Shown in pieces: positions 1 to 64,000 of a stretch of 64,000 nt of DNA (position 1 is its first letter; the number at the start of each line of letters is the position of its first letter). The notes under the pieces were generated by a model. That model was not told where the DNA came from. It did no database searches and saw only the letters and a program-made list of their open reading frames with translations. A program made the position numbers and the translations under genes. Location of the stretch: positions 7,131 through 71,130 of the forward strand of contig JBBSZV010000033.1 in the NCBI GenBank assembly GCA_038044525.1, given 5' to 3'. The stretch is from Nanobdellota archaeon (lineage in GTDB: Archaea > Nanobdellota > Nanobdellia > Woesearchaeales > GW2011-AR9).

Positions 1-885
1 TCCCTTGGCCGCGAAACCGATGATGCAGCAGGACAGGAATAAGATGCTTTGGGTGTTCAGGATAAAGCTGGCTGCGAACAGCCCCGTCAAGGGGAGAGCG
101 ATGAAGAACCATTTTTTCTTCCAGCAAAAAAATAAGCCGATGATCGCCAGCATCATGGTGAAAAATCCTACCCCGCCCCAACCGCCTAAGTCAGAAATAA
201 GGTCCGGAACCACCTGCTGGATGTGGAACGGTCCCAGGACGGCCGGCTGGCGGAGATAAACGCCGTTTAATGTTAGCAGGGAGGCTAGAGCTGCCAATGT
301 CAGCAAGGAGAATTTTTCTCGGATCGTCTTATTAATAAAGAAGTACAAAGCAAGCAGCAGCAGCAGCGCTGCGGTGCTGAACAGGTCAAAAAATGCTGCG
401 GTGATGAAAGGAAGCAGGGACCAGTACCGCGATCTATCCTGGCGCAGAAGCAGGGAAAATCCTGCCAGCGATAAAAGTAAAAAAAACAACGGCCCAAAAA
501 AGGAGACCAGCGACAGTATGAATATCGGCGACATGACGGCGAATAAACCGGCGAAGAAAGTTGTTTTTTCAGAGATCTCTAATTTTTTTGCTGCATGGAG
601 GAATAAGAGCAAAGTCATCGCCGCGGCAAGCGGCGGGAGCAAAAAGTGGGCTGAAGAAGGCGTTATCGAAAGAAGGGCGGCCAGCGGATTTAAAACCAGC
701 CCCTGCTGTGAAATGGCCAGATAATAATAACTTTCCCCGCCGATAAGAAACGGTTTTCCACCGAAGTAATTGGAGATGATCTTAGCCGCGGCGATCACCA
801 ACAGCAGGGACAGCAGATATTTCTTCTGGTGTTCTAAAATATGCCTGAAGTAGCTGTTGTCTTCGATCAGATCATGGTTGGTCAT
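1..885 (-). CDS. Partial polytopic membrane protein, a paralog of the adjacent GT-C-like membrane protein. It runs off the window start. Its start ATG overlaps the upstream gene's stop (ATGA).
   Basis: A manual minus-strand translation from the ATG at 885-883 gives MTNHDLIEDNSYFRHILEHQKKYLLSLLLVIAAAKIISNYFGG... It stays open and hydrophobic to position 1. It is absent from the ORF track because it has no stop in the window. Confidence 0.4.
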   Translation of the reverse strand, partial: MTNHDLIEDNSYFRHILEHQKKYLLSLLLVIAAAKIISNYFGGKPFLIGGESYYYLAISQQGLVLNPLAALLSITPSSAHFLLPPLAAAMTLLLFLHAAKKLEISEKTTFFAGLFAVMSPIFILSLVSFFGPLFFLLLSLAGFSLLLRQDRSRYWSLLPFITAAFFDLFSTAALLLLLALYFFINKTIREKFSLLTLAALASLLTLNGVYLRQPAVLGPFHIQQVVPDLISDLGGWGGVGFFTMMLAIIGLFFCWKKKWFFIALPLTGLFAASFILNTQSILFLSCCIIGFAAKG

Positions 886-2393
886 TTTATTTCTGTCTCC
901 TCTAGCCGGCATAAGCGGCGGTAGACGATAGTTTCATTTTGATAAGCTATCTCAAAACAGCGTTTAGTGGCATACGGCAATTCTTCTTTCAGGTTATATT
1001 TTTCCTTCGCTGAAGGTGTCAAGACAAAATATTCCAACCGGTATTTCTCCGCTATTTCCACTGCTTGGGTCTGGAAGTGGGTGGTGAATAGAGAAGTGAG
1101 ATCTTGGAATCTTTTTTCCGCATCATCCACCAGCATGAAGCGGTCGTCGATGAGATTCTTGCGCTGCGCGTAGTAAGTTATCAGATGCCCTTCATCAAGC
1201 GTGGCGACTATGACCGTATCTACGGGAGAATTTTCCCAAAGCCAGCGGAAAGCGCCGATCTCTTCTTCCGAAGGGCGTTCCTGCAGCAAAGCGGCATTTA
1301 TGGCCGGAAGCACGGTCGAGATAAGGAGCAGGCTCAGGATCGTAGGGAGCAGGTATCTCTGATACTGCGCCAGCTTAGTCTTGTGGAAATATTTTTCTAA
1401 GTCCAAATAAAATGAGGAAAACAGGATGGCCAATATCACGCTGAAAAAAGCCAGCGATTGCCGGAAGCGGATCAGCCGGAGCCAGGTAAGGAGCGTCGCA
1501 GCGATGACCAGGCTGATCAACAGGAAAGCTTTCTGATTTTTTATCTGGAACAATGAGCGGTACACGACGACCGCGCCGGCAAGAAACGGTATGATGCTGA
1601 CCAGCACCAACGCTTCAGCCAAGGAGAATTTCGGGAAGTATTGGGCGATGATGCCTGAAGGCACATTCTGCCAAAGGAACGACCAGCCTTCCTCCAACAG
1701 CGATTCTTTGAAAAACAAGAACTGCACCCACAGGAAAAGGAACAGCGAGAAAAACATTATCTCTATCTCTGCCCGGTTTATCTTTTTTCCTTCCAGCAGC
1801 GAGAGAAGGACGTAGATGCCGAATCCTATCAGCAACAGCGCTGCCAAGGGGCTGGTCAGCGACAATAAAAGAAAAGAGGCGATGTAGACATATAGATACT
1901 TTGACGGATGATAATCTTTCCCCGCAGGTTCCTGGAGATTTAGGAAGGCATATATGACTATAAATGTAAGCGGGACAAATAAAGTGGTGACCGTGAATGA
2001 ATTGGTGGCGAATAATATGGGCAGGAATCCGGCGATGAAAGCGGCCAATAACGCTCCCGTCTCATGATGATAGATCTTTCTGCTGATGAGGTATGAAGTT
2101 ATGATCAGGCTGCTTATGAGCAGGTTGGGCAGGATTTTAGCGACGATCTCTAACGGGAGAAATAATCCGAAGAAGGCCATGAAATAATGGAAAAATGGCA
2201 GGAAGCGCATTTCCCTGCCGCCATATGAAAGCCCGTCATGGTACTGGGGCAATCCCGTGTCTAAAATGTGGTCGGTCTGGCGGAGATGGAAGTATGATTC
2301 GTAAGTGAATGTCGGCATCCAAAAAGCCAGAAAAAGGCGTATAAGTACTATACTGATAAAAAGTGCAATCAATATCTTGGTGTTCCGTTCCAT
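882..2393 (-). CDS. Integral membrane protein of about 12 TM helices with a C-terminal soluble domain. Possibly a GT-C fold glycosyltransferase (PMT/ArnT-like). It is not AglB, since no WWDYG motif is present.
   Basis: 503 aa with many hydrophobic helices. The first loop reads HLRQTDHILDTG. The C-terminal region is hydrophilic. It is in tandem with a paralog. Confidence 0.4.
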   Translation of the reverse strand: MERNTKILIALFISIVLIRLFLAFWMPTFTYESYFHLRQTDHILDTGLPQYHDGLSYGGREMRFLPFFHYFMAFFGLFLPLEIVAKILPNLLISSLIITSYLISRKIYHHETGALLAAFIAGFLPILFATNSFTVTTLFVPLTFIVIYAFLNLQEPAGKDYHPSKYLYVYIASFLLLSLTSPLAALLLIGFGIYVLLSLLEGKKINRAEIEIMFFSLFLFLWVQFLFFKESLLEEGWSFLWQNVPSGIIAQYFPKFSLAEALVLVSIIPFLAGAVVVYRSLFQIKNQKAFLLISLVIAATLLTWLRLIRFRQSLAFFSVILAILFSSFYLDLEKYFHKTKLAQYQRYLLPTILSLLLISTVLPAINAALLQERPSEEEIGAFRWLWENSPVDTVIVATLDEGHLITYYAQRKNLIDDRFMLVDDAEKRFQDLTSLFTTHFQTQAVEIAEKYRLEYFVLTPSAKEKYNLKEELPYATKRCFEIAYQNETIVYRRLCRLEETEIK

Positions 2394-2515
2394 CTCTTTT
2401 TAAGCATAAGAATACTTTTTATTTTATAAATTATGTGATTAAGGCAGGATTCTGGCGGGAGCCATAACCTCATCCTAAAATATTAGAAATATTTATATTT
2501 GATCTGCTTTGTGAA

Positions 2516-3193
2516 GTGAGCATGGATAAAGTCCCAACGGGAGCAGGATTTCTGGATAATCTTCTGGAAGGCGGATATGATAATGACATCATCACCACTA
2601 TTTTCGGCCCTGCCGGAGCAGGGAAAACTAATTTCTGTATCCTGGCGGCAGTAAGGATGGCCGAATCCGGGAAAAAAGTGCTCTTTGTGGATACCGAAGG
2701 CGGGATCGCAGTAGAGAGGATAAAACAGATCAGCTCTGATCACGAAAAAGTGTTGCAGAGGATATTTTTCTTTAATCCGGTAACTTTTGCCGAACAGAAT
2801 GAGGCGTTTGAAAAGCTGAACGGGCTGGTCAATGAAAGCGTAGGGATGATAGTGGTGGATTCCATCTCCATGCTGTACCGCCTAGAATTAGGGAAAAATG
2901 AGGAAGTGTATGAAGTAAATTCCGCGTTGGGGAGGCAGATGGCTTATCTGGTAGAGATCGCCCGGAAGAAGAAGATACCGGTTTTGATAACCAACCAAGT
3001 ATATACTGATTTTGATCATCGTGATGAAGTAAAGATGGTCGGCGGGGATCTGCTTAGATATGGCAGCAAGTGCCTGATCGAGCTTAAAACTTTCCATAAC
3101 TGCCGCGGCCTCATCCTCAGGAAACACCGTTCACTGCCGGAAGGTCGGGAAGCCAGGTTCAGGATTGTGCAGAAAGGGATGGAGGAAGTCTGA
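2516..3193 (+). CDS. radB: RadB/KaiC-like RecA-superfamily ATPase (archaeal RadB-like).
   Basis: The Walker A motif reads GPAGAGKTNFCILAA. Other RecA-core-like motifs are VLFVDTEGG and MIVVDSISMLYR followed by VLITNQV. A length of 225 aa is typical of RadB. Confidence 0.6.
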   Translation: MSMDKVPTGAGFLDNLLEGGYDNDIITTIFGPAGAGKTNFCILAAVRMAESGKKVLFVDTEGGIAVERIKQISSDHEKVLQRIFFFNPVTFAEQNEAFEKLNGLVNESVGMIVVDSISMLYRLELGKNEEVYEVNSALGRQMAYLVEIARKKKIPVLITNQVYTDFDHRDEVKMVGGDLLRYGSKCLIELKTFHNCRGLILRKHRSLPEGREARFRIVQKGMEEV

Positions 3194-3546
3194 TGGACCC
3201 AGATTATCTGATCATATCGATGATCGCTTTGAATCCCAGATACGAAGCGGCGGCGCAGCATAGTTTTTCGCGCCAGGATTTCACCAGCCGGGTGCTTTCA
3301 AAATATCCTGATGAGATTCTTCAACAGGCCAGGATAATGCCGCATGATTTATACGGTGATTCCCACGCCTTTGACCAGGCATTGGCGGCGCTGGTCCGCA
3401 GAGGGGTATTGAAGTATTGGACTGACGGCTCTTTGAGTTGGAATTTTCCTTTGGTGCCACGGGAGTATTTTTGGACTTATATCCGTCCGGAATTAGATGA
3501 AGTGGGATTCGGAAAATTAGAGAAGTTTGCCCTTTCGGTGTGGTAG
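3193..3546 (+). CDS. Hypothetical protein. Its start overlaps the radB stop (ATGA).
   Basis: 117-aa ORF with a coding-like composition and translational coupling. No recognisable motif. Confidence 0.3.
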   Translation: MDPDYLIISMIALNPRYEAAAQHSFSRQDFTSRVLSKYPDEILQQARIMPHDLYGDSHAFDQALAALVRRGVLKYWTDGSLSWNFPLVPREYFWTYIRPELDEVGFGKLEKFALSVW

Positions 3547-3697
3547 CGAGGTTTGACTGAATTATTCGCAAAATCTTTATAAAGTGCCGTTGAAATCAGG
3601 AGTATAAAGCCGACATCTTTCCTGAGAGTTGGGAAGATACAGCTGTGTTGAGGCAAAAGAAAAACACAGACAAGAAGACTTATTCTTGTTTGTATAA

Positions 3698-4321
3698 TTG
3701 AGCGAGGCAAACAAAATGACTGAACAACAAGAAGAATTATTGCTCGATTCTAACGAGTATCTGAAATCTGGCATCCATATAGGAACCAAATTCAAGAACA
3801 AATACATGGCCAATTTCATCTATAAGACCAGGCCGGACGGATTAAGCGTCTTGAACCTGAAAGAGATTGACAAGAGGCTGGGCTTGGCAGCAAACCTGCT
3901 GGCTAAATATGAGCCGCAGGATATCTTGGTCGTCAGCAGAAGGGAAAACGGATGGAAAGGCCTGAAGAAGCTGCAGGAGCTTACCGGAATAAGGATCATC
4001 GTCGGCAGATATCCGCCAGGAATATTGACCAATACTAACCTAGCCACTTTCTGGGAGCCAAAAATAATCTTTGTCTGCGATCCGTGGACGGACAAGAATG
4101 CGGTGCAGGATGCGGCTAAGATCGGAATTCCGGTCATCGCTCTCTGCGACACCAACAATCAGGCTAATGATGTCGATCTGGTAGTTCCCTGCAACAATAA
4201 AGGGAAAAAATCAGTCGGATTGGTATTTTATGTCATCGCCCGTGAATTCATGCGCAAGAAAGGATTGCTGCGCGGCGATGAAGAAATGCCGGTCAAGATG
4301 GAAGATTTCATCGAGGAATAG
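3698..4321 (+). CDS. rps2: 30S ribosomal protein uS2, archaeal/eukaryotic SA type.
   Basis: Contains LLDSNEYLKSGIHIGTK, FIYKTRPDGLSVLNL, ILVVSRRENG, GRYPPGILTN and IPVIALCDTNN. It aligns along its full length with archaeal S2. Confidence 0.9.
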   Translation: MSEANKMTEQQEELLLDSNEYLKSGIHIGTKFKNKYMANFIYKTRPDGLSVLNLKEIDKRLGLAANLLAKYEPQDILVVSRRENGWKGLKKLQELTGIRIIVGRYPPGILTNTNLATFWEPKIIFVCDPWTDKNAVQDAAKIGIPVIALCDTNNQANDVDLVVPCNNKGKKSVGLVFYVIAREFMRKKGLLRGDEEMPVKMEDFIEE

Positions 4322-4348
4322 ATTTTTTAATTTATTTTTTTAATTATT

Positions 4349-4906
4349 ATGGCAGCTACCGCAAGTTCTTCTTGGAAAGAACTGGATGGATATGTTAGTA
4401 AGTTAATCCAGGTCTTTCCGAATTTGCAGATCTGGAAAGATATTGAGCGGAAACCGATAACTGTTTCTTCAATAGATCATTTGATCAGTGATGGCCTGAA
4501 CTTGATAGAAGATTCTACCATTACCGTTTTTACCGGCGGAATCGTTATTGAAGAGGAAACAAAAAAGATGGTCATCTTGTTAAAAGCAGGACTTGATTCC
4601 TACAACCGTGATGTAACTCTTTTTCATGAATTAGCTCATCTTCATCATCCGATTTACTTAAGCAGAAGAAGTAATGAATTTGACGGTTTTGTTTCCTATG
4701 CTGAGGAAACTGCAAGAGAAGCGATTACAGAATGGCTGGGAAGAAAAGCGAGAGCTGATCCGGAATTATTACGGCATGCGGTTCTTTCTTTCGGTTTGGA
4801 AGCGCAGGTTTATGATAAATCCAGTTACCAAGCTTTTCAGAAAATAATAAGGGGCCAGCAATGTTTCCCCTTCATGGAACAAGAATATCCCGTCTTGATG
4901 GATTAA
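4349..4906 (+). CDS. Hypothetical protein with an HExxH motif. Possibly an ImmA/IrrE (DUF955)-like zinc metallopeptidase.
   Basis: The motif LFHELAHLHH resembles the ImmA/IrrE HELGHLLLH. There is no other support. Confidence 0.3.
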   Translation: MAATASSSWKELDGYVSKLIQVFPNLQIWKDIERKPITVSSIDHLISDGLNLIEDSTITVFTGGIVIEEETKKMVILLKAGLDSYNRDVTLFHELAHLHHPIYLSRRSNEFDGFVSYAEETAREAITEWLGRKARADPELLRHAVLSFGLEAQVYDKSSYQAFQKIIRGQQCFPFMEQEYPVLMD

Positions 4907-4955
4907 CATTTTCGTTGCATAACTTTTAAAAACGTTTTTCCTTCTGTTTTAATAC

Positions 4956-5924
4956 ATGAAGAAAATAGTGGTCATCGGCGGAGGGACCGGAAATTTCACC
5001 GTTCTCAGCGGGCTTAAGAAATATAACATCGACCTGAGCGCGGTAGTGTCCATGGCGGATGACGGAGGAAGCACCGGAATCCTTCGCGACGAATTAGGCG
5101 TTTTACCTCCCGGCGATGTGCGGCAGTGTCTCGTGGCATTATCAGATTCCAGCAGATTGATGAGAAGCCTGATGAATTATCGGTTTGAGAATGGAAGCTT
5201 GCAGGGGCACAGCTTCGGCAATCTGCTCCTGTCAGCGTTAGAGAAAGTCACCGGCAGCTTTGACCGGGCGGTGGAAGAGATGGGCCGCATCATGGTCATC
5301 AAGGGAAAAGTGATTCCGGTGACGACTAACAAAGTCCATCTGAAAATGATCCTCCGCAGCAATAAGATGCTGGAAGGAGAGCATGAGATAGATGTGTCGT
5401 CGGAGATCGACCGTGGTTTCCAGAGCATTTATCTGGAGCCGTTTCCGCAGGCGAACACCAGGGCCATAGACCAAATAATGACTGCTGACCTGGTGGTGTT
5501 AAGTCCGGGAGATCTTTATACGTCGTTAATCCCGAATCTGCTGGTCGACGGTGTAAGCAAGGCCTTGCGCGAGACTGGCGCGAAGAAAGCATTGGTGGTC
5601 AATCTGATGAACAAGCACGGGCATACCACTAATTTCAAAGCCGGAGATTACCTGCGCGAGATCAAACGTTTTGTGGGGAAGGACGTTTTTGATTACATCA
5701 TCGTCAATAACAGCAAACTGCCGGAAGAATTAATCCAGCTATACGAGACGGAAGGAGATCCGGTGGAAAATGATTTAATCCCTGATCCGCGGGTTATTGC
5801 AGCGGATGTTTTAAGCAACGAAACAGTCCCGTTGCAGAAAACTGACACCCTGAAACGGAGCCTGATCCGCCACGATTCCCGCAAATTAGCTGAGGAGTTG
5901 ATGAAAATTGTTGATAGTTTTTGA
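4956..5924 (+). CDS. CofD/YvcK-family protein (UPF0052; 2-phospho-L-lactate transferase-like or gluconeogenesis factor-like).
   Basis: The N-terminus reads KIVVIGGGTGNFTVLSGLK followed by MADDGGSTGILRDELGVLPPGDVRQCLVALS. This GGGTG...DDGGS signature is characteristic of the CofD/YvcK family. Confidence 0.7.
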   Translation: MKKIVVIGGGTGNFTVLSGLKKYNIDLSAVVSMADDGGSTGILRDELGVLPPGDVRQCLVALSDSSRLMRSLMNYRFENGSLQGHSFGNLLLSALEKVTGSFDRAVEEMGRIMVIKGKVIPVTTNKVHLKMILRSNKMLEGEHEIDVSSEIDRGFQSIYLEPFPQANTRAIDQIMTADLVVLSPGDLYTSLIPNLLVDGVSKALRETGAKKALVVNLMNKHGHTTNFKAGDYLREIKRFVGKDVFDYIIVNNSKLPEELIQLYETEGDPVENDLIPDPRVIAADVLSNETVPLQKTDTLKRSLIRHDSRKLAEELMKIVDSF

Positions 5925-6378
5925 CCTTGATGATACTTTGTTCCATACCGGCGGACAGATGAGGTATGAGACCAGATGGCAGGATGTGAAAAGCATCACT
6001 CCTTTTTCCGGCGTGCATGATTTTCTCAGTTCCTTTCCGGCAAAAAAGATACTGCTTACTTTTGAAACTGATGACGGCCTTCAGGATATGAAAATAAATC
6101 ATCTGGGAATCCGTTCTTTTTTTGATGAAATCTTGATATGTCATTCTAATGAAGAAAAGAAACAGTGCTTGGGAAATCTCAAACGCAAATATTCTGATGA
6201 AGAGATCTGCGTGGTCGGCGACCGGATCGACGCGGAAATCCAATACGGGAATGAGCTTGGTCTGAAGACCGTGCGGTTGAGCTGCGGAAAATATAAAGAT
6301 ATGATGCCGCAGCATGAATCACAAAAAGCAAACCATACTATAACTGATTTTTCTCAATTAAGGAGCGTTTTAAAATGA
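5908..6378 (+). CDS. HAD-superfamily hydrolase/phosphatase.
   Basis: N-terminal DxDxT motif (IVFDLDDTLF). Motif IV-like VVGDRIDAEIQ. It overlaps the end of the upstream gene. Confidence 0.55.
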   Translation: MLIVFDLDDTLFHTGGQMRYETRWQDVKSITPFSGVHDFLSSFPAKKILLTFETDDGLQDMKINHLGIRSFFDEILICHSNEEKKQCLGNLKRKYSDEEICVVGDRIDAEIQYGNELGLKTVRLSCGKYKDMMPQHESQKANHTITDFSQLRSVLK

Positions 6379-7064
6379 AAGCAGTCATTCTGGCGGCGGG
6401 AAAAGGATTGCGGATGCTTCCCTTGACCAGGGATAAGCCGAAAACGTTGATAGAAATAAATGGGAAACCTTTTTTGTCTTACCTATTAGAGCATTTGCAG
6501 AAGGCCGGGATCACCGAGACGGCTATCGTGGCAGGATATAAAATAGAAAAAATTGCCGAGTTTGCTAAAAAACATGATGCGGCTATCACTCTCATCGAAC
6601 AGCAGCAGCTGCGAGGCACGGGAGATGCGGTGATGAAAGCAAAGGAATTTGTCGACGGAGAGGATTTCATAATGCTGGGCGGCGATAATCTTTTCTCTCC
6701 GGCAGACCTGCAGGCGATACAGAAAGATGATGAATATTGTTATGTGGGCGGATGGAAAACGGCCAACCCGGAAAAGTACGGGGTCATGGTCTGCACGGGA
6801 AATGTCCTTTTGAAGATCATTGAAAAGCCCAAAACTTTTGTCGGCGACCTGATCAATGCCGGGCTGTATAAATTCACGCCGGACATATTTGAAGCGTTAG
6901 GAAAGATCGGGCTTTCAGAGCGCGGAGAGCTGGAACTGACTGATGCGATTTCCCTGCTGGCGGAAAGCCGGAAAGTGAAAGTGATGATGCTGCAGGATTA
7001 CTGGCTGGATCTGGGAACGAAAGAAGACGTGCCTAAAGTGGAAGCGTTTTTGAAGAAGTTATAA
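6375..7064 (+). CDS. Sugar-phosphate nucleotidyltransferase (NTP_transferase family, RmlA/GlmU-N-like).
   Basis: MKAVILAAGKGLRMLPLTRDKPKTLIEINGKPFLSYLLE is the canonical G-x-G-x-R-L nucleotidyltransferase signature. ATGA overlap with the HAD gene. Confidence 0.65.
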   Translation: MKAVILAAGKGLRMLPLTRDKPKTLIEINGKPFLSYLLEHLQKAGITETAIVAGYKIEKIAEFAKKHDAAITLIEQQQLRGTGDAVMKAKEFVDGEDFIMLGGDNLFSPADLQAIQKDDEYCYVGGWKTANPEKYGVMVCTGNVLLKIIEKPKTFVGDLINAGLYKFTPDIFEALGKIGLSERGELELTDAISLLAESRKVKVMMLQDYWLDLGTKEDVPKVEAFLKKL

Positions 7065-7188
7065 GGTAAAAGATATCTTTATAAGCAAAATAGTCTTTTC
7101 TGTAGTAAAAAGAGGTGTTAATGGTGTTGATTATAGTGTTAAACAATAGAAATCTTAATAAAATCCTCTCTTTCTGCCCTATCTGGGG

Positions 7189-7437
7189 GTGCAAGATTTG
7201 AAATTGGGTAATATAACCTTCAGTAAGAACGTTCGAGAAGACATATTAGAGCTATTTGGTAAAAGTTTAGACGAAGAAGGATTTATTGTAGAAAAAGACG
7301 ATACTTCTCAGCGGGTTCTTACTCCAAAAGGTGAAGAAATCCATATCGATGAATGGGCCGGCGTAGTTAAAGGTTCTGAAGCTTTTGTTAAGAATGACGC
7401 TCTTTCTTTAATTGAACTTGCAAAAAAATTAGAATGA
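7189..7437 (+). CDS. Small hypothetical protein (82 aa, GTG start). First gene of an AT-rich island.
   Basis: An ORF in a low-GC segment. Its stop overlaps the next start (ATGA). Confidence 0.35.
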   Translation: MQDLKLGNITFSKNVREDILELFGKSLDEEGFIVEKDDTSQRVLTPKGEEIHIDEWAGVVKGSEAFVKNDALSLIELAKKLE

Positions 7438-8252
7438 ATCTTATTCTTGATAAGTTGAAAACAATATTTCACGGTAAGTTTGATGATATTTTATCAAATA
7501 ATAACATCAAGATTTTCGATTTTTCTAAAAATACAACGAATATACTTGAAATTAAAGATGGCCAGAAACTTGATATTGATTTAGGTAAAGCCAATGCAGA
7601 AGAAAAAAAATTAGTAAAAGAAAGAATTATAGATTTAATGGTTCAAAGCGAAAATGGGGCATTTCTGTCTGCTGATTCCTTCCAAAAGACTAAAAAAATT
7701 AAGTCAAATCTTCCTACCGGAGAAGATGAGGAGCTATTAAAATTCTATAAAGATAAACTTAAACTTGAAATGTATAAAGCATTGGAAGCTTCTCTTGTCG
7801 TACGAAATGCTTTTAAAAAAGGTGAGGAAATAACTGATCTTAAAAAAGATATATCTAAACTTTACCCTACTTTTGGTAAAAATATTTGCAATTTAGTGAC
7901 TAGGGAATATTTTCATACTCACTTTAAAGATTTATACGATAGCATGATCGAAGATCAAGATTTTGATATTAATCTCTATCAAAGAAAAGTAGAAAAAATT
8001 GTTCAGTCTCTTCCTTATACAGTTTTCGTAACGAGATATAGGTCTTATGATGATCTAAGTGGTGAAGTGAGATTTAAACTTGAAAAATTAAATAAATATG
8101 GGGCCGGCAGATTATTACTCCACGGCTTAGGAAGGGAAAATGTCAGTGCTACTTTAAATCTCTTAGAAGAATACAAAGATGATAAAAGCATCACTATCCA
8201 AAAAGAATTAAATCCTGGAGGAACAATCATTACAGCAACTCTAATTTTCTGA
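7434..8252 (+). CDS. Hypothetical protein with a C-terminal Smr-like (small MutS-related) nuclease domain.
   Basis: The C-terminus reads ...GAGRLLLHGLGRENVSATLNLLEEY...SITIQKELNPGGTIITATLIF. This matches the Smr pattern LDLHGL...A...L...IItGkG...GG.G...v.L. The N-terminal 190 aa are unrecognised. Confidence 0.4.
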   Translation: MNLILDKLKTIFHGKFDDILSNNNIKIFDFSKNTTNILEIKDGQKLDIDLGKANAEEKKLVKERIIDLMVQSENGAFLSADSFQKTKKIKSNLPTGEDEELLKFYKDKLKLEMYKALEASLVVRNAFKKGEEITDLKKDISKLYPTFGKNICNLVTREYFHTHFKDLYDSMIEDQDFDINLYQRKVEKIVQSLPYTVFVTRYRSYDDLSGEVRFKLEKLNKYGAGRLLLHGLGRENVSATLNLLEEYKDDKSITIQKELNPGGTIITATLIF

Positions 8253-8291
8253 GAAACCGACCTAAAACTATATAAAATCAAACTTCTTTGT

Positions 8292-9791
8292 TTGAGCAAA
8301 AGAGGCATTATGGTCAAGTTTAAAGTAAAGGATATGGATATAGCTACAGGAGGAATCTTTGTAGCTATCCTCAATCAGAAAGATGCGCACAAGCTGGACC
8401 TGCATTCCGGCGATCGTATCTTAGTCAAACACAACAGCAAATCCATCACTTGCATTTTAGACATTTCTCAAAGCAATAAAGCGGTTCCTGAAGGAAAAGT
8501 GGGCTTATTTGAAGAAGTTTTAACCAAACTTCATATCAAGCAAGGCGCAGCAGTTGAAGTAAAACTCACTGAAAAGCCGGAATCAGTAAAACATATCCGC
8601 GATAAATTGTTCGGCAAGGAACTTAATTACACGGAATTGTATCACATCACTGATGACATCACTCACGATCGGTTGACCGACATCGAAAAAACTTACTTCG
8701 TGGCTGCATCATTCATCCATAAATTAAGTGTGCGTGAAATAGTATGGCTGACCAAAGCGATGGTGTTGACCGGGCGGCAATTAAAGTTTAAGGGAGTAAC
8801 TTTAGACAAGCACAGTATCGGCGGAGTGCCCGGCAATAGAACTACCATGGTGGTAATTCCTATAGTAGCTGCTGCCGGCTATACCATTCCCAAAACAAGT
8901 TCACGTGCCATCACTTCCCCGGCCGGGACAGCTGACACCATGGAATGTTTAGCAAAAGTAGAATTATCTGAATCCAAAATAAGGCAGATAGTGCGGAAAA
9001 CGGGAGCCTGCATAGTACACGGCGGCTCGATGAATTTAGCTCCTGCCGACGACAAAATAATCGATGTTGAACATCCTCTCTCAATCGATGCCGAAGGGCA
9101 GTTGCTGGCTTCAGTCATGGCCAAAAAACATTCGGTCGGCGCCAATCATGTGCTGATCGATATTCCCATGGGCAGAAGCACTAAAGCGAGAACTAGGAGC
9201 GAAGCAAAGCATCTAAAGAAGATGTTTGAGCTTATCGGAAGGAAGTTAGGCATAAATGTCCGGGTGATAATCACGGACGGCTCGCATCCAATAGGGAATG
9301 GAATAGGGCCGTTGTTAGAAGCTGAGGATGTCATGGCGGTATTACGCAATGATCCTTTAGCGCCGTCAGATCTGAAAGAGAAATCATTGATGATGGCCGG
9401 AATTCTGCTGGAGATGGCCCAGTGCTGCACGGTCGGCGAAGGAAGAAAGCTTGCTCAGGAGATGTTGGAAAGCGGGAAAGCATTAAAGAAAATGGACAAT
9501 ATTATTCTGGCGCAAGGGAAGCAGAAAATGCCGGCATTGGGAAAATACCGTTTCGCGGTTAAAAGCAGCAAATCTGGTAAAATAACTGAAATAGATAATG
9601 AAATTATCGCTAAAATAGCTAGGATAGCTGGGGCTCCAGATGATAAAGGAGCAGGGCTGTACCTGTCAAAGAAAATTAATGTTCACGTGCAGAAGGGGCA
9701 GTTGTTGTACACCATCTATGCAGAAAGCCAGTTCAAATTGGATCGGGCGAAGGAGTTTGCAGCTTCCAATAATGGTTATGCGGTGAAATAA
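8292..9791 (+). CDS. deoA: AMP phosphorylase (archaeal thymidine-phosphorylase-family enzyme with an N-terminal extension).
   Basis: About 500 aa. The N-terminal domain resembles archaeal AMPpase (KFKVKDMDIATGGIFVAILNQKDAHKLDLHSGDRI). The pyrimidine-nucleoside-phosphorylase core contains SIGGVPGNRTTMVV, TSSRAITSPAGTADTME and GGSMNLAPADD. The true start may be the internal M at 8310. Confidence 0.75.
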   Translation: MSKRGIMVKFKVKDMDIATGGIFVAILNQKDAHKLDLHSGDRILVKHNSKSITCILDISQSNKAVPEGKVGLFEEVLTKLHIKQGAAVEVKLTEKPESVKHIRDKLFGKELNYTELYHITDDITHDRLTDIEKTYFVAASFIHKLSVREIVWLTKAMVLTGRQLKFKGVTLDKHSIGGVPGNRTTMVVIPIVAAAGYTIPKTSSRAITSPAGTADTMECLAKVELSESKIRQIVRKTGACIVHGGSMNLAPADDKIIDVEHPLSIDAEGQLLASVMAKKHSVGANHVLIDIPMGRSTKARTRSEAKHLKKMFELIGRKLGINVRVIITDGSHPIGNGIGPLLEAEDVMAVLRNDPLAPSDLKEKSLMMAGILLEMAQCCTVGEGRKLAQEMLESGKALKKMDNIILAQGKQKMPALGKYRFAVKSSKSGKITEIDNEIIAKIARIAGAPDDKGAGLYLSKKINVHVQKGQLLYTIYAESQFKLDRAKEFAASNNGYAVK

Positions 9792-10267
9792 TGAAAAAAA
9801 AATCGTCAAGATACGATCAAGTCGATGTATTGGACGTTTTGAAAAATGAAATCGATGCCGTCGAAGAAACGCTTCGTAAAGTAGAAGAATTTTATAAAAA
9901 GGATATGCGAAAGCTGGACCGGCTTTCCGATAAAATTGCTGAAATCGGCGGCAGCTGGGGATTCATTTTCGGATTCTTTATTTTCCTGGCCATCTGGATA
10001 ATTATCAATACCATCTTCCTGATGGAACGCCCCATAGATCCTTATCCGTTCATTCTTTTGAACCTGTTTATGTCTATGCTGGCTTCCATCCAGGCGCCGG
10101 TAATACTCATGAGCACCAATCGGTCTGCAAGGAGGGATCAGGCCAGACTGGAAATCGATTTAGAGAAAGACTTGCGAGACTTGCATATCGATAGGAGTTC
10201 TCACGTCCTGTTATTAAATATGCATAAAGACATCATCTCCATCAAGAAAAAACTGGGCATGAGATGA
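9791..10267 (+). CDS. DUF1003 family membrane protein.
   Basis: Two TM helices. The DUF1003-like core reads ERPIDPYPFILLNLFMSMLASIQAPVILMSTNRSARRDQ. TAATG overlap with the upstream gene. Confidence 0.6.
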   Translation: MKKKSSRYDQVDVLDVLKNEIDAVEETLRKVEEFYKKDMRKLDRLSDKIAEIGGSWGFIFGFFIFLAIWIIINTIFLMERPIDPYPFILLNLFMSMLASIQAPVILMSTNRSARRDQARLEIDLEKDLRDLHIDRSSHVLLLNMHKDIISIKKKLGMR

Positions 10268-10274
10268 ATCAAAA

Positions 10275-10490
10275 TCCCCACAGCACAAGAAATACAATAT
10301 TGGTTGTATTTCTGTGCAGAAATGAGATATTTTTCTCATTTCTTGCAAGCTGTGGGGTATGAGATGTAACTACAGCTTTGCTATTTAGCGTGGGTATTTT
10401 GGTGCAAAAAGGGATAGATTTCCCTTTTGCACAGAAGGACTTTGTCCTTCTTGTGTTGCTTTCGTATCCCCACTGCAAGCAGTGGGGGTA
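10275..10490. other. Hairpin-dense structured intergenic element (candidate ncRNA or palindromic repeat cluster).
   Basis: Nested inverted repeats CCCCACAGC...GCTGTGGGG enclose two inner hairpins. A 12-bp hairpin follows (GTGCAAAAAGGGA/TCCCTTTTGCAC). Then comes a CCCCACTGCaagGCAGTGGGG hairpin. A T-run/GC-palindrome/T-run follows at 10524-10545. Confidence 0.4.
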
Positions 10491-10618
10491 TACTCATCAA
10501 CAATTAAGGAAGTTCTATCTGCTTTTTTCGCCGGCCGCCGGTTTTCCGACACAAGTTTAAATAGTTTAAATGATGCATTTAAATAAAAATGGAATATTTA
10601 GTCAACTAATCTACTTAA

Positions 10619-10897
10619 GTGATGGGGGTAAGAAAAATGGATCGGAAAGCAGCTATAAAAGAATACGGGAATTTAATCAACCAGGCTAGGGAGGCCAAAT
10701 ATAGATATAATGCTAAGGTTGAGCATAGGTTTGATCCTACTGAAAGAGACAAAGAACTAATAAGGGAATATCATAACCTACGTGCCCAAGCAGCAGAAGT
10801 AGCGCGTTTTGTATATCCAGATTATCGATGGGGTTCTCAGGAAGATTTAGAGAGCGTGGTAATATGTGATATGACCAATTACTTAAAGTGGTGGTAG
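10619..10897 (+). CDS. Hypothetical small protein.
   Basis: 92-aa ORF. The start is uncertain (an internal M lies at residue 7). Confidence 0.3.
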   Translation: MMGVRKMDRKAAIKEYGNLINQAREAKYRYNAKVEHRFDPTERDKELIREYHNLRAQAAEVARFVYPDYRWGSQEDLESVVICDMTNYLKWW

Positions 10898-10909
10898 AAA
10901 GTTTATTCT

Positions 10910-11341
10910 TCACTTCAGTCCGGTGCTGCCGAATCCGCCCCGATTTTCCCGGTTAAATGAATCTACTTCTTCAAACTGCACCTGATCGTAATTCACCAAG
11001 ATCATCTGGGCGATGCGCGTTCCGCGTTCAATGATGACCTCTTTATCGGTAAAATTAAATGCCGCAAAATGATATTCATCGTCATCACCGCAGAAATCCG
11101 CGTCGCCTACTCCGATACTGTTAGCCGCAGTGATGCCTAATTTATGAGTAGAGCTTCTGGGCGCCAGCATCACCCAGGTTCCCGGAGGGATCTCTAAAAC
11201 CACGTTCAGCGGGATGTAAGTAATTTCTTTTGGTTTTATGGCGACGGTCGTTCTGGCATAGACATCGAACCCGGCAGCGCTTTTAGTTTTGTACTGGGGT
11301 AAGGGCAGAGTTCTGTCAAGACGTTTGATGCGGATTTTCAT
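10910..11341 (-). CDS. dut: dUTP diphosphatase / dCTP deaminase-family protein.
   Basis: Contains AAGFDVYA, LAPRSSTHKLGI and IGVGDADFCGDDDEY. The C-terminus is Gly-rich (GGFGSTG), typical of the dUTPase fold. Confidence 0.65.
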   Translation of the reverse strand: MKIRIKRLDRTLPLPQYKTKSAAGFDVYARTTVAIKPKEITYIPLNVVLEIPPGTWVMLAPRSSTHKLGITAANSIGVGDADFCGDDDEYHFAAFNFTDKEVIIERGTRIAQMILVNYDQVQFEEVDSFNRENRGGFGSTGLK

Positions 11342-11380
11342 GGCGACACTTTTTGTATCCTATGCGAGATAAACTTAAGG

Positions 11381-12124
11381 TTATTCCATCTTCCGGCAAA
11401 AAGTTATGAACCCGGTATGTCCCAGCATCTGGAATTCCGGGCGCATGATCTGGTCGTTGATGGCCCATTTGCGTTCCAGCAATTCAACGGTTTCCAAAAC
11501 TTTGAACGAAGTCCCTTTAAGCGAATCGAGGAATCTTTTTACTTGGGTCAAGTTCGGGAGGTAACTGACTAAATATCTTCCGTTCTTCAGCGCTTTTTCC
11601 GCATGGCCGACCGCCCGCCAAGGTTCCGGCAGGTCTAAAGTGATAAGGTCCAGATTTTTCTCCCTGATGCCTTTGTAGATGTCGTCCTGCTTAAGGACCA
11701 CATTCTGCACCCCCGAAAGAGCGATATTCCGATAGACTATCTTGTGGTGTTCCGGGTTTATTTCGTAAACGGTCACTTTCTTGCAGATATTCGCCAAAGC
11801 CAGGCATAACGAGCCGGAACCGCCTCCAGCATCAACTACTTCCCATTCTTTAGCCATCCCGGTCTTGGCCATGATCAATCCGGCGTCTTTCTGCAGGATG
11901 ATCTGCGGCCCGCGCTGGAAATTTTCCCATAGATCGACAAAGGATGCATCCATAAGATGGAATGTTTTACCTGTGCTTGATTTTATCAGGCTTTTTGGGC
12001 CCTTTAAATCCTTGCTCTTGATGGTGCCTGAAGAAGTATAGAAGTCTTCATCAGAATTTTTTATCAGGAATTTCTTGCCGGTCGATGGTTCAATCAGGAT
12101 TTTCGGATCGCTTTTACTGGCCAT
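11381..12124 (-). CDS. trmI: tRNA (adenine57/58-N1)-methyltransferase TrmI (Gcd14 family).
   Basis: VVDAGGGSGSLCLALA is the SAM motif I. The LDLITLDLPEPW signature and NGRYLVSYLPNLTQV are also present. Confidence 0.8.
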   Translation of the reverse strand: MASKSDPKILIEPSTGKKFLIKNSDEDFYTSSGTIKSKDLKGPKSLIKSSTGKTFHLMDASFVDLWENFQRGPQIILQKDAGLIMAKTGMAKEWEVVDAGGGSGSLCLALANICKKVTVYEINPEHHKIVYRNIALSGVQNVVLKQDDIYKGIREKNLDLITLDLPEPWRAVGHAEKALKNGRYLVSYLPNLTQVKRFLDSLKGTSFKVLETVELLERKWAINDQIMRPEFQMLGHTGFITFCRKME

Positions 12125-12159
12125 CTATATTTTAGATGCCTTTTTATTTAAAAATTTAC

Positions 12160-12519
12160 CTAAAATCCGCGTTGTTTAAAGAAATCTCTGATATATCCTG
12201 CGATCAAAGCGTCTTGGCGCAGATGATAGTACGCCCACCAATCAATCTGGGTGTCTCTGAAACTTCGCGGCGGGTCTAACCACAAGTCTTCGTAGACGTG
12301 AAGCCATTCGTGGACTATGGTATGGTCCTCGGCGGCTTTTCCATATCGATATTTGACCGCCGGATTTATGTAGATTATATTTTTGATGGGATTCCATTCC
12401 CCCCAAATATTCCTATGTTCAGTGATCGAATGGTTGCGGTCATAACGCATCTCCGTCCCTTCTGCAATCAGCTCTTCTATCGAATGGCGGTTAAATTGTT
12501 TTAATGGCGAGATGAGCAT
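12160..12519 (-). CDS. Hypothetical protein.
   Basis: 119-aa ORF with no recognisable motif. Confidence 0.3.
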   Translation of the reverse strand: MLISPLKQFNRHSIEELIAEGTEMRYDRNHSITEHRNIWGEWNPIKNIIYINPAVKYRYGKAAEDHTIVHEWLHVYEDLWLDPPRSFRDTQIDWWAYYHLRQDALIAGYIRDFFKQRGF

Positions 12520-12573
12520 AGATCATATCTGTCCGGTCAAAATTTATAAATATACCACTGATAGTCCATATAC

Positions 12574-13113
12574 ATGGCCTTCGACAACGAAAAGAAAACT
12601 TTCCTCTCCAAGACCGATAAAAGCAAGAAGGGGAGCATCGATGCAAAGATCATCCCCCTGCTGAAAACCATCAATGAGAAAAAAGATTATTACACCACTT
12701 CTTCCTGCTCAGGGAGAGCGTATCTTTGGGAAGGTTCCGGTAAAAAATCAGAAACGCAATGGCTGAAAGTGAGCCATGACCCGATAGGGGTGGATTTTTT
12801 TGAGACGGCGGATAAAAGCATGGTGTGGCTGCGGCTGGAAGGTATGATACTGCACGTAGCCTGTCGGGACCTGGAAGCGGCCAATGTTCTCTTGGATAAA
12901 GCGAGGAAATATTACAAGAAGAGTTCCATCCTAAGCGCCAGCAATAAAATAATTGTGGAATTAAGGGGCAGCGAAATCGTAGAGATGCCATTATATAAGG
13001 ATGGCAGATCATTGTTTTCCGGAGATTTAGGCTGGCTGCGGGATTTGATCAACAGTAAATTAAGCCGGATGTGGGGCACTTTAGAAAAGTTCAGAAAAGA
13101 TATTCGGGATTGA
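12574..13113 (+). CDS. taw3: tRNA wybutosine-synthesis protein Taw3 (TYW3 family).
   Basis: Contains the conserved TYW3 motif DYYTTSSCSGRAYLWEG. A length of 179 aa is typical. Confidence 0.6.
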   Translation: MAFDNEKKTFLSKTDKSKKGSIDAKIIPLLKTINEKKDYYTTSSCSGRAYLWEGSGKKSETQWLKVSHDPIGVDFFETADKSMVWLRLEGMILHVACRDLEAANVLLDKARKYYKKSSILSASNKIIVELRGSEIVEMPLYKDGRSLFSGDLGWLRDLINSKLSRMWGTLEKFRKDIRD

Positions 13114-13186
13114 TGCTTAAATTAGATTAAATATTTAAAAAATAAAATGAAGATAATAAAAAAATAAATTTAATAAAAAAGAAGTT

Positions 13187-15574
13187 TTACCTTCTCCTAG
13201 TCAGCAATACTACCATCGACAATACTGAAGCTACTGCCATCAATATTACCAGCACTCCTAAAAGCATGGTGTATTCCCCGCTTTCCCGGAAAGAAGCTTT
13301 TACCACGGGCTGCGCTTGAGCTCTTCTGTATTCCTCAAGGCTTTTCTGCAGTTCGTTTTTCAGCTTCTCGTCAGCGTAATATTCTTTATTTCCGCTGGCG
13401 GTGGATTCACCGAGGCATTCCTTGACTTCCAATTCTACATCTTTGGAAGCGACGACATCGTTGTCATCCAGCACTTCCACCGTCAAGGTGTAGATGTCGG
13501 CATCGGCATAGGTCAATTCCAGATCGAATGTGGTTTCGTATTCGTTATCATTTCCGCTGTAATCTTCCAGATCGATGTTGGATTTGCTCAAATCCAGATT
13601 CAAGTCGTTGCTGCGGACTCTCAGCTTCAGGTTGTTGAATTCCTTATCGCTGTTGTTCTTGATGGTCACGTAAAGGGTGGTTTTAGCCGAGCACTGCAGT
13701 TTGCTGCTGCTCAATTCCGCTTTAGTGATGGCCACTTCTTCGTCCCCGCGGTCAACCTGAACGGTTAAAGTTTCAACCGTAGTGTAATCATTGCTGCCTT
13801 CAGAACCTTCAACAGTGATCTCTAAAGTGTATTCGTTTTCGTCAAGGTCTTCATTCTGAAGATCCAGATCCAAAGTCACGGTCTCTTCGTCGCCGTTTCC
13901 AAGGCTGTCTCCATTTTCAAACAGATCTTTCTCGACGCTTTCAAGGTCATCGCCGTCTGCATCTAAAAGGGCAACGGTCACTCTTACGTCATCCAGATCT
14001 TTAGTATAATCGTTCCTGACTTCAACTTTGATCTCGTTGCTTTCTGACAAGGAAAGACCGCCATTAGTTTTGCCGTTCACTTTGACGCTGGATACTTTCA
14101 GGTAGTTTTTGGGGTGCACTACGATGTTTGCTTCCTTAACTACCGGAGTATCGTTGGCGTCAGTGCCGGTAACTTTCAGTTTTCCAATGACTCCGCCATC
14201 TTCGTCTTCAGGGATATCCAGTTGGATAGTTACTGATGCTTGTTCACCAGCATCAAGAGTTTGTTCCAGAGTGGATAAGCCGTCAGTAAATGCGGCGCCG
14301 TACTTGGAGGCAACATCTACAAATGCAACTTGAACATTTGTCAATTGTTCAGATGAGCCGATGTTTTTGATCGTTACCTGCTTGGTCAAATCGTCCGCTC
14401 CCAATTCCACATCCGCGAAAACAATTTCCGAGATAGTAAAATCAGCCGGGTTGTCAGCGACTTCGACGTTCCATAACTTTTCAAGGTTAACGTCTTGTCC
14501 AGTAATCGAAACTTTTACGGTGTGCTGGCCCAGACTTAAATTAAGGCCGGTCGGGGCAGGATCTAAAACAAAAGTGTTGGTTGCTTCATTTTGCACAGCA
14601 GTATCTACGCTCCACTCGTAGGTTAAATCTAAATCTTGGGGGTTGTTTACCTCGACATTAAACGCTTGGGTTTCCTGCTTGTCAACTACCACCGGACTTT
14701 GTGGAGATGCAGAAGCGATATTCACTATGCAATCTTCTCCGGAAACAGTAAGAGTTTCAGCGTCATATACTTTGTCTGGAAATTGATTCTCACGGTATAC
14801 TTTTAGAGTTAATTGGTGTTGTCCGGTAATCGCCGCAACATTTGCTGGACTTAAGGTAAAAATTACAACTTGGTCTGCCGGATTATTTGATTCCGTTTCA
14901 ATGGTTGTGTTTTGTTCTAAATCCATCCCTAATGCTTGGTTAGTTAAAGTAACTATTACATCGGTAGGATCTTCAAGCCCATTATTGACTAATTTTGCTT
15001 TAACTTGGATGCTCAGTTGTTTTTCCTGACAGGTTAGTTGGCCGATCTTTTCGACGTTTCCAACATATAGCTTGAGATTATCCACAACTACGTTATTTAA
15101 TTTCTGTTCTACTTTTAATAAGAAGCTTTGTGAATCGCCAAACGGATTATTCGCTTCGTCTTCTCCTTCGATATTGAATTCAACGGAGTAAGTCTCTAAT
15201 CCATCAACAGTATCTAAACCTGCCGGAATTTCGTAAGTATAGGTAACTTCCTTTTCTTGATTTGGCAGTAAGTGAGATGGCGCAGGCGTGCTGGGGAAAT
15301 CAGTTAATTCAGCGTCGACAAGCGCAGTAATCACTAAATTTTCGATGGTTACAAGGCCATTATTCTTAACCTTCATCTTAACCGTAATTTCATCTCCCGG
15401 CTGGAAAGCAGCAGTTTCATTTCCGTCATCATACGAAACTAAAGTTTCACCGGTTTTTCCAACTTTTATGTCGGTTATCTCTAAGTTATTCGGAAGAACC
15501 GCAAAAGCGCTCCCGATAGTTATCAGCAATGCAAATATCACCGCTGCCGTAAACATTATTTTTTTGGTTTCCAT
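13187..15574 (-). CDS. Large acidic cell-surface protein with a signal peptide, repeated beta-sandwich (CARDB/Ig-like) domains and a C-terminal TM anchor with a basic tail.
   Basis: The N-terminus reads METKKIMFTAAVIFALLITIGSAFA. The 795-aa sequence is rich in T, D, E and V, with repeats. The C-terminus reads MLLGVLVILMAVASVLSMVVLLTRRR. Confidence 0.6.
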   Translation of the reverse strand: METKKIMFTAAVIFALLITIGSAFAVLPNNLEITDIKVGKTGETLVSYDDGNETAAFQPGDEITVKMKVKNNGLVTIENLVITALVDAELTDFPSTPAPSHLLPNQEKEVTYTYEIPAGLDTVDGLETYSVEFNIEGEDEANNPFGDSQSFLLKVEQKLNNVVVDNLKLYVGNVEKIGQLTCQEKQLSIQVKAKLVNNGLEDPTDVIVTLTNQALGMDLEQNTTIETESNNPADQVVIFTLSPANVAAITGQHQLTLKVYRENQFPDKVYDAETLTVSGEDCIVNIASASPQSPVVVDKQETQAFNVEVNNPQDLDLTYEWSVDTAVQNEATNTFVLDPAPTGLNLSLGQHTVKVSITGQDVNLEKLWNVEVADNPADFTISEIVFADVELGADDLTKQVTIKNIGSSEQLTNVQVAFVDVASKYGAAFTDGLSTLEQTLDAGEQASVTIQLDIPEDEDGGVIGKLKVTGTDANDTPVVKEANIVVHPKNYLKVSSVKVNGKTNGGLSLSESNEIKVEVRNDYTKDLDDVRVTVALLDADGDDLESVEKDLFENGDSLGNGDEETVTLDLDLQNEDLDENEYTLEITVEGSEGSNDYTTVETLTVQVDRGDEEVAITKAELSSSKLQCSAKTTLYVTIKNNSDKEFNNLKLRVRSNDLNLDLSKSNIDLEDYSGNDNEYETTFDLELTYADADIYTLTVEVLDDNDVVASKDVELEVKECLGESTASGNKEYYADEKLKNELQKSLEEYRRAQAQPVVKASFRESGEYTMLLGVLVILMAVASVLSMVVLLTRRR

Positions 15575-15596
15575 TTTTGTTTTAACCTCGCGAGTA

Positions 15597-17015
15597 TTAT
15601 TGTCTTCTAAAAAGCAGGAACAGCATCAGTATGACCATCACTGCTACTACCACGATGGCAATCACCAACAGAGCCATGATGTAATCGCTGGCGCCGTAGG
15701 ATAGTTTCTCTACCGTTTCGACGACTGCGGAAGAAGGCTGGCCGGAAGTATTTTCAGCCTCTACGGCCGGCTTATCCAGCTCTTCAGTATCTTCTTCTGC
15801 CACTTCTTCCTCTTCTGCGACTACCGGCGGTTCAGCGCAGCTCTTGACCGGAAGTTCTAAGCGCTGGTACTGCGAAAGCTGATTGTCATTGATGTACACA
15901 TTAAGGTCAAGGTAATAGGTTTTGGCTTTCGGGTTCTTAAGTTCCAGCGTGAATTCTTGGTTCCAATAATTGTTTTCTTTGGCGTATGGTTTCAGTTCAA
16001 TATTCTGGATAATTTCATTGATCCCCAATTCTGCATTGATTATGGATAATCCGGCAAATTCCTGGTGGTCGGTGCCGAAATTACGCAGTTCAACGTCCAG
16101 ATTAAATTCGGCGTCGCAGATGGTCACTGCTGCCGGCAGGATCTCCGCTTTGACGATGCGGACATCGTCATCATCAAGTTCGATCTCCAGCACCAATTCT
16201 TTTTCGATAGAATATTCGATGCCCTGTCCGTCTTCTGCAGTGATAGTCAGTTCTAAAGTATAGATGTCAGCATCAACATCTTTGCTGATCATGAAAGGGA
16301 TGGTAAATTCCAGGTTTTTTCCCGCTTCTAAGCTGGATTCCGGCAGATATTTGTCTTCCAGAGGCGTTTCAAACAAGTCGTCATCATCAGAATCGAGGGA
16401 TATTTCTATCTCATCTAAACTACCATCGGCTTTAAAATCGTTGTCAAATAAGTTCCGCAGGTAAAAAGTCATGGTTACCGGGGTATAAGGCTTCACTTCA
16501 TCGCCCAGATTGAAAGTGGCCGTGTCCTGATTCTTGAACTCTTCTTTTTGCGTATCGCCGCGGTAATTGACATATCTTATCTCCAGTTCTTTCAATTGCA
16601 GCATGGAAGCGGTATCTTGGTTCAGGTCAATGCTGTCTAATTGATTGTCATTAAGATCCTTGATGACGATAGTCCCGATCTTTTCTGTTCCCTGGTCTTT
16701 TTTATGCGGCACTTCGATGGAAAGCGTCATGCTTTTCCCGTTCTCAGGGATAGCTTCCTCTTTAGGTTCCCAATCATATCCTGAAGGAAGCCCAGTAATC
16801 TCTATCTTAACTGAAGTTGCCGGACCGTCATTGGTGATGGTGAACGCTTCCGTGGTCACCACGATGAAATCATCATCTTCATCCACAAATTGGCTGTAAT
16901 CTACGTTTAAGACCACTTCATTCTCGCTGATGCCCGGTGCGGCAGCAGCAAATGCTGATAAGAATAACATACTAAGTAATACTACAAGAGTGGTGATAAA
17001 TTTAGCTCTGTTCAT
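15597..17015 (-). CDS. Acidic cell-surface protein (signal peptide plus C-terminal TM anchor).
   Basis: Signal peptide MNRAKFITTLVVLLSMLFLSAFAAAA. C-terminus IMALLVIAIVVVAVMVILMLFLLFRRQ. An acidic EEEEVAEEDTEE linker lies before the anchor. Confidence 0.6.
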   Translation of the reverse strand: MNRAKFITTLVVLLSMLFLSAFAAAAPGISENEVVLNVDYSQFVDEDDDFIVVTTEAFTITNDGPATSVKIEITGLPSGYDWEPKEEAIPENGKSMTLSIEVPHKKDQGTEKIGTIVIKDLNDNQLDSIDLNQDTASMLQLKELEIRYVNYRGDTQKEEFKNQDTATFNLGDEVKPYTPVTMTFYLRNLFDNDFKADGSLDEIEISLDSDDDDLFETPLEDKYLPESSLEAGKNLEFTIPFMISKDVDADIYTLELTITAEDGQGIEYSIEKELVLEIELDDDDVRIVKAEILPAAVTICDAEFNLDVELRNFGTDHQEFAGLSIINAELGINEIIQNIELKPYAKENNYWNQEFTLELKNPKAKTYYLDLNVYINDNQLSQYQRLELPVKSCAEPPVVAEEEEVAEEDTEELDKPAVEAENTSGQPSSAVVETVEKLSYGASDYIMALLVIAIVVVAVMVILMLFLLFRRQ

Positions 17016-17114
17016 ATAGCAACGATTAGTTATTTTTGAGTGGTAGTATTTAAGCTTTTTGGAACAAAGTGTTCTTATTTTTTACTAAATTGGGTATGAA
17101 AATAAAATAAAAAA

Positions 17115-17927
17115 TTACTTTTTTTTCCGATTTTTCCGATGTAATAAGCTAAGGGTTAGGATGACCAATAAGAATACGCCCGCAATGGTTCCTAATTTTC
17201 CCGCGGTGCTGGAAGTAACTCCCGTAAATGCTCCAGTAAGAAAATTACTTAAAACATTTTTAGGAACATTAGCTTCCGGTTTACCGGAAATTCCGTCCAG
17301 AGTATCAGATTCCGTTTTTTCTTGAAGGTCGCTTACTTCTCCAGTATTTTCATCTGACTCTTCATCATCAGCTAAATCTATTGTCGGCTTTATTTTTGTT
17401 TTCTTTGAAGATGAGCTGCTGCCCCCTCCGCCGCCTGAAGATCCTCCACTGCTAGGGCTGTCTCCAGTACTGGGGCTTCCGCCGTTATTTCCTGGTGTTT
17501 CCCCTCCAGTATTGGTATCTGTGTTACTTCCAGTATTATTCTCTTCAGGAGGAGTGGTTTCCGGTGCCGGTGCGGTTCCCGGAAAAGTTAGATCAAGATT
17601 AGTAGCATTTCCACTTTGGAAGGTAACTTCCTGGTCTGCATCCACAGCGCCGATATGGAAAGTAACCGTTCCGCCTTGTTCGGGGTCATCAGTTACAATC
17701 AAAGTATCATCTCCATACCCGTACTTGCCATCTTGTACGGTAGAAGTATCTACAGCATTGCCATTTAATTCAGCAGTTATGACCGTTCCATCCGGAACCG
17801 GGGAATCATCACTATACTTTGCAGTTCCGTAGAAAGCGTGTGGAATGACCAGAGCGTACACTGATGCGATAAGCGATAAAATCAGTAATATCGTGAATAT
17901 TGTTTTTTTCATATTCGTTCTCCACAT
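17115..17927 (-). CDS. Small cell-surface protein with a beta-sandwich domain, a Gly/Ser/Thr-rich linker and a C-terminal TM anchor.
   Basis: Signal peptide MKKTIFTILLILSLIASVYA. The low-complexity stretch reads GSPSTGDSPSSGGSSGGGGGSSSS. The C-terminus reads IAGVFLLVILTLSLLHRKNRKKK. Confidence 0.55.
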   Translation of the reverse strand: MWRTNMKKTIFTILLILSLIASVYALVIPHAFYGTAKYSDDSPVPDGTVITAELNGNAVDTSTVQDGKYGYGDDTLIVTDDPEQGGTVTFHIGAVDADQEVTFQSGNATNLDLTFPGTAPAPETTPPEENNTGSNTDTNTGGETPGNNGGSPSTGDSPSSGGSSGGGGGSSSSSKKTKIKPTIDLADDEESDENTGEVSDLQEKTESDTLDGISGKPEANVPKNVLSNFLTGAFTGVTSSTAGKLGTIAGVFLLVILTLSLLHRKNRKKK

Positions 17928-17989
17928 CTACTCCTCTGGGAAATTCGGCTTTACTTTAAAAAATTATGTAAAAAATAAAAAATAAAAAT

Positions 17990-20461
17990 TTAATTTAGCT
18001 CTTCGTAGTCAGCTCCAGAAGGAGCGTAGAGTAAGCTGTCTTGCCCAGTAACAAAAGCCCAGTATCCTTCTCCAGGAATCAAGTCTTCCCAATCGGAGAC
18101 GGGCATGGCCTCTTCAGTTAACAAATTAACTTCTGCCAAGTCGGTTAACAGACCGCCACTTAAGTCTTGAGTTTCTTCTTCTTTGGGTACTTCGTTAAGA
18201 CCGTAGTGGCCAACAAGGTTCCAACCAGTCGTTAAAGTTACTTGGGGTGGAAGCGGGATGTTGTTTCCCAACAGGTAGTACTTATCTCCATCGTTGTAAA
18301 GAGTATCTTCTTCACTCATGATGACATAGTACCCGTATCCAGGGATCATTTCATCAAGATCTCCAGCTTCTCCGGAATAGAAATACCATTGGTTTTCTCC
18401 AGTTTCCGGATTGTGCTTGTAAGCCCATACTACTTCAGGGTTAACTCCATTAAGCACTGCTTCTACGCTGGTGTCTTGCGGAACAAGCGGGATGGAAATC
18501 AAGTTTTGGCCTGCACTTAGTTGAATTCCGTATTCGTATACGGTTACGGTGGCGGTTGCAACTTCGCTGTCATCATCTCCGTCGTTTACTACTAAAGCTA
18601 CGGTATGATCTCCAAGTTCAGAGTACTGAGTACATACGGACTGGCCTTCATCAGTACCGCTGAATTCTCCATCGTAGTCCAAATCCCAGAGGTAACGGAA
18701 TTCGGTATCGACAACATCTGTTGCGGTTCCCTCGAAACAGACTTCTTTATTTACAACCGATTGGTAAGACCCGTTTGCGTCTGCGGAAGGAGCGACGTTG
18801 TTAACAACAATCAATGCAGAATCGTATCCTGAATCTCCGTCGTTATCAGTAACCTGTGCCCCGACGCTAACTTCAGCATCGCCGTTACCGCAGGTGTAAT
18901 TAACGGATTCCCCTTCAGCTTCAAATTCTTCGCCACCCTCCAAATTCCTCCAGTTGTAGGTCAATGGATAGTCTGCGGGAACATCAAGAGCTGTTGCGGT
19001 AAGAAGTATTGTTTCTCCTTCGTTACAGGTATATTCTCCTGCTTCAACTAAAGGCGCTTCGTTGGACACGTATTTTGTAGCCGTAGCATCATCACAACTT
19101 TCTGCATCGCATACGGTTAAAGTAACAAGATATTCTCCTTCATCTGCGTAAGTATGTGTAGGGTTTTGTTCGGTTGAAGTTTCTTCATCGCCGAAATTCC
19201 ATGACCAACTTACTAAGACGTCGTGGGATTCAGAGGTGTCAGTAAAATCAACTGACATGCTTTCACCAAATTCATGGGCGCTTTCTTCAAATGAAGCTAC
19301 TGGCGCTACGTCAAGCACTTCAATGTAACCAGTTTTAGTTTCTGTATCGCTATGACCTGCATTATCAGTTACGGTTAAAGTAACTGTGAACAGCCCGTCA
19401 TTTTCATACAAAAGGTTTACAACTGGGCTGGTTGAGCTTTCAAGGTCAGCACCTTCAAAAGTCCACTGAAGATCTAATTCTTGATCTACAGTATCTGTAG
19501 AAGTACTAGTACAGGTAACTTCTAAATTTTCTTCTCCTGCAGCAGGAGTGCATTCAAAGTCAGCTACTGGGTCAGCACCATCGTAGGTGTAGGAGCTAGG
19601 ACCTACCACGGCAGTATTTCCAAATTCATCAACAGCAGTTACTACGTAAGTGACAACCATGCCATCTACTACATTAATGGTATTAGCTGAAATGTCTCTA
19701 CAATAGGCATCTCCTCCTTGGGAGAGATCATTCATGCCCAAAGTGCCTGAATAATTAGCAGTCTGAACCGTAAGTTGTGGGTAATTAACAACGCCCGATG
19801 GATCGGTGACTACTGCACAGATATTAACCTCGTCCGAGATATTAGGATCTGTTGGCGCATGTGTCACAGTGATTGCCGGACCTTCTGCGTCAAAATCATA
19901 AGTAATCATATCAGTTTCAAACAGAAAATTATTAGGATTCCAATTGATAACTTTTTTCAATTCAGCATCGTAATCGCTTGAGGGGACTAACCACAATTTT
20001 GCACCATGGCAATTGGTATAACCATCAGATTCACAATAATCATGTACATCAATGTTTGCATCAGGTGCGCTTGGTAAATCTAATCCCAGATCTACTGATT
20101 CTTCAAGATTTAAGTTACCGGACACATCGCTGGATCCAGTTCCGATTAAAGCTCCAGGGTTATCTCCGCCCCATTCATTAAGTCTGTCTGCATAATCAGC
20201 ATAATAGATCAAAGAATATTCTGTTTCTGGTTGAAGTCCTTGAGCATTTAATGAATAATCAAAGGTTGGGCCGCCGTTATTAAAGACAACTACCGCTTGG
20301 ACACCATCTCCAATTACATTCCAATCGGCATCTTTGTTTTCTAAAACCAAAGTGGTGGTGGTCTCATCCACAACGGCACTAACAGAACTCATCGCAATTA
20401 TAAAAATAGATAATATTAACATGATTTTATTCACAAAATGATTATTTTGATTATTTTTCAT
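17990..20461 (-). CDS. Large secreted protein with multiple PKD-like domains.
   Basis: Signal peptide ...ILSIFIIAMSSVSA. PKD-like segments VTLTVTDNAGHSDTETKTGYIEV and TVALVVNDGDDDSEVATATVTV. 823 aa with no C-terminal anchor. Confidence 0.6.
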   Translation of the reverse strand: MKNNQNNHFVNKIMLILSIFIIAMSSVSAVVDETTTTLVLENKDADWNVIGDGVQAVVVFNNGGPTFDYSLNAQGLQPETEYSLIYYADYADRLNEWGGDNPGALIGTGSSDVSGNLNLEESVDLGLDLPSAPDANIDVHDYCESDGYTNCHGAKLWLVPSSDYDAELKKVINWNPNNFLFETDMITYDFDAEGPAITVTHAPTDPNISDEVNICAVVTDPSGVVNYPQLTVQTANYSGTLGMNDLSQGGDAYCRDISANTINVVDGMVVTYVVTAVDEFGNTAVVGPSSYTYDGADPVADFECTPAAGEENLEVTCTSTSTDTVDQELDLQWTFEGADLESSTSPVVNLLYENDGLFTVTLTVTDNAGHSDTETKTGYIEVLDVAPVASFEESAHEFGESMSVDFTDTSESHDVLVSWSWNFGDEETSTEQNPTHTYADEGEYLVTLTVCDAESCDDATATKYVSNEAPLVEAGEYTCNEGETILLTATALDVPADYPLTYNWRNLEGGEEFEAEGESVNYTCGNGDAEVSVGAQVTDNDGDSGYDSALIVVNNVAPSADANGSYQSVVNKEVCFEGTATDVVDTEFRYLWDLDYDGEFSGTDEGQSVCTQYSELGDHTVALVVNDGDDDSEVATATVTVYEYGIQLSAGQNLISIPLVPQDTSVEAVLNGVNPEVVWAYKHNPETGENQWYFYSGEAGDLDEMIPGYGYYVIMSEEDTLYNDGDKYYLLGNNIPLPPQVTLTTGWNLVGHYGLNEVPKEEETQDLSGGLLTDLAEVNLLTEEAMPVSDWEDLIPGEGYWAFVTGQDSLLYAPSGADYEELN

Positions 20462-20607
20462 TTTTAAAAAACCCTCCCCTAAATAGTTTTATTCGTTTGC
20501 GAAGCGACCGCTTTAAAAAGTTTGTTAAACTATAAGACATACATTACATTGCTAATGGCGTCTTTGTTTCGTGACAAAATAAAGGAAATAATTTTATTTT
20601 TCGGTTA

Positions 20608-21375
20608 TTAATCTAAGTTCCCATTCGCTTTCAAAACGTCATCTATCGTGCCGAGGTCTAATCTGTTTGATGCTTGGATAACTTTGAATCTATCGTTTAC
20701 TAATTCCAGAGGATTTTTACATTTCAGCAGTTCTGATGAAAGATTCTGCATCTGCCGCAGCTTTTCCGGACTAAATAGATATACGGATGCATTTACCAAT
20801 CCTGATACCGCATCCTGCGGTTTTTCCCTGAAACTGGTGAGCCGATAGTGTTTATCTATAGTTATAACTCCATGGCTGGAGGCATTTTTTTCCTTATAAT
20901 ACACAATTACGGAAGAGAGCCCTTCTTTCCGGTAGGTCTCTATCATCGGAGAAAGATCCAGAAGGCCGCCAGTTTCATACACTAGAGTATCAGAAGCGAA
21001 GAGAAACAACGGCTGGCCGGGGCCGATCTGGGAAATTCCCAAAAGAATATCTAGCACCTGTTCTTTCCGGTCTTCGTTCTTGGTCACGCCGTTATTGAAG
21101 ATATTTTCACAAGGGATACCTTGTTGGGCAGCCCACCCTACATACTGCTGGTAATATTTTTGGTTAGTTTGGACGTATATATTATTCAATTGCACTCCAG
21201 CTTTACGCAGCTGTTCTAATTGATGCGTCACTATCGGCTTTCCCTCGATAGGAACCAATCCTTTGGGCTTGTCTTTTATCCATTTGATCAGCTGTTCTCT
21301 GTGGGAGCCTTGATAACGGTTAAGGGTGCTTTCTAATCTGGTTCCGAAACCGGCGGCGAGGATCAGTGCGTTCAT
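20608..21375 (-). CDS. Nucleotidyltransferase-family protein (NTP_transferase/MobA-like).
   Basis: The N-terminus reads MNALILAAGFGTRL...PKGLVPIEGKPIVTHQLEQLRKAG. Confidence 0.5.
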   Translation of the reverse strand: MNALILAAGFGTRLESTLNRYQGSHREQLIKWIKDKPKGLVPIEGKPIVTHQLEQLRKAGVQLNNIYVQTNQKYYQQYVGWAAQQGIPCENIFNNGVTKNEDRKEQVLDILLGISQIGPGQPLFLFASDTLVYETGGLLDLSPMIETYRKEGLSSVIVYYKEKNASSHGVITIDKHYRLTSFREKPQDAVSGLVNASVYLFSPEKLRQMQNLSSELLKCKNPLELVNDRFKVIQASNRLDLGTIDDVLKANGNLD

Positions 21376-21792
21376 GTGATCTCTTGAAGATGCTTGATTT
21401 AATTAAATTGTGAACCGTGAAACCGTTGCCACGCGCAAGGAAATGGCTTAGTGACAATTGCACCTCTATCGATGTAAAAGATGTAGAAAACTATTTAAAT
21501 AAAACGGCATTAAATTTAATGTTAGGCGAGGAATAATATGGCGGATGAACATAAAATAACTAAGAATGATAAAAGACTGCTTGAGTTAGTCAAAGTAGCT
21601 AAAGAAATCGTATTAAGAGAAGATAAAGTCCTGTTTGAAGAGTTAGCTAAACATTAATCTTGGCTGAGATTTCTCTATTTTTTATGATATTTGTGGATAG
21701 TCCAGAATTAGTATTTTGATCTTTTCATTTGAAATTCAACATAATTCAGTCAATGGAGTTAATGGGTTTATGAAAAAACTTACAAAAATAAT

Positions 21793-22311
21793 CTACTTCT
21801 TATTCCCCATGTAGAAGAACTTCTCGATGGAGACCTCTTCCGTCTTGTAATTCCCGGAACGGGGATGTGAAGAAGTATTCTGCTGCGGCTGCTCTTTGGG
21901 CTTTTCCTGGGCAGGCGTAAATATCTCTCCCAATTTAGGAGCAGCTCCGGACATGGCGGGAGTCTGGCTGAATCTTCTCTTGACTTCTTCCACTTCCTTG
22001 CGCATGGCAGTCATCTGTTCCTGAAATTCGGTAATCTTCTTGACTAAAAACTGGGAATTCTGCTGGAGAATGTCTTTTACTTTATCTGGATGGAGGTCGT
22101 CAGGCTGGACATGGACAGAATTGGCTGCCGCTGCCGGCACCCGCGGCTCCATGCCTTGATGCATCCGTTCGCGGATGGACTGGTTGTCCCCATCGTTGGA
22201 TTTAAATATTTTTTCTGCTTGTACTACCGCATCATCGCGATCCGAAGCTAATCCTTGTTTCATCAAATCAAGAGCAAGCTTGTTGATTTTCTGTATCCTT
22301 TCTACATCCAT
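21793..22311 (-). CDS. Hypothetical protein, probably coiled-coil.
   Basis: 172-aa ORF rich in charged and Q residues. Confidence 0.3.
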   Translation of the reverse strand: MDVERIQKINKLALDLMKQGLASDRDDAVVQAEKIFKSNDGDNQSIRERMHQGMEPRVPAAAANSVHVQPDDLHPDKVKDILQQNSQFLVKKITEFQEQMTAMRKEVEEVKRRFSQTPAMSGAAPKLGEIFTPAQEKPKEQPQQNTSSHPRSGNYKTEEVSIEKFFYMGNKK

Positions 22312-22752
22312 GTTGTTTCCCTCTTTTTAATGTGAATTTTTACAGAAGTAAAGAGCACCATTTAATAACGTTTTCTATCCTGAAAACAATATCTTGCTTT
22401 AGTTTTATCCGCATACCAAGGGAATCTTGAACGGCAAAACTGCAACCGTACCTAAAAATACCAGCAGCAACCCCAACAATAGGCCGATAAACATACCCAT
22501 TATAAAATATTTGAATTCAATAATCCCCAGTTGACCCTTTTTTTCCATGCAACTTAAGATTTTTTTTAGATATATAAATGTTGCTATTTTTTCTTAAAAC
22601 GAGTGGCAAATATCAAAACAAGGCGAATATTCGTTTCATCTTCTCATCAAATCTTTTGCTGGCTTCGTCAAACCTTCTCGCGGCCTCATCGGCCTGCTCC
22701 TTATTTTCCTTTAAGAATCTTCGCAACTCTTCCAGTTCTTTTTTATTCACTT

Positions 22753-23178
22753 TCATCTTCCGCGCCTCTTTTCGTTTTTAATATAAATGCTTTTTGGATT
22801 TAAATCTTTCGAAAAAATTTCCATGCCGTGAAGCAGGTCGTTATGAGCCATCTTCAGTGTTTTGTTTTCTTCCTCTAACGTCTTCTTATCACCATTTACT
22901 TCTGCGACTTGGTTCTCTAAGAATTTTATCCTTGATTCCATCAAAAGTTTATGGAAGGAAAAAGTAGTCAGGACGATAATAGCGAAAACAGAGATGATCG
23001 CTCCTAATTCCTGGACATTTTCAGCTTTATAACTAAACATCATCAGCAGGAATTGTTCTGCGGAGTAAAGTGCGATGAAGAACGCTTCAAATATGGTTTT
23101 ATTATTGAACGCAAAAGTACGTAAATTTTTCCAAAACAAGCTGCTTTCTCTAAAGATAAGGCCGTGCCAGGAAGTCAT
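22753..23178 (-). CDS. Hypothetical membrane protein with a coiled-coil tail.
   Basis: 141 aa with two hydrophobic helices followed by a KFLENQVAEVNGDKKTLEEENKTLK coiled coil. Confidence 0.35.
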   Translation of the reverse strand: MTSWHGLIFRESSLFWKNLRTFAFNNKTIFEAFFIALYSAEQFLLMMFSYKAENVQELGAIISVFAIIVLTTFSFHKLLMESRIKFLENQVAEVNGDKKTLEEENKTLKMAHNDLLHGMEIFSKDLNPKSIYIKNEKRRGR

Positions 23179-23397
23179 ACTTTTTTTTGCTTGGAACTTA
23201 ATTATAATCTTTGCTGTAACCTAAAATATATCTTAAAGTTTAACTGTCCAAGCTAGTTAAATGCAATCTGTGGCATGTATTTTCTGTATTAATCTTTATA
23301 ACCCTAATTCAAATCGAAATTAGCACGCTTTATGCTCTCTCTTTTCCGACGCCACCCTAGCATAATCTTTATAAATCACAAGACTATCTTTAAGCCA

Positions 23398-25383
23398 ATG
23401 CGAAAAAAGAGGTACACGATAGATAGCAGTAGCCTTAATCTCCCTTATCCGGCTTCTAAAAAAGGACAAGTGACTGTTTTTATTATTTTAGGGATTCTAT
23501 TGCTTCTGTCTTTAACTTTAGTGGTTTTTCTGCGTAAAGAACTTATAACCTTTAAACCGGGAGAAATAATCCCGACGGAAAAAGGAAAAGTGGAAAATTT
23601 CCTCACCAGCTGTCTGGAAAAAGTCGGCGGGGAAGCATTGCAGCTGGTGGGAGTGCAGGGCGGTTATATCACCATCCCTTCTGATGTTGTCAATGATTAC
23701 AACGCCCGTTTACAGGTTTCTCCTGCGCACATGGTTCCTTACTGGGCTTACGGTCAGAATGTACGCATACCTTCTCTTCCGGAAATAAAGGAACAAATGG
23801 ACAATTATATCGAAAAAAATATGCGCGCGTGCTTATTTTCACAGGAAGCTTTTCAGGAAGCTTATGATTTGATTGAAAAGAGCGATTTGATCTCCAATAC
23901 TGAAATAGTAGAAGGAAAAGTCATATTCAACCTGCGCTGGGAAATGGAAATACGCAGTAAAAACGGAGAGATCATTACGGAATTAATCAACCACATCGCT
24001 GAATCTCCAGTGCGTCTGAAAGAGGTATATGAAGTTTCCCGATCCATCGTAGAGAAAGAACTGGACACTTTGAAGCTGGAAGACATCACCCAAGATCTGA
24101 TTGCCTTGGAGCATCCTGATGTTCCGGTAGCCGGAATGGAATTGAGCTGTGCAAAAAAGAAGTGGGACCCTAATACGGTCCGCAGTACCTTACTGGAATT
24201 GATCCGCATCAATCTCCGGGAACTTAAAGTGCAGGGGACTGATCATGTGAATTTTCCGGAAGAATTGACCTATTACCAAAACCATTATGTCTGGGATCTT
24301 GGTTCTGAGTTCAAACATCCTTCGGTAAGCGTCTTATTTAATTTCGACCGGAGCTATCCTTACATTTTTGCCGTAACTCCTTTGAACGGGAATAGGATGG
24401 AAAGCTCCCAATTGGGGGGAACAGATGTGCTTTCTTTCTTATGCATCCAGACCTGGAAATTTACCTACGATATTATTTATCCCGTGCTGGTCAAAGTAAA
24501 AGATGAAACTACAGGATACACTTTCAATACCGCTTTTACAGTGCATTTAGTCAGAAACCTGCCCAGCCGGGAAGAAGCGGTGCCGCGAGCTTCATATTTT
24601 ACCGGTACAGTGAACGATGAAGAATATTGCGGAAACATGAATATGCCCATGACTGTCTTCGCGTACGAATTAGTGGAAAATGAACCGACCGGCGTCTATG
24701 ACCGCGAACCGCTGGAAGGGGTGCAGACCAGTTTTACTTGTCTGAAATATAAATGCGAAATGCTAGAAAGCGAATATGATTTTGCCGGACGCGGGCATGT
24801 TGCCGGGTACACCACTAATTTCCCCTACTGCGTCGGAGGGATACTGCGCGGAGAAAAAGAAGGATATAAAGAAAGCTGGCAGAGATTAGTCACGGCTGTA
24901 GGAAAAGAAGTAGAGCTGGATTTAGTTCCAGTCGCTGAAGTGCCGGTGCGGAAAATCACTTTAGTGAAACATCAGCTTGGCAGCGACGGGAAAGCGGGAC
25001 CAGCAAAAGAACTGTCTGATGAAGAGTTAGGCTTAGTCAAATTGATACTGCGCAAGAAAAGTGATCTTCCCGGAAGCGTTTTCCACGAATCAAGCATAAC
25101 CAAGGCGAAAACCAGCGATGAAGAAGTTTTAGGAGAAGAAGCGTTGGAATTTTTAGCCCGGGCAGATTTTACTTACGAATTAGAGGTCAGCGTGTTAGGG
25201 TCGGAAAAATTTATCGGCGGATATAAAGGAAACTGGGGCGTTTCATGGGATGCATTGCGTAATGCGGAAGAAATAGTGTTCCATGTCGTAAGCAGGGATG
25301 GCGCGAGCGAAGAGCAAATGTTCGATTTAATGTTGAACCTGCCGGAATACAGCCGATACGTTCCCTCGCCGGAAATAAGATAG
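23398..25383 (+). CDS. Large membrane-anchored (N-terminal TM) extracellular protein. First gene of the giant-protein operon.
   Basis: The likely start MRKKRY lies at 23398. The ORF-track start at 23332 has an unlikely leader. The TM helix reads QVTVFIILGILLLLSLTLVVFL. 660 aa with no known motif. Confidence 0.5.
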   Translation: MRKKRYTIDSSSLNLPYPASKKGQVTVFIILGILLLLSLTLVVFLRKELITFKPGEIIPTEKGKVENFLTSCLEKVGGEALQLVGVQGGYITIPSDVVNDYNARLQVSPAHMVPYWAYGQNVRIPSLPEIKEQMDNYIEKNMRACLFSQEAFQEAYDLIEKSDLISNTEIVEGKVIFNLRWEMEIRSKNGEIITELINHIAESPVRLKEVYEVSRSIVEKELDTLKLEDITQDLIALEHPDVPVAGMELSCAKKKWDPNTVRSTLLELIRINLRELKVQGTDHVNFPEELTYYQNHYVWDLGSEFKHPSVSVLFNFDRSYPYIFAVTPLNGNRMESSQLGGTDVLSFLCIQTWKFTYDIIYPVLVKVKDETTGYTFNTAFTVHLVRNLPSREEAVPRASYFTGTVNDEEYCGNMNMPMTVFAYELVENEPTGVYDREPLEGVQTSFTCLKYKCEMLESEYDFAGRGHVAGYTTNFPYCVGGILRGEKEGYKESWQRLVTAVGKEVELDLVPVAEVPVRKITLVKHQLGSDGKAGPAKELSDEELGLVKLILRKKSDLPGSVFHESSITKAKTSDEEVLGEEALEFLARADFTYELEVSVLGSEKFIGGYKGNWGVSWDALRNAEEIVFHVVSRDGASEEQMFDLMLNLPEYSRYVPSPEIR

Positions 25384-25397
25384 GGGTAGATTAGGTA

Positions 25398-28300
25398 ATG
25401 ATAGGTTCGCAAAAAAAGAGATGCTGGAGAATTTTGGTTTTCATAGTCCTGGGGCTGTTCCTGAATCTTCCGATCGTAAGCGCATTAGAGATATCTAATG
25501 TCCGCGCCGAAATTATTTCACCTACTGAAGCAGAAATATCATGGGAAACTGATGAGCCTGCCGGAAGTTTTGTTGATTATGGTCTTTCAGAAGAAACCCT
25601 CGGAAGAGTCGGCGATGCCAGCCAAGTGGTGGAGCACATAGTAGCGTTATCTGATATTGCGCCGCAGTCAACTTATTATTTTCAGGTGCAGAGCGGAGAA
25701 GTCATAGATAATAATGATGGAAGCCTGTATTCTTTCAATACCCTCGCTCCCGACACTACCGCACCAGAAATAAATGTTGAATTGCCGGCAGCGGTGCAGG
25801 GAAACAGGATTGATTTCTCCGGAACCACTGAATTCGGAGCGACGGTCAATGTTTTTGTGAACGGCCCCTTGTTAAGGGTTGTGGCTGCCGACGCAGCTCT
25901 GCCTGACGATCCGTCACAGGGGAGATTTACCATCACTGATCTGGCTCTGGACAGCAATAAGGATAATCTGGTTAAAATAGAAGTGATTGACCTAGCTGGG
26001 AATGATGCATCGATGCAGGTGACCGTATTTTCAGACACCAGCAAACCAAAATTGGATTTGGTGGTCCTGCCGGAGTTCGTGAGCGAGAAAAATTTTATCC
26101 TGAGAGGGACTATCTCTGAGGAGAGCTCTTATGAGATTTTTATTGCTGAAGATTCTGTCGCTGAAGGTCAAGGAACTGCCTTGCAGGCCGAATTATCTTT
26201 AGAAGAAGGCGGAAACAAGATCAAGATTGTGATTACTGATAAGGCCGGCTGGGTGACTGAAGAGGAATTCAACATCATCTCTGATACCAAAGCACCTAAA
26301 GTAGAATTTGATTTCGCCAAAGGAAAGGAATATTACCAGGGAAATGCAGAGACTGACATTTCAGGGGCTACCGAACCTGGCGCAGAAGTGTATCTATTTA
26401 TTTTCCGTCCACTCACTTATGAATTCACTCCCACCTTTAACAAAGCTTGGGAAAAAGTTACCGCTGATGCGCAGGGAAGGTTTACCTTTGAGGAAGTAGA
26501 TCTGGAAAGCCCACCTATCAGTTTAGAAGATCTTGCTCCACGGCAAATTCCTTCAGGCTTAAATGCTGAAACTATTTTTCCTATAGAACAGATACAGGCG
26601 GCACAGAAATTTACCTATCATGTGTATTTAGTTGCCGAAGATAAAAGCGGCAAAACAGGATATGCAAAAAAGCTGGTCAATATCAATACCTGCTATTCTG
26701 CCGATTTTGATTTTGACGTGCAATCGCTGGCCAGGTTCCAGGCTCCTCTGCGATTAAACCCGACTTTGCTTGATGACGGCAGGGAAGAAGTAACTGCGGT
26801 ATTTAATTTTAGTTACCGCGGGAAAGGAATTTCAACCCAAGGCCAGTCAGCTTTCCAGATCCAGAACGTCCAGTTCGATAAGGCCTGCACTCAAGGGATG
26901 CTGGAAGACGACAGCACTAAGATAGGATGCAATATTTTCCCGCAGCAGCCGCGGCTGATGCCGAATGCTGATAAGACTGCCTGGTATATCACGGCGCCTC
27001 TTTTCACTACAGAAAAGTTCAGCGATAAGAAAGAAGATTTCTGGGACGAATTCGGCAGGCGGCAGATAACGTTCCCTCTGAAAATTAAAATTACTTACCG
27101 TGATAATCTGGGCGGCGGAAAGATGAGCGACCTTAAGACACAGGTATCTTGTTATGAGCTAGGTTATTTCATCGACATACCTCTCGAAAGCAAAAACATG
27201 ATTCCGGATTTCTTAGCTGAAGAAGGTCTGGATGCAATCGAATTTACTATCGATAAAATTGATATTGTTTTGCCTTATCTGGAAAATGCTATTTTAGTTA
27301 CGGGGATTGCCTGGGTAAGTTCGTTCATAGGTAAGTTAGCCGTCAGGTATGCCCGGCTGGTCAGTTCTAAATTAGAAGCTTTCTTCAGCAAAGGAAAAGC
27401 TAAGAATGAGCAATGTCCGGGGGATCAGGAAAAATATTATACCAAGAGTGAGATCCAGCACTGGAGAGAGCTGAAAGCGCGCGGCTTGCTGGAAGGAGAA
27501 GAAAGATTAAGAAAAGATTGGGAAGATGAATCGCAATCGATAGAAGAATTATGTCCGAGCACTGCTGGCCTGTGGGAAGCAGAAAAAGTTATTGATCAAG
27601 CCTACCGCTGGACCGGAGACAGAGTATTATGCCGGACCGTTCCTGCCGGATGGACTTCTACCAAAGATAAACCGGAAATTGATACCGTCATCGCGGGGCA
27701 GAACCAATGCACTGCCTCCAGCCGAGGCGTACCGCTTCTGGAAATTGAGAATTGCGGAAAGCGCATAGAAGAAAATACCAATATTGCTAATCCTAATGCC
27801 AAAGCAGCGCGGTTAGTCGACGAAGGAGAATTCACCTGTTACCAGTCGGGAGATTTCTTGTATTACGCAAATCAAGATTCAGCGACGACATTGCAAAATG
27901 GCGGTTCTTTAGTGCGGCTGGAAAGAGTTCACGATTTTGGTTTGAGCATTCAGCAGGCGGGATTATACGCTGGTGCAGGAGATTTGATTGCCTATCAGCC
28001 GCCAGGTTCTGACCAATATGTCATCGGGCAGGATAAAACCTGTGAACAGGCGTGCAAAAATCCGCGGAAATCCGGCTACCGAGCTTATGTGGAAAAAGGA
28101 TTAAGGACCGTCACTGCCGACGGACAGGAAGGATCTTTTGGCTGTTTCCAGGAAAGGGTCAACGAATTTGGAGATATAAACCCGGTTGGCGTCGCTACTC
28201 AGGATAATCCTAACGATCCCCAAGGGATTGGTTCCAGACAGTTTTCGGCAGGTTATACCCGCGACTGTTTCATCGATTATCAAAAAGGCGGTGTCACTCC

Positions 28301-30848
28301 CGGTGATGCGAATATCAATAATCCTTGTAACGTCCATGATGATTGCACCGGCGGAGCGTTATGTCTTTCCGGCGTTTGTTCCGCGCCTCCGTCTAATAGT
28401 GTTGCGCTAAAAGGATCAACTGACACCACCACCGGTTTATTGCAGTGCGTATGCACATACGACGAAAAGCAAGTGAAACATTATCCCGGTGTCAGGACGG
28501 CTATGAAAGAGCAGAATGGCATCGCTGAAGAGTGGTCTTATCATCAGCAACAAGTATTCAAAGAATCAAATAATCGTTTCGGAACGTATTATCCGGAATG
28601 GAGATATTATGGCGGCCGGGACTTTTCGTCTGCTTTTGGAGCAGATTACCTTTTAGATTATTTCCAGTCGGATAAACAGGTGCATCAAGTCAGCCCCAAC
28701 ACGCAGTTCTTAGGCGCATATCAAACGGTCTGCTTATCGCGGGTAAGAGCGCATTTAATCACATTAAAAGCAATTCTGGAAGGACTGCGCAATTGCATTC
28801 AGGAAGCAAAATACACCGGCCTGCGCGATGCAGGAGTTTGTAAAACTATTTTCACCCAGCAGGTATGCGGTTTAGTCTACAAAGCGATCGCTTACTTTGT
28901 CAACCAATGCAGCCCCTTTGATTTCAATGACGAAAGCAAAGGAACATTAGGGGGCATCGGCGCAGTTACTGAAGCGACCTTCGGCTCTATCGGGGAAGCC
29001 ATGCAGTCGTCCATCGATGATGTGAAAAGCGATTATGGCAACGCGCAGTTGAATAATTATTTTGCTGCCGGCGCAGAAGGATTGACTCAGTCTATGTGCA
29101 TGGCTGCTTTCGGCTACGACTGGCCGTTGGGCGCAGATTTTATTCTTGATGCTGCTTATGCAGTTCCAGGAAAAACAACTGTGCATGTAATTCCCGCGCA
29201 CCGGGAATTGTCAACTTACGATCCTTCTTCTGGGAATGCCGTCTATAATTACGAAGTCGGCGCTTTGATATTGCCGGGCTGCAGGGTCAGAAGTTATAAT
29301 GTTTATCTGAAATGCGTCGGTCCGGAAGATTCCGGAAAACCGGGCGTGCAATGCGGCGAGCAGGGCTGCGACTGCTTGCATACGACAGAAGTGAACTCAT
29401 TATTGGAAGGGGATAAGAAACATTCCCTGGATGGCGGCAGAGGATTTGATCTTAAGCCGAACGGATTTTTCAGCGTTCCCATACCTTCTCCGCAGAAAGT
29501 AAACAAACCGTTCAGGTACGACCACGTCGTGGTAGAGCTGCAGCTGGACCAGTCTGAACAAGGAAATGAAGACAAATGTTACGATACCGGATACGAAGAC
29601 GGAAAATTCTATTTCCCGATCGTTGATGTATCGCCGCCGGGAACGGGAGTATGCCAGGTGCAGCCATTGACGGGAAAATATACTTGTCCTGAATTCATGA
29701 GTTTATTTGGCGGTGAAGAAGGAGCATACCTGCAGGATCCGTACATCAGCTGTTATGATGCCGATACGCGTTCCTGGATTCCGTGCATTACGCCGAATAT
29801 CTTTACCAAGGGCGAAGAGATAAAAGTGCGCGCGGAAGCGGTCAGCGACGGAAAAAAATATTGCGTGAAAATGAGCACTTCGGGATTACCTCAGCAGGAT
29901 GTGCAGTTCCGACAACTGCCAGTGGGCATCCCAGGAAATTTCCCGGTGGAAATGTCTTTAGGTTCAGTCACGCCGAATTTGTTTACTGGTGCAACAACGA
30001 CTATAGTATTAACCGGCGGAGACAAGAGCTGCGAATCTAAATTAAAACTGATAGATTTCCCGGCGGGAGACATCGATACTGCAAGTTTGAAATTTACTTA
30101 CCAGAAATTAGGCGATGATAGTTACAGGATATTTGTTCCAGAAGGAATTTCAATTTCATCTGAAGGCGGTTATAGTGCCAATGGAGCAACTTTAACCAAG
30201 AATGGAAAAGAAGAGCTCACTTCTGCTGAAATACGAGAAGCCGTATTTGACTATAAAGGGATGCGTTTCAGCAACGCTGTCGGCGCTCCGGGAAGCGGGG
30301 ACAGCTGTGAATACAGAGTCAGGGCGGCGGCAGGGGCGCAGTACGCGCAGAACGAAAAGACCATTTCCGTCACCGCAGAATTATTGCAGCCGGATGCGGT
30401 AGGTAATTGTTACAATGCAGAGATCCCGGTCAAGAGCCAGATAGGGTATTCGAGATACACGCAGCCTATTAATCTGCGGTTGGAACCTTTAGTATCGCAG
30501 GCAGCCAGTCAGATGTATCAGGATTTCATGCGTGAAAATTATGCAAAAGTTATCGGCAATGCGGAAAGCATCGTCAACCGCGGCATCTCCGATATCGAAG
30601 ATGCGACCGCATTATATTATCTGGTCGCGGCGAAAATCGCAGACAGCCAGAAAAGGAATGTGGACTGGAAGGTTTCTTTCCGGGAAGATATCTGCGATCT
30701 GATCGGCGTGTTTAAAACCAGAAAATCCGGCAGCATACCTCTCGGCCAATATCCTGACGAAGTCAGGAGCAGCGCAGAATACAAGAAGATAGAAGCATAT
30801 TTCGGCGAGATTGAAAAAGAAGCCCAATGCGGAGTTACGAATGTTTAA
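25398..30848 (+). CDS. Giant secreted protein (1816 aa): signal peptide, an N-terminal fibronectin-III-like domain, Ig-like repeats, and a long Cys-rich C-terminal region.
   Basis: Signal peptide ...VFIVLGLFLNLPIVSALE. The FN3-like segment reads ISNVRAEIISPTEAEISWETDEPAGSFVDYGLSEE...STYYFQVQS. More than 60 Cys lie in the second half, including CNVHDDCTGGALCLSGVCS. Confidence 0.6.
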   Translation: MIGSQKKRCWRILVFIVLGLFLNLPIVSALEISNVRAEIISPTEAEISWETDEPAGSFVDYGLSEETLGRVGDASQVVEHIVALSDIAPQSTYYFQVQSGEVIDNNDGSLYSFNTLAPDTTAPEINVELPAAVQGNRIDFSGTTEFGATVNVFVNGPLLRVVAADAALPDDPSQGRFTITDLALDSNKDNLVKIEVIDLAGNDASMQVTVFSDTSKPKLDLVVLPEFVSEKNFILRGTISEESSYEIFIAEDSVAEGQGTALQAELSLEEGGNKIKIVITDKAGWVTEEEFNIISDTKAPKVEFDFAKGKEYYQGNAETDISGATEPGAEVYLFIFRPLTYEFTPTFNKAWEKVTADAQGRFTFEEVDLESPPISLEDLAPRQIPSGLNAETIFPIEQIQAAQKFTYHVYLVAEDKSGKTGYAKKLVNINTCYSADFDFDVQSLARFQAPLRLNPTLLDDGREEVTAVFNFSYRGKGISTQGQSAFQIQNVQFDKACTQGMLEDDSTKIGCNIFPQQPRLMPNADKTAWYITAPLFTTEKFSDKKEDFWDEFGRRQITFPLKIKITYRDNLGGGKMSDLKTQVSCYELGYFIDIPLESKNMIPDFLAEEGLDAIEFTIDKIDIVLPYLENAILVTGIAWVSSFIGKLAVRYARLVSSKLEAFFSKGKAKNEQCPGDQEKYYTKSEIQHWRELKARGLLEGEERLRKDWEDESQSIEELCPSTAGLWEAEKVIDQAYRWTGDRVLCRTVPAGWTSTKDKPEIDTVIAGQNQCTASSRGVPLLEIENCGKRIEENTNIANPNAKAARLVDEGEFTCYQSGDFLYYANQDSATTLQNGGSLVRLERVHDFGLSIQQAGLYAGAGDLIAYQPPGSDQYVIGQDKTCEQACKNPRKSGYRAYVEKGLRTVTADGQEGSFGCFQERVNEFGDINPVGVATQDNPNDPQGIGSRQFSAGYTRDCFIDYQKGGVTPGDANINNPCNVHDDCTGGALCLSGVCSAPPSNSVALKGSTDTTTGLLQCVCTYDEKQVKHYPGVRTAMKEQNGIAEEWSYHQQQVFKESNNRFGTYYPEWRYYGGRDFSSAFGADYLLDYFQSDKQVHQVSPNTQFLGAYQTVCLSRVRAHLITLKAILEGLRNCIQEAKYTGLRDAGVCKTIFTQQVCGLVYKAIAYFVNQCSPFDFNDESKGTLGGIGAVTEATFGSIGEAMQSSIDDVKSDYGNAQLNNYFAAGAEGLTQSMCMAAFGYDWPLGADFILDAAYAVPGKTTVHVIPAHRELSTYDPSSGNAVYNYEVGALILPGCRVRSYNVYLKCVGPEDSGKPGVQCGEQGCDCLHTTEVNSLLEGDKKHSLDGGRGFDLKPNGFFSVPIPSPQKVNKPFRYDHVVVELQLDQSEQGNEDKCYDTGYEDGKFYFPIVDVSPPGTGVCQVQPLTGKYTCPEFMSLFGGEEGAYLQDPYISCYDADTRSWIPCITPNIFTKGEEIKVRAEAVSDGKKYCVKMSTSGLPQQDVQFRQLPVGIPGNFPVEMSLGSVTPNLFTGATTTIVLTGGDKSCESKLKLIDFPAGDIDTASLKFTYQKLGDDSYRIFVPEGISISSEGGYSANGATLTKNGKEELTSAEIREAVFDYKGMRFSNAVGAPGSGDSCEYRVRAAAGAQYAQNEKTISVTAELLQPDAVGNCYNAEIPVKSQIGYSRYTQPINLRLEPLVSQAASQMYQDFMRENYAKVIGNAESIVNRGISDIEDATALYYLVAAKIADSQKRNVDWKVSFREDICDLIGVFKTRKSGSIPLGQYPDEVRSSAEYKKIEAYFGEIEKEAQCGVTNV

Positions 30849-31410
30849 ACGGGGAAAGATAGAGATGGAAATGTTTATCGTATTGATCACCATGGTCTTT
30901 ACCAGCGCGGTAATATTATTCTTAGTTTATAGCGGGACTATCGAAGTGAAAGAAGGCGCCTCTTCCGAGCCGGTATTGAACGCAGAATTCCTTCCGGCAG
31001 GAAGGGAAGGCGTCTTGGCGATAAAAGATTTTGATTTCTGCAGTTATGTGGATGAGAATCTTAATTGTTTGGCAGAGCAAGATGAATTTGGAAAAGCCGA
31101 AAATGTTTATGTGCGGTTCGTGGTCGAGAGCAGCGTTACCGGCGGGCAGGCGATACTGCTGCGAAATTATGAGATGCGTAATCCTTCTGGAGAAATAATA
31201 TTACGGGCAGAACAGAAAAATGCTTATAATTTTGAATTAAGCAGCACTAGAAGTACGGAAAATGTGGTCTTCGGAGAATATTTCGTCATCGGCGAGGATG
31301 CGGTTGCCGGAGAGTATACTTTGGATGTGATCATCGAAAATCCATTATTTGAAAAGAAGATAACTTTGACCAAGAGCTTTGAAGTGGTTGACTGGGAGGA
31401 GCAGCCATGA
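30811..31410 (+). CDS. Small membrane-anchored protein in the giant-protein operon.
   Basis: The TM helix reads MEMFIVLITMVFTSAVILFLVYSG. It overlaps the upstream gene by 38 nt and has an ATGA overlap with the downstream gene. Confidence 0.45.
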   Translation: MKKKPNAELRMFKRGKIEMEMFIVLITMVFTSAVILFLVYSGTIEVKEGASSEPVLNAEFLPAGREGVLAIKDFDFCSYVDENLNCLAEQDEFGKAENVYVRFVVESSVTGGQAILLRNYEMRNPSGEIILRAEQKNAYNFELSSTRSTENVVFGEYFVIGEDAVAGEYTLDVIIENPLFEKKITLTKSFEVVDWEEQP

Positions 31411-33845
31411 AAGGAAAAATAATTTTTCTGATCGGTTTGATCTTGGTCAGCGCAGTCTTCGCCCAGCAGGTGCAGGTCGGGACGGTCGGGGTAAATCCTG
31501 TTGGTGTTTACGATGGATGCTCAGGAAAGAGAATAGGATTAGTTGGAGCTTCTAATACGGTGGATATGGACGCTCAGGGGAATAAAGTCCCTTCTTCGTG
31601 GAATAATGTTAACATTATCAAAGTGATGTGCCCTGGCGCTACAGTATTTCTTCATGCGAAAGGGGGAACTTGGCCTGGCGCGCAAGTATCTTTAGTCCAA
31701 GCAGCGATACAAAACGATAATCTTGATTATATGATTCTGGATCCTTCTGCTAATGGCCAGCAGGCTTCTTCAGGTATAACGTCTGAAGGATATAAGGCGG
31801 CAGCGATCAATTTAGCTCAGATAGTAAAAAATAAAAATAAAGATATTAAAGTTATAATGCTGACCAATACTCCGCTTAAAGGGGCTGGCGGCGGATATGG
31901 AACGCCAGAAACGGTGCAAAAAGTTAAGGCTTTCAATGCAGATCTCTTGAATAATAAACTGGGAAGACCTGATTTGATCGATTATGCAGTCGATACTTAT
32001 TCTGCAACTGAAGACCCTGCCGGAAGCGACAGCTGTGGAAAATATTGCGGCGGAGATAATCTTCATTTCGGCGAAGCGGGAAGAAAACAGGTCATGAAAG
32101 CGGTCATGGATATAGTGTTTGGAAATCCGACTGTCGCAACCGCCACAAGCAATGCGCCGGTTTCCCAATCTTTGGGAGCAGAGAATTGCCTGAACAAACA
32201 ACGCTGTGAGGAGATTGATGCGATATGGCTGAAGATCGTGGCCTGGATCAATAATGCGGCGCGGAAAGGGCGTGTTTTTGATACCGTTGACGGGTGGAGA
32301 AATCATCAGGAAGCCCGTCCAACTGTGGTGATAAACCCAACTATAATCAAACCCAGCGCCGTTTCTACTAATTTTTGTATTGCAACTATAGGAACCAACG
32401 AACAGAAAGCGCTGTTGGATACCATCGCCTGGGCCGAAGGAACAAAGGAAAAATATAATCTGATGTTCGGGGGAAAAGAATTTACAACGTATAGCTCGCA
32501 TCCAGTTGAAACCGGAGAGATGCCGGAAAAAGGTTTTCCTTGGCCCGGCGGCACATCCACCGCTGCAGGAAGGTACCAATTTTTATACAGAACTTATAAA
32601 GATCTCCGTGGCCGCGGATTCTTCCAAACGGGATTCTTACCTGCAGAACAAGATAAAGCCGGGTTATGGTTATTAGAGACTAAGCGCGGCCTTTCTCAAA
32701 ATGAATTAGCTATCGCCGTGAATTCAGGCAATCTTGCTCCCGTATGGGATAAATTAGCCGGGGAATGGGCGTCGTTGCCCTGCGATACAACTAATGTGAA
32801 AATAGGAGATAGAACTTATTGTTTGGCAAAAGGAAAAAGTTTTTATCCCGGCCAGACGGCAAGAAGTTATCAGGAACTGAAAACCGTCTATCAAACTTGT
32901 CTGCAGTACCACGCCACCGGAGGACTTTCCGGCGCAGCTTCTTCTCCAGCAGCTTCAGGAATTTCTAATGCGGCATCAGAAGCATTCGACTTTGTTTATG
33001 GCATCTGGGGGGGGGGCAGTTCTCCTGAAACCAAGCAAGGAAGCGTAGTCAGCTTCAAGAACAGCATCCTTGAACAGGCCTGTACTGCGGAAAGCTTAGT
33101 GTGCGTCATCCCTACTAAAAATGTGGGCAAGCGGGAAGCTGGCGGCATAGGCAATTGCCGTGCCGGAATGGTGCAGGTAGGGAATATCTGTGTAGACCAA
33201 TACGAAGCGATGCTGGCAAATAAAAATAATGGAGAAGTGTGGTCTCCCTATTGCGCTCCCGGAACAGAGATAAGCGAACTGCAGGCGGTTTCTATCAGCG
33301 GAGTTGTTCCCCAGGCGACCATCAATCAGCTGCAAGCCAAACAAGCGTGCGAAAATGCAGGGAAAAGATTGTGCACGGACGAAGAATGGTTATCAATCTG
33401 TCAGGGAGCAGAAGGAAGGACATATCCTTATGGCAATGTTTTACAGCAGGAAACGTGTAACGACCAGACCATTGCCAAGCCTTACGCGCACGTAACTGAT
33501 GCTACCGTAAAAGAATATTGTCCAAACCATCAAGAGTTTTATAAAAAACAGCCGGCCGGAGTAACTTACAACACCAATCCTTGGATGATCCACCCTAAAA
33601 ATAATCAGAATGCCGTTTCTTTGGAAGTAACCGGCAACAAGGCAGGATGTAAAACTCCTGAGCAGGTTTATGATTTAGTCGGAAATATTGCAGAATGGAC
33701 CGCCGATCCGGCAGGAACGTTCAGGGGGGGATATTTCCAACTAGCAGCAGGAACAAATAATGGCTGTTTGTACAAAACAACTTTTCATCCGGCATCTTAT
33801 ACCGATTACTCCATAGGTTTCCGCTGCTGCGCCGGCCTTTCTTAA
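31407..33845 (+). CDS. Secreted multidomain protein with a central lysozyme-superfamily-like region and a C-terminal FGE-sulfatase/C-type-lectin-fold (DUF323-like) domain.
   Basis: Signal peptide MKGKIIFLIGLILVSAVFA. The segment IAWAEGTKEKYNLMFGGKEFTTYSSHP shows the E-x8-(D/N)-x5-T pattern of T4-lysozyme-like enzymes. The C-terminus reads ...YDLVGNIAEWTADP...GGYFQ...YSIGFRCCAGLS, which resembles FGE/SUMF1-fold domains ending in GFRC. Confidence 0.5.
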   Translation: MKGKIIFLIGLILVSAVFAQQVQVGTVGVNPVGVYDGCSGKRIGLVGASNTVDMDAQGNKVPSSWNNVNIIKVMCPGATVFLHAKGGTWPGAQVSLVQAAIQNDNLDYMILDPSANGQQASSGITSEGYKAAAINLAQIVKNKNKDIKVIMLTNTPLKGAGGGYGTPETVQKVKAFNADLLNNKLGRPDLIDYAVDTYSATEDPAGSDSCGKYCGGDNLHFGEAGRKQVMKAVMDIVFGNPTVATATSNAPVSQSLGAENCLNKQRCEEIDAIWLKIVAWINNAARKGRVFDTVDGWRNHQEARPTVVINPTIIKPSAVSTNFCIATIGTNEQKALLDTIAWAEGTKEKYNLMFGGKEFTTYSSHPVETGEMPEKGFPWPGGTSTAAGRYQFLYRTYKDLRGRGFFQTGFLPAEQDKAGLWLLETKRGLSQNELAIAVNSGNLAPVWDKLAGEWASLPCDTTNVKIGDRTYCLAKGKSFYPGQTARSYQELKTVYQTCLQYHATGGLSGAASSPAASGISNAASEAFDFVYGIWGGGSSPETKQGSVVSFKNSILEQACTAESLVCVIPTKNVGKREAGGIGNCRAGMVQVGNICVDQYEAMLANKNNGEVWSPYCAPGTEISELQAVSISGVVPQATINQLQAKQACENAGKRLCTDEEWLSICQGAEGRTYPYGNVLQQETCNDQTIAKPYAHVTDATVKEYCPNHQEFYKKQPAGVTYNTNPWMIHPKNNQNAVSLEVTGNKAGCKTPEQVYDLVGNIAEWTADPAGTFRGGYFQLAAGTNNGCLYKTTFHPASYTDYSIGFRCCAGLS

Positions 33846-33890
33846 TATCTAAAGCATACTTTTTTAAAATTAGTTTTGTTTTAACCTTCC

Positions 33891-35780
33891 ATGAGCGTCG
33901 AATCATTCTTAGAGATCTGTAAACGGCAGTATGAGCCGCAGCATCTTTCCGTATTTAATGCAGCTTTGGCCTTTTCTCAAAAGCATCTCGGCGAAGTAAA
34001 ACGATTGGCAGGTGATTCCTTTTTTGACCATAATGTCCGGGCGGGAGAAATCTTGGCGGACAGCAAAGTGTCGCCGGAAGTGGTGGTCGCCGGTCTGCTG
34101 CATGGGATTTTAAAATATTCTTCTGAAAAAGAGGTCTTAAATATTTTCGGCAAAGAGATCCTGCTTTTGCTGAAAGGAGAAGAAGAAATCAAGGCGGTCA
34201 AATCAAAAAATCCTCTTCTGGAAGCCGAAGCCCTGCGGAGAATATTGCTTGCGACATTAAGAGACGTACGGGTTATTTTTGTTAAGCTCGCCGCTAAATT
34301 AGATAATCTTAGGGCCATCTCGGTGCTTCCCGAGGAAGACCAGAGACGCATCGCAGAAGAAGTAATGGAAGTATATGCGCCGCTGGCTAACAGATTGGGA
34401 TTGGAGAAAATAAAAAATCCTCTGGAAGATTTGGCGCTGCAGATCCTGAATCCGGAAAAATATCGCGAAATAACCGAATTCCTGGAAGAATCACGTGAGC
34501 AGCGGGAAGCGTTGATCAAAGAAATGATTCAATCGGTGAAAGAGTTGGCCGCGGGAAAAGTTGAGATCATCAAAATCAAAGGCCGTTCCAAGCACATCTA
34601 CAGCATCTACAAGAAGCTGGTGCAGCGCTGCGTGCCTTTAGCAGAACAATATGATTTGTCGGGCATCAGGGTAATTGTTCCGGAAGTAAATGATTGCTAT
34701 ACTCTCTTGGGACTCTTGCACGAGAAGCTCGAGTCCGCGGAAGGAAGATTAAAAGATTATATCGCCAACCCTAAACCTAACTTTTATCGTTCTCTTCACA
34801 CCGGAATTCTGTCGTCATCAGGAAAAATTGTGGAGATTCAGATTCGCACCCCGGAAATGGATGAGCTTGCTGAGGAAGGGCTGGCTGCGCACTGGCGGTA
34901 TAAGAAACTGAATTCCGATGAATTATTTGAAAAGAAAATTGCCTGGCTGAAAGGAGTTTTAGATATGCAGAAGGAAGAAAACCACGAATTTTTAGAGATG
35001 GCTAAAGTAGACGTGTTTGGGGATAATATCTATTGCTACACGCCAAAAGGCGACGTTAAAGAACTGCCTAAGGGAGCAAATATCCTTGATTTTGCTTATA
35101 TGATCCATGAAGAAGTCGGAAACCATGCGGTAGGAGCGCACGTGAACGGAAAATTCGTCTCTTTGAAACAGCAGCTTTCTTCCGGAGATGTAGTGGAGAT
35201 ACTTACCAACAAAAGCCAGCGCCCCCGACGCGACTGGCTGAAATTAGTCAAATCTGCGAATGCCAGAAATAAGATTCGGAAATCTCTTAAAGAATATGAT
35301 AAGCTTCCGGCTCTTCATTTTAAGCAGCTTAAACCGGTGGTGACAGAAGAGCAGGGCATTTTAGCAGAAGCGCCCGACTATGCCAGCGCAGTATGCGTAT
35401 TAGCTAAATGCTGCAATCCTCTGCCGGGAGAAGATATTGCCGGCTTAATCACTAAAAGAAGAGTCATTTCCGTCCACAGGATCGATTGCCGCGCGGCATT
35501 GAAAGAGCAGGAGCGCTGGGTGGCGGTGCAATGGAAAAATGGATTCAACCAAAAAATAAGATTTTATGCTGTAGCTGAGGAAAGGAGCGGCCTGTTGGCT
35601 GATCTTTTAAACGTCATAGCCAATACCGGTTTTGAGGTTAAGGAAGCAAAAGCAAAATTGTTAGACATAACCTTAGCGCAATGCTCTTTTTTAGTGATAC
35701 CAAAAGATTTGGAACATCTGAAAGAACTGGTAAGGCGGGCGCAGAAAGTAAGGGGGATAAAAAAGATGTATTTCGGATGA
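33891..35780 (+). CDS. Long RelA/SpoT homolog (RSH) with HD-like, (p)ppGpp synthetase, TGS and ACT domains.
   Basis: The synthetase motifs are GRSKHIYSIYKKL, IRVIV...CYTLLGLLH, KDYIANPKPNFYRSLHT, VEIQIRTPEMDELAEEGLAAHWRYK. The TGS domain reads YCYTPKGDVKELPKGANILDFAYMIHEEVGNHAVGAHVNGKFVSL. In the HD region, LLHGIL replaces the usual LLHDVVED, so the hydrolase may be inactive. Confidence 0.75.
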   Translation: MSVESFLEICKRQYEPQHLSVFNAALAFSQKHLGEVKRLAGDSFFDHNVRAGEILADSKVSPEVVVAGLLHGILKYSSEKEVLNIFGKEILLLLKGEEEIKAVKSKNPLLEAEALRRILLATLRDVRVIFVKLAAKLDNLRAISVLPEEDQRRIAEEVMEVYAPLANRLGLEKIKNPLEDLALQILNPEKYREITEFLEESREQREALIKEMIQSVKELAAGKVEIIKIKGRSKHIYSIYKKLVQRCVPLAEQYDLSGIRVIVPEVNDCYTLLGLLHEKLESAEGRLKDYIANPKPNFYRSLHTGILSSSGKIVEIQIRTPEMDELAEEGLAAHWRYKKLNSDELFEKKIAWLKGVLDMQKEENHEFLEMAKVDVFGDNIYCYTPKGDVKELPKGANILDFAYMIHEEVGNHAVGAHVNGKFVSLKQQLSSGDVVEILTNKSQRPRRDWLKLVKSANARNKIRKSLKEYDKLPALHFKQLKPVVTEEQGILAEAPDYASAVCVLAKCCNPLPGEDIAGLITKRRVISVHRIDCRAALKEQERWVAVQWKNGFNQKIRFYAVAEERSGLLADLLNVIANTGFEVKEAKAKLLDITLAQCSFLVIPKDLEHLKELVRRAQKVRGIKKMYFG

Positions 35781-35811
35781 TCTTTGCAGAAAGTATCCGT
35801 AAAGTTTAAAT

Positions 35812-35825
35812 ATGTGTTAACACAT
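35812..35825. promoter_or_regulatory. Perfect 14-bp palindrome ATGTGTTAACACAT about 30 bp upstream of the antitoxin start. Candidate autoregulatory operator.
   Basis: Read directly from the sequence. It is self-complementary. Confidence 0.45.
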
Positions 35826-35854
35826 AAATCCCTTATAATGGTCGGAGGTATAAA

Positions 35855-36073
35855 ATGACAAATATGACTCTATCAATACCTAAGGAACTGCACAGCGAAA
35901 TGGCGGCACATTCGGAAATCAGATGGAGCGATGTTGCCCGGCAAGCTTTTGAAAAGAAAGTAGAAGAGCTGCATTGGATGGACAAAGTTTTGGAAAAAAG
36001 CGCGCTTACTGAGAAGGATGCAGGAGAGATAGGTCATAAAATAAAGCATGAAATAAGAAAAAGGTTTTCTTAA
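35855..36073 (+). CDS. Ribbon-helix-helix (CopG/VapB-like) antitoxin candidate.
   Basis: 72 aa. The N-terminal beta-strand MTLSIPKELHSEM is followed by helices. Its stop overlaps the next ATG (TAATG). Confidence 0.45.
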   Translation: MTNMTLSIPKELHSEMAAHSEIRWSDVARQAFEKKVEELHWMDKVLEKSALTEKDAGEIGHKIKHEIRKRFS

Positions 36074-36486
36074 TGCGTTTGATAATCAATACCAATAGGA
36101 TTATAGCTGCGCTCATAAAAGATTCGGTCTCCAGAGAAATATTCCTTCATCTTGATGCCGAGTTAATAACCATTAATTTTTCGAACAAAGAAATCGATAA
36201 ATATAAGGCTCTTATCCTTAAAAAAGCAAGAATTACGGAACTGGAATTTAACATCCTCCTTGAAAAACTCAAACAAAAGCTAATTCTGCTTGATGACAGG
36301 ATTATTTTAGCTAAAATGGAAGAAGCAGGAAAAATTATGGATAGGATTGACCAAGATGATACGCCCTTTATCGCAGCAGCATTAGCAACCGGTTCAGATA
36401 TATGGTCTGATGATACCCATTTTGAGAAGCAAAAAAAAATTAAGGTTTGGAAGACGAAGGATTTAGCCGGATTAATGAAAAAATAA
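36073..36486 (+). CDS. PIN-domain (VapC-like) toxin candidate.
   Basis: 137 aa. The N-terminus reads LIINTNRIIAAL. The C-terminal acidic cluster DDTPFIAAALATGSDIWSDDTHF is typical of PIN active sites. Confidence 0.5.
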   Translation: MRLIINTNRIIAALIKDSVSREIFLHLDAELITINFSNKEIDKYKALILKKARITELEFNILLEKLKQKLILLDDRIILAKMEEAGKIMDRIDQDDTPFIAAALATGSDIWSDDTHFEKQKKIKVWKTKDLAGLMKK

Positions 36487-36617
36487 AATCCAGATGGGCA
36501 ATATAAAATTAAATCCCAAGAGGAGTGAACTTAGATACAACGGCCATAATAAAGACAAATACTTTTTCATTACGGACTAAATAATAGTTTAAATTATAAA
36601 TATAACCCCTACATGAA

Positions 36618-37637
36618 TTATTTCATCATCTTCTTAATCAAATCAACCACCCGGCAGCTGTAACCCCATTCGTTGTCATACCACGCGACTATCTTGAGGA
36701 ATTTCTTATCGACGACCGAAGTCAGCTTGGCATCGTAGATCGCAGAGTGCGGGTTATGGATAATGTCAGTAGAGACCAATTCGTCTTCAGAATATTGTAT
36801 TATCCCTTTTAATTTTCCGCCGGCCGCTTTTTTAAAGATCTCATTAACTTCTTTCGGAGTCACTTCACGCTGGGTTTCGATGGTGAAGTCAGTTACGCTG
36901 CCGTCAGCGACGGGAACCCTGAAAGCCAGGCCTCTGACCTTTCCCCGCAATTCCGGGATGGCTTCTACTGCAGCGACATCTGCTCCCGTAGAAGCCGGGA
37001 TGATGTTGATTGCCGCAGCCCGGGAACGGCGCAGATCTTTATGCGGGCCGTCCACCAGTTTCTGCGAGGACGTATAAGCATGGATGGTAGTGAAAAAACA
37101 GCGTTTGATCCCGATACGATCTTCCACCACTTTGAGGATAGGGGCGACGCAATTGGTCGTGCAGGAAGCATTAGAGACGATCAGGTGCTTGTTTTTTTTA
37201 TAAGCGTGTTCGTTGACTCCGGAAACTAAAGTGACAGTATTAGCCGGACAGGCTTTATCCGCTTCGCATTTGCAGGGCGCAGAGATCAATACTCTTTTTG
37301 CTCCAGCCTTAAGATGCGCCGCGGCCTTGTAAGGGTCGGTAAAACGGCCGGTACTTTCCACCACCACATCAATGTTCAGCTTTTTCCAAGGGAGCTTGGA
37401 AGGGTCCTGTTCCGCCAGGACTTTAATTTTCTTTTTTCCGACCGCCAGATAGCCATCACTGGCAATAACATTCTCGGAGAAAAGCCCGTGGACAGAATCA
37501 TATTTCAGCAGGTGAGCAAGAGTTTTGTTATCGGTAAGATCATTGACCGCAACTATGTTTATGCTCTTATCTTTCCAAGCAGCGCGGAAGAAAGTCCTGC
37601 CGATACGGCCAAAACCATTAATGGCCACATTTATCAT
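36618..37637 (-). CDS. gap: Glyceraldehyde-3-phosphate dehydrogenase, class I (bacterial/eukaryotic type).
   Basis: The N-terminus reads INVAINGFGRIGR. The active site reads SNASCTTNCVAPILKV. 339 aa. Confidence 0.9.
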   Translation of the reverse strand: MINVAINGFGRIGRTFFRAAWKDKSINIVAVNDLTDNKTLAHLLKYDSVHGLFSENVIASDGYLAVGKKKIKVLAEQDPSKLPWKKLNIDVVVESTGRFTDPYKAAAHLKAGAKRVLISAPCKCEADKACPANTVTLVSGVNEHAYKKNKHLIVSNASCTTNCVAPILKVVEDRIGIKRCFFTTIHAYTSSQKLVDGPHKDLRRSRAAAINIIPASTGADVAAVEAIPELRGKVRGLAFRVPVADGSVTDFTIETQREVTPKEVNEIFKKAAGGKLKGIIQYSEDELVSTDIIHNPHSAIYDAKLTSVVDKKFLKIVAWYDNEWGYSCRVVDLIKKMMK

Positions 37638-37865
37638 TGATTACACCTTCTAAATTTTTTCTTAATGGCCATCGTGGTTCCAAAAATCCTTGATTTTTGA
37701 GAACCGTTGATTGCGACGTTGATCATCTTACAACACCTCTTTTGATATCTATACAGAAGAATTCAGTGGTTTATATACTTTATTGGGATTTTACTTTACA
37801 ATAAATGAATCTGCACCTAAAAAACAAGGCATAAATTTTTTAAAATCTGCCTCTTATCCACAGTC

Positions 37866-38363
37866 ATGCAGGAAAAATCAGAACTCTCGACCCTTCTGGA
37901 AAAATTGCAGTTTCCGCAGACGGATGAGAGATTCAATCTTGATTATAATTATAAGATTAAAGCTGATTGCGATTTCTATAAAGGGCGCATCGCCTTGAGC
38001 AAAAGCGGCGAAAAATTGTCGGATATTCTTGCTGCTCCCGCCATATTCGGCCGTTATAGGATAAAAGAAGTGATAATCGTGTCTAATGATGAAGGCATGA
38101 TGGTTCACCCACGCGACGGCGGGCAGCCGACGGAATATCAAGCCGATACGTGTTATCATAACGTTGATTTTCACCATCCTGATCTGGAAGAGATGCTAGA
38201 AAACCGCGGCTACCGTTTAGGGCAGGAAGTTGAATGCGTCGGCGGGGATTACTTTATGGCCGCAGGAGCTTCGGGAGAGCTGACCATCGGCCAATTAAAA
38301 GACCTCTTGGCGTTAGGCTGCGTTAAGCTGATAGAGATAGAGCTTGATTTTTTACGCAAATGA
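37866..38363 (+). CDS. Hypothetical protein.
   Basis: 165-aa ORF, no motif. Confidence 0.3.
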   Translation: MQEKSELSTLLEKLQFPQTDERFNLDYNYKIKADCDFYKGRIALSKSGEKLSDILAAPAIFGRYRIKEVIIVSNDEGMMVHPRDGGQPTEYQADTCYHNVDFHHPDLEEMLENRGYRLGQEVECVGGDYFMAAGASGELTIGQLKDLLALGCVKLIEIELDFLRK

Positions 38364-38401
38364 ATGTTCACCTGAGCGTGATTTTTTTACAAGCATAATT
38401 A

Positions 38402-38453
38402 AGCTGATATGAACCGCTCAGGAGAGGTTGGCAACCGATGGTTTCATATTAAT
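38402..38453. repeat. Miniature IS-derived element. Inverted copies of the IS terminal repeat (GCTGATATGAACC ... GGTTTCATATTAAT) flank a core of about 24 bp.
   Basis: Both halves match the 16-bp TIR GGCTAATATGAAACCC of the IS at 42934-43956 in 12-14 of 14 positions, in inverted orientation. Confidence 0.45.
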
Positions 38454-38500
38454 ACAAAAACTTCCATAAATATTAAATAGGTGTCCTTCTTTGAAAAAGT

Positions 38501-39148
38501 ATGGATTTCACTTCAGCACTAACAGAACTTGAGCATTTATTTAAGGAATCTGAAGAAGCAAAGGCACGAAGTGGAATAGCAGCAAGAGCATTTGAAAAGA
38601 AAGATGCTGAAATCCGAGAGTCGCTGCGGAACGGGCATAGTACTGGCGATCAAATTCTTGATTGGGCTCTTTCAAATGGATATCCTTACCAGGAAAACAA
38701 ACAAAAAGCCCAGATGGTTTACGATTACCTTCAGGAACACGTAGGAGATTACTTTTTCTTCTTGGGTAGAGAATATTGGCGTCCTTTCATTTGGGATATT
38801 CACGTTGGAAAAATAGGATCTCCCCCACTCTTAAATAGAGAAGGGCAGCTTTCTCTTGTAGTTGAAGAAGGAACATTGATGCAGAAGAAAGTAGCGCATT
38901 ACACAGATATTCCTTTAGTGAATAATATTTTTCCCAATGAAAAGAAAGAGCCCTCTATACAAGGCCTATTTTTAACTCCTTTCCAAAGGAAAGAATTAAT
39001 TGAGTCAATTTCTTCGTGTTGGGATGATTCTAGTGATAGCTACTATATCCTTGGTGCAGGTGAAAAAACAGTATTATCTTACCTTCATCAACAAAAAATA
39101 ATTCCTGAAGCAACTAAAGAAAGTCTGCAAGCATTACTTTCTAAATAA
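38501..39148 (+). CDS. Hypothetical protein.
   Basis: 215-aa ORF, no motif. Confidence 0.3.
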   Translation: MDFTSALTELEHLFKESEEAKARSGIAARAFEKKDAEIRESLRNGHSTGDQILDWALSNGYPYQENKQKAQMVYDYLQEHVGDYFFFLGREYWRPFIWDIHVGKIGSPPLLNREGQLSLVVEEGTLMQKKVAHYTDIPLVNNIFPNEKKEPSIQGLFLTPFQRKELIESISSCWDDSSDSYYILGAGEKTVLSYLHQQKIIPEATKESLQALLSK

Positions 39149-39186
39149 TCCTAAAATATATATAGAAACCTATTTTCTTACCCCTC

Positions 39187-40152
39187 ATGTCAGAACCAAA
39201 ACAAATTCCCACCACCGAGAACATCGTATTTAAGCCCGCTTTCATAGAACGATATTCGCAGTTAACTGACTGGGAAGAATTCAAGAAGTATTCTCTTTCT
39301 TTCCTGCGCAGGAGCATCCGGGTCAATACCTTGATGGGGACGATCCAGGAGGCGCGGAAAAGCATCGAAGCCAAGGGATGGAAGCTCATGCCGATCCCCT
39401 GGTGCAAGGAAGGTTTCTGGATATCCCATGATGAAAGAAGGGATGTAGGAAACTTACTGGAGCATCATACAGGAAAAATTTACGTACAGGAAGCGGCTTC
39501 CATGATTCCGCCATTAGTATTAAAGCCAAAACCAGGAGACATAGTCTTGGACATGGCCGCTTCCCCTGGAAGCAAGACTACGCAGATGGCAGCGATGATG
39601 AATAATAAAGGATTAATCATTGCTAACGATTACAAAGGCGATCGTCTGCAGTCCTTAGGGATAAATCTGCAGCGCAGCATCACCACTAATTGCATCATCA
39701 CGCTGATGCGCGGGCAGGGCATAAAAGGGATGCAGTTTGACAAGATCCTATTGGATGCGCCTTGTTCGGGAACCGGCGCTATCAGGAAGAGCCTTAAGAC
39801 CATCGGCATCTGGAATCCGCACATGATCACCAAATTAGCCCGAGAACAGAAAGAACTTATCACTGTAGCTTTTGAAAATCTTAAGCCGGGCGGAGAGCTG
39901 GTCTATTCCACCTGTTCGGTCGAGCCGGAAGAGAACGAAGGGGTAGTCAGTTATCTGCTTAAGAAATATGAAAATGCTAAAGCGATAAAAGTTACTCTTA
40001 AAGGGCTGAAAACCAGCCCCACGATAGCGGAATTTGAAGGAGAACAATATCATCCTGAGGTAAAGAACGCTTTGCGCATCTGGCCGCAGGATAATGATAC
40101 CGAAGGTTTTTTCGTTGCAAAGCTACGAAAAATACCCACGAACGAAGCGTAG
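39187..40152 (+). CDS. NOL1/NOP2/Sun-family RNA (cytosine-C5)-methyltransferase (aTrm4/RsmB-like).
   Basis: Contains VLDMAASPGSKTTQMA, FDKILLDAPCSGTGAIRK and LVYSTCSVEPEENE. Confidence 0.75.
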   Translation: MSEPKQIPTTENIVFKPAFIERYSQLTDWEEFKKYSLSFLRRSIRVNTLMGTIQEARKSIEAKGWKLMPIPWCKEGFWISHDERRDVGNLLEHHTGKIYVQEAASMIPPLVLKPKPGDIVLDMAASPGSKTTQMAAMMNNKGLIIANDYKGDRLQSLGINLQRSITTNCIITLMRGQGIKGMQFDKILLDAPCSGTGAIRKSLKTIGIWNPHMITKLAREQKELITVAFENLKPGGELVYSTCSVEPEENEGVVSYLLKKYENAKAIKVTLKGLKTSPTIAEFEGEQYHPEVKNALRIWPQDNDTEGFFVAKLRKIPTNEA

Positions 40153-40249
40153 CGAAGTGACTTGGGTTTCTTTGTTGCCAAGATAAGAAAATTGTAAGTT
40201 ACAACAAAGAAACTCACGAACGGAGCGCAACGAAGTGACTTGGAGTTTT

Positions 40250-40660
40250 TCATCGTTTTATCCTCCACCACACTGCACCCGCTAATAACCCATTACTCAC
40301 GAAGCCGAGAATAGGTCTGTACGGCTCAAAATAGGTCATCAGAGTAGTTGCTCCAAATACAAAAACAAGTAATTTATTACAAATGGGACAGGCAAACGCG
40401 AAGAAACTACCTATTCCTCCCGTAGTTGCAATCGTATCGCACTTTTTGATTGTATTTTTTTTGTAGTAATGGACTCCAACATACGCGCCGAGTAAAATAG
40501 AGCTACTCGCGAGAAAAATATAATCCAATGTATTTATTGGAGTCATTCTTGTAAAAAATGAGTTCGGCAAAAGTGAGGTAATGATTCCAGATACAACAAA
40601 GAAAAGTAATCCTGTTCCGAGTCCTAAGAGTACATATTTCAATTTCTGGTTCATATTCAT
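40250..40660 (-). CDS. Small polytopic membrane protein with an intramembrane CxxC (ACPICN).
   Basis: 136 aa with four hydrophobic segments. CxxC is FAFACPICNKLL. Adjacent to the DsbA-like gene. Confidence 0.4.
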   Translation of the reverse strand: MNMNQKLKYVLLGLGTGLLFFVVSGIITSLLPNSFFTRMTPINTLDYIFLASSSILLGAYVGVHYYKKNTIKKCDTIATTGGIGSFFAFACPICNKLLVFVFGATTLMTYFEPYRPILGFVSNGLLAGAVWWRIKR

Positions 40661-41506
40661 TCACTTCAATTGTAATGCTTGTATATATCTTCCTTTCTCA
40701 CAAATATGATCTCCATTACGTAGCATACAACCTAAGCAAGTGGACTGACCGGTTGGAACGTTATTCTGTGTTGGCTGCATCTTCATCCACATACCACCAG
40801 TTTTAGCGCAGACTTCTTTGAATGGCAGATCTGCGTAAGGGTCATTATTGCTAGTCACTATAACGTTTCCCGTTATTCCTGAACCAAGATTTCCTTTTAA
40901 TGCCAAAAATCCGAAAACAGCTATCAGAACGACCACTATCAATTTCCAAATTGTTGACTTCTTTACTGAAACATTGTTATTTTCCATATTAACCTCCTTT
41001 TGTGCAATATTGCACGTCTTTGTTGCTATTTTATTTGATAGATAAACTATTGATGCACCTAAAAGACCAATGCCGAGAAACCCCAATTCTAATCCTTTAA
41101 ATGGAAGCACCGCTAAGAATCCACCAAAGCCTAAGACGCTCAGTAATCCAATTGCACACGATGGACACGCGGGAGCTATCAAACTTATGAAGATACTTGA
41201 TGTTCCTGCCTTAAGACTTCCTTTAACTTGCCTTTTCACTAAAAAAATGGTCATTGTCGTGACAACACCAGCAAGAACTGACATTATAATGAGAAGTATG
41301 AAAGAAAGAGCAGTCATTGATGCGAGTGCTCCCTTAAGCAAGGAAAAAAACAGCGAGAAAGAAAAATCAGAAAAAAGTATGCGGTAATTGTTCACAAGTG
41401 TATTGAAAAGAAAAATTGCCAAAGCAACGCTGAAAGTAACTAAAAAGTATTTCTTAAAACTGTACACCTCTTTTAGTGCTTCCTGCACTTTATTTATGTA
41501 TTTCAT
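40661..41506 (-). CDS. Membrane protein with an intramembrane CxxC (APACPSCA) and a Cys-rich C-terminal soluble domain.
   Basis: 281 aa. An N-terminal TM bundle is followed by C-terminal CAKTGG...CLGCM...HICEKG. Confidence 0.4.
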   Translation of the reverse strand: MKYINKVQEALKEVYSFKKYFLVTFSVALAIFLFNTLVNNYRILFSDFSFSLFFSLLKGALASMTALSFILLIIMSVLAGVVTTMTIFLVKRQVKGSLKAGTSSIFISLIAPACPSCAIGLLSVLGFGGFLAVLPFKGLELGFLGIGLLGASIVYLSNKIATKTCNIAQKEVNMENNNVSVKKSTIWKLIVVVLIAVFGFLALKGNLGSGITGNVIVTSNNDPYADLPFKEVCAKTGGMWMKMQPTQNNVPTGQSTCLGCMLRNGDHICEKGRYIQALQLK

Positions 41507-41526
41507 TTTGAAAAAAAGAAAAAAAA

Positions 41527-42261
41527 TTAATTAAGCTCAGCATCAATGACCTGCTGGAAAACACTAAACGGTTGCGCTCCACTGATGAGTTTTCCATTGA
41601 TGATGAACCCCGGCGTTCCTGAAATTCCTGCTGCACTTCCATCAGCTAAATCTTTTCGAATTTCCTGCTTTTGCGCTGGATCGCTCAAACAGGCTTCCCA
41701 TTTAGCAACGTTTAAACTAAGTTCCTGAGCCCAACGTTTGTAATCAGCACTGCTCTTTCCTCCTGCTCCTCCATTGCTGAAGATTATGTCATGGTACTCA
41801 AAGTATTTTTCCTGTTCCCCAGCACAATTGGCGGCAATCGCAGCAGGTTCAGCCTGTTGATGGAAGCCTAATGGAAAGTCACGATAGACAAACTTCACTT
41901 TCCCAGTTTTAATGTACATACTCTCAATTTGTGATAATGTTTGCTGATAAAATCGTTCACAGAACGGACATTCATAATCACTAAATTCAATTATGGTGAC
42001 TGGTGCATCTTTTTCTCCCAAGAAAGGATCATCATCAGCAAGTGCTTTCATATCGGTTATTCCTGCACTTGGCGCTTGTGGTGCTCCTCCTAATGTGGGC
42101 GCCCCAACTGCACCCGTAGGAGAATTATTGCCTCTAAAGGCCATGAATGCTAATACTACAATTAAAACTATTGTAGTGACTTTCCAGAACATTGATTTAT
42201 TGATAGTTATACTATCACTCTTTTTTGCTTTTAGTTCTTGTTGCTCTTCGATTTTAACCAC
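41527..42261 (-). CDS. DsbA-family thioredoxin-fold thiol:disulfide oxidoreductase, membrane-anchored and exported.
   Basis: The TM anchor reads FWKVTTIVLIVVLAFMAF. The CxxC motif reads FSDYECPFCERF. The DsbA-like core reads VKFVYRDFPL...GTPGFIINGK. Confidence 0.65.
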   Translation of the reverse strand: MVKIEEQQELKAKKSDSITINKSMFWKVTTIVLIVVLAFMAFRGNNSPTGAVGAPTLGGAPQAPSAGITDMKALADDDPFLGEKDAPVTIIEFSDYECPFCERFYQQTLSQIESMYIKTGKVKFVYRDFPLGFHQQAEPAAIAANCAGEQEKYFEYHDIIFSNGGAGGKSSADYKRWAQELSLNVAKWEACLSDPAQKQEIRKDLADGSAAGISGTPGFIINGKLISGAQPFSVFQQVIDAELN

Positions 42262-42300
42262 CTCTGGCGTTTTTTAAATTGCTATTCTCAAACAATTCTG

Positions 42301-42321
42301 TTGTTTCATAGGATGAAACAA
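42301..42321. promoter_or_regulatory. Palindrome TTGTTTCATaggATGAAACAA in a divergent promoter region. Candidate operator.
   Basis: A 9-bp perfect inverted repeat with a 3-nt spacer lies between divergent starts at 42261 and 42417. A TTGTTTC half-site is repeated at about 42364. Confidence 0.4.
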
Positions 42322-42416
42322 TATATAAATGGTTTTGAAACGTCCAAAATTAAGCCGAATTGTTGTTTCGTCAGGTGTAGCAATATTTAAATAAGGGTTG
42401 ATTCTGCTGACTATTT

Positions 42417-42917
42417 ATGGATGGACGCTCAGTTAAGTTATATAAATACATCAGCCTTGGATTTTCAGCAATAATCATCGGTCTTGCGATTCTTATCTAT
42501 GGGGTAATGTATATCCATCGTAATACAACCAGTAAAAATTCATTAATATTCTGGACAGTTGAAAATCATTTACCTATAACTATCAGTATGATCATACTTT
42601 CTGGATTTATGGGTTATATTTTATCAACCGTAACTTACAAACAAGTTACTAAGACTAAGAAAGAATCTCACAAATTATTAGAGATATTATTTCTCTTCCT
42701 AAACAGAGATGAGAAAGAGATTATTAATTCTCTTGTTCAGAATAATGGCATGATAGGACAAGCAGAGATTTCCCGTTTGCCCGGAATGGACCGAGTTAAA
42801 GCGTATCGCTCCCTCCAAAAGATGCAGGAAAAAAAACTGATAGATATAACTGCGCATGGAAAAATAAGAAAAGTATCGCTTAAAGACAACATATTAAACC
42901 TGCTTACTAGAGAATAA
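42417..42917 (+). CDS. Membrane-tethered winged-helix transcriptional regulator (two N-terminal TM helices plus a C-terminal wHTH).
   Basis: TM helices SLGFSAIIIGLAILIYGVMYI and ITISMIILSGFMGYILS. The C-terminus EKEIINSLVQNNGMIGQAEISRLPGMDRVKAYRSLQKMQEKKLI is MarR/TrmB-like. Confidence 0.45.
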   Translation: MDGRSVKLYKYISLGFSAIIIGLAILIYGVMYIHRNTTSKNSLIFWTVENHLPITISMIILSGFMGYILSTVTYKQVTKTKKESHKLLEILFLFLNRDEKEIINSLVQNNGMIGQAEISRLPGMDRVKAYRSLQKMQEKKLIDITAHGKIRKVSLKDNILNLLTRE

Positions 42918-42924
42918 ATTAGTC

Positions 42925-42933
42925 TGCCGTAAC
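42925..42933. repeat. Left copy of the 9-bp target-site duplication TGCCGTAAC.
   Basis: The identical 9-mer abuts both IS ends (42925-42933 and 43957-43965). Confidence 0.6.
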
Positions 42934-43956
42934 GGCTAATATGAAACCCTTGTAATTCTGATGAATATCAGAATTACTTGTTTTCCCGCTTCTAACATTC
43001 TGTCAATGTTATAGGCAACGATTCTACACATTGCTTCCACTTTTTGGTTCTTTACATCCTTTGATTTGATACTAAACCCAAACTTTCTTTTGAGAATACT
43101 GAAAGTAGTCTCAACCTTGTTCCTTTGAAGGTATTCTCCATAATCAAACACATCAAACGTCTCTTTTCTGTATCTTCCTTTTCTTCTATGCTTTGGCACA
43201 TCTAATCTTTTCTGGAGAATAAACGGGTATGCTCCCAGCTCTTCAAATACTATTTTGAAGAGCTTCTCGGCATCATATCCCCTATCTCCGTAAAAAGCTT
43301 CTGGTCGGTAATTTTTTGCCAATCTCCGGGTCATTGTATATGCATCAATCAGGTCGTGTCTTGCTTTTTTTCTAAGCTTAAATTGTAGGATAAAATAATG
43401 CTTTATATCGACGATAATACTTAGCTTCAAGAACGGACGTTTTTTGTATGCTTTTCCGATTCTTTTGCAGTAATGTGGACTGGCATTATCCAAACTAATG
43501 CCCGTTCCATCGATAGCAACCTTTTCAGGTTGCTCAATAAGTTTGCTAAACGCAGCCATAAGCTTATCGAAGATAGCAGTAGGAAGTCTCTTCGCAAACT
43601 TGATAAGAGTTGTATATTCAGGGAGCTTATTTAGCCCTAAATATGCCCTAAGCGTGATATTATCGCTTAAATCTTCAAGCAATTCCTTATAAGTAAACTT
43701 ACGGAATTGCTTGTATACCAGCAAAAAGAGATGCTGGTATTGGGTATAAAGCTTATTTGAGAACTTGGAGTTGTGAAGCATAAGCTCCGCTTCTCTGAAC
43801 AATTCATAGCAAAAATCAGCAAGTTTTTTAAATTTAGAAGTTATTATTTCCATTCGTAGTTCACCTCGTCGATAAAAGCGTCTTAAGACAACACTTTATC
43901 GACGTGAACTACTTTATATAACTTCTGAATCAAAGCCGGAGGGTTTCATATTAGCC
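42934..43956 (-). mobile_element. Complete IS element of about 1.0 kb (IS5/IS4-superfamily-like) with 16-bp perfect TIRs (GGCTAATATGAAACCC) and a 9-bp TSD.
   Basis: The TIRs are at 42934-42949 and 43941-43956 (reverse complement). A single DDE transposase ORF lies inside. The flanking 9-bp direct repeats indicate a recent insertion. Confidence 0.75.
42936..43853 (-). CDS. DDE transposase (IS5/IS4-like).
   Basis: Motifs AIDGTG, GDRGYD and NKVETTFSILKRKFG match the D-D-E / R-x3-E-x3-K signatures of the IS4/IS5 superfamily. 305 aa. Confidence 0.7.
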   Translation of the reverse strand: MEIITSKFKKLADFCYELFREAELMLHNSKFSNKLYTQYQHLFLLVYKQFRKFTYKELLEDLSDNITLRAYLGLNKLPEYTTLIKFAKRLPTAIFDKLMAAFSKLIEQPEKVAIDGTGISLDNASPHYCKRIGKAYKKRPFLKLSIIVDIKHYFILQFKLRKKARHDLIDAYTMTRRLAKNYRPEAFYGDRGYDAEKLFKIVFEELGAYPFILQKRLDVPKHRRKGRYRKETFDVFDYGEYLQRNKVETTFSILKRKFGFSIKSKDVKNQKVEAMCRIVAYNIDRMLEAGKQVILIFIRITRVSY

Positions 43957-43965
43957 TGCCGTAAC
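43957..43965. repeat. Right copy of the 9-bp target-site duplication TGCCGTAAC.
   Basis: See the left copy at 42925-42933. Confidence 0.6.
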
Positions 43966-44000
43966 AAAATCTTTTAATACCCTAAAAGAATAGCAGGTTT

Positions 44001-45047
44001 ATGCTGGGATTAGACAAATCAATTCTTACTTTCGTGGAGAAGCAAAGCCCCATATTTCATAAAATAATGAAAAATTCTCTTAAATTAAAGGGGGAGGAGA
44101 TCTTGGTTATCAGCGATTACGGCATAGGCAGAGATACCTTCTCCAGCATGCTGGGCTATGGTTACTATCATGCCGCAAACAAGAAAGGTCTTAATACCAA
44201 TATCCTGTTCCAGGAGCCTAAAAAAGGTTTTATGTTTTCTGATGATCACGTCGTGAATGCAATCAACCGATTGGAAAAAAACAGCATCATTATCGTAGCA
44301 GTTTCAAATAAGCTGGGCCGGTTCGGAGAAGAAAAAAGTTTCCGCAATTTCTGCGCAGAGCGAGGGCATAGATTTCTTTCCGCAACCGGTCTGAGCGATG
44401 TCAAGCCGCAGCACTTCAGCCTGTTCCTGGAAGCGATGAATGTCAATTATTCACGCATGAAGAAAAAAGGTTCCGCCATCAAAAATCTGTGGGATAAAGC
44501 GGAAGAGATCAAAGTAAAAACAGAAGCCGGAACAGATGTTACTTTCAATGTTTCAGGGATGAAAGCGATAGCCAACATCGGCGAATATCATGAGCCGGGG
44601 ATGGGCGGCAATATGCCTGCAGGAGAGGTGTACATTCCGCCGGCAGGGTTTGAAGGAGTGAACGGAAAAGTAGTTGTCGACGGCAGCATGAAAACCGAAA
44701 ATGGCGCGATATTGCTGCAAAGCCCGGTCACTTTGCACATCAAGGAAGGAAAAGTGGTACAGATGGAAGGAAAGGATGCGCCCCTATTGGAACAAACTTT
44801 CCAAAAATTTGAAGAATTGGTAAAATATCGGGAACGGGTGCGCCACATCGGCGAGCTAGGCATAGGGATCAATCCCGGAGCGGTATTGATAGGTTCTATG
44901 ATTATGGATGAAAAAGTCCTGGGCACCGGACATGTAGCCATTGGTAGCAATTACTGGTTTGGCGGAGCGATAAAAACCATCTTTCACAGCGATCAGGTAT
45001 TCAAGAGCCCGAGGTTTTATGTTGACGGGAAGAAGATGGATATCTGA
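44001..45047 (+). CDS. Aminopeptidase, peptidase family M29 (AmpS/aminopeptidase T-like).
   Basis: The C-terminal core GELGIGINPGAVLIGSMIMDEKVLGTGHVAIGSN is M29-like. 348 aa. Confidence 0.55.
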   Translation: MLGLDKSILTFVEKQSPIFHKIMKNSLKLKGEEILVISDYGIGRDTFSSMLGYGYYHAANKKGLNTNILFQEPKKGFMFSDDHVVNAINRLEKNSIIIVAVSNKLGRFGEEKSFRNFCAERGHRFLSATGLSDVKPQHFSLFLEAMNVNYSRMKKKGSAIKNLWDKAEEIKVKTEAGTDVTFNVSGMKAIANIGEYHEPGMGGNMPAGEVYIPPAGFEGVNGKVVVDGSMKTENGAILLQSPVTLHIKEGKVVQMEGKDAPLLEQTFQKFEELVKYRERVRHIGELGIGINPGAVLIGSMIMDEKVLGTGHVAIGSNYWFGGAIKTIFHSDQVFKSPRFYVDGKKMDI

Positions 45048-45067
45048 ATGTCAAGATGGCAGCCAGG

Positions 45068-45150
45068 ATAGCTAAATATTTAGAAAGCAAAATCTTTAAA
45101 AAACCAAATCTTTAGAAAACTAAATATTTAGAAAACTAAATCTTTAAATA
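45068..45150. repeat. Degenerate tandem array (about 5 copies) of an AT-rich unit of about 16 bp (AAAACTAAATmTTTAGA) in the intergenic region.
   Basis: Read directly: ctaaatatttagaaagc / aaaatctttaaaaaacc / aaatctttagaaaact / aaatatttagaaaact / aaatctttaaatag. Confidence 0.4.
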
Positions 45151-45245
45151 GTTCCGGGACATGCTTAAAATTATGAATTGGACCAAACTGCTTTATGTCT
45201 TGATCATCGTGCTGTTGTACGTCCCCATGGTTTTCTTGGGAGCGA

Positions 45246-45707
45246 ATGTTTTTTTTTCCGAAATATACCGGAACTAATGCTTATTATCAAGGTCCTTTCG
45301 GTGATTGTTACGCCAAATATCCTTATCCTGCCAATCCAGAAAAATTGAGCGCTCCGGAGCGGATGGCGATTGACGAAAATCAGCGCAAGTGCAGTGAAGA
45401 ATTCCAGAAAGAGCAGGAGAAGTTCGAACAATCCAAATTATCTTATGAAGGCATGAAATATGTGTTCATATCCTTATTTAATCTGTTCATCTTATTATTG
45501 GCGTTGTTTCTCCCCAAGATGCAGGACAGCGTCACCATGGGCTTGTTCTTAGGCAGTATCGCGGCCACATTTGGCGGAACGATACGTTATTTCGACACGA
45601 AAAGCAAAATCGGCTTTGCTATTTTAGTAGTCACTTTCTTCGCCATGCTGTATTTCATCAACCGAAAGAAAGATAACTTCCTGGATTGGGGCAATAAGAG
45701 AAAATAA
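45246..45707 (+). CDS. Hypothetical membrane protein.
   Basis: 153 aa. Three hydrophobic helices in the C-terminal half. Confidence 0.35.
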   Translation: MFFFPKYTGTNAYYQGPFGDCYAKYPYPANPEKLSAPERMAIDENQRKCSEEFQKEQEKFEQSKLSYEGMKYVFISLFNLFILLLALFLPKMQDSVTMGLFLGSIAATFGGTIRYFDTKSKIGFAILVVTFFAMLYFINRKKDNFLDWGNKRK

Positions 45708-45732
45708 TTTTAACCGGTAAGCACTATAAAGA

Positions 45733-46299
45733 CTATCTTTCCTTAACTTTCCCTTCTACTAAATTAACTACCTTAGAAGGCCGCCCTTTCTTTTCGCCTT
45801 CGTAGATGATGAAGTCTACTCCGTCTTTAATGGTTTGATCCAAATCTTCCAATGAAGTCATGAATGGCTGTCCGGAACGATTGGCGGAAGTTGTAATAAT
45901 CGGAAAACCCAGTTCTTCGACCACGTCGCCGAACCAATGGCCGGGGATTCTTACACCGATGGTTTCTTGGTCTAAATTTACGTTTTTAGCGATAGCGTTC
46001 TTATTTTTTAGTTTCAGGATGAGCGTGTAAGGGCCGGGAAGCTTATTGAGCAAATCCTTTGCTTCCTTAGTAATTATGCAATTTTCGGTGATCCATTCTT
46101 TTGAAGGGGCGATGATTGAGAATGGGTTTGCTGGGCGCTCTTTTAATCTCCTGATTTTTCCCACTGCGTTTTTGTCAAGTGCATTGCAGCCGATGCCGTA
46201 GATGGTGTCGGTCGGATAGATGAATACTGCTCCATCACGGATCCGTCCGGCTATCTCGGCATAGCGCAGGCGAAGTTCAGCTTTGGTAAGAGTTTCCAT
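45733..46299 (-). CDS. tsaC: L-threonylcarbamoyladenylate synthase (TsaC/YrdC/Sua5 family; t6A biosynthesis).
   Basis: Contains FIYPTDTIYGIGCNALDKNAVGKIRRLKERPANPFSIIAPS and PGPYTLIL. Confidence 0.75.
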   Translation of the reverse strand: METLTKAELRLRYAEIAGRIRDGAVFIYPTDTIYGIGCNALDKNAVGKIRRLKERPANPFSIIAPSKEWITENCIITKEAKDLLNKLPGPYTLILKLKNKNAIAKNVNLDQETIGVRIPGHWFGDVVEELGFPIITTSANRSGQPFMTSLEDLDQTIKDGVDFIIYEGEKKGRPSKVVNLVEGKVKER

Positions 46300-46858
46300 T
46301 AATTAGGGTGGTTATTACTGATTTATAATCTTTCCGAAAAAAAACGCGGCCGTTTCCGGCCACGAAAAGGGTAGTGAGGTGTGTGGTCTTAAGAAATAGC
46401 GTAGTAGCAATCGTAATCATCTATGAACGTCTGCTTGTTCTGCTTCTGCGCCGGCTCTTCGTACTTTTGCATAAGGTACAGAATCCGGTCTCTTATATTG
46501 TTCATGTTATTATTGTTCATGTTATTCATCATAACCACCCCCCGCTTAGTTGGTAATCAAAAGAACCTTCTTTAGTCATGACCGTTTTTTGGGTCAATTC
46601 CCGCACCTGCCTTTCAAACAATTGTTGAATTGTTCTTGTCGTAAGATCCATCATGGTTTATACCACCTCTGTTTTTTGATAAATAATCTGATGTTAGAAG
46701 TTGTTTATATAGAAGACCCGGACTTGTCTAGTGCGGGAGTGGATAATCTAAAGAGCTTAAAAATCTTAAATTTTTAGTAATTAAGCCTTATTGGGCGTTT
46801 GTCCGGTGGTTGTCCAGTGGGTCATGGAAGAAATTTTCAAAATGTAAACTCTTTCAGT

Positions 46859-47239
46859 TTATTTAACCAAAACACCATTCAGAGTAGCTTCTTGCCCAGG
46901 TCGGGAAGTAATCCTGACTTTCCCCAGCTTAGTTTCCACAACAGCACCTTTAGTGATAATGTTTCGTCTTACCAGATGTGGGTTGGCTGGGTTTCCTACT
47001 ACGTTAAGAATTTCAACTTTAGTAGCTTTTCCTTTATTATCACAAACGTTAACGTTGCTGGCAGTCAGAAGAGAATGTTTAGTCCGTCCGCCGCGTATTC
47101 TGGTAGTTTTGACTTTCCGTTCTTTCTCCAGTTTAGTATTGGCAGGAAAGCCGGCCAATTCGCGCAGCCTTTTAGTCCTGGTATAATGATACCTTCCGCC
47201 GGATGGTTTCCGGTTGGATCTTCGTTGTGAACGTGCCAT
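46859..47239 (-). CDS. rps8e: 30S ribosomal protein S8e.
   Basis: Contains MARSQRRSNRKPSGGRYHYTRTKRLRELAG and IRGGRTKHSLL. The family is restricted to archaea and eukaryotes. Confidence 0.85.
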   Translation of the reverse strand: MARSQRRSNRKPSGGRYHYTRTKRLRELAGFPANTKLEKERKVKTTRIRGGRTKHSLLTASNVNVCDNKGKATKVEILNVVGNPANPHLVRRNIITKGAVVETKLGKVRITSRPGQEATLNGVLVK

Positions 47240-47291
47240 ATTGAGTTAGATTAAGGGGTGATTTTTAAACATTTCTAATTTTTACTGCAGA

Positions 47292-47618
47292 TTAAAACAA
47301 ATCGTCGTCAATCGCATCGAAATATGAGATTGGCTCCAAATCTAAATCAAAGGGGTCGTACGTTTGTTTTTGCGGTTGTTTTCTTTCCCAAACCAGCGAG
47401 TGATAAATAGGCCTTAAAATATCCCGCGGGCTCGGATACAAGACGCGCACATTTCTCATCTCATATCTCAAAGGCAGCTCTCCCTCTTCTACGAATGTTC
47501 CCCGCGCTGAACAAATAATTTTTGTTTGGTCATCCCTGATAGTCACATATTCCGGCCCTTCCGGGACAAATATTACTTTTTCATCGATAGCGATATCTTC
47601 AATAATGCGCAAAATCAT
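47292..47618 (-). CDS. Hypothetical protein.
   Basis: 108-aa ORF. Its start overlaps the upstream LonB stop by 4 nt (ATGA). Confidence 0.3.
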
Positions 47619-48286
47619 TTTTTCCTTCGGAATATTTTTTCTTTAAGTTTCTCATTCCCATTCCAATCCAAGGCATGTCCCATCACTTCTTCAATAGTAT
47701 CTACGGGGATAATTTTTACTTTTACCAATTTCTCTTCATCGATAACAATATCCTGGAGGTTTGATTTAGGAACAATGACCGTTTTCATCCCGGCATCGAT
47801 GGCTGCTTCGACCTTGGAAGAAACGCCGCCGACAGGAAGGACTTCTCCGCGGACGGACAGCGAACCGGTCATGGCCACGTCTTGTTTTATGGGTATCTCT
47901 TTCAATGCAGATATGATGGCGGTCGCCACGGCGATGGAAGCTGAATCTCCTTCCACGCCCTCATGGGTCTGCAGGAACTGCACGAATATATCTTTAGTCT
48001 CTTTGATATCTTCGCCGAAATATTTTTGGATGATAGCAGACACGTTCTTGACTGCTTCCTTGGCGATCTCTCCGAGTTTTCCGGTAGCAATAATCTCTGC
48101 TTTCTTCCCGCCGGGAGTCACTTCTGCTTCTATCGGCAGTAAAATTCCCGAGTATGCAGAACCGCCGCCGATGACCGCCAATCCATTGACTCTTCCGACG
48201 CGCAGGCCGGAAGTGATGATCACTTCGTATTCTTTCTTGCGTTCGATATATTTGTCTGCCATCTGCTGTTCCAGGGGCCTAGCCAA
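47615..48286 (-). CDS. lonB: Lon protease proteolytic domain (archaeal LonB C-terminal part).
   Basis: Contains [13 protein letters not shown] and [16 protein letters not shown] (catalytic Ser), followed by [21 protein letters not shown] (catalytic Lys). It is in the same frame as the upstream ATPase ORF, separated from it by a single TAG. Confidence 0.7.
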
Positions 48287-48307
48287 TATTTTTGCTTCCT
48301 TGACGTG

Positions 48308-49573
48308 CTATCTGTTCACAAACTCGGATTCTTCTTCTCGTGCTAAGTCGCCGGCAGCCCGAACTAATCCGCCCAGGCCGCGCAGGTGCAACGTAAGGCG
48401 CCCCTTGTGGTTGGCTCTCCTCCGCGCTTCTTCCACGATCGCTTTCAGTGCAGAAAGATCAAAATGGGGAATTTTTCTGTCTTCCTTTTTTATTTCCTGG
48501 GCAACAAAACGGGCGATCTTAGTCCGGTTCTCCTTAGTGTCAGGCATGGTTTCGTTCATATATACTTCATACCCGTATCCCCTGATCCTGGAACGCAGGG
48601 CTGGATGCATATTCTTGATGGTCTCGGGATTTCCTGCGGCGACCAAAATAAAATCGCAGGGCACCGGTTCGGTCCGTACCATCGCGCCGGCAGAGCGTTC
48701 AGACTGTCCGGTGATGGGGAATTTTTTTTCCTGCAAGGCAGAGAGCATTTCTTGCTGTGTTCTGGGATGAAGCGTAGCGATTTCGTCGATGAATAACACT
48801 CCCTTGTGTGCTTTATGGATCATTCCGGCCACGACTCGCTGGTTTGCCGGAGTTCCTAATCCGCCTGATTGAAACGGGTCGTGCAGTACATCACCTAACA
48901 ATGCTCCTGCGTGTGCGCCGGTAGCATCAAAGAATTGCGCTTGTTTTTTGTCAAAATTGTCTACGATAACTTTTGGTGCGATAACTTTAGATGTTTGGAA
49001 CATTCTCGGCCCCATATTTATAGATATGGCAAATCCAGCAAGAAACATCATGCCGCCTAAGAAAAAAGCGGTGAACATCAAATCTGATTGATAATGATAG
49101 CGGATCCACCAAGGCGCAATGAAAGTTATGATAGCGACAATGAACAGCAGAAAACTATTATTTTTCATAGACTTATTAGCATCCAACTGATAACTTAATG
49201 CTTCTTCTCTCCCTTTTCCGGCAGGCAGGGTTTTGATGTAAGGATTATTTTCATCATTAGGGTTGGGATAAGCAAGGGTATCTTTCAAGTCGGATTTGGG
49301 AAGAAGTTCGGCCAAGGCAATTCCCAGCATGGATTTTCCTGTTCCTGGCTCGCCTATCAATAGGACGTGCCGGCGCTGCAGTGCAGCTTTTTTAATTATT
49401 TTGACTGCTTCTTCCTGGCCCAGAACTTGGTCTACTATTTTATCAGGTACCTTTATGTTCTTAGTGGTGATATTTTTAGCTGATTCCATACTTACCTTAG
49501 AACATCTATCACTCGATGGGTGTAAATTCCAGTCTTGATTTAAAAAGATTGCGGAGAAATGGGGGAGATTCAA
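48308..49573 (-). CDS. lonB: Archaeal membrane-bound LonB AAA+ ATPase module with the characteristic two-TM insertion between Walker A and Walker B.
   Basis: Walker [25 protein letters not shown] insert [17 protein letters not shown]...[17 protein letters not shown]. Walker [12 protein letters not shown]. It ends at an in-frame TAG (48308-48310). Confidence 0.75.
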
Positions 49574-49595
49574 TCTTCCATATTCCGGAATAAAG

Positions 49596-49844
49596 CTATA
49601 CCCTACATTTGCCGCAGCAGGCGCATTCAGATTCCCCCAAGCCCCGGTACCTAATTACTGGATGGTTGCATTCTATTTCTGGTATATTTGCTGCTTTGTA
49701 GCGTCGGACGACTTCTTCTTCAAGCTGGCTTATTTCTTCTCCAGCCTCAGCTACTTTTTTTTGAAGAGCCTCATATGTTTCATAAAGGGCGCCATAATTT
49801 TTCCGGGCTTCTAACAAATCCGTAATATCTGGTAAATTTGCCAA
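49596..49844 (-). CDS. Small hypothetical protein with a C-terminal Cys cluster, possibly a zinc ribbon.
   Basis: 82 aa. Ends ...[25 protein letters not shown]. Confidence 0.3.
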
Positions 49845-49859
49845 TTTTCTTCCATCGTT

Positions 49860-50603
49860 CTATGCCGTTTTTCTTTCTTTCTTATTATTAACTACGTTAA
49901 TAAAAATCTCATCAAAATGGCCTTTCTGTTCCATTTCGATCTTCTGCTGCGTCTCCAAGTGCAGCAAGGGGATGAAAGTATAAACCTTCTCATGCTTTCC
50001 CGCTTTCGGCGGCAGCAATCGGGTATAGGTCAATTTCTGTTCCGGATCTTTGCTGATATAATAATTTATCTTGTGGTAGATATCGCGGATGACTTCCAGG
50101 ATGTCTATCTTCCGCTGCGGCATGGAAAAAGTGGTGGGGCGCTGCCTTTCCAGGATCCTTTTCTTGGTAGCCATGGCTCTCTGCAAGGCTTCCACTAAAT
50201 CTTCGACGGACACTTTCCTGTTCCTAGGCTGAGGATTTCTGGGTATAAGCTGCGGCTGCATAGAATTTTTTGGGTCGCGTAAGCGCTGTTCCATCTCTTC
50301 AAACAGCTCTTCTTCAGGAATCCCTTCATTTTGATCGATCAGCTTGTCAAGATTGGAGATGTCATTTTCTACCAGATGCGTGGCCTTGATCCGCAATAAG
50401 ACTGCAGCGGCCAGCAGGATCTTCCCAGGTATTTTGAAATCATGCTCCTGCATCTCTTTGATGATCTGGATAAATTTCCTGGCCAGAAGGGAAACATCAA
50501 TGTCCCAGGGATCCATCTGTTCGGTCTTGACCAAATCATAGATGATGTTTTTCCAGTTCAGCTCATCCTGATTCAACAGCAAATCGAATATTTTTTCCTG
50601 CAT
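49860..50603 (-). CDS. scpA: Segregation and condensation protein A (ScpA kleisin).
   Basis: Contains FDLLLNQDELNWKNI...DPWDIDVSLLARKFIQIIKEMQEHDFKIPGKILLAAAVLLRIKATHL, which is the ScpA N-terminal signature. 247 aa. Confidence 0.65.
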   Translation of the reverse strand: MQEKIFDLLLNQDELNWKNIIYDLVKTEQMDPWDIDVSLLARKFIQIIKEMQEHDFKIPGKILLAAAVLLRIKATHLVENDISNLDKLIDQNEGIPEEELFEEMEQRLRDPKNSMQPQLIPRNPQPRNRKVSVEDLVEALQRAMATKKRILERQRPTTFSMPQRKIDILEVIRDIYHKINYYISKDPEQKLTYTRLLPPKAGKHEKVYTFIPLLHLETQQKIEMEQKGHFDEIFINVVNNKKERKTA

Positions 50604-50769
50604 GAGGCTTAAAAATTCTTAAGAGTTTAAATGCTTATTGTTTATAACTAGTTTGTCGCAGGGTTAAGATGTTAAGCTGCGCGATTCTTCAGATATTTTC
50701 ATCGAAACAGCTTCTCTTGAATAAAAATATTTAAAAAGAGAGGGCTACCGAGATACTTCAGAAAAGAAA

Positions 50770-52185
50770 ATGGCGGGAAAATCTATCTTATCGAGGACTT
50801 ATGTTTTATCAAGGATTTTTTTATCCAGGACATTAGTCCTATCATTATGTTTGCTGTTATTTTTAACCGCATCTTCAGCTCTGGCAGAAGATTCCGTGGT
50901 CCTGAATCCAGTTCCCGCTTCCGGAAAAACTCCACTGCAAGTGACGTTTAACCTTACTGCGTCAGAAGAGATTATCTCTATAGCTTGGGACTTTGATGGC
51001 GATGGCGTTACTGATGGTTCCGAATTAGCGCCGGTTTACACTTACCAGCAGGCGGGAATATATGAAGCGTCTGCAAATGTAACTACTGCAAGCGGCAGCA
51101 GCGTTGTTTCTTCGACGATAAAAGTAGAAGATCCTTTCATTGTTTCCGTAATTGCCGTGCCGTCGTCAGGGATAGCGCCTTTGGAAGTCAGGTTCACTAC
51201 GATCGTCTCCGGCAGCAGCCAATTCGTGTATGCCTGGGATTTTGATAATGATGGTGTTATCGACAGCACCGAACAAAATCCAAGCTACGTTTTTGAGAAT
51301 GTTGGCGATGTCATAGTGAAATTATCAGTGCAGGATAGTGAAGAAAGAAAAGTGACCAAATCGGTGCCGGTCATGGTAAGCTCTTATGATTCAAAAATAA
51401 ATCTAGTGTCTTATTTTCCCATGACGCTGCAATTAAAAGAAAACCAAGTTACGTTTTTGGTGACTAACGGCGGCACGGGAGCGATCAAGGACATCAGCGC
51501 AAAAATAGTCGGAGAAGGCGTCCAGCACCTAAGCTCTACGACCATCTCCCGTTTGAAGCCGGGAGAGCAGGATTCTTTGACCGTTAAGATGAATATTCTT
51601 CAGGGGGGGAATGTCACGGCGATGATTAAAATCGACGAGAAGGCTTTCCCGGTCACTTTTACCGTAGTCGGAGAGGTAGAGGTGGATAAAGAGCAATTAA
51701 AACTAAAGCTTGCTGAAGTGAAACAGAAATTGCAGGAACAGGAAGATTTGTATTATCAAAAAAAGGCAGAAGATTATATGGTGGACGAAATATTCGACAG
51801 CATTAAAGCAGCAAAAAAACAATTACAGGATGCGCAGCAGCAGATGCTGACAAATCATCTTGAAGAAGCGCAGGTGAATGTTGATATGGCCGGGCCGGCG
51901 GTGGATGAAATCGCTCGGCGTTTGGAAATAGCGATAAGGCAGGAGCAGACTATGCTATTATGGATGAAAGAAAACGCCGTAGCTATCACTGCCATCATAG
52001 CTGCGGTCGGAACTTTGGGCGGCGTGGCTGTCAAAATTACTAAAGGCGCGAAAAAGCTTGGCGAAGATGTGAAAGACAAATTAGTTTCTAAGAAGGGCAA
52101 GGGAGAAAGCGCTGCGCATAAGAAGCCTGCGGTCGAAGAGCCTAAAGAAGAGAAAGACGTCCCCAAAGAGGAGAAGAAAGAATAA
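50770..52185 (+). CDS. Cell-surface protein with PKD-like domains, a C-terminal TM anchor and a Lys/Glu-rich tail.
   Basis: PKD-like segments IAWDFDGDGVTDGSE...YTYQQAGIYEASANVT and YAWDFDNDGVIDSTEQNPSYVF. TM helix AVAITAIIAAVGTLGGVAV. Tail KKPAVEEPKEEKDVPKEEKKE. Confidence 0.55.
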   Translation: MAGKSILSRTYVLSRIFLSRTLVLSLCLLLFLTASSALAEDSVVLNPVPASGKTPLQVTFNLTASEEIISIAWDFDGDGVTDGSELAPVYTYQQAGIYEASANVTTASGSSVVSSTIKVEDPFIVSVIAVPSSGIAPLEVRFTTIVSGSSQFVYAWDFDNDGVIDSTEQNPSYVFENVGDVIVKLSVQDSEERKVTKSVPVMVSSYDSKINLVSYFPMTLQLKENQVTFLVTNGGTGAIKDISAKIVGEGVQHLSSTTISRLKPGEQDSLTVKMNILQGGNVTAMIKIDEKAFPVTFTVVGEVEVDKEQLKLKLAEVKQKLQEQEDLYYQKKAEDYMVDEIFDSIKAAKKQLQDAQQQMLTNHLEEAQVNVDMAGPAVDEIARRLEIAIRQEQTMLLWMKENAVAITAIIAAVGTLGGVAVKITKGAKKLGEDVKDKLVSKKGKGESAAHKKPAVEEPKEEKDVPKEEKKE

Positions 52186-52229
52186 TATCCGTAATATTTT
52201 TAAACAGGCTTAAATCCTTTTGCTGTATT

Positions 52230-52319
52230 GGGCTCGTGGTCTAGTGGCTATGATGCTGCCCTTACAAGGCGGATGTCGCCGGTTCGAGATGATTGTCAAC
52301 GAAAATCCGGCCGGGCCCA
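52230..52319 (+). tRNA. tRNA-Val (anticodon UAC) with a 17-nt non-canonical intron in the T-loop (about position 58/59).
   Basis: Manual cloverleaf: acceptor GGGCTCG/CGGGCCC plus discriminator A. D-arm GTC-TAGTGGCTAT-GAT. Anticodon stem CTGCC/GGCGG with loop CTTACAA. Variable loop ATGTC. T-stem GCCGG/CCGGC. These enclose 24 nt (a TTCGA..AT loop plus 17 nt GATGATTGTCAACGAAA). 90 - 17 = 73 nt mature. Confidence 0.7.
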
Positions 52320-52411
52320 TTCATCTTTAGACAACGGCGTGAAATCCATTTTATTATCCGCAAAGCCTTCTTTACAAAATATTTATCAATATTCCTCATT
52401 TCAACCACTTA

Positions 52412-53614
52412 ATGGAAATATATCAACCGGCAGAAGATTCGTACTTATTGCAGAGATTTGTGTCCCGGCATGCTTACGGCCGGGTGCTTGACGTAGGCAC
52501 CGGTTCGGGGATACAGGCCATAACTGCTATAGGAAATCCGCAGGTGCGGGAAGTAATTGCAATAGATATAAACGCGGAAGCAGCCGGTGTTTTTGAGCAG
52601 AAGGTGCAGAAACAGAAACTGCGTAAGATCAAGGTCCTGCAAAGCGACCTGTTTGAAGAAGTAAGCGGTTATTTCAATGTAATCATTTTCAATCCCCCGT
52701 ATCTGCCGCAAGATAAAGGTATCAGGGACGACGCGATCTATGGTGGAAAGAAAGGGTGGGAGATTTCTGAACGGTTCTTTAAAGAGGTTTCAAATCATCT
52801 GTTTCCAGAAGGGATGATATTATTTTTGTTCTCTTCCCTGACCAATAAACAGAAGATAGAAGAGATACTTTATCATAATATGTTGGGGTGGGAAGAGCTG
52901 GGCGAAGAAAAGATCGCTTTTGAAACTTTGTATGTGTATAAGATCACCAAAACATCTTTACTGCGCCAGCTGGAAGGAAAACTGCTGCGGGATATACATT
53001 ATTTTGCAGAAGGCAAGCGGGGAGTGATATATACTGCTAAATCTGATAAGAGCAAGCTGGTGAAAAGCCATTTTCCTTCAAAGCGGGAGATAGTTACTGT
53101 CGCGATCAAAGTAAAGAAGAAAGAAAGCAAGGCGGAAGATGCCATCGCCAGCGAAGCGCTGTGGCTGAAAGCCCTAAACAAGCAGGGCATAGGGCCGAGA
53201 TTTTTGTTCTCCGAGGAAGAATATGTGGTGTATGAGTTTGTGGAAGGGGAATATATAGAAGATTGGCTGCCGAAAGCTTCCCCGGAAGCGGTAAAAAAAG
53301 TCCTGGTCGACGTTTTGGAGCAATGTTTTATCCTCGACCAGATGAAGGTGAACAAAGAAGAGATGCACAATCCCTTAAAACATATTATCATCGATGCGGA
53401 GAATATGCCGGTCTTGATCGATTTTGAACGGTGTTATGAGACCGAAAAACCGCACAACGTGACTCAGTTTGTGGATTTCATCGGCAAACGGCAGAAATTA
53501 TTGCTCAAGAAAGGTTTTGCTTTCGGCCTGAAAGAGCTGCGGGAAGCGGCAGTTAAATATAAGCAAACTTATGGGGAAAAGGAGTTTGAAGCGATGGTTG
53601 GATTGTTGAGATGA
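52412..53614 (+). CDS. Fusion protein: an N-terminal Mtq2/PrmC-like N5-glutamine methyltransferase joined to a C-terminal Bud32/RIO-like small protein kinase domain.
   Basis: N-terminal half: YQPAEDSYLL, VLDVGTGSGIQAI, VIIFNPPYLP, DGGKKGWE (archaeal Mtq2-like). C-terminal half: FAEGKRGVIYTA, VAIKVKKKE, VVYEFVEGEYIEDWL, KHIIIDAENMPVLIDFERC. This follows the Bud32 order: Gly-loop / VAIK / hinge / catalytic loop / DFG-like. Confidence 0.6.
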   Translation: MEIYQPAEDSYLLQRFVSRHAYGRVLDVGTGSGIQAITAIGNPQVREVIAIDINAEAAGVFEQKVQKQKLRKIKVLQSDLFEEVSGYFNVIIFNPPYLPQDKGIRDDAIYGGKKGWEISERFFKEVSNHLFPEGMILFLFSSLTNKQKIEEILYHNMLGWEELGEEKIAFETLYVYKITKTSLLRQLEGKLLRDIHYFAEGKRGVIYTAKSDKSKLVKSHFPSKREIVTVAIKVKKKESKAEDAIASEALWLKALNKQGIGPRFLFSEEEYVVYEFVEGEYIEDWLPKASPEAVKKVLVDVLEQCFILDQMKVNKEEMHNPLKHIIIDAENMPVLIDFERCYETEKPHNVTQFVDFIGKRQKLLLKKGFAFGLKELREAAVKYKQTYGEKEFEAMVGLLR

Positions 53615-53666
53615 ATACTTTAACCATGGAAAATAATATAAAACTCTTTAAGATTAAAGGTGATCA

Positions 53667-54164
53667 ATGGGAATCTTCAATTGGTTAGCCGGTAAAGCAG
53701 CTTCAGAGAAATCTGAAGAAGAGAAATTGCTGATTGATTTAAGCGAAGCGGGTAAGTATTTAGATCGTGCTAGAAAATGGTCTATTCTAGATAACCGGCC
53801 GACAGGCCCTAAAAGAGATGCGGTTTCCAGGCAATATGGTCTAGCTATTACTGAAGCACTTAAATGGCTCAAAGAAGCAAGGAAAAGAGTATCGTTAATT
53901 ATTGCGAAATTAGAGTCTAAAAAAACTGTTACCGGTTATAGAAAAATGGGTCATTTATCAGATGATGGGGTGGAATTTCTGAAGTTAATGTTAGAAATAG
54001 ACTTGCAGTTATCTAAACAAATCAGAAACATTAGTACTGTAGTTTCATTGCCAGGATGGTTATATACGAAGGAGGGTTTTCATTCAGTTCTAACTTCCTA
54101 TTCTAAACGAGTACTTAAGTATCGCGAAAAAATCAAAGAGCATTTGAAAAAGATAGATGACTGA
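53667..54164 (+). CDS. Hypothetical protein.
   Basis: 165-aa ORF, no motif. Confidence 0.3.
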   Translation: MGIFNWLAGKAASEKSEEEKLLIDLSEAGKYLDRARKWSILDNRPTGPKRDAVSRQYGLAITEALKWLKEARKRVSLIIAKLESKKTVTGYRKMGHLSDDGVEFLKLMLEIDLQLSKQIRNISTVVSLPGWLYTKEGFHSVLTSYSKRVLKYREKIKEHLKKIDD

Positions 54165-54174
54165 TCGGAACTTC

Positions 54175-54876
54175 CTAATAATACTCTACTTCTTTTTCAG
54201 CGTAGATGCCTTTCTTCAGTTCCACCGGCCGCCATTCGTCGATGATTAAGGTCGCTCCCAGCCATTCTGACAATTCCTTGGGGTTGCCTATGGTTGCCGA
54301 AAGGCCGATGATCTGCGGCTTGATGAGGCTCTTAAGGAGCGTAAGGATAATTTCCAAAGTAGGTCCCCTGGAAGTATCGTTCAATAGATGGATCTCATCC
54401 ACGATCACGGTTTTCACTTCGGAAAGCCAGCCAACCCTATGCCGCAGAAGCGAATCCAGCTTTTCCGTGGTAAGGATAAGCAAGTCGTAATCGGTCAGAT
54501 AGTCGGCTTCAGAATCTACGTCGCCGGTCGAAAGTATCACTTTGTATGGAGAATCCTTGAACAAAGTTAGATATTCCTTGTATTTTTCTGTCCCTAGGGC
54601 TTTGAGCGGCACTAAATATATACTCTTGCTCTTTTTGCGCTCTTGTTCCAAGGAATTATCCTGGGTATTATCCTGAGTATCATGGTTGCCCAGAGTATTA
54701 TATATAGCCATAGTAGCGATCAAAGTTTTCCCGGAAGCAGTAGGGGCGCAGACCAGAATTGATTTTTTCTCCAAGAGTCCGGCTTTTACGGCTTTCTCCT
54801 GGATGGGCGTAAGAGTATTGAATGCGGCATATCGTTTTTTGAACGGTTCGGGCAGGGGAAGGCTGTTGATGTCCAT
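54175..54876 (-). CDS. Ski2/Hel308-like superfamily-2 helicase, N-terminal RecA1 domain only (truncated, 233 aa).
   Basis: Q-motif TPIQEKA. Motif I CAPTASGKT. Motif II VIVDEIHLL. Motif III LSATIGN. The ORF ends just after ...IIDEWRPVELKKG, so the RecA2 and downstream domains are missing. Confidence 0.55.
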   Translation of the reverse strand: MDINSLPLPEPFKKRYAAFNTLTPIQEKAVKAGLLEKKSILVCAPTASGKTLIATMAIYNTLGNHDTQDNTQDNSLEQERKKSKSIYLVPLKALGTEKYKEYLTLFKDSPYKVILSTGDVDSEADYLTDYDLLILTTEKLDSLLRHRVGWLSEVKTVIVDEIHLLNDTSRGPTLEIILTLLKSLIKPQIIGLSATIGNPKELSEWLGATLIIDEWRPVELKKGIYAEKEVEYY

Positions 54877-55263
54877 CTTATTTCATCTTATCGTTTTCGT
54901 AACCCGAATCTTTATAATTCTTTAGTGTTGTCGTGGCTACCAAATACATGGCTGCGACCAATTTACCAGAACTAAGTTCCAGAACATAGTTTTATCATTT
55001 AACAATGATGAACCGCCAAAAGCAAAAAATTTTTCAGTTTCAAGACGCCTCCATTTTTAGTGCGGATAGGTTCCGGTTATCTTAACGAAAAACTTATAAA
55101 TGGTTTTTCAGTAGTTGGAGATACTTAGTAGATGTGTCAATAAAGGATTACATCAATCTTAGGAATCCTTTGGATTTTTAATCCGTCTATAAGACCGAAA
55201 CAAGTGGGCCCTTGTGGTTTGCTGTTCGGAACTCTTAGGATGGAGCAGGACTGAGGAGAAGAG

Positions 55264-57846
55264 TTGGAAAACATATTCAAAACACGGAGGTGTGTTTTAA
55301 TGAAAGTAAAAAAGATAGTGAAATGCATTCTTTCAGCTGGTGCTGGAGCAACTATGCTTGGCGCAACAGTGATGGGTGCAATGGCTGCAGATTTGAGCAA
55401 CTACCCGGACATGTTAGTTCAAGATGGTGTCTTTAACGGACTTATGGTAGTCGGAGAAAATGCCGCTGCTGTAGACAATTTAGCAATGACTGACATTGCC
55501 GCAAGCATGAAATATAAAGCATCTGATGCAGGCGCTACCGTCAGTGTCGAGGGCGATGCTTTCCTAGTTAAAGCAGGAACTGACGAATTAGAGTTTGGCG
55601 AAGCGCTTGGAACCACAACTCACGGAGTATTGGATTTCGTAGATGGGGATGATTTAGCTGCTTTGGCAGATGGTACTTTGGCCAGTTCAAAGGGATCTTT
55701 CAACTACGAACAGTTCATCCACTTCGATGACCCGGTCGTTAACACCACTTACGTGGAAGATGACGACGACGTAACTGCTTTGTTCTTGAAAGTTCCGGAT
55801 AACAGCCAATTCGCCAGATATGAAATGAACTTTCTGGATGCAGCAAAAAGCGATGTAGATTCATCTACCAGCTATAAATTGGATGATCTGGAAAAGAAAT
55901 CCATCACCCTGCTGGGAAAGACCTATAACATCGTCCAGGCCAGGACCAATGCGATTTCGGCTACTCCGCAAATCACCTTGACCTTGATGTCCGGTTCTGC
56001 TTCAGACCAAATATTGGAAGGGGAAACAAAAACGTTTACTCTTGATGGTAAAGAGTATGAAGTGAGTCTGATTTTCACCAATACGGCGGATCAAGCTAAA
56101 TTTACTGTCAATGGTGAAACTACCCCGGTAATGGATGAAGGAGATACTGAAACGCTATCTGACGGAGTGGTACTTGGATTGAGCGAAGTATTATACCAAG
56201 ACTACGCTGGAGGTATCCACCAAGCTGAGTTTTATCTGGGAGCTGACAAGTTAGAGTTGCAGGATGATAACTTTAACCAGACTATGGCTACCGCCACTTC
56301 ATCAGACGACCTAAAAGTCAATGATGAAACCATCGACGGCGCAGCGGTAACGATCTTTGGTTCAGTGACTACTGCCTGGAGCGCAACTGCTGACGGAGAG
56401 TTAGAGATTGACGACATCCAGGTCAACATGACTGCGCAGGACGATTATTTTGTAGCAGCTGGTGAAACCTTGTTAGGCCAGCCCGAGCTTGAAGAAAAAT
56501 CATTAGTCTTCACTGAGAATTGGGACTTGCGTTTTGAAGGTATGGACCAGTCTGTGCTGACCGATGAACTAAAAGTTGCTGACCAAAGCGGTGAGAAGGA
56601 ATATTGGTTGACTTTCACTAACGTGAAAGGAGACGTAATAAATATGCCTTTAGCTTATGCGAATGGGGCAACTTTAAGATTTGGTAGCCAAGATGATAAG
56701 TTGCAATTGAACAAAACTTCAATCCAGGACGAACAATATTTCATCTTGAACGATGATACGGATGAAGATTCGGTCACCAGCGTAGTCCAATACAAGGGAA
56801 CTGATAAGTTTGGCGCATCCGATCCTAAAGCAAAGTTTAAGGTTTTAGGAACTGGAGAGACGGTCGAACGTCCGATAACCTTTGGAGCAGGCCAAAACGG
56901 TGCAACTTTTAACTTAAAGTTAGGAGGTAACACCTATACATTTGCCAACGCGAGTTCCGTCGGAGGAGCAGCTGCTGGAGGAGGTAATGTTGATGCTGAT
57001 GATTGGAACATTACCGTTACTGGTGGACATGCAGCTACTGCTCTGACTGCAAGGGGACCACTTGGTGTAAACTACGAAACCGATTTTTTAATCGCCCGTG
57101 GTGGTGCTAAAATTTGGGTCGAAGATATGTTTGGTAACGACACCGCTAACAGCATAAGGTTCAACGTCAGTTTGCTAGACGCTGATGCAATTGATGACAG
57201 AAACGCTGTTCCGTACCTGATAAAAGGGTACAACATCACGGCTGCATCAAGCGAAGTTGACTTGGCAACTGAAGTTGGGTTTGATTTTGTGAACCTTACC
57301 TTGACATCACCGCAAGACGACGACGACAATTCCTACGGTTACTCAGCTAACGGAGCATGGGTAAAAAGGAATAGTCCTAGCGGCGGCGGATCCAGCGCAG
57401 ACACATTGACCATTGAATGGCCGCACAAAGAAAGATTGCCAATGGTGTACTTGACCTCTGGAGCAGTAGCTTCGAGCACTTCAGCAGGCGGCGACCTGAA
57501 AGCAGTAACCTTTGTGGATGCCACTAAGCTGGACAGCGAAGTAGCTGACGTGAAAGCGCAGAACTTAGTTGTTGTAGGAGGACCTTGTGTCAACACCGCA
57601 GCAGCTGAATTGTTGGGCAACCCAACTGATTGTGCCGAAGGATTTACCCCTGGAAAAGCACGCGTTAAGTTGTTCGAGCATGCTAACGGCAACGTGGCTA
57701 TGCTTGTAGCAGGTTACAGCGGCGCTGACACCAGACTGGCTGGTAAAGTTGTAGCTAACAGAGCTGGCGAACTTTCCGGCAAGGAAATGGTTGTAGAAGG
57801 CACGACCTACGCTGACGCAACACTCAGCAAAACAACGTCTAACTAA
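55264..57846 (+). CDS. Large secreted acidic protein. Candidate S-layer or major surface protein.
   Basis: Signal peptide MKVKKIVKCILSAGAGATMLGATVMGAMA. 860 aa, rich in T, D, A and G. An SD-like GGAGGTG lies about 8 nt upstream. The 5' region is long and the gene is followed by a poly-T tract. Confidence 0.55.
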   Translation: MENIFKTRRCVLMKVKKIVKCILSAGAGATMLGATVMGAMAADLSNYPDMLVQDGVFNGLMVVGENAAAVDNLAMTDIAASMKYKASDAGATVSVEGDAFLVKAGTDELEFGEALGTTTHGVLDFVDGDDLAALADGTLASSKGSFNYEQFIHFDDPVVNTTYVEDDDDVTALFLKVPDNSQFARYEMNFLDAAKSDVDSSTSYKLDDLEKKSITLLGKTYNIVQARTNAISATPQITLTLMSGSASDQILEGETKTFTLDGKEYEVSLIFTNTADQAKFTVNGETTPVMDEGDTETLSDGVVLGLSEVLYQDYAGGIHQAEFYLGADKLELQDDNFNQTMATATSSDDLKVNDETIDGAAVTIFGSVTTAWSATADGELEIDDIQVNMTAQDDYFVAAGETLLGQPELEEKSLVFTENWDLRFEGMDQSVLTDELKVADQSGEKEYWLTFTNVKGDVINMPLAYANGATLRFGSQDDKLQLNKTSIQDEQYFILNDDTDEDSVTSVVQYKGTDKFGASDPKAKFKVLGTGETVERPITFGAGQNGATFNLKLGGNTYTFANASSVGGAAAGGGNVDADDWNITVTGGHAATALTARGPLGVNYETDFLIARGGAKIWVEDMFGNDTANSIRFNVSLLDADAIDDRNAVPYLIKGYNITAASSEVDLATEVGFDFVNLTLTSPQDDDDNSYGYSANGAWVKRNSPSGGGSSADTLTIEWPHKERLPMVYLTSGAVASSTSAGGDLKAVTFVDATKLDSEVADVKAQNLVVVGGPCVNTAAAELLGNPTDCAEGFTPGKARVKLFEHANGNVAMLVAGYSGADTRLAGKVVANRAGELSGKEMVVEGTTYADATLSKTTSN

Positions 57847-57849
57847 GCC

Positions 57850-57900
57850 TAGATAAGGCTTTTGTTTTTTTCTTTTTTTTCTTTTTTTCTGGTGTTTTTG
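57850..57900 (+). terminator. Poly-T transcription terminator region (archaeal type).
   Basis: Reads ttttgtttttttctttttttttctttttttctggtgtttttggtatttttg immediately after the stop. Confidence 0.45.
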
Positions 57901-58085
57901 GTATTTTTGACGCAGGTTTTTGCGCTGAGCAAAAGATAATTTTTATAAGCAGGAAAATTATTCTTCCCTCAAATAAGTTAATTTCAAGTGAATCAGCAAT
58001 ATATTAAATCAGGATATTAAACCAATAAGAAAAAAATATCAAGAGGCGAATAGATATCAAATACAAAAATTACGTTCCGGTATTC

Positions 58086-59105
58086 TTGTTTGTTTCTTTG
58101 GCAGTATTATCTTTTTTTATCCTCCGGCCGCTCGTACTGGCAATTTTTGTAGGAGCGCTATTAGCTTATACCTTTTATCCGATATACAAGTTCACCGCAA
58201 AAAAAACCAATAGCCCTATAATCTCTTCGTTTTTAGTATGTTTCTTAGTCCTTCTCTTGGTGATAATCCCTGCCGGTTTTTTGATAAAGGTGCTTATACA
58301 GGAATCATATGTCATCTATCTGCTGGTCAAACAGAAATTAGCGGTGGGGTTGTTTAACAGCTGCACTACCGACCTGTGCAAGGCCATAACGGAGATGAGC
58401 CAGAGCGAGGTCGTCAGCTATCAGCTGAAAGAGATCACCAAAAATGCCGCCGAATGGGTCATCAGTAAAGGCTCATCATTTTTAGTGAACTTACCGCGCC
58501 TGCTGATGAATTTATTTGTGGTTTTCTTTACCCTATTCTTTTTCCTGAAGGATGGGGAAAGTTTGCTCAATAAGCTGCACAATTATTTTCAGATCCGCCA
58601 GAAAAATTATGCTTTGATCCTTGACCGATTGAGAGAAATAATCCATGGGGTGGTTTACGGTTATCTATTGGTAGCTTTGATTCAGGGGATATTCGGCGCG
58701 TTAGGATTTTTCCTGTTCGGCATCCCTTCACCTTTTTTCTGGGGGGTAGTGATATCATTTTTTGCATTGATTCCGGCTATAGGTACGGGAGTGATCTGGA
58801 TCCCCGCTTCATTGTTCTTGTTGTTAGACGGGATATTTCAGGGTTCTGATGCCGGCATATGGATGGGGATAGGCTTGTTTGTATATTGTTTTATCTTTGT
58901 GGGAAGCGTGGATAATATTCTCCGCCCTAAACTTATCGGCGACAAGGCTAAAGTCCACACCGCGATCATCATGCTGGGTATCTTCGGCGGGATATTGTTT
59001 TTAGGGCCGCTGGGGGTAATCCTTGGGCCGTTAGTACTGTCGCTGACCGCAGAAGTGATGTGGATCTATCTTGCGAAAAATAATTACCATAAAAAACTAT
59101 TATAA
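58086..59105 (+). CDS. AI-2E family transporter (UPF0118/PerM-like).
   Basis: 339 aa with about 8 TM helices. The family-typical C-terminal region reads NILRPKLIGDKAKVHTAIIMLGIFGGILFLGPLGVILGP. Confidence 0.65.
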   Translation: MFVSLAVLSFFILRPLVLAIFVGALLAYTFYPIYKFTAKKTNSPIISSFLVCFLVLLLVIIPAGFLIKVLIQESYVIYLLVKQKLAVGLFNSCTTDLCKAITEMSQSEVVSYQLKEITKNAAEWVISKGSSFLVNLPRLLMNLFVVFFTLFFFLKDGESLLNKLHNYFQIRQKNYALILDRLREIIHGVVYGYLLVALIQGIFGALGFFLFGIPSPFFWGVVISFFALIPAIGTGVIWIPASLFLLLDGIFQGSDAGIWMGIGLFVYCFIFVGSVDNILRPKLIGDKAKVHTAIIMLGIFGGILFLGPLGVILGPLVLSLTAEVMWIYLAKNNYHKKLL

Positions 59106-59133
59106 TAAACCAGTTATAATAAAACTGTTATAA

Positions 59134-59595
59134 TCAGAATCCGGTTCCCCTGCTGTAACCTACCAGCTGCTGGAGGTAATCGGAAAGCTGTATCTGCTGC
59201 GGAATATGCCGTAAAAAGAAATTTTTACCTAAATTGATGGAATAAGTTTTGAAGAACCGGTCTAAAGGATCGAGATGGACCGCGGTGTTGTTTATATCGA
59301 TGTAAAAGATGGTTTCTTTTCCTTTGGTTACTCTGTTGCGGTAAAATAAGTAAGGCTGGCTTACTTTCCGCACCGCCAGACCGGTGCCCAAAAGGACGAG
59401 GAGCAGCAATAGTATCAAAGAGCCGGTTTTTAGCGCAGTTTCCTGTCCGGCGCTTAATTCCAGTAAGGATACATTAAGCAATACGCCGAGGTAAAAAATG
59501 GTAGATAAGATCGTCAGAGAAGCTATTTTAGGCGCTAAGGCCCGGGATTTAGATTCGTACACGGTGTAGATAGGCATTTCCGGAGGAAGTTCCAT
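59134..59595 (-). CDS. Hypothetical membrane protein.
   Basis: 153 aa with two hydrophobic helices. Confidence 0.3.
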   Translation of the reverse strand: MELPPEMPIYTVYESKSRALAPKIASLTILSTIFYLGVLLNVSLLELSAGQETALKTGSLILLLLLVLLGTGLAVRKVSQPYLFYRNRVTKGKETIFYIDINNTAVHLDPLDRFFKTYSINLGKNFFLRHIPQQIQLSDYLQQLVGYSRGTGF

Positions 59596-59675
59596 TAGAT
59601 AATGAAAATGATATTAATTTAAATGGTTTATGGTAGATTTTTGGGATAAATTAATGGTCGATAATGAAAAATAAA

Positions 59676-59821
59676 TGGGCCCACCCGGACTTTCGGTATC
59701 AAGCATTTCGAACCGGGGATCTCCTCGATACAGAAAATGCCAGCGTTTTAAGCGCTTTGCATTTGCGTCAACGAGATGTCATCTGCGGCGCATCTCTGCG
59801 TAGCCGCTAGACCATGAGCCC
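59676..59821 (-). tRNA. tRNA-Val (anticodon GAC) with three introns: D-loop about 19 nt, anticodon loop 37/38 about 37 nt, T-loop 17 nt. The mature length is 73 nt.
   Basis: On the minus strand: acceptor GGGCTCA/TGGGCCC plus A. D-arm GTC-TAGCGGCTA[CGCAGAGATGCGCCGCAGA]T-GAC. Anticodon stem TCTCG/CGAGG with loop TTGACG[37-nt intron]T. Variable loop AGATC. T-stem CCCGG/CCGGG enclosing TTCGA[AATGCTTGATACCGAAA]GT. The T-loop intron position and sequence pattern match the other tRNA-Val. Confidence 0.6.
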
Positions 59822-59878
59822 ATCTTTGTAAGAAAGACTTATATTCTTTTATAAATCTTATTTATTTATTCTTGAAAA

Positions 59879-60520
59879 ATGGCAGATGCGGAAACCCTGT
59901 TCTTTAGCGGCCTGATAGAACTGCAGTATGGAAAGGACGTGGAAAAAGAATTGAAGATAATAGCAGAAGATGTTTCCTGGGCCAAGGGATGGCCTGACAA
60001 TATCATCTCATTCTGGAATGCCGAATCCTTCATGTGGAGGCATAAGATCAGCAAGGAAGCAAGAGATCTGATCGCCGGCGAATTATCCTTTCTGAAGGGC
60101 GGGAAGAATCTGGATGTGGGCTGCGGCGCTTATTCCTATCTGTCTTCGGTAGGTTTTGATATTTCGGAAAAGATGCTGCTGCTGAACGGCCACTGCACGG
60201 AAAAAGTCCGCGGGGATCTGGAAGGCGCATTGCCGTTTCACGACAGCAGCTTTGACTCCATCACTGCGGTTTTTGTCCTGAATTATGTGTCCGGCTATCA
60301 TCAGCTGCTGCAGGAAATAAAACGAATCCTACGTCCGGACGGCCGTTTTGCAGCAGTTCTATCTGCCAACAGGATCAACAGTTGGCAGCGGCAGAAAGAA
60401 GTGAATTGTTTTGCTGCTGAAGGATGGGTTTCTATCTTAAAAAGAGCCGGGTTTACCGTTGATTTTCAGGTGAAAGAGGGGTTGTGGTTTTTCAGATGCA
60501 AAGCCCTTTCTATTAGATGA
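59879..60520 (+). CDS. Class I SAM-dependent methyltransferase (Methyltransf_11-like).
   Basis: Motif I NLDVGCGAY. The post-I/II region reads LPFHDSSFDSITAVFVL...LRPDGRF. Confidence 0.6.
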   Translation: MADAETLFFSGLIELQYGKDVEKELKIIAEDVSWAKGWPDNIISFWNAESFMWRHKISKEARDLIAGELSFLKGGKNLDVGCGAYSYLSSVGFDISEKMLLLNGHCTEKVRGDLEGALPFHDSSFDSITAVFVLNYVSGYHQLLQEIKRILRPDGRFAAVLSANRINSWQRQKEVNCFAAEGWVSILKRAGFTVDFQVKEGLWFFRCKALSIR

Positions 60521-60586
60521 ATGTAGGTAGATTTATAAATTTAAAATGATTAATTTCTTTATTTAGTTATAACTATAAAAAAGGTA

Positions 60587-61897
60587 ATGAAAATGAAGAA
60601 ATATCTGGTGCTGGTAGGTCTTTTATTATTGCTTCCCGTGGTTTTGGCGCAGGAAAATGAAATTGTTTCGGAAGATCCGGGCGTGACTCCCGATTCTTTT
60701 TTATGGGGCGTAGATAAGGCTTTGGAGCAGATCTCCTTATTGCTCGCTGCTGATCCGGAAGCAAAAGCGGCCAAAGGGCTGGAAATCGCCCGGGAACGTC
60801 TGTTGGAAGTAAAGGCCATGGCTGAAGCGAAGAACCTCCCTGCTCTCGAGAAAGCGCAGAATGAGCACAGCAAAATTCTTCTTAAGGTAAAAGAAAATAT
60901 CAAATCGATGGCCGATGACGATCCTGAAGCTCAGCTGGAGAATGAATTAAAAATAGAAAAAGAGCTGCAGGAACACGAAAAGGAAATAGAAGAAGTAAGC
61001 GCGAAATTAAAAGTCAAGATAAAGGTTGAAGGCGTTTTGTCTGCGGAACAGCAGGCGCAGCTGGACGAATTCTTGGCTTCGTTGAGCGAAAGCGCTGAAG
61101 ATGTTAAAGTGGAGATTAAAAATAAGAAAGAATCTACCAAGGTAACCATCAAGGAGAAGACCGGCAAGAGCGAAGAAGAAATAGAAGATGATGTGGAAAA
61201 ATCAGAGCGGGAGCAAGGTATCGGCGAAGAGATAAAAGTGCGGGCTGAGACTGCCGGCGGGAAATCTTTTGTCAAAGTGGATCTTAGTTTCGATACTGCT
61301 GCTACCGATAAGGAAGCGCTTCTGGCGGAGATCGTGGAACGGTTCAGCCTGGATGCGGAAAACGCAGCTTCTCTACTGAAGGTTGAAGAAGAGGCAGAAG
61401 ATGATGAAGATAGGCTGCAGGTCAAAGTAAAGACCGGCGCAGAAGGTTCAGAAGTGGATGTAAAACTGCGTTTTACCATAAACTCTACGGAAGAGAGCGC
61501 CATCGTCGCTGCCTTGGTCGAGAGGACGCAATTAACTCCTGAACAGATCGAAGCGGTATGGCGGCTGAAAGAAGAAAAACAGAAAGAAGGTAAGGAGATC
61601 GAGATCGAAGTGGAGATAGAGGAAGGCGAAGCGCAGGTTAAGGTCGAGACCGACAGCAGCGAGATGGAATTTGTGCTGGAAGAGACCGACCGCGAGAAAA
61701 TAGTGCAGGAGATTGCTTCCCGCCTGGGAATCTCCGTGGAAGAAGTCTTGAAGTACGCGACTTTTGAAGAAGAATCGGAAGAAAAATCTAAGAGAACGGA
61801 AGAGCCGGAGACGGAAGAAGACGAAGCCGGGGATGAGGATGAAGATTCTGAAGAGGAAGATGAGGAAAGCGGAAGCAACGTCTCCGGCAATCAATAA
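60587..61897 (+). CDS. Secreted, highly charged (K/E-rich) coiled-coil protein with an acidic C-terminal tail.
   Basis: Signal peptide MKMKKYLVLVGLLLLLPVVLA. 436 aa, with more than 35% of residues E, K or D. It ends EEDEAGDEDEDSEEEDEESG. Confidence 0.4.
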   Translation: MKMKKYLVLVGLLLLLPVVLAQENEIVSEDPGVTPDSFLWGVDKALEQISLLLAADPEAKAAKGLEIARERLLEVKAMAEAKNLPALEKAQNEHSKILLKVKENIKSMADDDPEAQLENELKIEKELQEHEKEIEEVSAKLKVKIKVEGVLSAEQQAQLDEFLASLSESAEDVKVEIKNKKESTKVTIKEKTGKSEEEIEDDVEKSEREQGIGEEIKVRAETAGGKSFVKVDLSFDTAATDKEALLAEIVERFSLDAENAASLLKVEEEAEDDEDRLQVKVKTGAEGSEVDVKLRFTINSTEESAIVAALVERTQLTPEQIEAVWRLKEEKQKEGKEIEIEVEIEEGEAQVKVETDSSEMEFVLEETDREKIVQEIASRLGISVEEVLKYATFEEESEEKSKRTEEPETEEDEAGDEDEDSEEEDEESGSNVSGNQ

Positions 61898-61940
61898 GCT
61901 GATGGGATGATAAAAGCTGGTAAGCGGATGAGCAGATAAA

Positions 61941-63404
61941 ATGGCAGTTGATATATTTTCCAAGGAACCGGCATTCGCTGACGACCCTACTTATCGATCT
62001 AATCTTCTGAAAGAATATGGTTTTGGAGAAGAACGGGCAGAAATAATTACCGGCGAATATCAAACTACGGGGTTTCCTGAATCTTTAAGGCACTGTCGTC
62101 TGTTGTGGGAAGTGTTCGATCTTGGTCTGGAAGAGCCGTATTTCTGGATATTAGATTATTTTAAAGATGCTTTCCCCATAATCGAGAAATTAGAAGATTC
62201 TTTTGCCGCAGCAGAAAATTCTGCATTTTTTGGAGTGACCCAGCAGCGTTTAGGTGCGCAGCAGGATAAGATATCACAGTTCTTAGCCCAAGTCGGAAAG
62301 ATGATCAAGGAACTGTTTCAGATGGTGCGGGAATTGCGGATAATTGATGAGCGGTTAGATTATTATAACGGGGTAGAATCAGAATTATCCAAGTCCATAA
62401 GCCAGCGGGGCAAAAGCCACGAAATCACTTTGAAGGGATTGTTTGTAGATTTAGTGCAAGGGGGAGGAAAAAGCGCCGCATCAGTGTATGGGATGGCCAG
62501 AGAACTGGAATTCATCACTCTTCCGGATTTATTTTTTGATGCTCCGCCTTTAAAGAATACCGGAGAACTGGAAAGGCACATCGAATCGCTAAGCCAGAAT
62601 TTCAACAAGAATGTCCTTCGGGTTTTACAGCGGCATCTTAACCAATATCTGGAATGGCGGACGCGGACGCATAAAGAGCATATGCAAAGAAAAATCTTCC
62701 AGCTTAAATATCTAAAACAGCACTTTGACGTCATCAAGATGTACCTAACTTGGGTCAAGCCTTACCTGCGGCACGTCCGTGCCTTGACTCTGAAAGGAAA
62801 AAGCATGAGTTCGGCGGAGATGGTTTCCGCTTTTGAAGGAAGCATGCTGGACGTGGAAATTTTGGCGCGCAAGCCGTTGGAGCCGTCGAAGAAAGCCAGT
62901 TCCTGTGTCTTAGCTACGTTCAATTACCGGACGAGAGCGGAAATGAAAGTGCAGCAGGAAGGCTATCAGCGCGGCCCGATCCATATCGGCAAGATGGTAG
63001 TCACGTTCAGGGCTTATGCCTGGACGAACGAACAAGTGGATAATTATAAAAAACTTAAAGATAAAGAGATGTTTGATCTGTTCGGCGATGTTTCTTCTTC
63101 AGTGCAGGCAGCCATGGAATCTTTAGGGCAGGAATTATATCATTATCTTGAAGAGGCAGAAGGGAAAGCTGTGCAGGAAAAGAAAGCGGCCGAGAAAAAG
63201 CCAGCAAAAACTTTTACCGAGAAATTCCTGGGAGATTTTTATACGCCGCGGGGAGCGAAGGAATCCAGAAAAACGCGTAAGCAGGAAGGATTAGCTGCAG
63301 CTCAGGCTATGGCTGATGCAGAGAAGTGCGAAGGAGCGGCTAAATTTCATGCATTCAATGTTTTTCATCTATTCAAGAAAGCGCACCGGATGGTAGCATG
63401 GTGA
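61941..63404 (+). CDS. Hypothetical protein.
   Basis: 487-aa ORF, no motif. Confidence 0.35.
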   Translation: MAVDIFSKEPAFADDPTYRSNLLKEYGFGEERAEIITGEYQTTGFPESLRHCRLLWEVFDLGLEEPYFWILDYFKDAFPIIEKLEDSFAAAENSAFFGVTQQRLGAQQDKISQFLAQVGKMIKELFQMVRELRIIDERLDYYNGVESELSKSISQRGKSHEITLKGLFVDLVQGGGKSAASVYGMARELEFITLPDLFFDAPPLKNTGELERHIESLSQNFNKNVLRVLQRHLNQYLEWRTRTHKEHMQRKIFQLKYLKQHFDVIKMYLTWVKPYLRHVRALTLKGKSMSSAEMVSAFEGSMLDVEILARKPLEPSKKASSCVLATFNYRTRAEMKVQQEGYQRGPIHIGKMVVTFRAYAWTNEQVDNYKKLKDKEMFDLFGDVSSSVQAAMESLGQELYHYLEEAEGKAVQEKKAAEKKPAKTFTEKFLGDFYTPRGAKESRKTRKQEGLAAAQAMADAEKCEGAAKFHAFNVFHLFKKAHRMVAW

Positions 63405-63434
63405 CTGTATTTTTTTAACATAGAGGTATAGAAA

Positions 63435-63674
63435 ATGGATAACTTGGAAAATAAAATTTTAAAACAGAACGGGAATGAACCAATTAAACCGGACGGAAAA
63501 CAGTGGCTGCCTCTGGGCATCGGCGTTTATTTTGCAGTGAAAGATGCATTACAAGGCAAACCGCACATTATGGATCCGAGTAATCGGGTGAGGCTGTATG
63601 CCAGTGCATTCTATCACGGCATGATAAGCGCATATCCTATTTATCTTGGCATAAAAGATCTTGTTCAAAATTGA
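63435..63674 (+). CDS. Hypothetical small protein.
   Basis: 79-aa ORF downstream of the upstream gene, on the same strand. Confidence 0.3.
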   Translation: MDNLENKILKQNGNEPIKPDGKQWLPLGIGVYFAVKDALQGKPHIMDPSNRVRLYASAFYHGMISAYPIYLGIKDLVQN

Positions 63675-63687
63675 ACTAGGCGTAACG

Positions 63688-64000
63688 ATGGGAACAATGG
63701 CAAAAGAAACAGCAAATGAGGATACCATTGAAAAAATGATTGCGCTTGATGAAGATTTTATCAGCTGGTGGGCGGAAGGTTTGGAAAGGGAAGGTTGCAA
63801 TTTAGATAAAGACACTATCCGTATCGCTACCCAGCAGGAAAAGCCTTTTCTTTTCCGCAATTATACTTATAGGGAATATTTTGATGCCATGAGGCGGGGC
63901 GAATATTGGCCGTCAGTTACATATAATCTTGCATACACCATGTGCTGGAAGTCGGTTCTTGAAAATATGGTCGAGGACGAAGGAGCAGCAGTTCCGCCCT
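63688..64000 (+). CDS. Hypothetical protein, partial (continues beyond the window end).
   Basis: The frame from the ATG at 63688 (MGTMAKETANEDTIEKMIALDEDF...) is open to the window end. Confidence 0.3.
   Translation, partial: MGTMAKETANEDTIEKMIALDEDFISWWAEGLEREGCNLDKDTIRIATQQEKPFLFRNYTYREYFDAMRRGEYWPSVTYNLAYTMCWKSVLENMVEDEGAAVPP

Follow-up and report, generated by a model that had tools for sequence, protein, structure and literature searches.

In a 64,000-nucleotide stretch of a contig from a Nanobdellota archaeon (hereafter, the window), the gene for the archaeal membrane-anchored, ATP-dependent protease LonB is divided by a single in-frame TAG codon, raising the question of whether this stop belongs to the biology of the organism or to one sequence of it. 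An earlier reading of the same stretch, made from its letters alone (the sequence-only reading), had offered four explanations and chosen none: a recent nonsense mutation, a sequencing or assembly error, programmed amber read-through and a genuinely split, two-subunit Lon. Here we compare the locus with its counterparts in further assemblies of this population, and the protein with its closest listed relatives, a check that the earlier reading had itself suggested; we find that the first two explanations survive and that the other two are contradicted. The TAG is not a property of the genetic code of the organism or of its Lon architecture. It is very probably an unselected AAG-to-TAG change private to one assembly, and would then be a nonsense allele of very recent origin or else a mistake in the consensus.

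The minus-strand frame around lonB comprises 679 codons that are open apart from the TAG. As had been read from the letters, one stop divides an ATPase part from a protease part of the same frame; translation confirms this, and the two parts tile the NCBIfam LonB model TIGR00764 (positions 6–380 and 390–605 of 608). The N-terminal piece by itself scores 518.6 bits against this model, for which the curated cut-off is 516.6 bits, and the intact population allele P0001 scores 854.3 bits and covers positions 6–604 of 608. The earlier length of 421 residues for the N-terminal piece proved too long: the TTG at 49573 is not the true start, and translation begins at the ATG at 49489 (MESAKN...), as it does in all relatives, leaving 393 residues before the stop (Table 1).

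The domain content is that of a complete archaeal LonB, and the earlier description of an AAA+ module with Walker A, a two-helix insert and Walker B followed by a Ser-Lys protease domain holds at the level of motifs and Pfam families. Walker A (GEPGTGKS) lies at residue 46 and Walker B (VLFIDE) at residue 231; between them, at about residues 110–160, are two hydrophobic helices that, as read from the sequence, would place the protein in the membrane, an insert that is missing from the soluble construct of Thermococcus onnurineus LonB (TonLonB; 3k1j). The part 5′ of the TAG matches AAA+ families and positions 1–51 of the 65-position archaeal LonB AAA-LID Pfam profile. The part 3′ of it contains the Lon_C protease domain (E = 6.9e-34), with the catalytic serine motif GDSAS at residue 514 and the catalytic lysine motif SSKVEAA at residue 557, both of which align with those of TonLonB and Archaeoglobus fulgidus LonB (AfLonB). 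The match to 3k1j has an E value of 1e-222. The locus is, in short, an ordinary single-chain archaeal lonB of the textbook kind.

Table 1 Features of the lonB locus and the two window-private bases (window coordinates).
Feature	Position	Strand	Description
lonB	47615..49489	minus	624 codons plus TGA stop, codon 394 being TAG; archaeal membrane-anchored ATP-dependent protease LonB (translation, TIGR00764, Pfam)
N-terminal fragment, if the TAG terminates	48311..49489	minus	393 aa: Walker A, two-helix insert, Walker B, LID without its last helix
In-frame TAG, codon 394	48308..48310	minus	Base 48310 (coding T, plus-strand A) is the sole difference from the population AAG (Lys)
Codons 395–624	47618..48307	minus	Last LID helix, linker, Lon_C Ser-Lys protease domain
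Downstream 108-aa ORF	47292..47618	minus	Function unassigned; ATGA (4 nt) overlap with the lonB stop; conserved beside lonB in every related contig
Second private base	36024	plus	G in the window, A in 5/5 covering contigs; Gly in place of Glu57 in an RHH_12 antitoxin-like ORF of 72 aa (35855–36073)

The codons at the site read ...GTG AAC AGA TAG CAC GTC AAG... on the minus strand, and the change from AAG is a coding-strand transversion, A to T, that hits the first of three consecutive As (AGAAAG). The sequence-only reading had placed the stop in a linker between the two domains; the Pfam LID profile, which is cut at position 51 of 65, and the structures 4zpx and 1z0w place it instead within the final helix of the LID (small α) subdomain. 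The crystallized AAA+ module 4zpx extends about 9 residues past the site, and protease-domain constructs (AfLonB, 1z0w) start about 26 residues after it. The overlap that had been described between the end of the protease half and the downstream gene is present as a 4-nt ATGA.

Among the long pairs of same-frame segments in the window that are parted by one stop, only the lonB pair was shown to tile one protein family. Two other pairs were checked for a like interruption, and neither points to a second broken gene. No Pfam family matches the pair at 40250–41506, for which the gene calls of public contigs give the same two genes (136 or 134 aa, and 281 aa); in the pair at 7434–9791, only the downstream ORF has hits (nucleoside phosphorylase-like).

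On the other side of lonB lies an 82-residue ORF (49596–49844, minus strand) that has a cysteine-rich C terminus (...ECNHPV...CACCGKC) and no Pfam match, and that sits between scpA and lonB both in the window and in a strain of 96.4% nucleotide identity (L001). It is in frame with scpA, following the TAG stop of that gene, in the window and out of the scpA frame in L001, so the shared frame in the window is coincidental.

To place the interrupted allele in its population, we used contigs from Hainich groundwater that come from many assemblies made separately (wells H41, H51 and H52; 0.1- and 0.2-µm filter fractions, with replicates and Logan per-run assemblies), which were gathered through a look-up of the downstream 108-residue ORF; three more look-ups widened the comparison. 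All nine independent contigs that cover the site, one of them from a Logan run, carry AAG (lysine) at codon 394. Over 1.5–5.1 kb, five of the contigs (L005, L007, L010, L012 and L013) depart from the window at base 48310 alone. Complete copies with gene calls encode an intact LonB of 624 residues, with the single apparent exception of L004 (Hain_H41_02um_R1_11494), in which lonB is called as two genes of 571 and 57 residues (contig positions 5277–5450, at about window position 47848). The cause of that split is a scaffold gap of 11 Ns, and it is an artefact. A single polypeptide with both ATPase and protease is thus encoded in nine other assemblies and in all 120 listed relatives, and is broken at codon 394 in the window as written.

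The comparison reaches well beyond lonB. Thirty-six public contigs match 38.4 kb of the window, such that about 60% of it can be compared with other assemblies, and 29.9 kb lies under at least three contigs. Among the contigs there are 359 variable sites (the 98.4% strain L032 included). Only two bases of the window, 48310 and 36024, differ from every contig that covers them, and the 38.4 kb compared with public contigs holds no indel private to the window. The second private base also falls in a coding sequence, an antitoxin-like ORF that is paired with a PIN_2 toxin ORF (36073–36486). About 4% of random single-base changes in lonB would create a stop, so that one nonsense change among two private changes is unremarkable.

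Neither private change is on record elsewhere in the collections searched. The public gene collection contains none of the products that a split lonB would give (393, 421, 223 or 215 aa), nor the Gly57 form of the antitoxin-like protein at 72 or 69 aa. A 49-nt pattern around the TAG, with N at the variable base, had no match in the GTDB representative genomes and one match among JGI/ENA metagenome contigs (L014, the same contig as L008), which has AAG.

The window also bridges an insertion sequence with a DDE_Tnp_1 transposase gene (42936–43853, minus strand), at which short-read contigs stop: L021, L022 and L024 end at 42984–42994, and L015 begins at 43712, inside the transposase gene. A related transposase adjoins scpA in the 96% strain (L001, 7649–8578).

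More distant sequences agree with the population in the form of the gene. A search with the read-through protein gave 120 listed matches at 79–99% identity, with source names that point to Woesearchaeota and Nanoarchaeota (DPANN archaea). All 120 are single chains, of 617–653 residues save for one intein-bearing form of 1,091 residues. In the alignment column of codon 394, these listed relatives have Glu in 63 cases, Lys in 23, Asp in 8, Gln in 6, Asn in 5 and Val in 4. The best match, P0001, is 99% identical in protein, has 624 residues and places a lysine opposite the TAG; its gene is 96.4% identical in DNA, with the codon AAG. AAG with an intact product of 624 residues is the state of the next strain (L001–L003; 96.4% nucleotide identity). 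The intein-bearing relative, P0085 (82% identity over 92% of the query), contains PF14890 and PF14528 and represents a real and known kind of interruption of a LonB gene.

Codon differences from the 96.4% strain number 16 synonymous and 2 non-synonymous in the ATPase part and 40 synonymous and 6 non-synonymous in the protease part. The pattern is alike in both halves, which indicates that the protease half has not drifted and, as judged from these counts, points to equally strong purifying selection on the two parts and to a protease half that is free of decay. Apart from the stop, no base of lonB differs from the intact alleles of the same strain, and the gene bears no secondary damage; the TAG, if real, would therefore be extremely young.

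We propose that AAG (Lys394) became TAG in one sequence, either as a very young allele that happened to be the consensus of its sample or as a base wrongly called in the consensus. A real TAG would end translation and leave a membrane ATPase fragment of 393 residues with an incomplete LID; any protease domain would then have to come from inefficient restart, which would make this a loss-of-function allele. The change itself is probably recent or artefactual. The two possibilities are about equally probable and together take up the great bulk of the probability.

A real nonsense mutation, either fixed in the sampled lineage or carried by most of it, would make lonB a fresh pseudogene or knock-out allele; this possibility comes close to an even chance. 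The quality of the window speaks for it. The sequence is otherwise very accurate, with no private indel in 38 kb, and it spans the insertion sequence at which short-read contigs stop, the mark of a sound assembly, where few substitution errors are to be expected. The second private substitution, at 36024, gives the window the look of a slightly distinct real strain, and single-base variation is common in this population, as the 359 variable sites attest. Against this, none of the nine other assemblies, which span three wells, has the allele, and the strong purifying selection on lonB makes a sample majority unlikely; both private changes are, moreover, non-synonymous, the pattern expected of unselected changes such as errors. 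Membrane Lon is also reported to be essential in Haloferax volcanii (PMC4343526).

That the TAG arose by sequencing, assembly or polishing error, or by some other alteration of this record, the cells themselves carrying AAG, has not quite an even chance. Base 48310 is the sole base that parts the window from five otherwise identical contigs, no other record has it or the second private base, and selection would be expected to remove a nonsense change from a conserved housekeeping protease gene. An artefactual split of the same gene already exists in public data, in L004. What weighs against an error is the nature of the change, a clean A-to-T transversion in a sequence without indels across the 38 kb compared; in assemblies of good coverage, few substitution errors reach the consensus.

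The most novel outcome, a TAG that is real and the majority allele in the sample, such that a groundwater archaeon of the DPANN type lives with LonB knocked out or working as two separately translated pieces, is quite unlikely. If true, it would mean that an episymbiont of reduced genome size can do without membrane Lon or can have it split.

A functional two-subunit Lon, in which restart at the TTG at 48286 or the ATG at 48262 yields the protease as a polypeptide of its own that assembles in trans with the ATPase, is very improbable. These two candidate start codons follow the TAG by 8 and 16 codons and are preceded by weak AGGA/GGA motifs, and the protease half is intact, with both its catalytic serine and its catalytic lysine. 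The break nevertheless falls inside the last LID helix and not at a domain border; none of the 120 closest listed relatives is split, and no other assembly of the population shares the break. Both restart codons and the motifs upstream of them are unchanged in the intact alleles (L005 and L007 are identical there), such that nothing in this context has been adapted to separate translation. All Lon proteases are described as single-chain enzymes (PMC9569914). A conserved two-subunit Lon is not supported.

Read-through of the TAG by pyrrolysine or a suppressor tRNA, to give full-length LonB, is the least probable explanation, the chance of it being minute. The frame does continue sensibly through the TAG, and the residue replaced is lysine, of which pyrrolysine is a derivative; the latter is only a coincidence. 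Recoded pyrrolysine TAGs are conserved among orthologues and accompanied by pylTSBCD. In the window, by contrast, TAG is an ordinary stop. It ends 14 of the 66 ORFs (TAA ends 28 and TGA 24; the coding density is 91%), among them rps2 (3698–4321), for which a TAG stop had been noted earlier, and an RsmB/F methyltransferase gene (39187–40152), and the Pfam profiles of both run to their ends. Orthologues have not kept the TAG: AAG stands in all nine population contigs, even those otherwise identical to the window, and in the 96% strain, and the 120 listed relatives lack the TAG. The flanks are identical to those of intact alleles, indicating that no dedicated read-through signal has evolved. Scans of the 64-kb window for tRNAs and Rfam families returned neither, and no pyl gene was seen in it. 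Programmed amber recoding, or pyrrolysine, at the lonB TAG is not supported.

Several other features of the window deserve record. At 33891–35780 (plus strand) lies a gene for a long RelA/SpoT homologue of 629 residues (HD_4, RelA_SpoT, TGS, RelA_RIS and a weak ACT match) in what is apparently a DPANN genome; its Pfam domains were read from a gene of the same length at the matching place in L018, which is 99.8% identical to the window there. Long RSH enzymes are unusual in archaea. An ORF of 1,816 residues (25398–30848, plus strand) has no Pfam family on record and is followed by one of 812 residues with only a weak FGE-sulfatase match. An ORF of 233 residues (54175–54876, minus strand) has a DEAD/ResIII helicase core without Helicase_C, and its relative in L001, of 261 residues, likewise has DEAD only. 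Between the Sua5/YciO gene (45733–46299) and the gene for rpS8e (46859–47239) is a gap of about 560 bp (46300–46858) in which no ORF is convincing and Rfam finds no match; public calls give only ORFs of 41 and 47 residues there.

The private AAG-to-TAG change carries little biological weight in itself, as a single-base event in a textbook LonB. It does call for caution, since an in-frame TAG with a sensible read-through, seen in a single sequence, resembles recoding or a split gene; comparison with assemblies of the same population settles such cases at once. We advise that the locus be annotated as one lonB with an internal stop (a pseudogene or 'low-quality sequence') and not as two genes.

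Set beside known systems, the gene shares its AAA+ module, membrane insert, LID and Lon_C domain with archaeal LonB as represented by TIGR00764, by T. onnurineus LonB (3k1j and 4zpx) and by the protease domain from A. fulgidus (1z0w), from which it differs only in having TAG in place of AAG at codon 394; otherwise it is like its intact neighbours. The pyrrolysine TAGs of the methylamine methyltransferase genes mtmB, mtbB and mttB, in Methanosarcinales and relatives, are likewise single in-frame TAGs in otherwise intact archaeal genes; unlike them, the lonB TAG is missing from otherwise identical genomes, and TAG is an ordinary stop in the window. There is a likeness, too, to point-nonsense pseudogenes and to artefactual gene splits in metagenome-assembled genomes, in which, as here, a housekeeping gene that is conserved and free of secondary decay is broken by one private base.

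Follow-up and report, generated by a model that had tools for sequence, protein, structure and literature searches.

Two tRNA-Val genes with introns in the T-loop

The locus at 52230-52319 of the window (throughout, the whole 64-kb stretch of DNA that was analyzed) reads GGGCTCGTGGTCTAGTGGCTATGATGCTGCCCTTACAAGGCGGATGTCGCCGGTTCGAGATGATTGTCAACGAAAATCCGGCCGGGCCCA on the plus strand and had been proposed to be a 90-nt tRNA-Val(UAC) gene whose T-loop is interrupted by a 17-nt insert. Deleting these 17 nt from the T-loop leaves a perfect 73-nt tRNA-Val(TAC) in ARAGORN, as the proposal required, and no tRNA is called when the insert is retained. The spliced cloverleaf drawn by ARAGORN has a 7-bp acceptor stem, a D-arm, an anticodon loop CUUACAA, a 5-nt variable region, a T-stem GCCGG/CCGGC, and discriminator A73. 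CCA is not encoded, as TTC directly follows A73. A better fold without an intron was looked for and none was found, since neither ARAGORN nor Rfam makes a call on the unspliced gene and the spliced gene is a textbook tRNA-Val(TAC). The positions of all features are given in Table 1.

ARAGORN found zero tRNAs in the unspliced 64-kb window, whether run in its default mode or with the anticodon-loop intron mode (-i). Rfam reported no tRNA in the window at the gathering score and no usable match on the unspliced genes at E-value thresholds; on the local stretch its tRNA model reached 20.5 bits against a cut-off of 29, with the T-arm skipped. A strict structural scan, whose requirements were T8, GC-rich stems in the acceptor and T-arm, and a T-loop with no more than ~70 extra bases, returned just two matches in the window, the tRNA-Val(UAC) gene and a tRNA-Val(GAC) gene 7.4 kb from it; genes disrupted in other ways, for example split or permuted ones, could have escaped it. 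A more permissive structural scan of the window returned nearly all noise, and no second tRNA-Val(UAC) gene was seen in the 64 kb.

Two independent Hainich assemblies (L001 and L002) contain this gene at full length and in an unchanged orientation, the full sequence having been read in L001, and a third (L003) has the T-arm with an identical insert. An assembly artifact was ruled out because the identical gene recurs in these independent assemblies. Two other explanations of the insert were also set aside, a group I or II self-splicing intron, for which 17 nt is far too short, and a long variable arm, as the insert sits inside the T-loop.

A second tRNA-Val had been said to carry an insert of the same length at the same place, and this insert was found in the T-loop of the tRNA-Val(GAC). 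In the form first described, AATGCTTGATACCGAAA, its single occurrence is at 59691-59707 (minus strand), against 0 expected by chance. The gene contains three introns, of which the earlier reading had listed the T-loop one only. Removal of the D-loop and T-loop inserts yields an ARAGORN Val(gac) with a 37-nt anticodon-loop intron and a 73-nt mature tRNA, and the precursor folds at -59.3 kcal/mol (z = -3.8). The D-loop intron folds with a helix GCGGC/GCCGC, a 3-nt 5' bulge UAC, and an inner hairpin GCA-GAGA-UGC; its boundaries are not fixable by ARAGORN because the program accepts many D-loop deletion variants. This gene, too, was missed by every tRNA finder and Rfam search run.

Table 1. Positions of the two tRNA-Val genes and their parts within the window.
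Feature	Position	Strand	Description
tRNA-Val(UAC) gene	52230-52319	+	90-nt precursor; sequence read; in-silico splicing gives a 73-nt ARAGORN tRNA-Val(tac)
TATA-like box ATATTTTTAAA	52194-52204	+	Inferred promoter, -36 to -26 of the tRNA-Val(UAC) gene; read by eye
5' exon of tRNA-Val(UAC)	52230-52288	+	tRNA positions 1-59; anticodon TAC at 52263-52265; exon end TTCGAG
Central 4-bp helix, exon strand	52283-52286	+	T54 T55 C56 G57; pairs with 52300-52303 in the minimum-energy fold
T-loop intron of tRNA-Val(UAC), ATGATTGTCAACGAAAA	52289-52305	+	17 nt; position 59/60 by the bulge-helix-bulge rule
Central helix, intron strand	52300-52303	+	CGAA; followed by the 3-nt 3' bulge A-A/T (52304-52306), cut before T60
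3' exon of tRNA-Val(UAC)	52306-52319	+	Positions 60-73; T60, T-stem 3' strand CCGGC, acceptor 3' strand CGGGCCC, discriminator A73
tRNA-Val(GAC) gene	59676-59821	-	146-nt precursor with three introns; structural scan, ARAGORN after insert removal
T-loop intron of tRNA-Val(GAC), ATGCTTGATACCGAAAG	59690-59706	-	17 nt; position 59/60; helix TTCG/CGAA, 3' bulge A-G/T
Anticodon-loop intron of tRNA-Val(GAC)	59729-59765	-	37 nt; boundaries +/-1 nt
D-loop intron of tRNA-Val(GAC)	59782-59800	-	~17-19 nt; boundaries +/-1-2 nt

Splice position and splicing motif

In canonical archaeal pre-tRNAs a central 4-bp helix forms between positions 32-35 and the intron, and the cut is made at 37/38 (PMC4090602). 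The T-arm, with its 5-bp stem and 7-nt loop, has the shape of the anticodon arm, so by equivalence the helix would involve positions 54-57 and the cut would fall at 59/60. In the minimum-energy folds of both the 90-nt RNA and the T-arm alone, a UUCG(54-57)/CGAA 4-bp helix is stacked on the T-stem, and a 3-nt bulge A-A-U60 separates CGAA from the T-stem 3' strand. The boundaries first given for the intron (GATGATTGTCAACGAAA, 52288-52304, position 58/59) are one base off by this geometry, which yields ATGATTGTCAACGAAAA at 59/60. The intron-less T-loops of relatives (the GAC gene of L194 and the UAC gene of L195) read TTCGAGT, which equals the predicted 59/60 product. From folding and from these comparisons, the splice position is predicted to be 59/60, the T-arm counterpart of 37/38, with a mature T-loop UUCGAGU. 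Position 59/60 is a documented noncanonical tRNA intron site (PMC4090602).

The bulge-helix-bulge fold on which the original prediction could be checked was recovered in part: the 3' bulge, the central helix, and the T-stem are present, and the strict 5' site is absent. Folding of the tRNA-Val(UAC) precursor did not give the strict 5' 3-nt bulge followed by an inner helix. The 5' splice site (A58-G59/A) instead lies within an 11-13-nt loop closed by the central helix, as a 1x2 internal or an open loop. The inner helix of the UAC intron has 2-3 bp and is out of register by one base, and that of the paralog has only 2 bp. When 66 related T-arms were folded, the layout of 3' bulge plus central helix was predicted in 41 and the strict hBHBh' motif in only 4. 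Because its 5' site fits the published relaxed classes hBH and BHL (PMC5829648), we place the intron in a relaxed subclass, and its splicing motif as modeled is a relaxed hBH, near bulge-helix-loop, rather than a strict hBHBh'. Introns of the relaxed class (hBH/BHL) are reported to need a broad-specificity endonuclease (PMC5829648); no splicing endonuclease was found with Pfam or NCBIfam among the 20 window ORFs scanned.

Exon conservation and helix covariation

The exons of the UAC gene are near-identical in its orthologs at five syntenic loci (L127, L128, L129, L131, and L193), being conserved almost base for base while the neighboring protein is merely 66-72% identical. The central helix was followed across 20 T-loop inserts that had been collected without any constraint on the insert 3' end, and in all 20 the four bases located 2 nt before T60 pair with positions 54-57. 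The pairing is TTCG/CGAA in 11 inserts, TTCG/TGAA in 1, TTCA/TGAA in 4, TTCA/TGGA in 2, TTCA/TGGG in 1, and TTCA/TGAG in 1, so with zero mismatches at these 20 sites G57:C switches to A57:U. Near-invariant exons, an insert that is free in length and sequence, and a helix that covaries are together the signature of a spliced intron.

The insert might alternatively be retained, in which case the locus would be a pseudogene or would produce a tRNA-like RNA with an expanded T-loop, and the fact that standard tRNA finders and Rfam make no call there agrees with this. However, the exons have been kept across inserts whose length ranges from 16 to 81 nt or more, covariation preserves the pairing to 54-57, the window has no other tRNA-Val(UAC), and the gene is preceded by a TATA-like box at -36 to -26. 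We regard retention of the insert as very improbable. The sequence comparisons and folds make it highly probable that 52230-52319 is a functional tRNA-Val(UAC) gene, with a 17-nt archaeal intron of the protein-spliced kind dividing its T-loop at 59/60.

Turnover and exchange of T-loop introns in syntenic relatives

The two tRNA-Val genes belong to a syntenic gene order of LonB, ScpA, PKD, tRNA-Val UAC, methyltransferase, DEAD helicase, S-layer, AI-2E transporter, an ORF of ~150 aa, and tRNA-Val GAC. The T-loop insert of the UAC gene is 16 nt long in L131, 17 nt in the window, 27 nt in L194, 37 nt in L127, 50 nt in L128, 81 nt in L129/L130, and at least 80 nt in L193, and there is none in L195; the sequences of the ortholog inserts are unrelated, and their site is a common one. 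Introns of 16-81+ nt already sit at 59/60 in the five closest UAC orthologs, and also in the three GAC orthologs recovered. Like the gene in the window, the GAC orthologs of L128, L129, and L193 contain three inserts. More distant genes without a T-loop intron are the GAC gene of L194 (17800-17905, minus strand), which has an anticodon-loop intron only, and the UAC gene of L195 (9622-9734, minus strand), which has D-loop and anticodon-loop introns and a plain TTCGAGT T-loop, so intron presence is polymorphic within the clade. At two further syntenic loci, L125 and L132, the tRNA is not present in the fetched stretch.

Within single genomes, the introns of the two Val genes can be closely similar. 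In L128 the UAC and GAC introns are identical at 32 of 44 positions, compensatory hairpin changes included, and 0 of 5000 shuffles were as good; in L193 they are identical at 19 of 22 positions at the 5' end (0 of 2000 shuffles). The family shared by both Val genes of L128, TATAAGGG...CAACCC, is of the GAC type and is also found in the GAC gene of L129. The family shared by both genes of L193, AAGC.AGCAATCTA...TTAGTTTGCAGC, is of the UAC type and also occurs in the UAC genes of L127 and L129. L129 itself has unrelated introns in its two Val genes, one family per gene. Between L128 and L193 the GAC gene bodies and D-loop introns are nearly identical, and the T-loop introns are of different families. 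Intron relationships therefore conflict with tRNA gene orthology: the L128 UAC intron groups with the GAC introns of L128 and L129, and the L193 GAC intron groups with the UAC introns of L193, L127, and L129.

One shared family per genome, differing between L128 and L193, means that copying between paralogs occurs in this clade. On these alignments, each of the two close lineages had an intron body replaced with that of the paralog, and the directions were opposite. The first T-stem pair is gene-specific in every genome, G49:C65 in UAC and C49:G65 in GAC, so any conversion tract must be very short. The original prediction envisaged an intron gain that was then propagated between paralogous tRNAs. 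Its second half is supported by the paralog copying that is clear in L128 and L193. The first half is contradicted, since 59/60 is already occupied in the orthologs; what moves is sequence, by replacement or homogenization, and there was no fresh gain followed by spread.

The pattern also bears on whether the introns of the two Val genes simply descend, with no later exchange, from one intron that predates the UAC/GAC divergence. Both genes do carry an insert at exactly 59/60 in most close relatives, as such descent would have it. But orthologous introns are often unrelated while paralogous introns in one genome match, L128 and L193 each have one family in both genes and not the same one, and L129 has one per gene. 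Intron turnover is also far too fast to have kept a signal from before the isoacceptor split, and more distant relatives lack the intron altogether. We consider purely vertical inheritance improbable for the introns of the window.

Similar introns are not limited to Val paralogs. At L157 (714-1403, plus strand) a Val tRNA and two other neighboring tRNAs of different identities have similar 32-nt T-loop introns (TTGGTTG..AGTTC.A.GCTTGC) that are identical at 21 of 26 positions, with no shuffle as good in 2000-5000 trials. We read this cluster as showing within-genome spread across tRNAs of different identity. Across 15 within-contig pairs, introns are on average more similar than in random between-contig pairs (permutation P 0.005).

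Similarity of the two 17-nt introns in the window

The two T-loop introns of the window had been noted to share the pattern TTCGA.ATG.TTG...CGAAA.T, and the pattern is indeed present in both. TTCGA, CGAA, and T60 are fixed by exon and helix, which leaves 11 free positions, and 7 of these are identical. Length-normalized local alignment scores are a poor measure across introns of very unequal length, and shuffle tests of each pair were used instead. For the window pair, shuffling gives P = 0.018-0.039 in global or ungapped comparison, and a local-alignment test is not significant (P 0.14). Compared with all between-genome pairs the empirical P is 0.017, and among short introns it is 0.005. Of 64 other introns, none matches either one better than its partner does. 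Taken alone, the similarity is only suggestive of relatedness.

The intron could be real and the resemblance nonetheless owed to chance and to the shared constraints on minimal T-loop introns, namely an A-rich start, the CGAA helix strand, AT-rich composition, and minimal loop size, with copying playing no part. Just 11 positions are free in the window pair, the shuffle P is merely 0.018-0.039 and the local-alignment P 0.14, and the L129 paralogs carry unrelated introns, all of which fit this account. So does a bias at the intron start, the first base being A in ~21 of 26 and the first two bases AT in ~9 of 26 of the ARAGORN-confirmed archaeal matches, among the matches listed from the genome scan described below. 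The wider set of 66 introns, however, is less skewed at the first base (A 28, T 25), and 0.5% of 190 between-genome short-intron pairs are equally similar. The two introns are also mutual best matches out of 64 and have exactly the same length, and paralog-to-paralog copying is unambiguous in L128 and L193. We judge chance and constraint to be a real but lesser possibility.

Exchange between the paralogs, followed by divergence, is the reading of the window pair that we favor by a modest degree; it is credible because copying of this kind is seen in the relatives. The window UAC intron also has TTGTCAA in common with the L129 UAC intron (P 0.035 before multiple-comparison correction). The TTGTCAA match is too weak to support descent of the window intron from an L129 UAC-type intron by deletion.

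Distribution of T-loop introns and the host lineage

Species-representative genomes were scanned with the pattern CCGGTTCGA-N6-20-CGAAA-N-TCCGG, which gave at least 120 matches. Among the matches listed, ~90 are chance bacterial matches without a tRNA and ~30 are archaeal loci, ~22 of them in Woesearchaeota or Nanoarchaeota metagenome-assembled genomes; the other archaeal loci listed belong to Thermoproteota, Hadarchaeales, Nitrososphaera, and a few genomes labeled Methanosarcinales. The proportions among the matches listed are not a measure of frequency. When the archaeal matches listed were spliced in silico at 59/60, ARAGORN called tRNAs for Val, Pro, Arg, Gly, Ile, Lys, Tyr, and Phe. A metagenome scan limited to Val-type acceptor ends found 60 loci, whose inserts are 15-44 nt long and highly varied in sequence. 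Relatives and metagenomes together contain dozens of tRNAs with an insert at 59/60, 15-90 nt long and unrelated in sequence. T-loop introns had been described as rare; with at least about 30 archaeal genome loci and 60 metagenome loci carrying them, and with 59/60 a documented site (PMC4090602), that description does not hold. Judging from these scans, T-loop introns are common in this lineage and poorly annotated.

The genes that flank the tRNA genes are archaeal, encoding LonB, an S-layer protein, and PKD-domain proteins, and NCBIfam matches include PACE-CTERM S-layer, AMP phosphorylase, and RelA/SpoT. Homologs of the adjacent downstream methyltransferase are named Nanoarchaeota, Nanoarchaeia, or Woesearchaeota, and an exact protein match leads to 0.2-µm metagenomes of Hainich groundwater well H41. 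We assign the host to a tiny Woesearchaeota-type DPANN archaeon of groundwater, with 43% GC.

Other features of the region

At 52186-52411 the tRNA-Val(UAC) gene of the window and the methyltransferase downstream of it share a strand, and in 7 of 7 relatives compared (L127, L128, L129/L130, L131, L193, L194, and L195) the two are on opposite strands. The upstream region conserved in the relatives (ccaaaaaRttaataaataaaca...gactcttatt) is absent from the window, and the conserved 3' flank reads TTCATYTTT. The arrangement resembles a small inversion confined to the gene, with a new promoter.

The LonB protease gene of the window (47615-49573) has an in-frame TAG at 48308-48310 on the minus strand where the L129 ortholog has Glu, a GAG to TAG change in the context NR*HVKEAK (TKEHVKKAK in L129). 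It could reflect a pseudogene, a sequence error, or read-through. In L128 the LonB ortholog (4272-6344, minus strand) contains an intein domain (Pfam Intein_splicing), which none of the other relatives has.

Between a Sua5-like gene and that of ribosomal protein S8e, the plus-strand interval 46300-46870 is ~68% conserved in three relatives and contains a repeated motif, TTGTCCAGTGG, together with tRNA-like GC-rich pieces. Rfam gave no match on the region 46250-46900. The interval may hold small ORFs or an unknown RNA. Two weak, sub-threshold Rfam matches to archaeal C/D-box RNAs were also seen on the plus strand, one to sR24 at 4694-4741 (24.1 bits, cut-off 36) and one to sR20 at 53931-53984 (21.5 bits, cut-off 44).

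Proposed splicing pathway and intron history

The tRNA-Val(UAC) gene would be transcribed from the TATA-like box ATATTTTTAAA at -36 to -26. In the precursor, U54-G57 would pair with CGAA near the intron 3' end, extending the 5-bp T-stem by a 4-bp helix. From what is known of archaeal tRNA splicing, a broad-specificity splicing endonuclease (EndA) is expected to cut both sites, and an RtcB-type ligase to join the exons into the 7-nt T-loop UUCGAGU. CCA would be added after transcription.

In the history of the clade, 59/60 has been occupied for a long time in both Val genes, and intron sequence turns over fast, at times being replaced with that of the other Val gene. Such replacement would probably proceed by short-tract gene conversion, with CCGGTTCGA and CGAAA.TCCGG serving as the identical flanks. 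What the intron might be good for is speculation; one benefit could be that it breaks up conserved T-arm DNA as a target of integrating elements.

More broadly, we put it at about even that the 59/60 introns of Woesearchaeota-type DPANN are exchangeable cassettes, in which the site stays stably occupied and the body is overwritten by the copy of another tRNA gene. Overwriting would run in both directions between Val isoacceptor genes and also among tRNAs of different identity, as at L157, with tract boundaries inside the 9-11-nt exon and helix flanks. If so, this would extend intron transposition beyond Thermoproteales, and L128 versus L193 and the window pair would be natural before-and-after pairs from which the mechanism, DNA-level microhomology conversion or RNA-level reverse splicing, might be read.

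Relationship to known archaeal tRNA introns

Noncanonical bulge-helix-bulge introns at 59/60 of archaeal tRNAs were described by Marck & Grosjean 2003 and Sugahara et al. 2007/2008 (reviewed in PMC4090602). The window intron resembles them in its position and in its predicted architecture, in which the T-stem serves as outer helix, loop and intron pair in a 4-bp central helix, and the 3' cut lies in a 3-nt bulge. It is also short, the published median being 12-25 nt, and T-loop introns co-occur here with D-loop and 37/38 introns, up to three per tRNA, as noncanonical introns do elsewhere. It differs in its host, which is a Woesearchaeota-type DPANN archaeon and not one of the Thermoproteales, Thaumarchaeota, or Nanoarchaeum, and in a 5' site that folds as especially degenerate, near the bulge-helix-loop extreme.

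Similar introns in different tRNAs have been reported from Thermoproteales under the term intron transposition (PMC4090602, PMC4033280). As there, same-position introns of one genome share sequence against the relationships of the tRNA bodies in L128, L193, and L157, and probably in the window. In contrast to Thermoproteales, the clearest cases here are reciprocal replacements between neighboring isoacceptor genes whose 59/60 site was already occupied, and the L128/L193 pattern is closer to what short-tract gene conversion would leave than to the entry of introns at empty sites.

DPANN lineages with an L3-loop EndA show increased tRNA gene disruption, for which manual curation has been urged (PMC5829648). 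The Val genes share multi-intron structure and relaxed motifs with the disrupted tRNA genes of DPANN archaea that have L3-loop or epsilon2-type endonucleases (PMC5829648, PMC3239211). Neither 59/60 Val introns nor their exchange are described in those two papers. By analogy, multi-intron DPANN tRNA genes with relaxed motifs should need a broad-specificity endonuclease.

Introns at 59/60, multi-intron tRNAs, relaxed motifs, and similar introns across tRNAs are thus all documented (PMC4090602, PMC4033280, PMC8450103), and the T-loop intron of tRNA-Val(UAC) adds no new kind of element. It does matter for annotation, as default bacterial-mode ARAGORN, its intron option, and Rfam together returned zero tRNAs from a window with two essential Val tRNA genes. 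Published intron models have been trained on other phyla; the bulge-helix-bulge models of tRNAscan-SE 2.0 were trained solely on Crenarchaeota/Euryarchaeota and Thaumarchaeota (PMC8450103). Since the tools miss both Val genes, DPANN tRNAs will be undercounted unless T-loop and D-loop introns are modeled. The clade also offers a compact natural system. Many of its metagenome-assembled genomes have the two Val genes in synteny at a distance of 7 kb, and against fixed exons the introns change fast in presence, length, and sequence, with visible copying of their bodies from one paralog to the other. This system bears on how archaeal tRNA introns spread.

Follow-up and report, generated by a model that had tools for sequence, protein, structure and literature searches.

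Enzymes of the Mtq2/HemK2/N6AMT1 (KMT9) family are N5-methyltransferases of the GGQ glutamine in the release factors eRF1 and aRF1, and they work with Trm112. Archaeal Mtq2 is the aRF1 GGQ methyltransferase by experiment, its orthologues occur in all archaeal phyla, and it is expected in every archaeon (PMC6144793). Without Trm112, the Mtq2 of yeast and that of Haloferax are insoluble; some archaea lack Trm112, certain orders among them, or can dispense with it (PMC6144793). ArkI, an archaeal RNA kinase of the COG2112/AQ578 family that adds a 2'-phosphate to U47 of tRNA, has been known since 2022, as has its product 2'-phosphouridine-47; both are tied mostly to thermophiles, and discussion of them has centred on adaptation in these organisms. 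COG2112 was equated with the ArkI family (Nature 2022). The ArkI enzymes described in the literature consulted, TkArkI of T. kodakarensis (PDB 7vnx) and GaArk1 of G. acetivorans (PDB 8yv4/8yv5) among them, are stand-alone proteins with a minimal kinase fold and come mainly from thermophiles. TkArkI is without the ePK subdomains VIII and X, and its metal loop is DFE. Its activity is markedly lower in the mutants K51A and E65A, lowered in N160A and T162A, severely reduced in K201A and abolished in D149A; mutations of H130 and Q132 cripple the enzyme, and K32 is important for activity. GaArk1 was crystallised with ATP, and its depositors call it an RNA kinase.

The window, as the whole stretch of 64,000 nucleotides analysed here is called, originates from a Nanobdellota archaeon and carries one gene in which these two families are joined. 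The gene and its main parts are as follows:

52412..53614, forward strand: Mtq2-ArkI fusion protein, a complete ORF of 400 aa, stop included (ORF list).
52412..52951, forward strand: aa 1-180, class I methyltransferase domain of the Mtq2/HemK2 N5-glutamine type (TIGR00537, Pfam MTS, HEMK2 alignment, Foldseek).
52952..52981, forward strand: aa 181-190, TSLLRQLEGK, a short helical linker between the domains (helix 182-189 in the model).
52982..53611, forward strand: aa 191-400, ArkI-family (COG2112) RNA-kinase-like domain (profile search, Foldseek).

The single ORF of 400 aa that the sequence-only reading had placed here was confirmed. The gene is real, is conserved in tiny DPANN archaea, as a fused ORF in at least 80 species-level genomes of Woesearchaeota/Nanoarchaeota, and fuses Mtq2/HemK2 to an ArkI-family domain; the domain architecture is new, and it is made from two known families. 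No description of the combination of Mtq2 and ArkI was found in the literature searched, in agreement with the earlier statement that no such architecture was known. Unlike the ArkI enzymes described, the ArkI-family domain is attached here C-terminally to a methyltransferase, and unlike Mtq2/HemK2 the protein has an extra C-terminal extension of 220 residues. A record 100% identical to the 400-aa protein exists in the databases, where only the methyltransferase half of the fusion is annotated; a member of the cluster of this record is named only 'HemK2/MTQ2 family protein methyltransferase [Nanoarchaeota archaeon]'. Full-length homologues number more than 120 and come from many sources, and the top 150 clusters (50% identity) comprise 78 fusions and 65 standalone ArkI-like proteins. 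The best 80 loci belong to MAGs of Woesearchaeota/Nanoarchaeota and show 44-72% identity. The linker residues L184, E188 and K190 are invariant among the fusions. In the AF2 model, the full-length protein has pLDDT 88 and pTM 0.82, the latter of which suggests a fixed inter-domain arrangement with defined packing.

Judged by family, aa 1-180 are a complete SAM-dependent methyltransferase of the Mtq2/HemK2 type. The domain passed the TIGR00537 model (HemK2/MTQ2 family) with 112.6 bits at a cutoff of 87, was just short of the equivalog NF011529 (158.8 versus a cutoff of 162) and matched Pfam MTS with E=1e-14. Residues 2-180 are collinear with residues 10-202 of the 203 residues of human HEMK2/N6AMT1 (E=3e-13, 28-29% identity), and the closest structures in Foldseek are N6AMT1/KMT9-TRMT112 and Mtq2-Trm112 of E. 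cuniculi, with TM of 0.76-0.87. The fusion protein contains every one of the family elements YxPAED(S/T), motif I, DIN, NPPY and GGxxGxE. Three motifs are located exactly where the sequence-only reading had put them, and in 30 homologues their residues are invariant as listed:

52421..52441, forward strand: YQPAEDS, aa 4-10, the N-terminal signature of Mtq2/HemK2, aligned to VYEPAEDT of HEMK2; Y4, P6, E8, D9 and S10 invariant.
52484..52510, forward strand: VLDVGTGSG, aa 25-33, SAM-binding motif I, aligned to LEVGSGSG of HEMK2; L26, D27, G29, T30, G31 and G33 invariant.
52691..52702, forward strand: NPPY, aa 94-97, catalytic motif IV, aligned to NPPY of HEMK2; N94, P96 and Y97 invariant, P95 in at least 90%.

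By orthology to HvoMtq2 (PMC6144793), this half would methylate the GGQ glutamine of aRF1. Neither the window nor some 1 Mb of flanking sequence from related loci, which is a small fraction of each genome, showed a second Mtq2; a second standalone Mtq2, if present in these genomes, could point to a new substrate for the fused methyltransferase.

The C-terminal half had been read as a Bud32/RIO-like kinase. An unusual fusion of Mtq2/HemK2 with a small kinase fold is indeed what the gene encodes, but by profile its kinase half belongs to ArkI and not to Bud32 or RIO. A profile built from 36 domains matched GaArk1 with E=2.5e-28 and TkArkI with E=6.7e-17, the best protein kinase was RAD53 with 2e-4, and Bud32 and RIO were absent among the 60 profile matches listed. 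A search with the kinase half as a single sequence gave GaArk1 at 1.1e-11. The domain-only model of aa 191-400 has pLDDT 94. In the Foldseek search of PDB, the top four matches were ArkI structures (GaArk1 with TM 0.79-0.81 and rmsd 2.3, TkArkI with TM 0.67-0.69), and RIO1/RIO2 structures came about three orders of magnitude behind, at E of about 1e-6 to 1e-7, with 14-17% identity and TM of about 0.5-0.7. The comparison by profile and structure, once proposed as a check of this half, has given kinase-fold similarity with ArkI structures on top. Standalone homologues of the kinase half carry the labels COG2112/K07176. Because the GaArk1 and TkArkI matches are far ahead of protein kinases, ArkI structures hold the first four places in Foldseek and the labels agree, aa 191-400 are placed in the ArkI/COG2112 RNA-kinase family; the label 'Bud32/RIO-like' is fair at the superfamily level only. 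Pfam and NCBIfam have no ArkI model, and even for TkArkI and GaArk1 the matches, to Bud32/APH, stay below threshold. The kinase half was not reported by the Bud32 NCBIfam models even at E<=1, the fusion protein had no match to Pfam RIO1, and one standalone relative had a sub-threshold match to it. The ArkI-like domain is basic, as in ArkI, with pI 8.6 in the present protein and a median of 9.4 in the fusions; the N-terminal domain is acidic (pI 5.8).

With its 210 aa the domain is as short as the described ArkI proteins and shares their minimal kinase fold. Its motifs, with conservation counted over 330 domains (201 fused and 129 standalone), are:

53009..53023, forward strand: P-loop EGKRG, aa 200-204; G201 (TkArkI G33) in 201 of 201 fused domains, R203 in 200 of 201.
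53099..53110, forward strand: VAIK, aa 230-233, with the ATP-anchoring K233 (TkArkI K51), invariant in the 201 fused and 129 standalone domains.
53153..53155, forward strand: alphaC glutamate E248 (TkArkI E65), invariant in 330 domains.
53351..53383, forward strand: catalytic loop NKEEMHNPLKH, aa 314-324, a KEE variant of the ArkI loop HGQ....KH (TkArkI/GaArk1 alignments).
53420..53431, forward strand: metal-binding loop DFER, aa 337-340, with the ArkI-type DFE instead of DFG; D337 and E339 invariant, F338 in 327 of 330.
53456..53467, forward strand: NVTQ, aa 349-352, ArkI-specific motif of subdomain IX (TkArkI N160/T162); N349 invariant, T351 in about 95%.
53558..53563, forward strand: YK, aa 383-384, in the long C-terminal helix (TkArkI Y200-K201 of the YKR RNA-binding motif); Y383 in 201 of 201 and K384 in 181 of 201 fused domains.

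The glycine-rich loop, VAIK and DFE, on which the kinase fold had been proposed, are upheld as invariant or nearly so, together with E248. Mutagenesis of TkArkI had covered 13 residues, and nine of them are conserved in this protein as in the set of 330 domains, namely G33, K51, E65, K137, D149, N160, T162, Y200 and K201. The catalytic H..D..N formerly seen in KHIIIDAEN was misplaced: D328 and N331 fall in a turn of variable sequence, and the true loop is N-K-E-E-M-H-x-P-x-K-H at aa 314-324. Its counterparts are DHGQIQGGKH in TkArkI and QKEEMNHPDRH in GaArk1. Over the 330 domains, K315 and E317 are invariant, P321 is found in 329, K323 in 326 and H324 in 93%; K323 and H324 correspond to K137 and H138 of TkArkI, and the HGQ of TkArkI is replaced by K315-E316-E317. 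The KEE loop is common to the fusion and GaArk1, whereas the validated TkArkI has HGQ. E200 occupies the position of TkArkI K32, which is variable (K/H/E), and the third position of YKR (TkArkI R202) is also variable in the fusion family. The KEE in place of HGQ at two residues critical in TkArkI (H130 and Q132) and the change of K32 to E200 speak against activity as an RNA kinase. No published assay of a KEE-type ArkI was found in the literature searched, the supplement of Nature 2022 holds nothing on catalytic-loop variants, and a protein search reached only Archaeoglobales, with none of the species that have validated enzymes (T. kodakarensis, M. fervens, P. oguniense, A. aeolicus, N. profundicola and N. 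viennensis). RNA 2'-kinase activity and U47 specificity are thus extrapolations for this protein.

A bifunctional modifier of the translation machinery is the explanation preferred here and considered probable: the protein would combine methylation of the release-factor glutamine with 2'-phosphorylation of RNA, probably tRNA, both activities being putative. The acidic Mtq2/HemK2 domain at the N-terminus would methylate the release factor, and a short conserved helix would link it to the basic ArkI-family domain. By homology, the latter would use ATP and a divalent metal, held by K233, E248 and D337 of the DFE, and phosphorylate the ribose 2'-OH of RNA, with U47 of the tRNA variable loop as the most likely position. 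The RNA would be gripped by the ArkI-specific NxTQ helix and by the YK of the long C-terminal helix. The two activities are assumed to be independent, and the fusion would provide co-expression and, because the two domains are predicted to be fixed relative to each other, possibly mutual stabilisation of the halves. Both substrates are putative, as would be any mechanistic coupling of the two activities. There are no tRNA genes in the window; in related loci, 10 of 11 tRNAs have the U47-C48 context. The names of the related MAGs point to groundwater and marine samples, which, given the link of ArkI to thermophiles, makes another RNA target or role more likely.

That an assembly or frameshift artefact has joined two separate genes is of negligible probability. 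The gene is split in two of the best 80 reference-genome loci (L013 and L075), but the split in L013 is a single in-frame stop, and both halves stand in one complete ORF in 75 of the 80, which are independent assemblies of species-level genomes, with three more interrupted by contig ends. Together with the full-length homologues, the share of fused clusters and the conserved linker residues, this led to the rejection of the artefact, which had been named earlier as a possible source of the fusion. It is very improbable that the C-terminal half is a protein kinase or ATPase of the Bud32/RIO type, with a role in tying Mtq2 to KEOPS/t6A synthesis or in phosphorylating the release factor. There is indeed a kinase fold, RIO1/RIO2 do appear in the fold search, and the sub-threshold matches (RIO1 from the standalone relative, Bud32 from ArkI proteins) make Bud32 of KEOPS and RIO1/RIO2, themselves small archaeal/eukaryotic kinase-fold proteins, the nearest curated NCBIfam/Pfam families to ArkI. 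However, ArkI is more than 12 orders of magnitude ahead of every protein kinase in the profile search and leads the fold search, no Bud32 or RIO model was reported at E<=1, and the domain is far below the family cutoffs. It has no HGDLxxxN catalytic loop and has the ArkI-specific DFE, NxT and YK; the H..D..N of the earlier note is not conserved. The TsaC/Sua5 gene noted about 6 kb upstream does exist, as a YrdC/Sua5-domain gene (45733-46299, PF01300), but it is on the opposite strand, LonB, ScpA and a PKD-domain protein lie between it and the fusion, and it does not recur as a neighbour of the fusion in 80 loci. The window ORFs scanned contained no Kae1, Bud32, Pcc1 or Cgi121, none of these belongs to the neighbours conserved over the 80 loci, and the domain has no Kae1 partner or fusion. 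With profile, fold and model searches and the neighbourhood all against it, membership in Bud32/RIO was rejected, as was the proposed coupling to KEOPS/t6A.

Trm11, RsmC/D and TrmN6 are related enzymes that methylate an exocyclic nitrogen of RNA bases, and the NPPY methyltransferase could have been repurposed for such a nitrogen in a tRNA or rRNA base, with the ArkI domain binding and 2'-phosphorylating the same molecule as the second step of a tRNA modifier. This is rather unlikely. NPPY-type enzymes of the MTS fold include RNA m2G/m6A methyltransferases, the RsmC and TrmN models give matches, if weaker ones, the fusion partner is from an RNA-binding kinase family, and the inter-domain arrangement is predicted to be fixed; yet the domain clears the curated cutoff for HemK2/MTQ2 and falls far short of the cutoffs of RNA methyltransferase models. 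It also keeps the Mtq2-specific YxPAEDS and aligns to HEMK2 from end to end, and an Mtq2 is expected in every archaeon, with no second copy in the part of the genomes covered. On the side of this reading, WbdD of E. coli O9a is a structural analogue of the architecture in which a methyltransferase and a kinase act on one substrate: its single chain has the domain order of the fusion, beginning with a class I methyltransferase and continuing with a kinase fold, and 436 columns were aligned in Foldseek. Its domain orientation is different (rmsd 12 A) and the identity is only 13%. WbdD works on a polysaccharide terminus and methylates the phosphate that its kinase added, whereas NPPY predicts N-methylation here, and the resemblance is an architectural analogy only, not functional homology. 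Distinctly unlikely, too, is a mainly structural ArkI-like domain that has little or no kinase activity and substitutes for Trm112. Such a role would fit the insolubility of yeast and Haloferax Mtq2 without Trm112 and the lack of Trm112 in some archaeal orders (PMC6144793), the tightly packed two-domain model, and E200 at the position of the important P-loop lysine of TkArkI. No Trm112 was found among the window ORFs scanned, but 64 kb is too little to infer, and cannot demonstrate, its absence. In the 201 fused domains as in the 129 standalone ones, K233, E248, D337 and N349 never vary and K323, T351 and Y383 hardly do, which indicates purifying selection on catalysis and not on a scaffold. 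Standalone ArkI-like proteins are also about equally common in the lineage (65 versus 78 of the top 150 clusters). The pseudokinase scaffold considered in the sequence-only reading is likewise disfavoured, as every ATP- and metal-binding residue is invariant in 330 domains.

The bifunctional modifier, as preferred here, is a separate matter from a mechanistic coupling of translation termination and RNA 2'-phosphorylation in DPANN archaea, which is quite unlikely. In one version of such a coupling, the RNA-binding ArkI domain would replace Trm112 and guide Mtq2 to the tRNA-shaped complex of aRF1 and aEF1alpha; in another, tRNA phosphorylation and release-factor methylation would be coordinated on one enzyme. 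If the coupling were true, it would indicate, with the abundance of ArkI-like genes in MAGs named for groundwater and marine samples, a role of internal RNA 2'-phosphorylation beyond heat stabilisation, such as resistance to nucleases or quality control of tRNA in ultra-small symbionts. The natural fusion hints that phosphorylation of tRNA and translation termination may be connected. In three related genomes, no standalone ArkI-like gene adjoins Mtq2, and the conserved neighbour of these genes is the DNA primase small subunit; they therefore add no separate support from gene order for a functional coupling. In favour of the bifunctional modifier, fusions of ArkI-like domains exist as well with MGMT/Ogt, another domain acting on nucleic acids, in which PCHR is retained.

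The ArkI-family domain is widespread in Woesearchaeota/Nanoarchaeota and is fused to a release-factor methyltransferase in about half of the closest clusters, so that the annotation of hundreds of proteins labelled only 'methyltransferase' can be corrected. As a simple recombinant target, the protein could show if RNA is phosphorylated by ArkI enzymes of the KEE type and if an Mtq2 with an ArkI domain can dispense with Trm112. In a neighbour-joining tree of 332 domains, which is poorly resolved, fused and standalone forms are intermixed with about 46 state changes, a count that fragmentary gene calls may inflate; with this intermixing, a single origin of the fusion is unsupported. The conserved neighbours of the fusion, a DEAD-domain protein, an S-layer-like protein, a GT+TPR protein, ScpA and LonB, represent synteny only. 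An in-frame TAG in LonB raised a suspicion of stop-codon reassignment, which was rejected, as all three stop codons are regularly used.

A single ORF of 400 aa at 52412-53614 (+) in the window codes for an Mtq2/HemK2-type methyltransferase and a kinase domain together. The motifs named in the sequence-only reading hold their positions, and the re-derived nucleotide coordinates match:

aa 4-10, YQPAEDS
aa 25-33, VLDVGTGSG
aa 94-97, NPPY
aa 200-204, EGKRG
aa 230-233, VAIK
aa 337-340, DFER

Among 5.8 billion proteins searched, 1,872 matched the fusion protein. Nearly all of the best 120 cover 93-100% of the query with 52-76% identity, the exceptions being two fragments (coverage 79-81%). When one genome per GTDB species was scanned, 520 stretches encoded a relative; the best 80 are 44-72% identical and nearly all matched full-length. 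Fusion integrity in these 80 loci was judged by our own ORF calling and domain HMMs: 75 carry both halves in a complete single ORF, three are cut by a contig end, and two are split. The fusion is a real architecture; a frameshift joining two genes is ruled out by the 75 complete ORFs, and the probability of any artefact is negligible. In a 50%-identity cluster library, the best 150 matches to the kinase-domain profile comprise 78 Mtq2 fusions, 65 standalone domains, and six with another domain. Some residues of the linker helix (aa 181-190) are invariant.

The two interrupted genes are in related genomes, at L013 674-1876 and L075 9063-10268. In L013 one in-frame stop separates the two domains; the kinase part, of 228 aa, is a 'hypothetical protein' at NCBI. 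Locus L062 (MFTJ01000051.1) is a 5-kb contig with a full-length fusion gene in a MAG that bears the name of a CPR bacterium, Candidatus Nomurabacteria, most likely an archaeal contig mis-binned. Record titles of the relatives name Woesearchaeota, Nanoarchaeota, or Nanoarchaeia; the label 'uncultured Methanosarcinales' on many ENA MAGs is taken to be a labelling problem. Public annotation names the methyltransferase half alone, as with a cluster mate of the window protein, 'HemK2/MTQ2 family protein methyltransferase [Nanoarchaeota archaeon]'.

The N-terminal half is an Mtq2, as the sequence-only reading had proposed, and it is complete and apparently active. It passes the curated cutoff of TIGR00537 (HemK2/MTQ2 family; 112.6 bits, cutoff 87) and falls just short of equivalog NF011529 (158.8 bits, cutoff 162). 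Residues 2-180 align nearly end to end (E=3e-13) with human HEMK2/N6AMT1, covering residues 10-202 of a chain of 203; YxPAED(S/T), motif I, DIN, NPPY, and GGxxGxE are all matched. In an AlphaFold model of the fusion (pLDDT 88, pTM 0.82), this half is nearest to HEMK2/KMT9-TRMT112 and E. cuniculi Mtq2 (TM 0.76-0.87). Mtq2 orthologues are reported from all archaeal phyla, and the Haloferax enzyme methylates the GGQ glutamine of aRF1 (PMC6144793).

Pfam and NCBIfam gave only weak generic kinase matches to the C-terminal half. A PDB sequence search found 8yv4/8yv5, titled 'G. acetivorans RNA kinase Ark1' (GaArk1), at 1e-11. With a profile built from 36 kinase domains, fused and standalone, these entries scored 2.5e-28 and T. 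kodakarensis ArkI (TkArkI, 7vnx) 6.7e-17, the best protein kinase reaching 2e-4. The domain modelled alone (pLDDT 94) retrieved the same four ArkI chains first in a fold search, with TM 0.79-0.81 and rmsd 2.3 A to GaArk1, followed by FGFR, RET, and RIO kinases at E of about 1e-7 and 12-17% identity. The kinase fold expected of the C-terminal part was thus found. The earlier term 'Bud32/RIO-like' is reasonable at superfamily level, since TkArkI and GaArk1 themselves have only sub-threshold curated matches, mostly to Bud32 (22-34 bits, cutoffs at least 125). As family membership it was rejected: ArkI leads both searches, and neither Bud32 nor RIO is among the 60 profile matches listed. Databases miss the ArkI half because Pfam and NCBIfam have no curated ArkI model. 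Standalone homologues carry the source label 'COG2112 K07176 predicted Ser/Thr protein kinase', and COG2112 was shown to be the ArkI family, an ATP-dependent kinase forming 2'-phosphouridine at tRNA position 47 (Ohira et al., Nature 2022, PMC9095486).

To compare the active site, TkArkI and GaArk1 were aligned with 330 domains, 201 of them fused and 129 standalone. Alanine mutants of TkArkI have strong or mild effects (PMC9095486), and all mutated residues except R95 (mild) were mapped onto the fusion (Ohira numbering; PDB numbering is +7):

K32 (strong), E200, variable (K/H/E)
G33 (strong), G201, invariant in 201 fused domains
K51 (strong), K233, invariant in 330 domains
E65 (strong), E248, invariant in 330 domains
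H130 (strong), K315, invariant, differs from TkArkI
Q132 (strong), E317, invariant, differs from TkArkI
K137 (strong), K323, nearly invariant (326/330)
D149 (strong), D337, invariant in 330 domains
N160 (strong), N349, invariant in 330 domains
T162 (strong), T351, about 95% of 330 domains
Y200 (mild), Y383, about 99% of 330 domains
K201 (strong), K384, about 90% of 330 domains
R202 (mild), Q385, variable

All ArkI hallmarks are present: DFE takes the place of DFG, the N..T helix is kept, and the long C-terminal helix carries YK. The catalytic H..D..N previously read in KHIIIDAEN is wrong; K323-H324 is conserved, but D328 and N331 sit in a variable turn. KEE replaces the HGQ of TkArkI and is common to GaArk1, which by sequence places the domain in a distinct KEE-type branch of the family. 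No paper on GaArk1 was found in a literature search, and a protein database search for a validated ArkI of the KEE type reached only Archaeoglobales and no species with a validated enzyme.

The most economical reading of sequence and model is a bifunctional enzyme, in which the Mtq2 half would methylate aRF1 and the ArkI half would 2'-phosphorylate RNA, probably at tRNA U47, the two being held in a rigid arrangement according to the model (pTM 0.82); the data establish the family of each half, the intact active sites and the conserved architecture, while both substrates and any coupling are what we infer. The basic kinase domain (median pI 9.4 fused, 9.8 standalone) and acidic Mtq2 half (pI 5.8) are consistent with RNA binding by the former. 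U47-C48, the context where Up47 always occurs, is found in 10 of 11 tRNAs of related loci, a weak and not discriminating hint; no tRNA gene lies in the window itself. ArkI has been associated chiefly with thermophiles (PMC9095486), whereas names of related MAGs among the best 80 loci point to groundwater and marine samples. It is unlikely that the methyltransferase was repurposed to the same RNA as the kinase half, given its alignment along nearly the whole of HEMK2. A kinase half serving as a Trm112-like scaffold is less probable still. Trm112 was not found in the scanned window ORFs, nor were Kae1, Bud32, aRF1, and KptA; Haloferax Trm112 aids Mtq2 in vitro and is dispensable in vivo, and some archaeal orders have no Trm112 (PMC6144793). 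The active site of the kinase is intact. Coupling to KEOPS through Bud32 is very improbable: the YrdC/Sua5-domain gene noticed earlier is indeed nearby but on the opposite strand, Kae1 and Bud32 were not found in the scanned window ORFs, and no translation-related partner is conserved among neighbours in the 80 loci.

Conservation around the fusion in these loci is synteny only. Neighbours are an RsmB/NOP2-like methyltransferase, M29 peptidase, the YrdC/Sua5-domain protein, LonB, ScpA, and PKD-domain, DEAD-domain-only, and S-layer-like proteins. The DEAD-only protein (54175-54876, -; 217-233 aa, DEAD/DEAH helicase N-terminal domain) is convergent with the fusion gene and kept short in 63/80 loci, and is therefore a naturally short or split helicase, not a fragment. 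In three related genomes, the genes for standalone ArkI-like proteins adjoin that of the DNA primase small subunit, not Mtq2. In Woesearchaeota (loci L001-L005) the primase gene lies downstream, convergent and slightly overlapping, and two uncharacterised proteins (about 586 and 415 aa) are encoded upstream. Fused and standalone domains are intermixed in a neighbour-joining tree, reflecting either repeated fusion/fission or lack of resolution.

Both families were already known; no description of their combination was found in the literature searched, as the sequence-only reading had supposed. The ArkI assignment re-annotates a large protein set and extends the family into DPANN archaea, and the fusion ties predicted tRNA phosphorylation to predicted release-factor methylation in a form readily tested in vitro. 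A second ArkI-like fusion, with a C-terminal MGMT/Ogt alkyltransferase domain (PF01035), was seen in P0193, P0327, P0329, P0346, P0359, and P0381; the PCHR active-site motif is retained in 5/6.

Genes for RNA modification also lie in the window:

11384-12124 (-), Trm61/GCD14-like m1A methyltransferase
12574-13110 (+), TYW3 (wyosine pathway)
39187-40152 (+), RsmB/NOP2-like m5C methyltransferase

The archaeal LonB gene (47615-49573, -) is broken by one in-frame TAG at 48308-48310, a Lys in relatives, whose gene is a single ORF of about 621 aa. The window shows normal use of stop codons (TAA 25, TGA 21, TAG 12), so that recoding is ruled out and the TAG is a nonsense mutation or sequencing error. 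At 7434-9788 (+), a 272-aa ORF without Pfam match ends in TGA and is followed in frame by a thymidine/AMP-phosphorylase-like gene (Glycos_transf_3 + PYNP_C); these are probably two adjacent genes, with read-through or an N-terminal extension as alternatives. A long RelA/SpoT homologue (33891-35777, +; HD_4, RelA_SpoT synthetase, TGS, and ACT) is on this otherwise archaeal (DPANN) contig; such enzymes are typically bacterial, and it may therefore have been acquired by horizontal transfer.

Follow-up and report, generated by a model that had tools for sequence, protein, structure and literature searches.

The minus-strand segment 59821..59676 of the window, the 64-kb stretch of DNA that was analysed as a whole, is 146 nt long and encodes tRNA-Val(GAC) together with three introns. 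The uS2 protein of the host shares 91% identity with Woesearchaeota proteins, and its named matches are all from Woesearchaeota or Nanoarchaeota, which makes the host a Woesearchaeon and agrees with the DPANN-type lineage suggested in the preliminary description of this DNA. The features of the locus, and those of a second valine tRNA gene in the window, are the following.

59848..59855, minus strand: TATA-box-like element TTTATAAA, 34 to 27 nt ahead of the first tRNA nucleotide
59802..59821, minus strand: exon 1, 20 nt, tRNA positions 1-20a
59783..59801, minus strand: intron 1, 19 nt, in the D-loop at 20a/21, ACGCAGAGATGCGCCGCAG
59766..59782, minus strand: exon 2, 17 nt, positions 21-37, identical in 10/10 haplotypes
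59729..59765, minus strand: intron 2, 37 nt, at the canonical 37/38 site, hBHBh' motif
59707..59728, minus strand: exon 3, 22 nt, positions 38-59, identical in all haplotypes
59690..59706, minus strand: intron 3, 17 nt, in the T-loop at 59/60, ATGCTTGATACCGAAAG
59676..59689, minus strand: exon 4, 14 nt, positions 60-73, CCA not encoded
59666..59675, minus strand: T-rich tract TTTATTTTTC, immediately 3' of the discriminator
52230..52319, plus strand: tRNA-Val(UAC), 90 nt, carrying a single hBH intron of 17 nt at 59/60
52289..52305, plus strand: intron of tRNA-Val(UAC), 17 nt, ATGATTGTCAACGAAAA

Removal of the three introns leaves a 73-nt tRNA, GGGCTCATGGTCTAGCGGCTATGACATCTCGTTGACGTCGAGGAGATCCCCGGTTCGAATCCGGGTGGGCCCA, which ARAGORN identified as tRNA-Val(gac) with a score of 119.7. 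Exon 1 contains the 5' strand of the acceptor stem, U8, the 5' strand of the D-stem and the D-loop through G18, G19, C20 and U20a. Exon 2 consists of A21, the 3' strand of the D-stem, A26, the 5' strand of the anticodon stem and the loop sequence UUGACG with the anticodon GAC. The 3' strand of the anticodon stem, the variable loop, the 5' strand of the T-stem and the T-loop sequence UUCGAA are located on exon 3, and exon 4 supplies U60, the 3' strands of the T-stem and the acceptor stem, and the discriminator A73. The spliced 73-mer has U8, A14, G18, G19, A21, U33, G53, U54, U55, C56, R57, A58 and C61, and direct reading also shows the G15:C48 pair and A73. The 73-nt cloverleaf obtained in the preliminary description by taking out inserts of 19, 37 and 17 nt from the D-loop, the 37/38 site and the T-loop was therefore reproduced, and the same lengths and sites were found by a BHB-excision scanner. 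We propose this locus as a functional Woesearchaeal tRNA-Val(GAC) gene with three protein-spliced (BHB-type) introns, with a probability of about 0.92; the splicing, the mature tRNA-Val(GAC) and the endonuclease and ligase involved are what we infer from the sequence.

The block AATAAGATTTATAAAAG recurs in L021, L027 and L029, all of them syntenic orthologs, while the flank farther upstream has diverged, and we regard TTTATAAA as a putative archaeal promoter element solely by its position and conservation. All orthologs have a T-tract downstream of the gene, and TTTATTTTTC is likely an archaeal transcription terminator.

ARAGORN reported no tRNA in the unspliced region with the default, -i or -i0,200 settings. 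With -ps80 it called a Ser(cga) with an 80-nt "intron" on the opposite strand, which is spurious, and with -ps90 on the whole window it called a Ser(gga) at 16107-16199, a false positive that sits within a 472-aa ORF. Rfam at the gathering threshold gave no match anywhere in the window. At E<=10, the sole matches for 59600-59900 were to snR3 and Xist, both by chance, and the two-intron orthologs gave zero matches at E<=1. The unspliced tRNA-Val(UAC) at 52230-52319 was also overlooked by both programs. Standard gene finders had been expected to miss the tRNA-Val(GAC) gene, and this is true for ARAGORN (default and -i) and for Rfam. The BHB models that tRNAscan-SE 2.0 uses by default come from training on Crenarchaeota, Euryarchaeota and Thaumarchaeota.

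A purpose-made anchor and BHB-excision search was run over the 64-kb window. Its top solution contained exactly these three introns, and the only other gene that it reported was tRNA-Val(UAC), which scored 117.3 in ARAGORN once spliced. The reversed window and two shuffled windows yielded no calls from 1,518-10,386 spliced candidates each. The scanner's parse of one gene in L024 as Gln(UUG) is doubtful, as opposed to the ARAGORN -i result for that gene, which is Ile(GAU) and a 33-nt intron.

Orthologous haplotypes of tRNA-Val(GAC)

Exon 3 was used as the search pattern for orthologs, and the resulting set consisted of 10 haplotypes of tRNA-Val(GAC) from related Woesearchaeota. In L024-26, with a methyltransferase 66% identical, the tRNA no longer adjoins the methyltransferase gene. 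L036-38 from a metagenome scan were rejected as orthologs, being unrelated intronless bacterial-type tRNAs with the T-arm in common. At the level of sequence comparison, the ten haplotypes decide the case for a three-intron gene. All of the spliced orthologs (10/10) were recognized by ARAGORN with scores of 119.7-121.0. The variation in exons 1 and 4 is confined to compensated changes in the acceptor stem, whose exon 1/exon 4 variants are GGGCTCA/TGGGCCC, GGGCCCA/TGGGCCC, GGACCCA/TGGGTCC and GGACCTG/CAGGTCC, and three acceptor pairs show compensatory change across the haplotypes. The introns vary both in sequence and in length, with 0-52 nt in the D-loop, 37-43 nt in the anticodon loop and 0-50 nt in the T-loop.

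The same haplotypes bear on whether the locus is a decaying pseudogene, in which three insertions inactivated an old tRNA-Val while a functional copy is located elsewhere in the genome. The rejection of the locus by ARAGORN and Rfam fits such decay, and another Val(GAC) gene could lie elsewhere, as the analysis covers the 64-kb window. However, not one of the 73 exon bases differs in orthologs with flanking DNA that is 77-90% identical or unalignable, and the exon changes, where present, are compensatory in the acceptor stem, including those of the three-intron allele L033. The 4-bp helix and its bulges are kept at the junction in 26/26 insertions of any length or sequence, and the promoter-like block is conserved. 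Since the exons, the compensation, the BHB frame and the promoter block are all kept, we give very little credence to a pseudogene and favor a functional gene.

On the plus strand, gene callers in several assemblies predicted an ORF at 59664-59810, and if this ORF encoded the 48-aa protein of the public records, the tRNA-like features would be coincidental. It is destroyed or re-framed in every ortholog, however, since the lengths of the intron indels are not divisible by three, and the longest opposite-strand ORFs there are 13-55 aa with unrelated sequences. The invariant blocks are the tRNA exons and the variable blocks lie between them, which is the opposite of a coding pattern. A protein-coding gene in place of the tRNA gene thus has next to no chance of being correct.

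Several alleles of the tRNA-Val(GAC) gene lack one of the introns. The T-loop intron is missing in L021-23 precisely at the predicted junction; these alleles read GGTTCGAA|TCCGGG, and hence the T-loop junction is fixed uniquely. Where it is present in the other haplotypes, this intron is 19-50 nt long with mostly unrelated sequence. The D-loop intron is missing in L030, L031 and L035, again precisely at the predicted junction, and the D-loop of L030 and L035 is AGCGGCTA, GGCT|ATGAC, with a sliding ambiguity of 1 nt. L032 has a D-loop intron of 20 nt, L027 one of 32 nt that includes a 13-nt tandem duplication, and L033 one of 52 nt. None of the 10 haplotypes lacks the 37/38 intron, which is 37-43 nt in all of them.

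The gene could be real and its D-loop insert spliced as 17 nt (CGCAGAGATGCGCCGCA), giving a 75-nt tRNA with a 10-nt D-loop, or the insert could be partly retained. The helix GCGGC/GCCGC has 5 bp and hence two 4-bp registers, of which the MFE structure takes the shifted one, and the 75-nt product has the same ARAGORN score, 119.7, as the 73-nt product. In contrast, the 8-nt D-loop AGCGGCTA of the intronless L030 and L035, and AGCGGCA in L031, match the 19-nt register, and in the 17-nt register h' is 3 bp and h is absent, compared with a 4-bp h' and a 2-bp h for the 19-nt register. Since the two scores are equal, it is the intronless orthologs and not the score that place the boundary at 19 nt, and splicing of 17 nt or partial retention appears quite unlikely.

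Splicing motifs and predicted pathway

A BHB frame (3-nt bulge, 4-bp helix, 3-nt bulge) was observed at all three introns, at the junctions that splicing needs. The preliminary description had called for a BHB or relaxed hBH motif at each junction; this held at all three, and the frame was found in 26/26 introns of the 10 haplotypes compared with 3.2% of random position pairs within the precursors, the 26 introns being non-independent observations since the haplotypes are related. In intron 1, helix H is GCGG/CCGC (4/4), the bulges are CU|A and AG|A, h' has 4 bp, and the boundary slides by 1 nt (A|...|A). Its outer helix h has only 2 bp in strict register, which counts against the BHB model.

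In intron 2, h is the anticodon stem with 5 bp, H is UUGA/UCUG (3/4, with one U-U) and the bulges are CG|C and UA|U. Its h' helix AAAUGC/GCAUUU has 6 bp and encloses the hairpin AGCG/CGCU, as anticipated in the AAATGC/GCATTT fold first noticed for this intron. The U-U mismatch in H is found in 7/8 distinct sequences and counts against the model. In alignment A3, 94.7% of the cells of the anticodon-arm BHB are paired, compared with 36-52% for slid registers, and the h' helix shows one compensatory UA<->CG pair. Intron 3 has a relaxed hBH (BHL) motif, in which h is the 5-bp T-stem, H is UUCG/CGAA (4/4), the 3' bulge is AG|U and h' is absent.

The MFE of the precursor is -59.3 kcal/mol (z = -3.8). 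The unconstrained MFE structure recovers the acceptor stem and the hBH motif of the T arm, and its registers are slipped in the D arm and the anticodon arm; hence the BHB motifs are not established by folding alone. The full three-BHB model has an energy of about -46 kcal/mol, approximately 13 kcal/mol above the MFE, so that nearest-neighbour energy does not favour it. A C/D-box guide RNA within the introns also appears unlikely, as no pair of a C box (RUGAUGA) and a D box (CUGA) was seen by eye and the introns are too short.

In the pathway that we propose, a TATA-type archaeal promoter would drive a precursor of about 150 nt, as suggested by the conserved TTTATAAA at -34..-27 and the downstream T-tract. 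Each intron of the precursor pairs with its neighbouring exon to form a 4-bp helix between two 3-nt bulges, as the sequence and its comparison show. G15-G18 in the D-loop pair with CCGC of the intron, U32-A35 in the anticodon loop with UCUG, and U54-G57 in the T-loop with CGAA. By analogy with established archaeal tRNA splicing, EndA would cut after the second base of each bulge and an RtcB-type ligase would join the four exons into the 73-nt tRNA, with CCA added later. The pairing with introns would sequester G18, G19 and U54-C56, and the tertiary contact between the D-loop and the T-loop would therefore be blocked until those introns are removed. Since the motif at the T-loop intron is no more than a relaxed hBH, the endonuclease of the host would have to be of the broad-specificity type, as described for DPANN and TACK archaea. 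A crenarchaeal (alpha-beta)2 endonuclease with the L1/CSL loop is unlikely, because this loop was not found in DPANN (PMC5829648). Neither EndA nor RtcB was among the approximately 50 ORFs of the window scanned against Pfam.

Intron turnover in two tRNA-Val genes

The 59/60 intron of tRNA-Val(UAC) is present in all of its orthologs (L039-L042), with lengths of 16-81 nt. The two 17-nt introns at 59/60 in the window, intron 3 of the GAC gene and the intron of the UAC gene, are identical at 12/17 positions. In a near-clonal strain, with just 2 SNPs relative to the window over 4,432 bp, the 17-nt T-loop intron is replaced wholesale by a 30-nt sequence. Its contig, Hain_H41_01um_R1_14327, has a coverage of about 3x, so that chimeric assembly could also have produced the difference. 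An intron of about 50 nt at 59/60 is common to tRNA-Val(GAC) of L027, L029 and L033 and tRNA-Val(UAC) of L040, and within its first 28 nt the GAC and UAC copies differ solely by a compensatory C-G to G-C swap. In the two genes compared, closely similar introns thus occupy position 59/60 of both. No further intron copies were found in the 64-kb window or the fetched loci, which within that range gives no sign of a repeated or mobile element.

Judged from these alleles, the related strains show that tRNA-Val introns were lost, gained and swapped very recently. The approximately 50-nt family, with its hairpin preserved by compensatory change, may move between the GAC and UAC genes, and gene conversion may lie behind the likeness of the introns in the two isoacceptor genes. 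As an alternative, the variation of the T-loop intron could reflect ordinary recombination among diverged alleles. Position 59/60 of the tRNA-Val genes in this Woesearchaeal clade as a hotspot where short structured introns are inserted, replaced and lost, on the timescale of strain divergence, is a tentative proposal to which we give less than even odds.

Known systems and implications

Archaeal tRNA genes with up to three introns have been documented (PMC4033280, PMC8450103), and disrupted tRNAs together with broad-specificity EndA variants are reported from DPANN (PMC5829648, PMC3239211). Three-intron archaeal tRNAs and disrupted DPANN tRNA genes are therefore a known kind of gene. The multi-intron tRNA genes of Thermoproteales (Pyrobaculum, Thermofilum, Caldivirga) were described by Sugahara 2007/2008 and Fujishima 2010, as relayed in PMC4033280, PMC8450103 and PMC3218864. 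Like the present gene, they have up to three BHB-type introns, at canonical 37/38 and non-canonical sites, with relaxed BHB motifs, and they also share similar introns between different tRNA genes, which was there interpreted as intron transposition (Fujishima 2010 via PMC4033280). Unlike these hyperthermophilic crenarchaea, the host here is a small-genome, mesophilic groundwater DPANN Woesearchaeon, and the turnover is visible at the strain level.

The closest likeness for the T-loop intron described in PMC3239211 is the pre-tRNA-Cys(GCA) of ARMAN-2 (Ca. Micrarchaeum), whose 13-nt hBH intron at 59/60 was cleaved in vitro by the host endonuclease. In both cases the host is a DPANN archaeon, the T-stem serves as h and T-loop bases pair with the 3' end of the intron in an hBH/BHL motif at 59/60, but the DPANN phylum and the tRNA are different. 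The same source reports two T-loop introns in ARMAN-2 pre-tRNA-Pro(GGG). The ARMAN-2 enzyme is of the epsilon2 type, which is known from reports on the Micrarchaeum lineage only, and the text consulted describes no three-intron gene in ARMAN-2 that combines D-loop, 37/38 and 59/60 sites. A non-canonical D-loop intron and a canonical 37/38 intron are together in one gene in pre-tRNA-Glu(UUC) of M. kandleri as well, where the D-loop intron has a relaxed HBh' motif (PMC5829648). That gene of a euryarchaeal hyperthermophile has two introns, whereas three were found here and the D-loop intron has both bulges in frame and a short h. Alleles that differ in intron number are known for tRNA-Thr(GGU) of Caldiarchaeum subterraneum in a natural population, and were interpreted as recent gain (PMC3293823). 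The change in Caldiarchaeum is tied to a 1.8-kb recombinase-encoding element and gene splitting, in contrast to the 0-52-nt inserts here, whose flanks contain no linked element.

The largest number of introns known in one tRNA, three, would now be extended to a mesophilic Woesearchaeon, far from the best-documented Thermoproteales, and the gene implies that the endonuclease of this organism would cut relaxed hBH motifs. The gene is hidden from ARAGORN and Rfam, and the 48-aa protein that the public records give in its place is spurious and on the wrong strand. Reports on DPANN genomes routinely list tRNA sets that are incomplete. Such hidden genes show that part of the DPANN tRNA gap is an annotation artefact and not biology, and they affect completeness estimates and claims of host dependence for tRNAs in DPANN. 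Kaneta et al. 2018 had explicitly expected "unidentified disrupted tRNA genes" in DPANN (PMC5829648). With presence and absence at two sites, a near-clonal replacement and one intron family in two isoacceptor genes, the orthologs form a compact data set on the mechanism of, and the reasons for, intron gain in archaeal tRNA genes. If the hotspot at 59/60 is real and has an active driver, such as reverse splicing, intron transposition or templated gene conversion, these mesophilic DPANN populations would be a natural system in which to watch tRNA intron gain.

The interrupted tRNA-Val(GAC) gene and its detection

The preliminary description had proposed a tRNA-Val(GAC) gene interrupted by three introns, and its numbers (146 nt; inserts of 19, 37 and 17 nt; a product of 73 nt) were all accurate.

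59821..59676, minus strand, tRNA-Val(GAC), exons and inserts alternating: GGGCTCATGGTCTAGCGGCT-ACGCAGAGATGCGCCGCAG-ATGACATCTCGTTGACG-CAAATGCAAAGCGCTTAAAACGCTGGCATTTTCTGTA-TCGAGGAGATCCCCGGTTCGAA-ATGCTTGATACCGAAAG-TCCGGGTGGGCCCA

Excision of the three inserts gave a 73-nt product that ARAGORN named tRNA-Val(gac) with a score of 119.7, which confirmed the identity of the gene. As read from the sequence, the spliced tRNA has an acceptor stem of 7 bp including one U-G pair, the discriminator A73, the residues U8, A14, G18, G19 and A21, a G15:C48 pair, U33, G37 on the 3' side of the anticodon, and G53, U54, U55, C56, G57, A58 and C61. Standard finders overlooked the gene, as had been expected: ARAGORN called no tRNA in the whole 64 kb in default mode and none with the anticodon-intron search, Rfam gave no match in the window at the gathering threshold, and at E<=10 it gave only chance matches on 59600-59900. 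At a lowered threshold (ARAGORN -ps90), a tRNA-Ser(gga) was called at 16107-16199 (+) within a 472-aa ORF (15597-17015); this call is probably a false positive.

A SPLITS-like scanner of our own required as anchors a 7-bp acceptor helix, U8, and TTC preceded by a 5-bp T-stem. All excisions compatible with a bulge-helix-bulge (BHB) motif were tried, up to three per candidate, and the products were scored by ARAGORN. Two genes were returned from the real window, tRNA-Val(GAC) and tRNA-Val(UAC), and the best solution for the former was exactly the three hand-parsed introns. The reversed window and two shuffled windows yielded no calls from 1,518-10,386 spliced candidates each. A tRNA with an intron 5' of the anticodon was observed in a more distant Woesearchaeal MAG, GCA_035288985.1 (locus L024, 1221-1326, minus strand). 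The scanner's Gln(UUG) parse of this tRNA is less plausible than that of ARAGORN -i, Ile(GAU), in which a 33-nt intron lies at position 32.

Splicing motifs and orthologous haplotypes

The archaeal splicing motif is a 4-bp helix between two 3-nt bulges (PMC5829648, PMC3239211). This frame fits all three introns of tRNA-Val(GAC), where h, H and h' are the outer, central and inner helices.

D-loop intron: H GCGG/CCGC (4/4); bulges CU|A and AG|A; h' CGCA/UGCG, 4 bp; h, 2 bp
Anticodon-loop intron: h, 5-bp anticodon stem; H UUGA/UCUG (3/4, one U-U); bulges CG|C and UA|U; h' AAAUGC/GCAUUU, 6 bp
T-loop intron: h, 5-bp T-stem; H UUCG/CGAA (4/4); 3' bulge AG|U; no h'

Since h' is absent, the T-loop motif is a relaxed hBH (BHL) form. 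A BHB or relaxed motif was present at each junction, as anticipated. Cleavage was taken as 3' of the second bulge base, and this rule was checked empirically against intronless alleles. The unconstrained precursor fold had a minimum free energy of -59.3 kcal/mol (z = -3.8), compared with about -46 kcal/mol for the full three-BHB model. It exactly recovered the acceptor stem, the D-insert helix and the T-arm hBH motif, and showed register slips in the D and anticodon arms, so that the thermodynamic support for the BHB motifs is only partial. A shifted 17-nt register of the D intron gave a 75-nt product with an equal ARAGORN score; given this and the slips, the D junction is not fixed by folding and score alone.

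Orthologs were sought by synteny and by exact-match scans with exon 3 in species-representative genomes and metagenomes, and ten distinct haplotypes of the gene were found. L numbers denote loci or contigs fetched from related Woesearchaeota.

Intron lengths (nt) in the haplotypes of tRNA-Val(GAC): D-loop / anticodon loop / T-loop
Window: 19 / 37 / 17
L017: 19 / 37 / 30
L021: 19 / 38 / 0
L027: 32 / 37 / 49
L029: 19 / 41 / 49
L030: 0 / 39 / 19
L031: 0 / 43 / 34
L032: 20 / 43 / 22
L033: 52 / 38 / 50
L035: 0 / 41 / 26

In L021-23 the T-loop is uninterrupted (GGTTCGAA|TCCGGG), which uniquely fixes the 59/60 junction at the site predicted by the BHB frame. The uninterrupted D-arm of L030 and L035 (GGTCTAGCGGCT|ATGAC) fits the 19-nt register; the boundary can slide by 1 nt (A/A). 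The sequences of exons 2 and 3 do not vary among the ten haplotypes, even between those whose flanks are 77-90% identical or unalignable, and the acceptor stem has changed in a compensatory manner only (GGGCTCA/TGGGCCC, GGGCCCA/TGGGCCC, GGACCCA/TGGGTCC and GGACCTG/CAGGTCC). A BHB frame was found at the exact junction in 26 of 26 introns, compared with 3.2% of random position pairs, and the spliced products of all ten haplotypes scored 119.7-121.0 in ARAGORN. When the anticodon arm and its intron were aligned, h, H, h' and the inner hairpin were 94.7% paired versus 36-52% in slid registers, and h' contained one compensatory UA<->CG pair; this covariation is modest because only eight sequences, all related, were aligned. 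In L027 (2433-2623, minus strand) a 13-nt tandem duplication (GCTACGCAGAGAT x2) lengthens the D-loop intron to 32 nt, and the BHB frame at both of its junctions is left intact.

A pseudogene is ruled out by the exon conservation, compensatory changes, BHB frames and intronless alleles together. A coding gene is ruled out as well, the 48-aa plus-strand ORF at 59664-59810 being broken or re-framed in every ortholog. This ORF is annotated opposite the tRNA as a hypothetical protein in public assemblies including the NCBI MAG GCA_964359915.1, and on comparison of the orthologs it is almost certainly spurious. Taken together, the haplotypes leave a spliced tRNA as the sole reading that explains the conservation pattern, and we regard this comparative sequence evidence as the decisive part of the case. 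The BHB frames, the scanner and the haplotypes all supported the three-intron interpretation, and we put the probability that the locus is a functional, thrice-spliced gene at roughly nine in ten.

By its flanking proteins, the window was traced to groundwater assemblies from Hainich and to the NCBI MAG GCA_964359915.1. The related TPA MAGs L029-L032 carry the record title "uncultured Methanosarcinales archaeon". The uS2 ribosomal protein of the window shares 91% identity with a protein of "Candidatus Woesearchaeota archaeon", and all named homologs of uS2 and the neighbouring methyltransferase are Woesearchaeota, Nanoarchaeota or Nanoarchaeia; the title is therefore likely a taxonomic mislabel.

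tRNA-Val(UAC) and intron turnover

The second gene found by the scanner, and its orthologs, are as follows.

Window, 52230-52319, plus strand: tRNA-Val(UAC), 17-nt hBH intron at 59/60 (52289-52305, ATGATTGTCAACGAAAA)
L039, 3015-3156, minus strand: 59/60 intron of 16 nt and anticodon-loop intron of ~54 nt
L040, 2800-2922, minus strand: 59/60 intron of 50 nt
L041, 3587-3696, minus strand: 59/60 intron of 37 nt
L042, 2792-2945, minus strand: 59/60 intron of 81 nt

The spliced tRNA-Val(UAC) scored 117.3 in ARAGORN, and the unspliced gene was called by neither ARAGORN nor Rfam. Its intron is identical to the T-loop intron of tRNA-Val(GAC) in the window at 12 of 17 positions. In the related Woesearchaeal contigs, the orientation of the orthologs to their neighbours is inverted relative to the window.

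Outside the intron, the contig Hain_H41_01um_R1_14327 (L005/L017) and window 59072-63520 are separated by 2 SNPs over 4,432 bp, each at a distance of more than 3 kb, yet the contig has an unrelated 30 nt in place of the 17-nt T-loop intron. This comparison suggests that the T-loop intron turns over very rapidly; as the coverage of the contig is only ~3x, the swap may instead reflect assembly chimerism. A ~50-nt family of 59/60 introns is common to Val(GAC) of L027, L029 and L033 and Val(UAC) of L040, and the first 28 nt are identical apart from a C-G to G-C change within the hairpin AAGGGCAGUCUGCCCUU; this compensatory exchange suggests selection on the intron's own structure. Since the two tRNAs differ in their anticodon and T stems, the shared family suggests that the intron passed from one isoacceptor gene to another, either through transposition or through gene conversion. 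A similar transfer between tRNA genes has been proposed in Thermoproteales (PMC4033280). No further copies of the introns were found in the 64-kb window and the fetched loci.

Predicted maturation and related systems

A conserved TTTATAAA is located at -34..-27 upstream of tRNA-Val(GAC), and a T-tract follows A73. By analogy with established archaeal tRNA biology, a TATA promoter would drive transcription, the precursor ends would be processed, and CCA would be added because the gene encodes none. The splicing endonuclease EndA would cut all three BHB motifs and RtcB would join the exons. Relaxed hBH motifs are cut only by broad-specificity endonucleases, namely (alpha-beta)2, epsilon2 and L3-loop DPANN alpha4 (PMC3239211, PMC5829648). 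In the precursor, G18, G19 and U54-G57 are base-paired with intron sequence, so the D-loop/T-loop contact of the L-shape would form only after intron removal. Neither EndA nor RtcB was found among ~50 ORFs of the window scanned against Pfam. Other loci observed in the window were as follows.

11381-12124 (-) and 12574-13113 (+): two closely spaced tRNA-modification genes, GCD14/TrmI-type methyltransferase and TYW3 (wyosine pathway)
25398-30848 (+): very large ORF of 1,816 aa; its neighbours encode large surface-type proteins carrying PKD, CARDB and S-layer domains
33891-35780 (+): full-length RelA/SpoT-type protein, 629 aa (HD, RelA_SpoT, TGS and ACT domains)
42936-43853 (-): IS-type DDE transposase (DDE_Tnp_1 and DUF772)

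The GCD14/TrmI-type methyltransferase is presumably the m1A58 enzyme, whose target in the T-loop adjoins the 59/60 intron site. Long RelA/SpoT homologs are a typically bacterial feature, uncommon among archaea, and the gene may therefore have been horizontally acquired.

The tRNA-Cys of ARMAN-2 has an hBH intron at 59/60 that was cleaved in vitro (PMC3239211), the same site and motif type as here, and a D-loop intron, also present in tRNA-Val(GAC), occurs as an HBh' form in tRNA-Glu of M. kandleri (PMC5829648). Three introns are the known upper limit. Kaneta et al. found increased tRNA disruption in a DPANN survey including one Woesearchaeota genome and expected more "unidentified disrupted tRNA genes" to exist in DPANN (PMC5829648). 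Genes of this kind were anticipated in the lineage, but without individual description in the searched literature. The tRNA-Val(GAC) gene itself is no surprise to a specialist; its value is practical and evolutionary, in a clear annotation failure in DPANN genomes and in intron gain, loss and replacement at the strain level.
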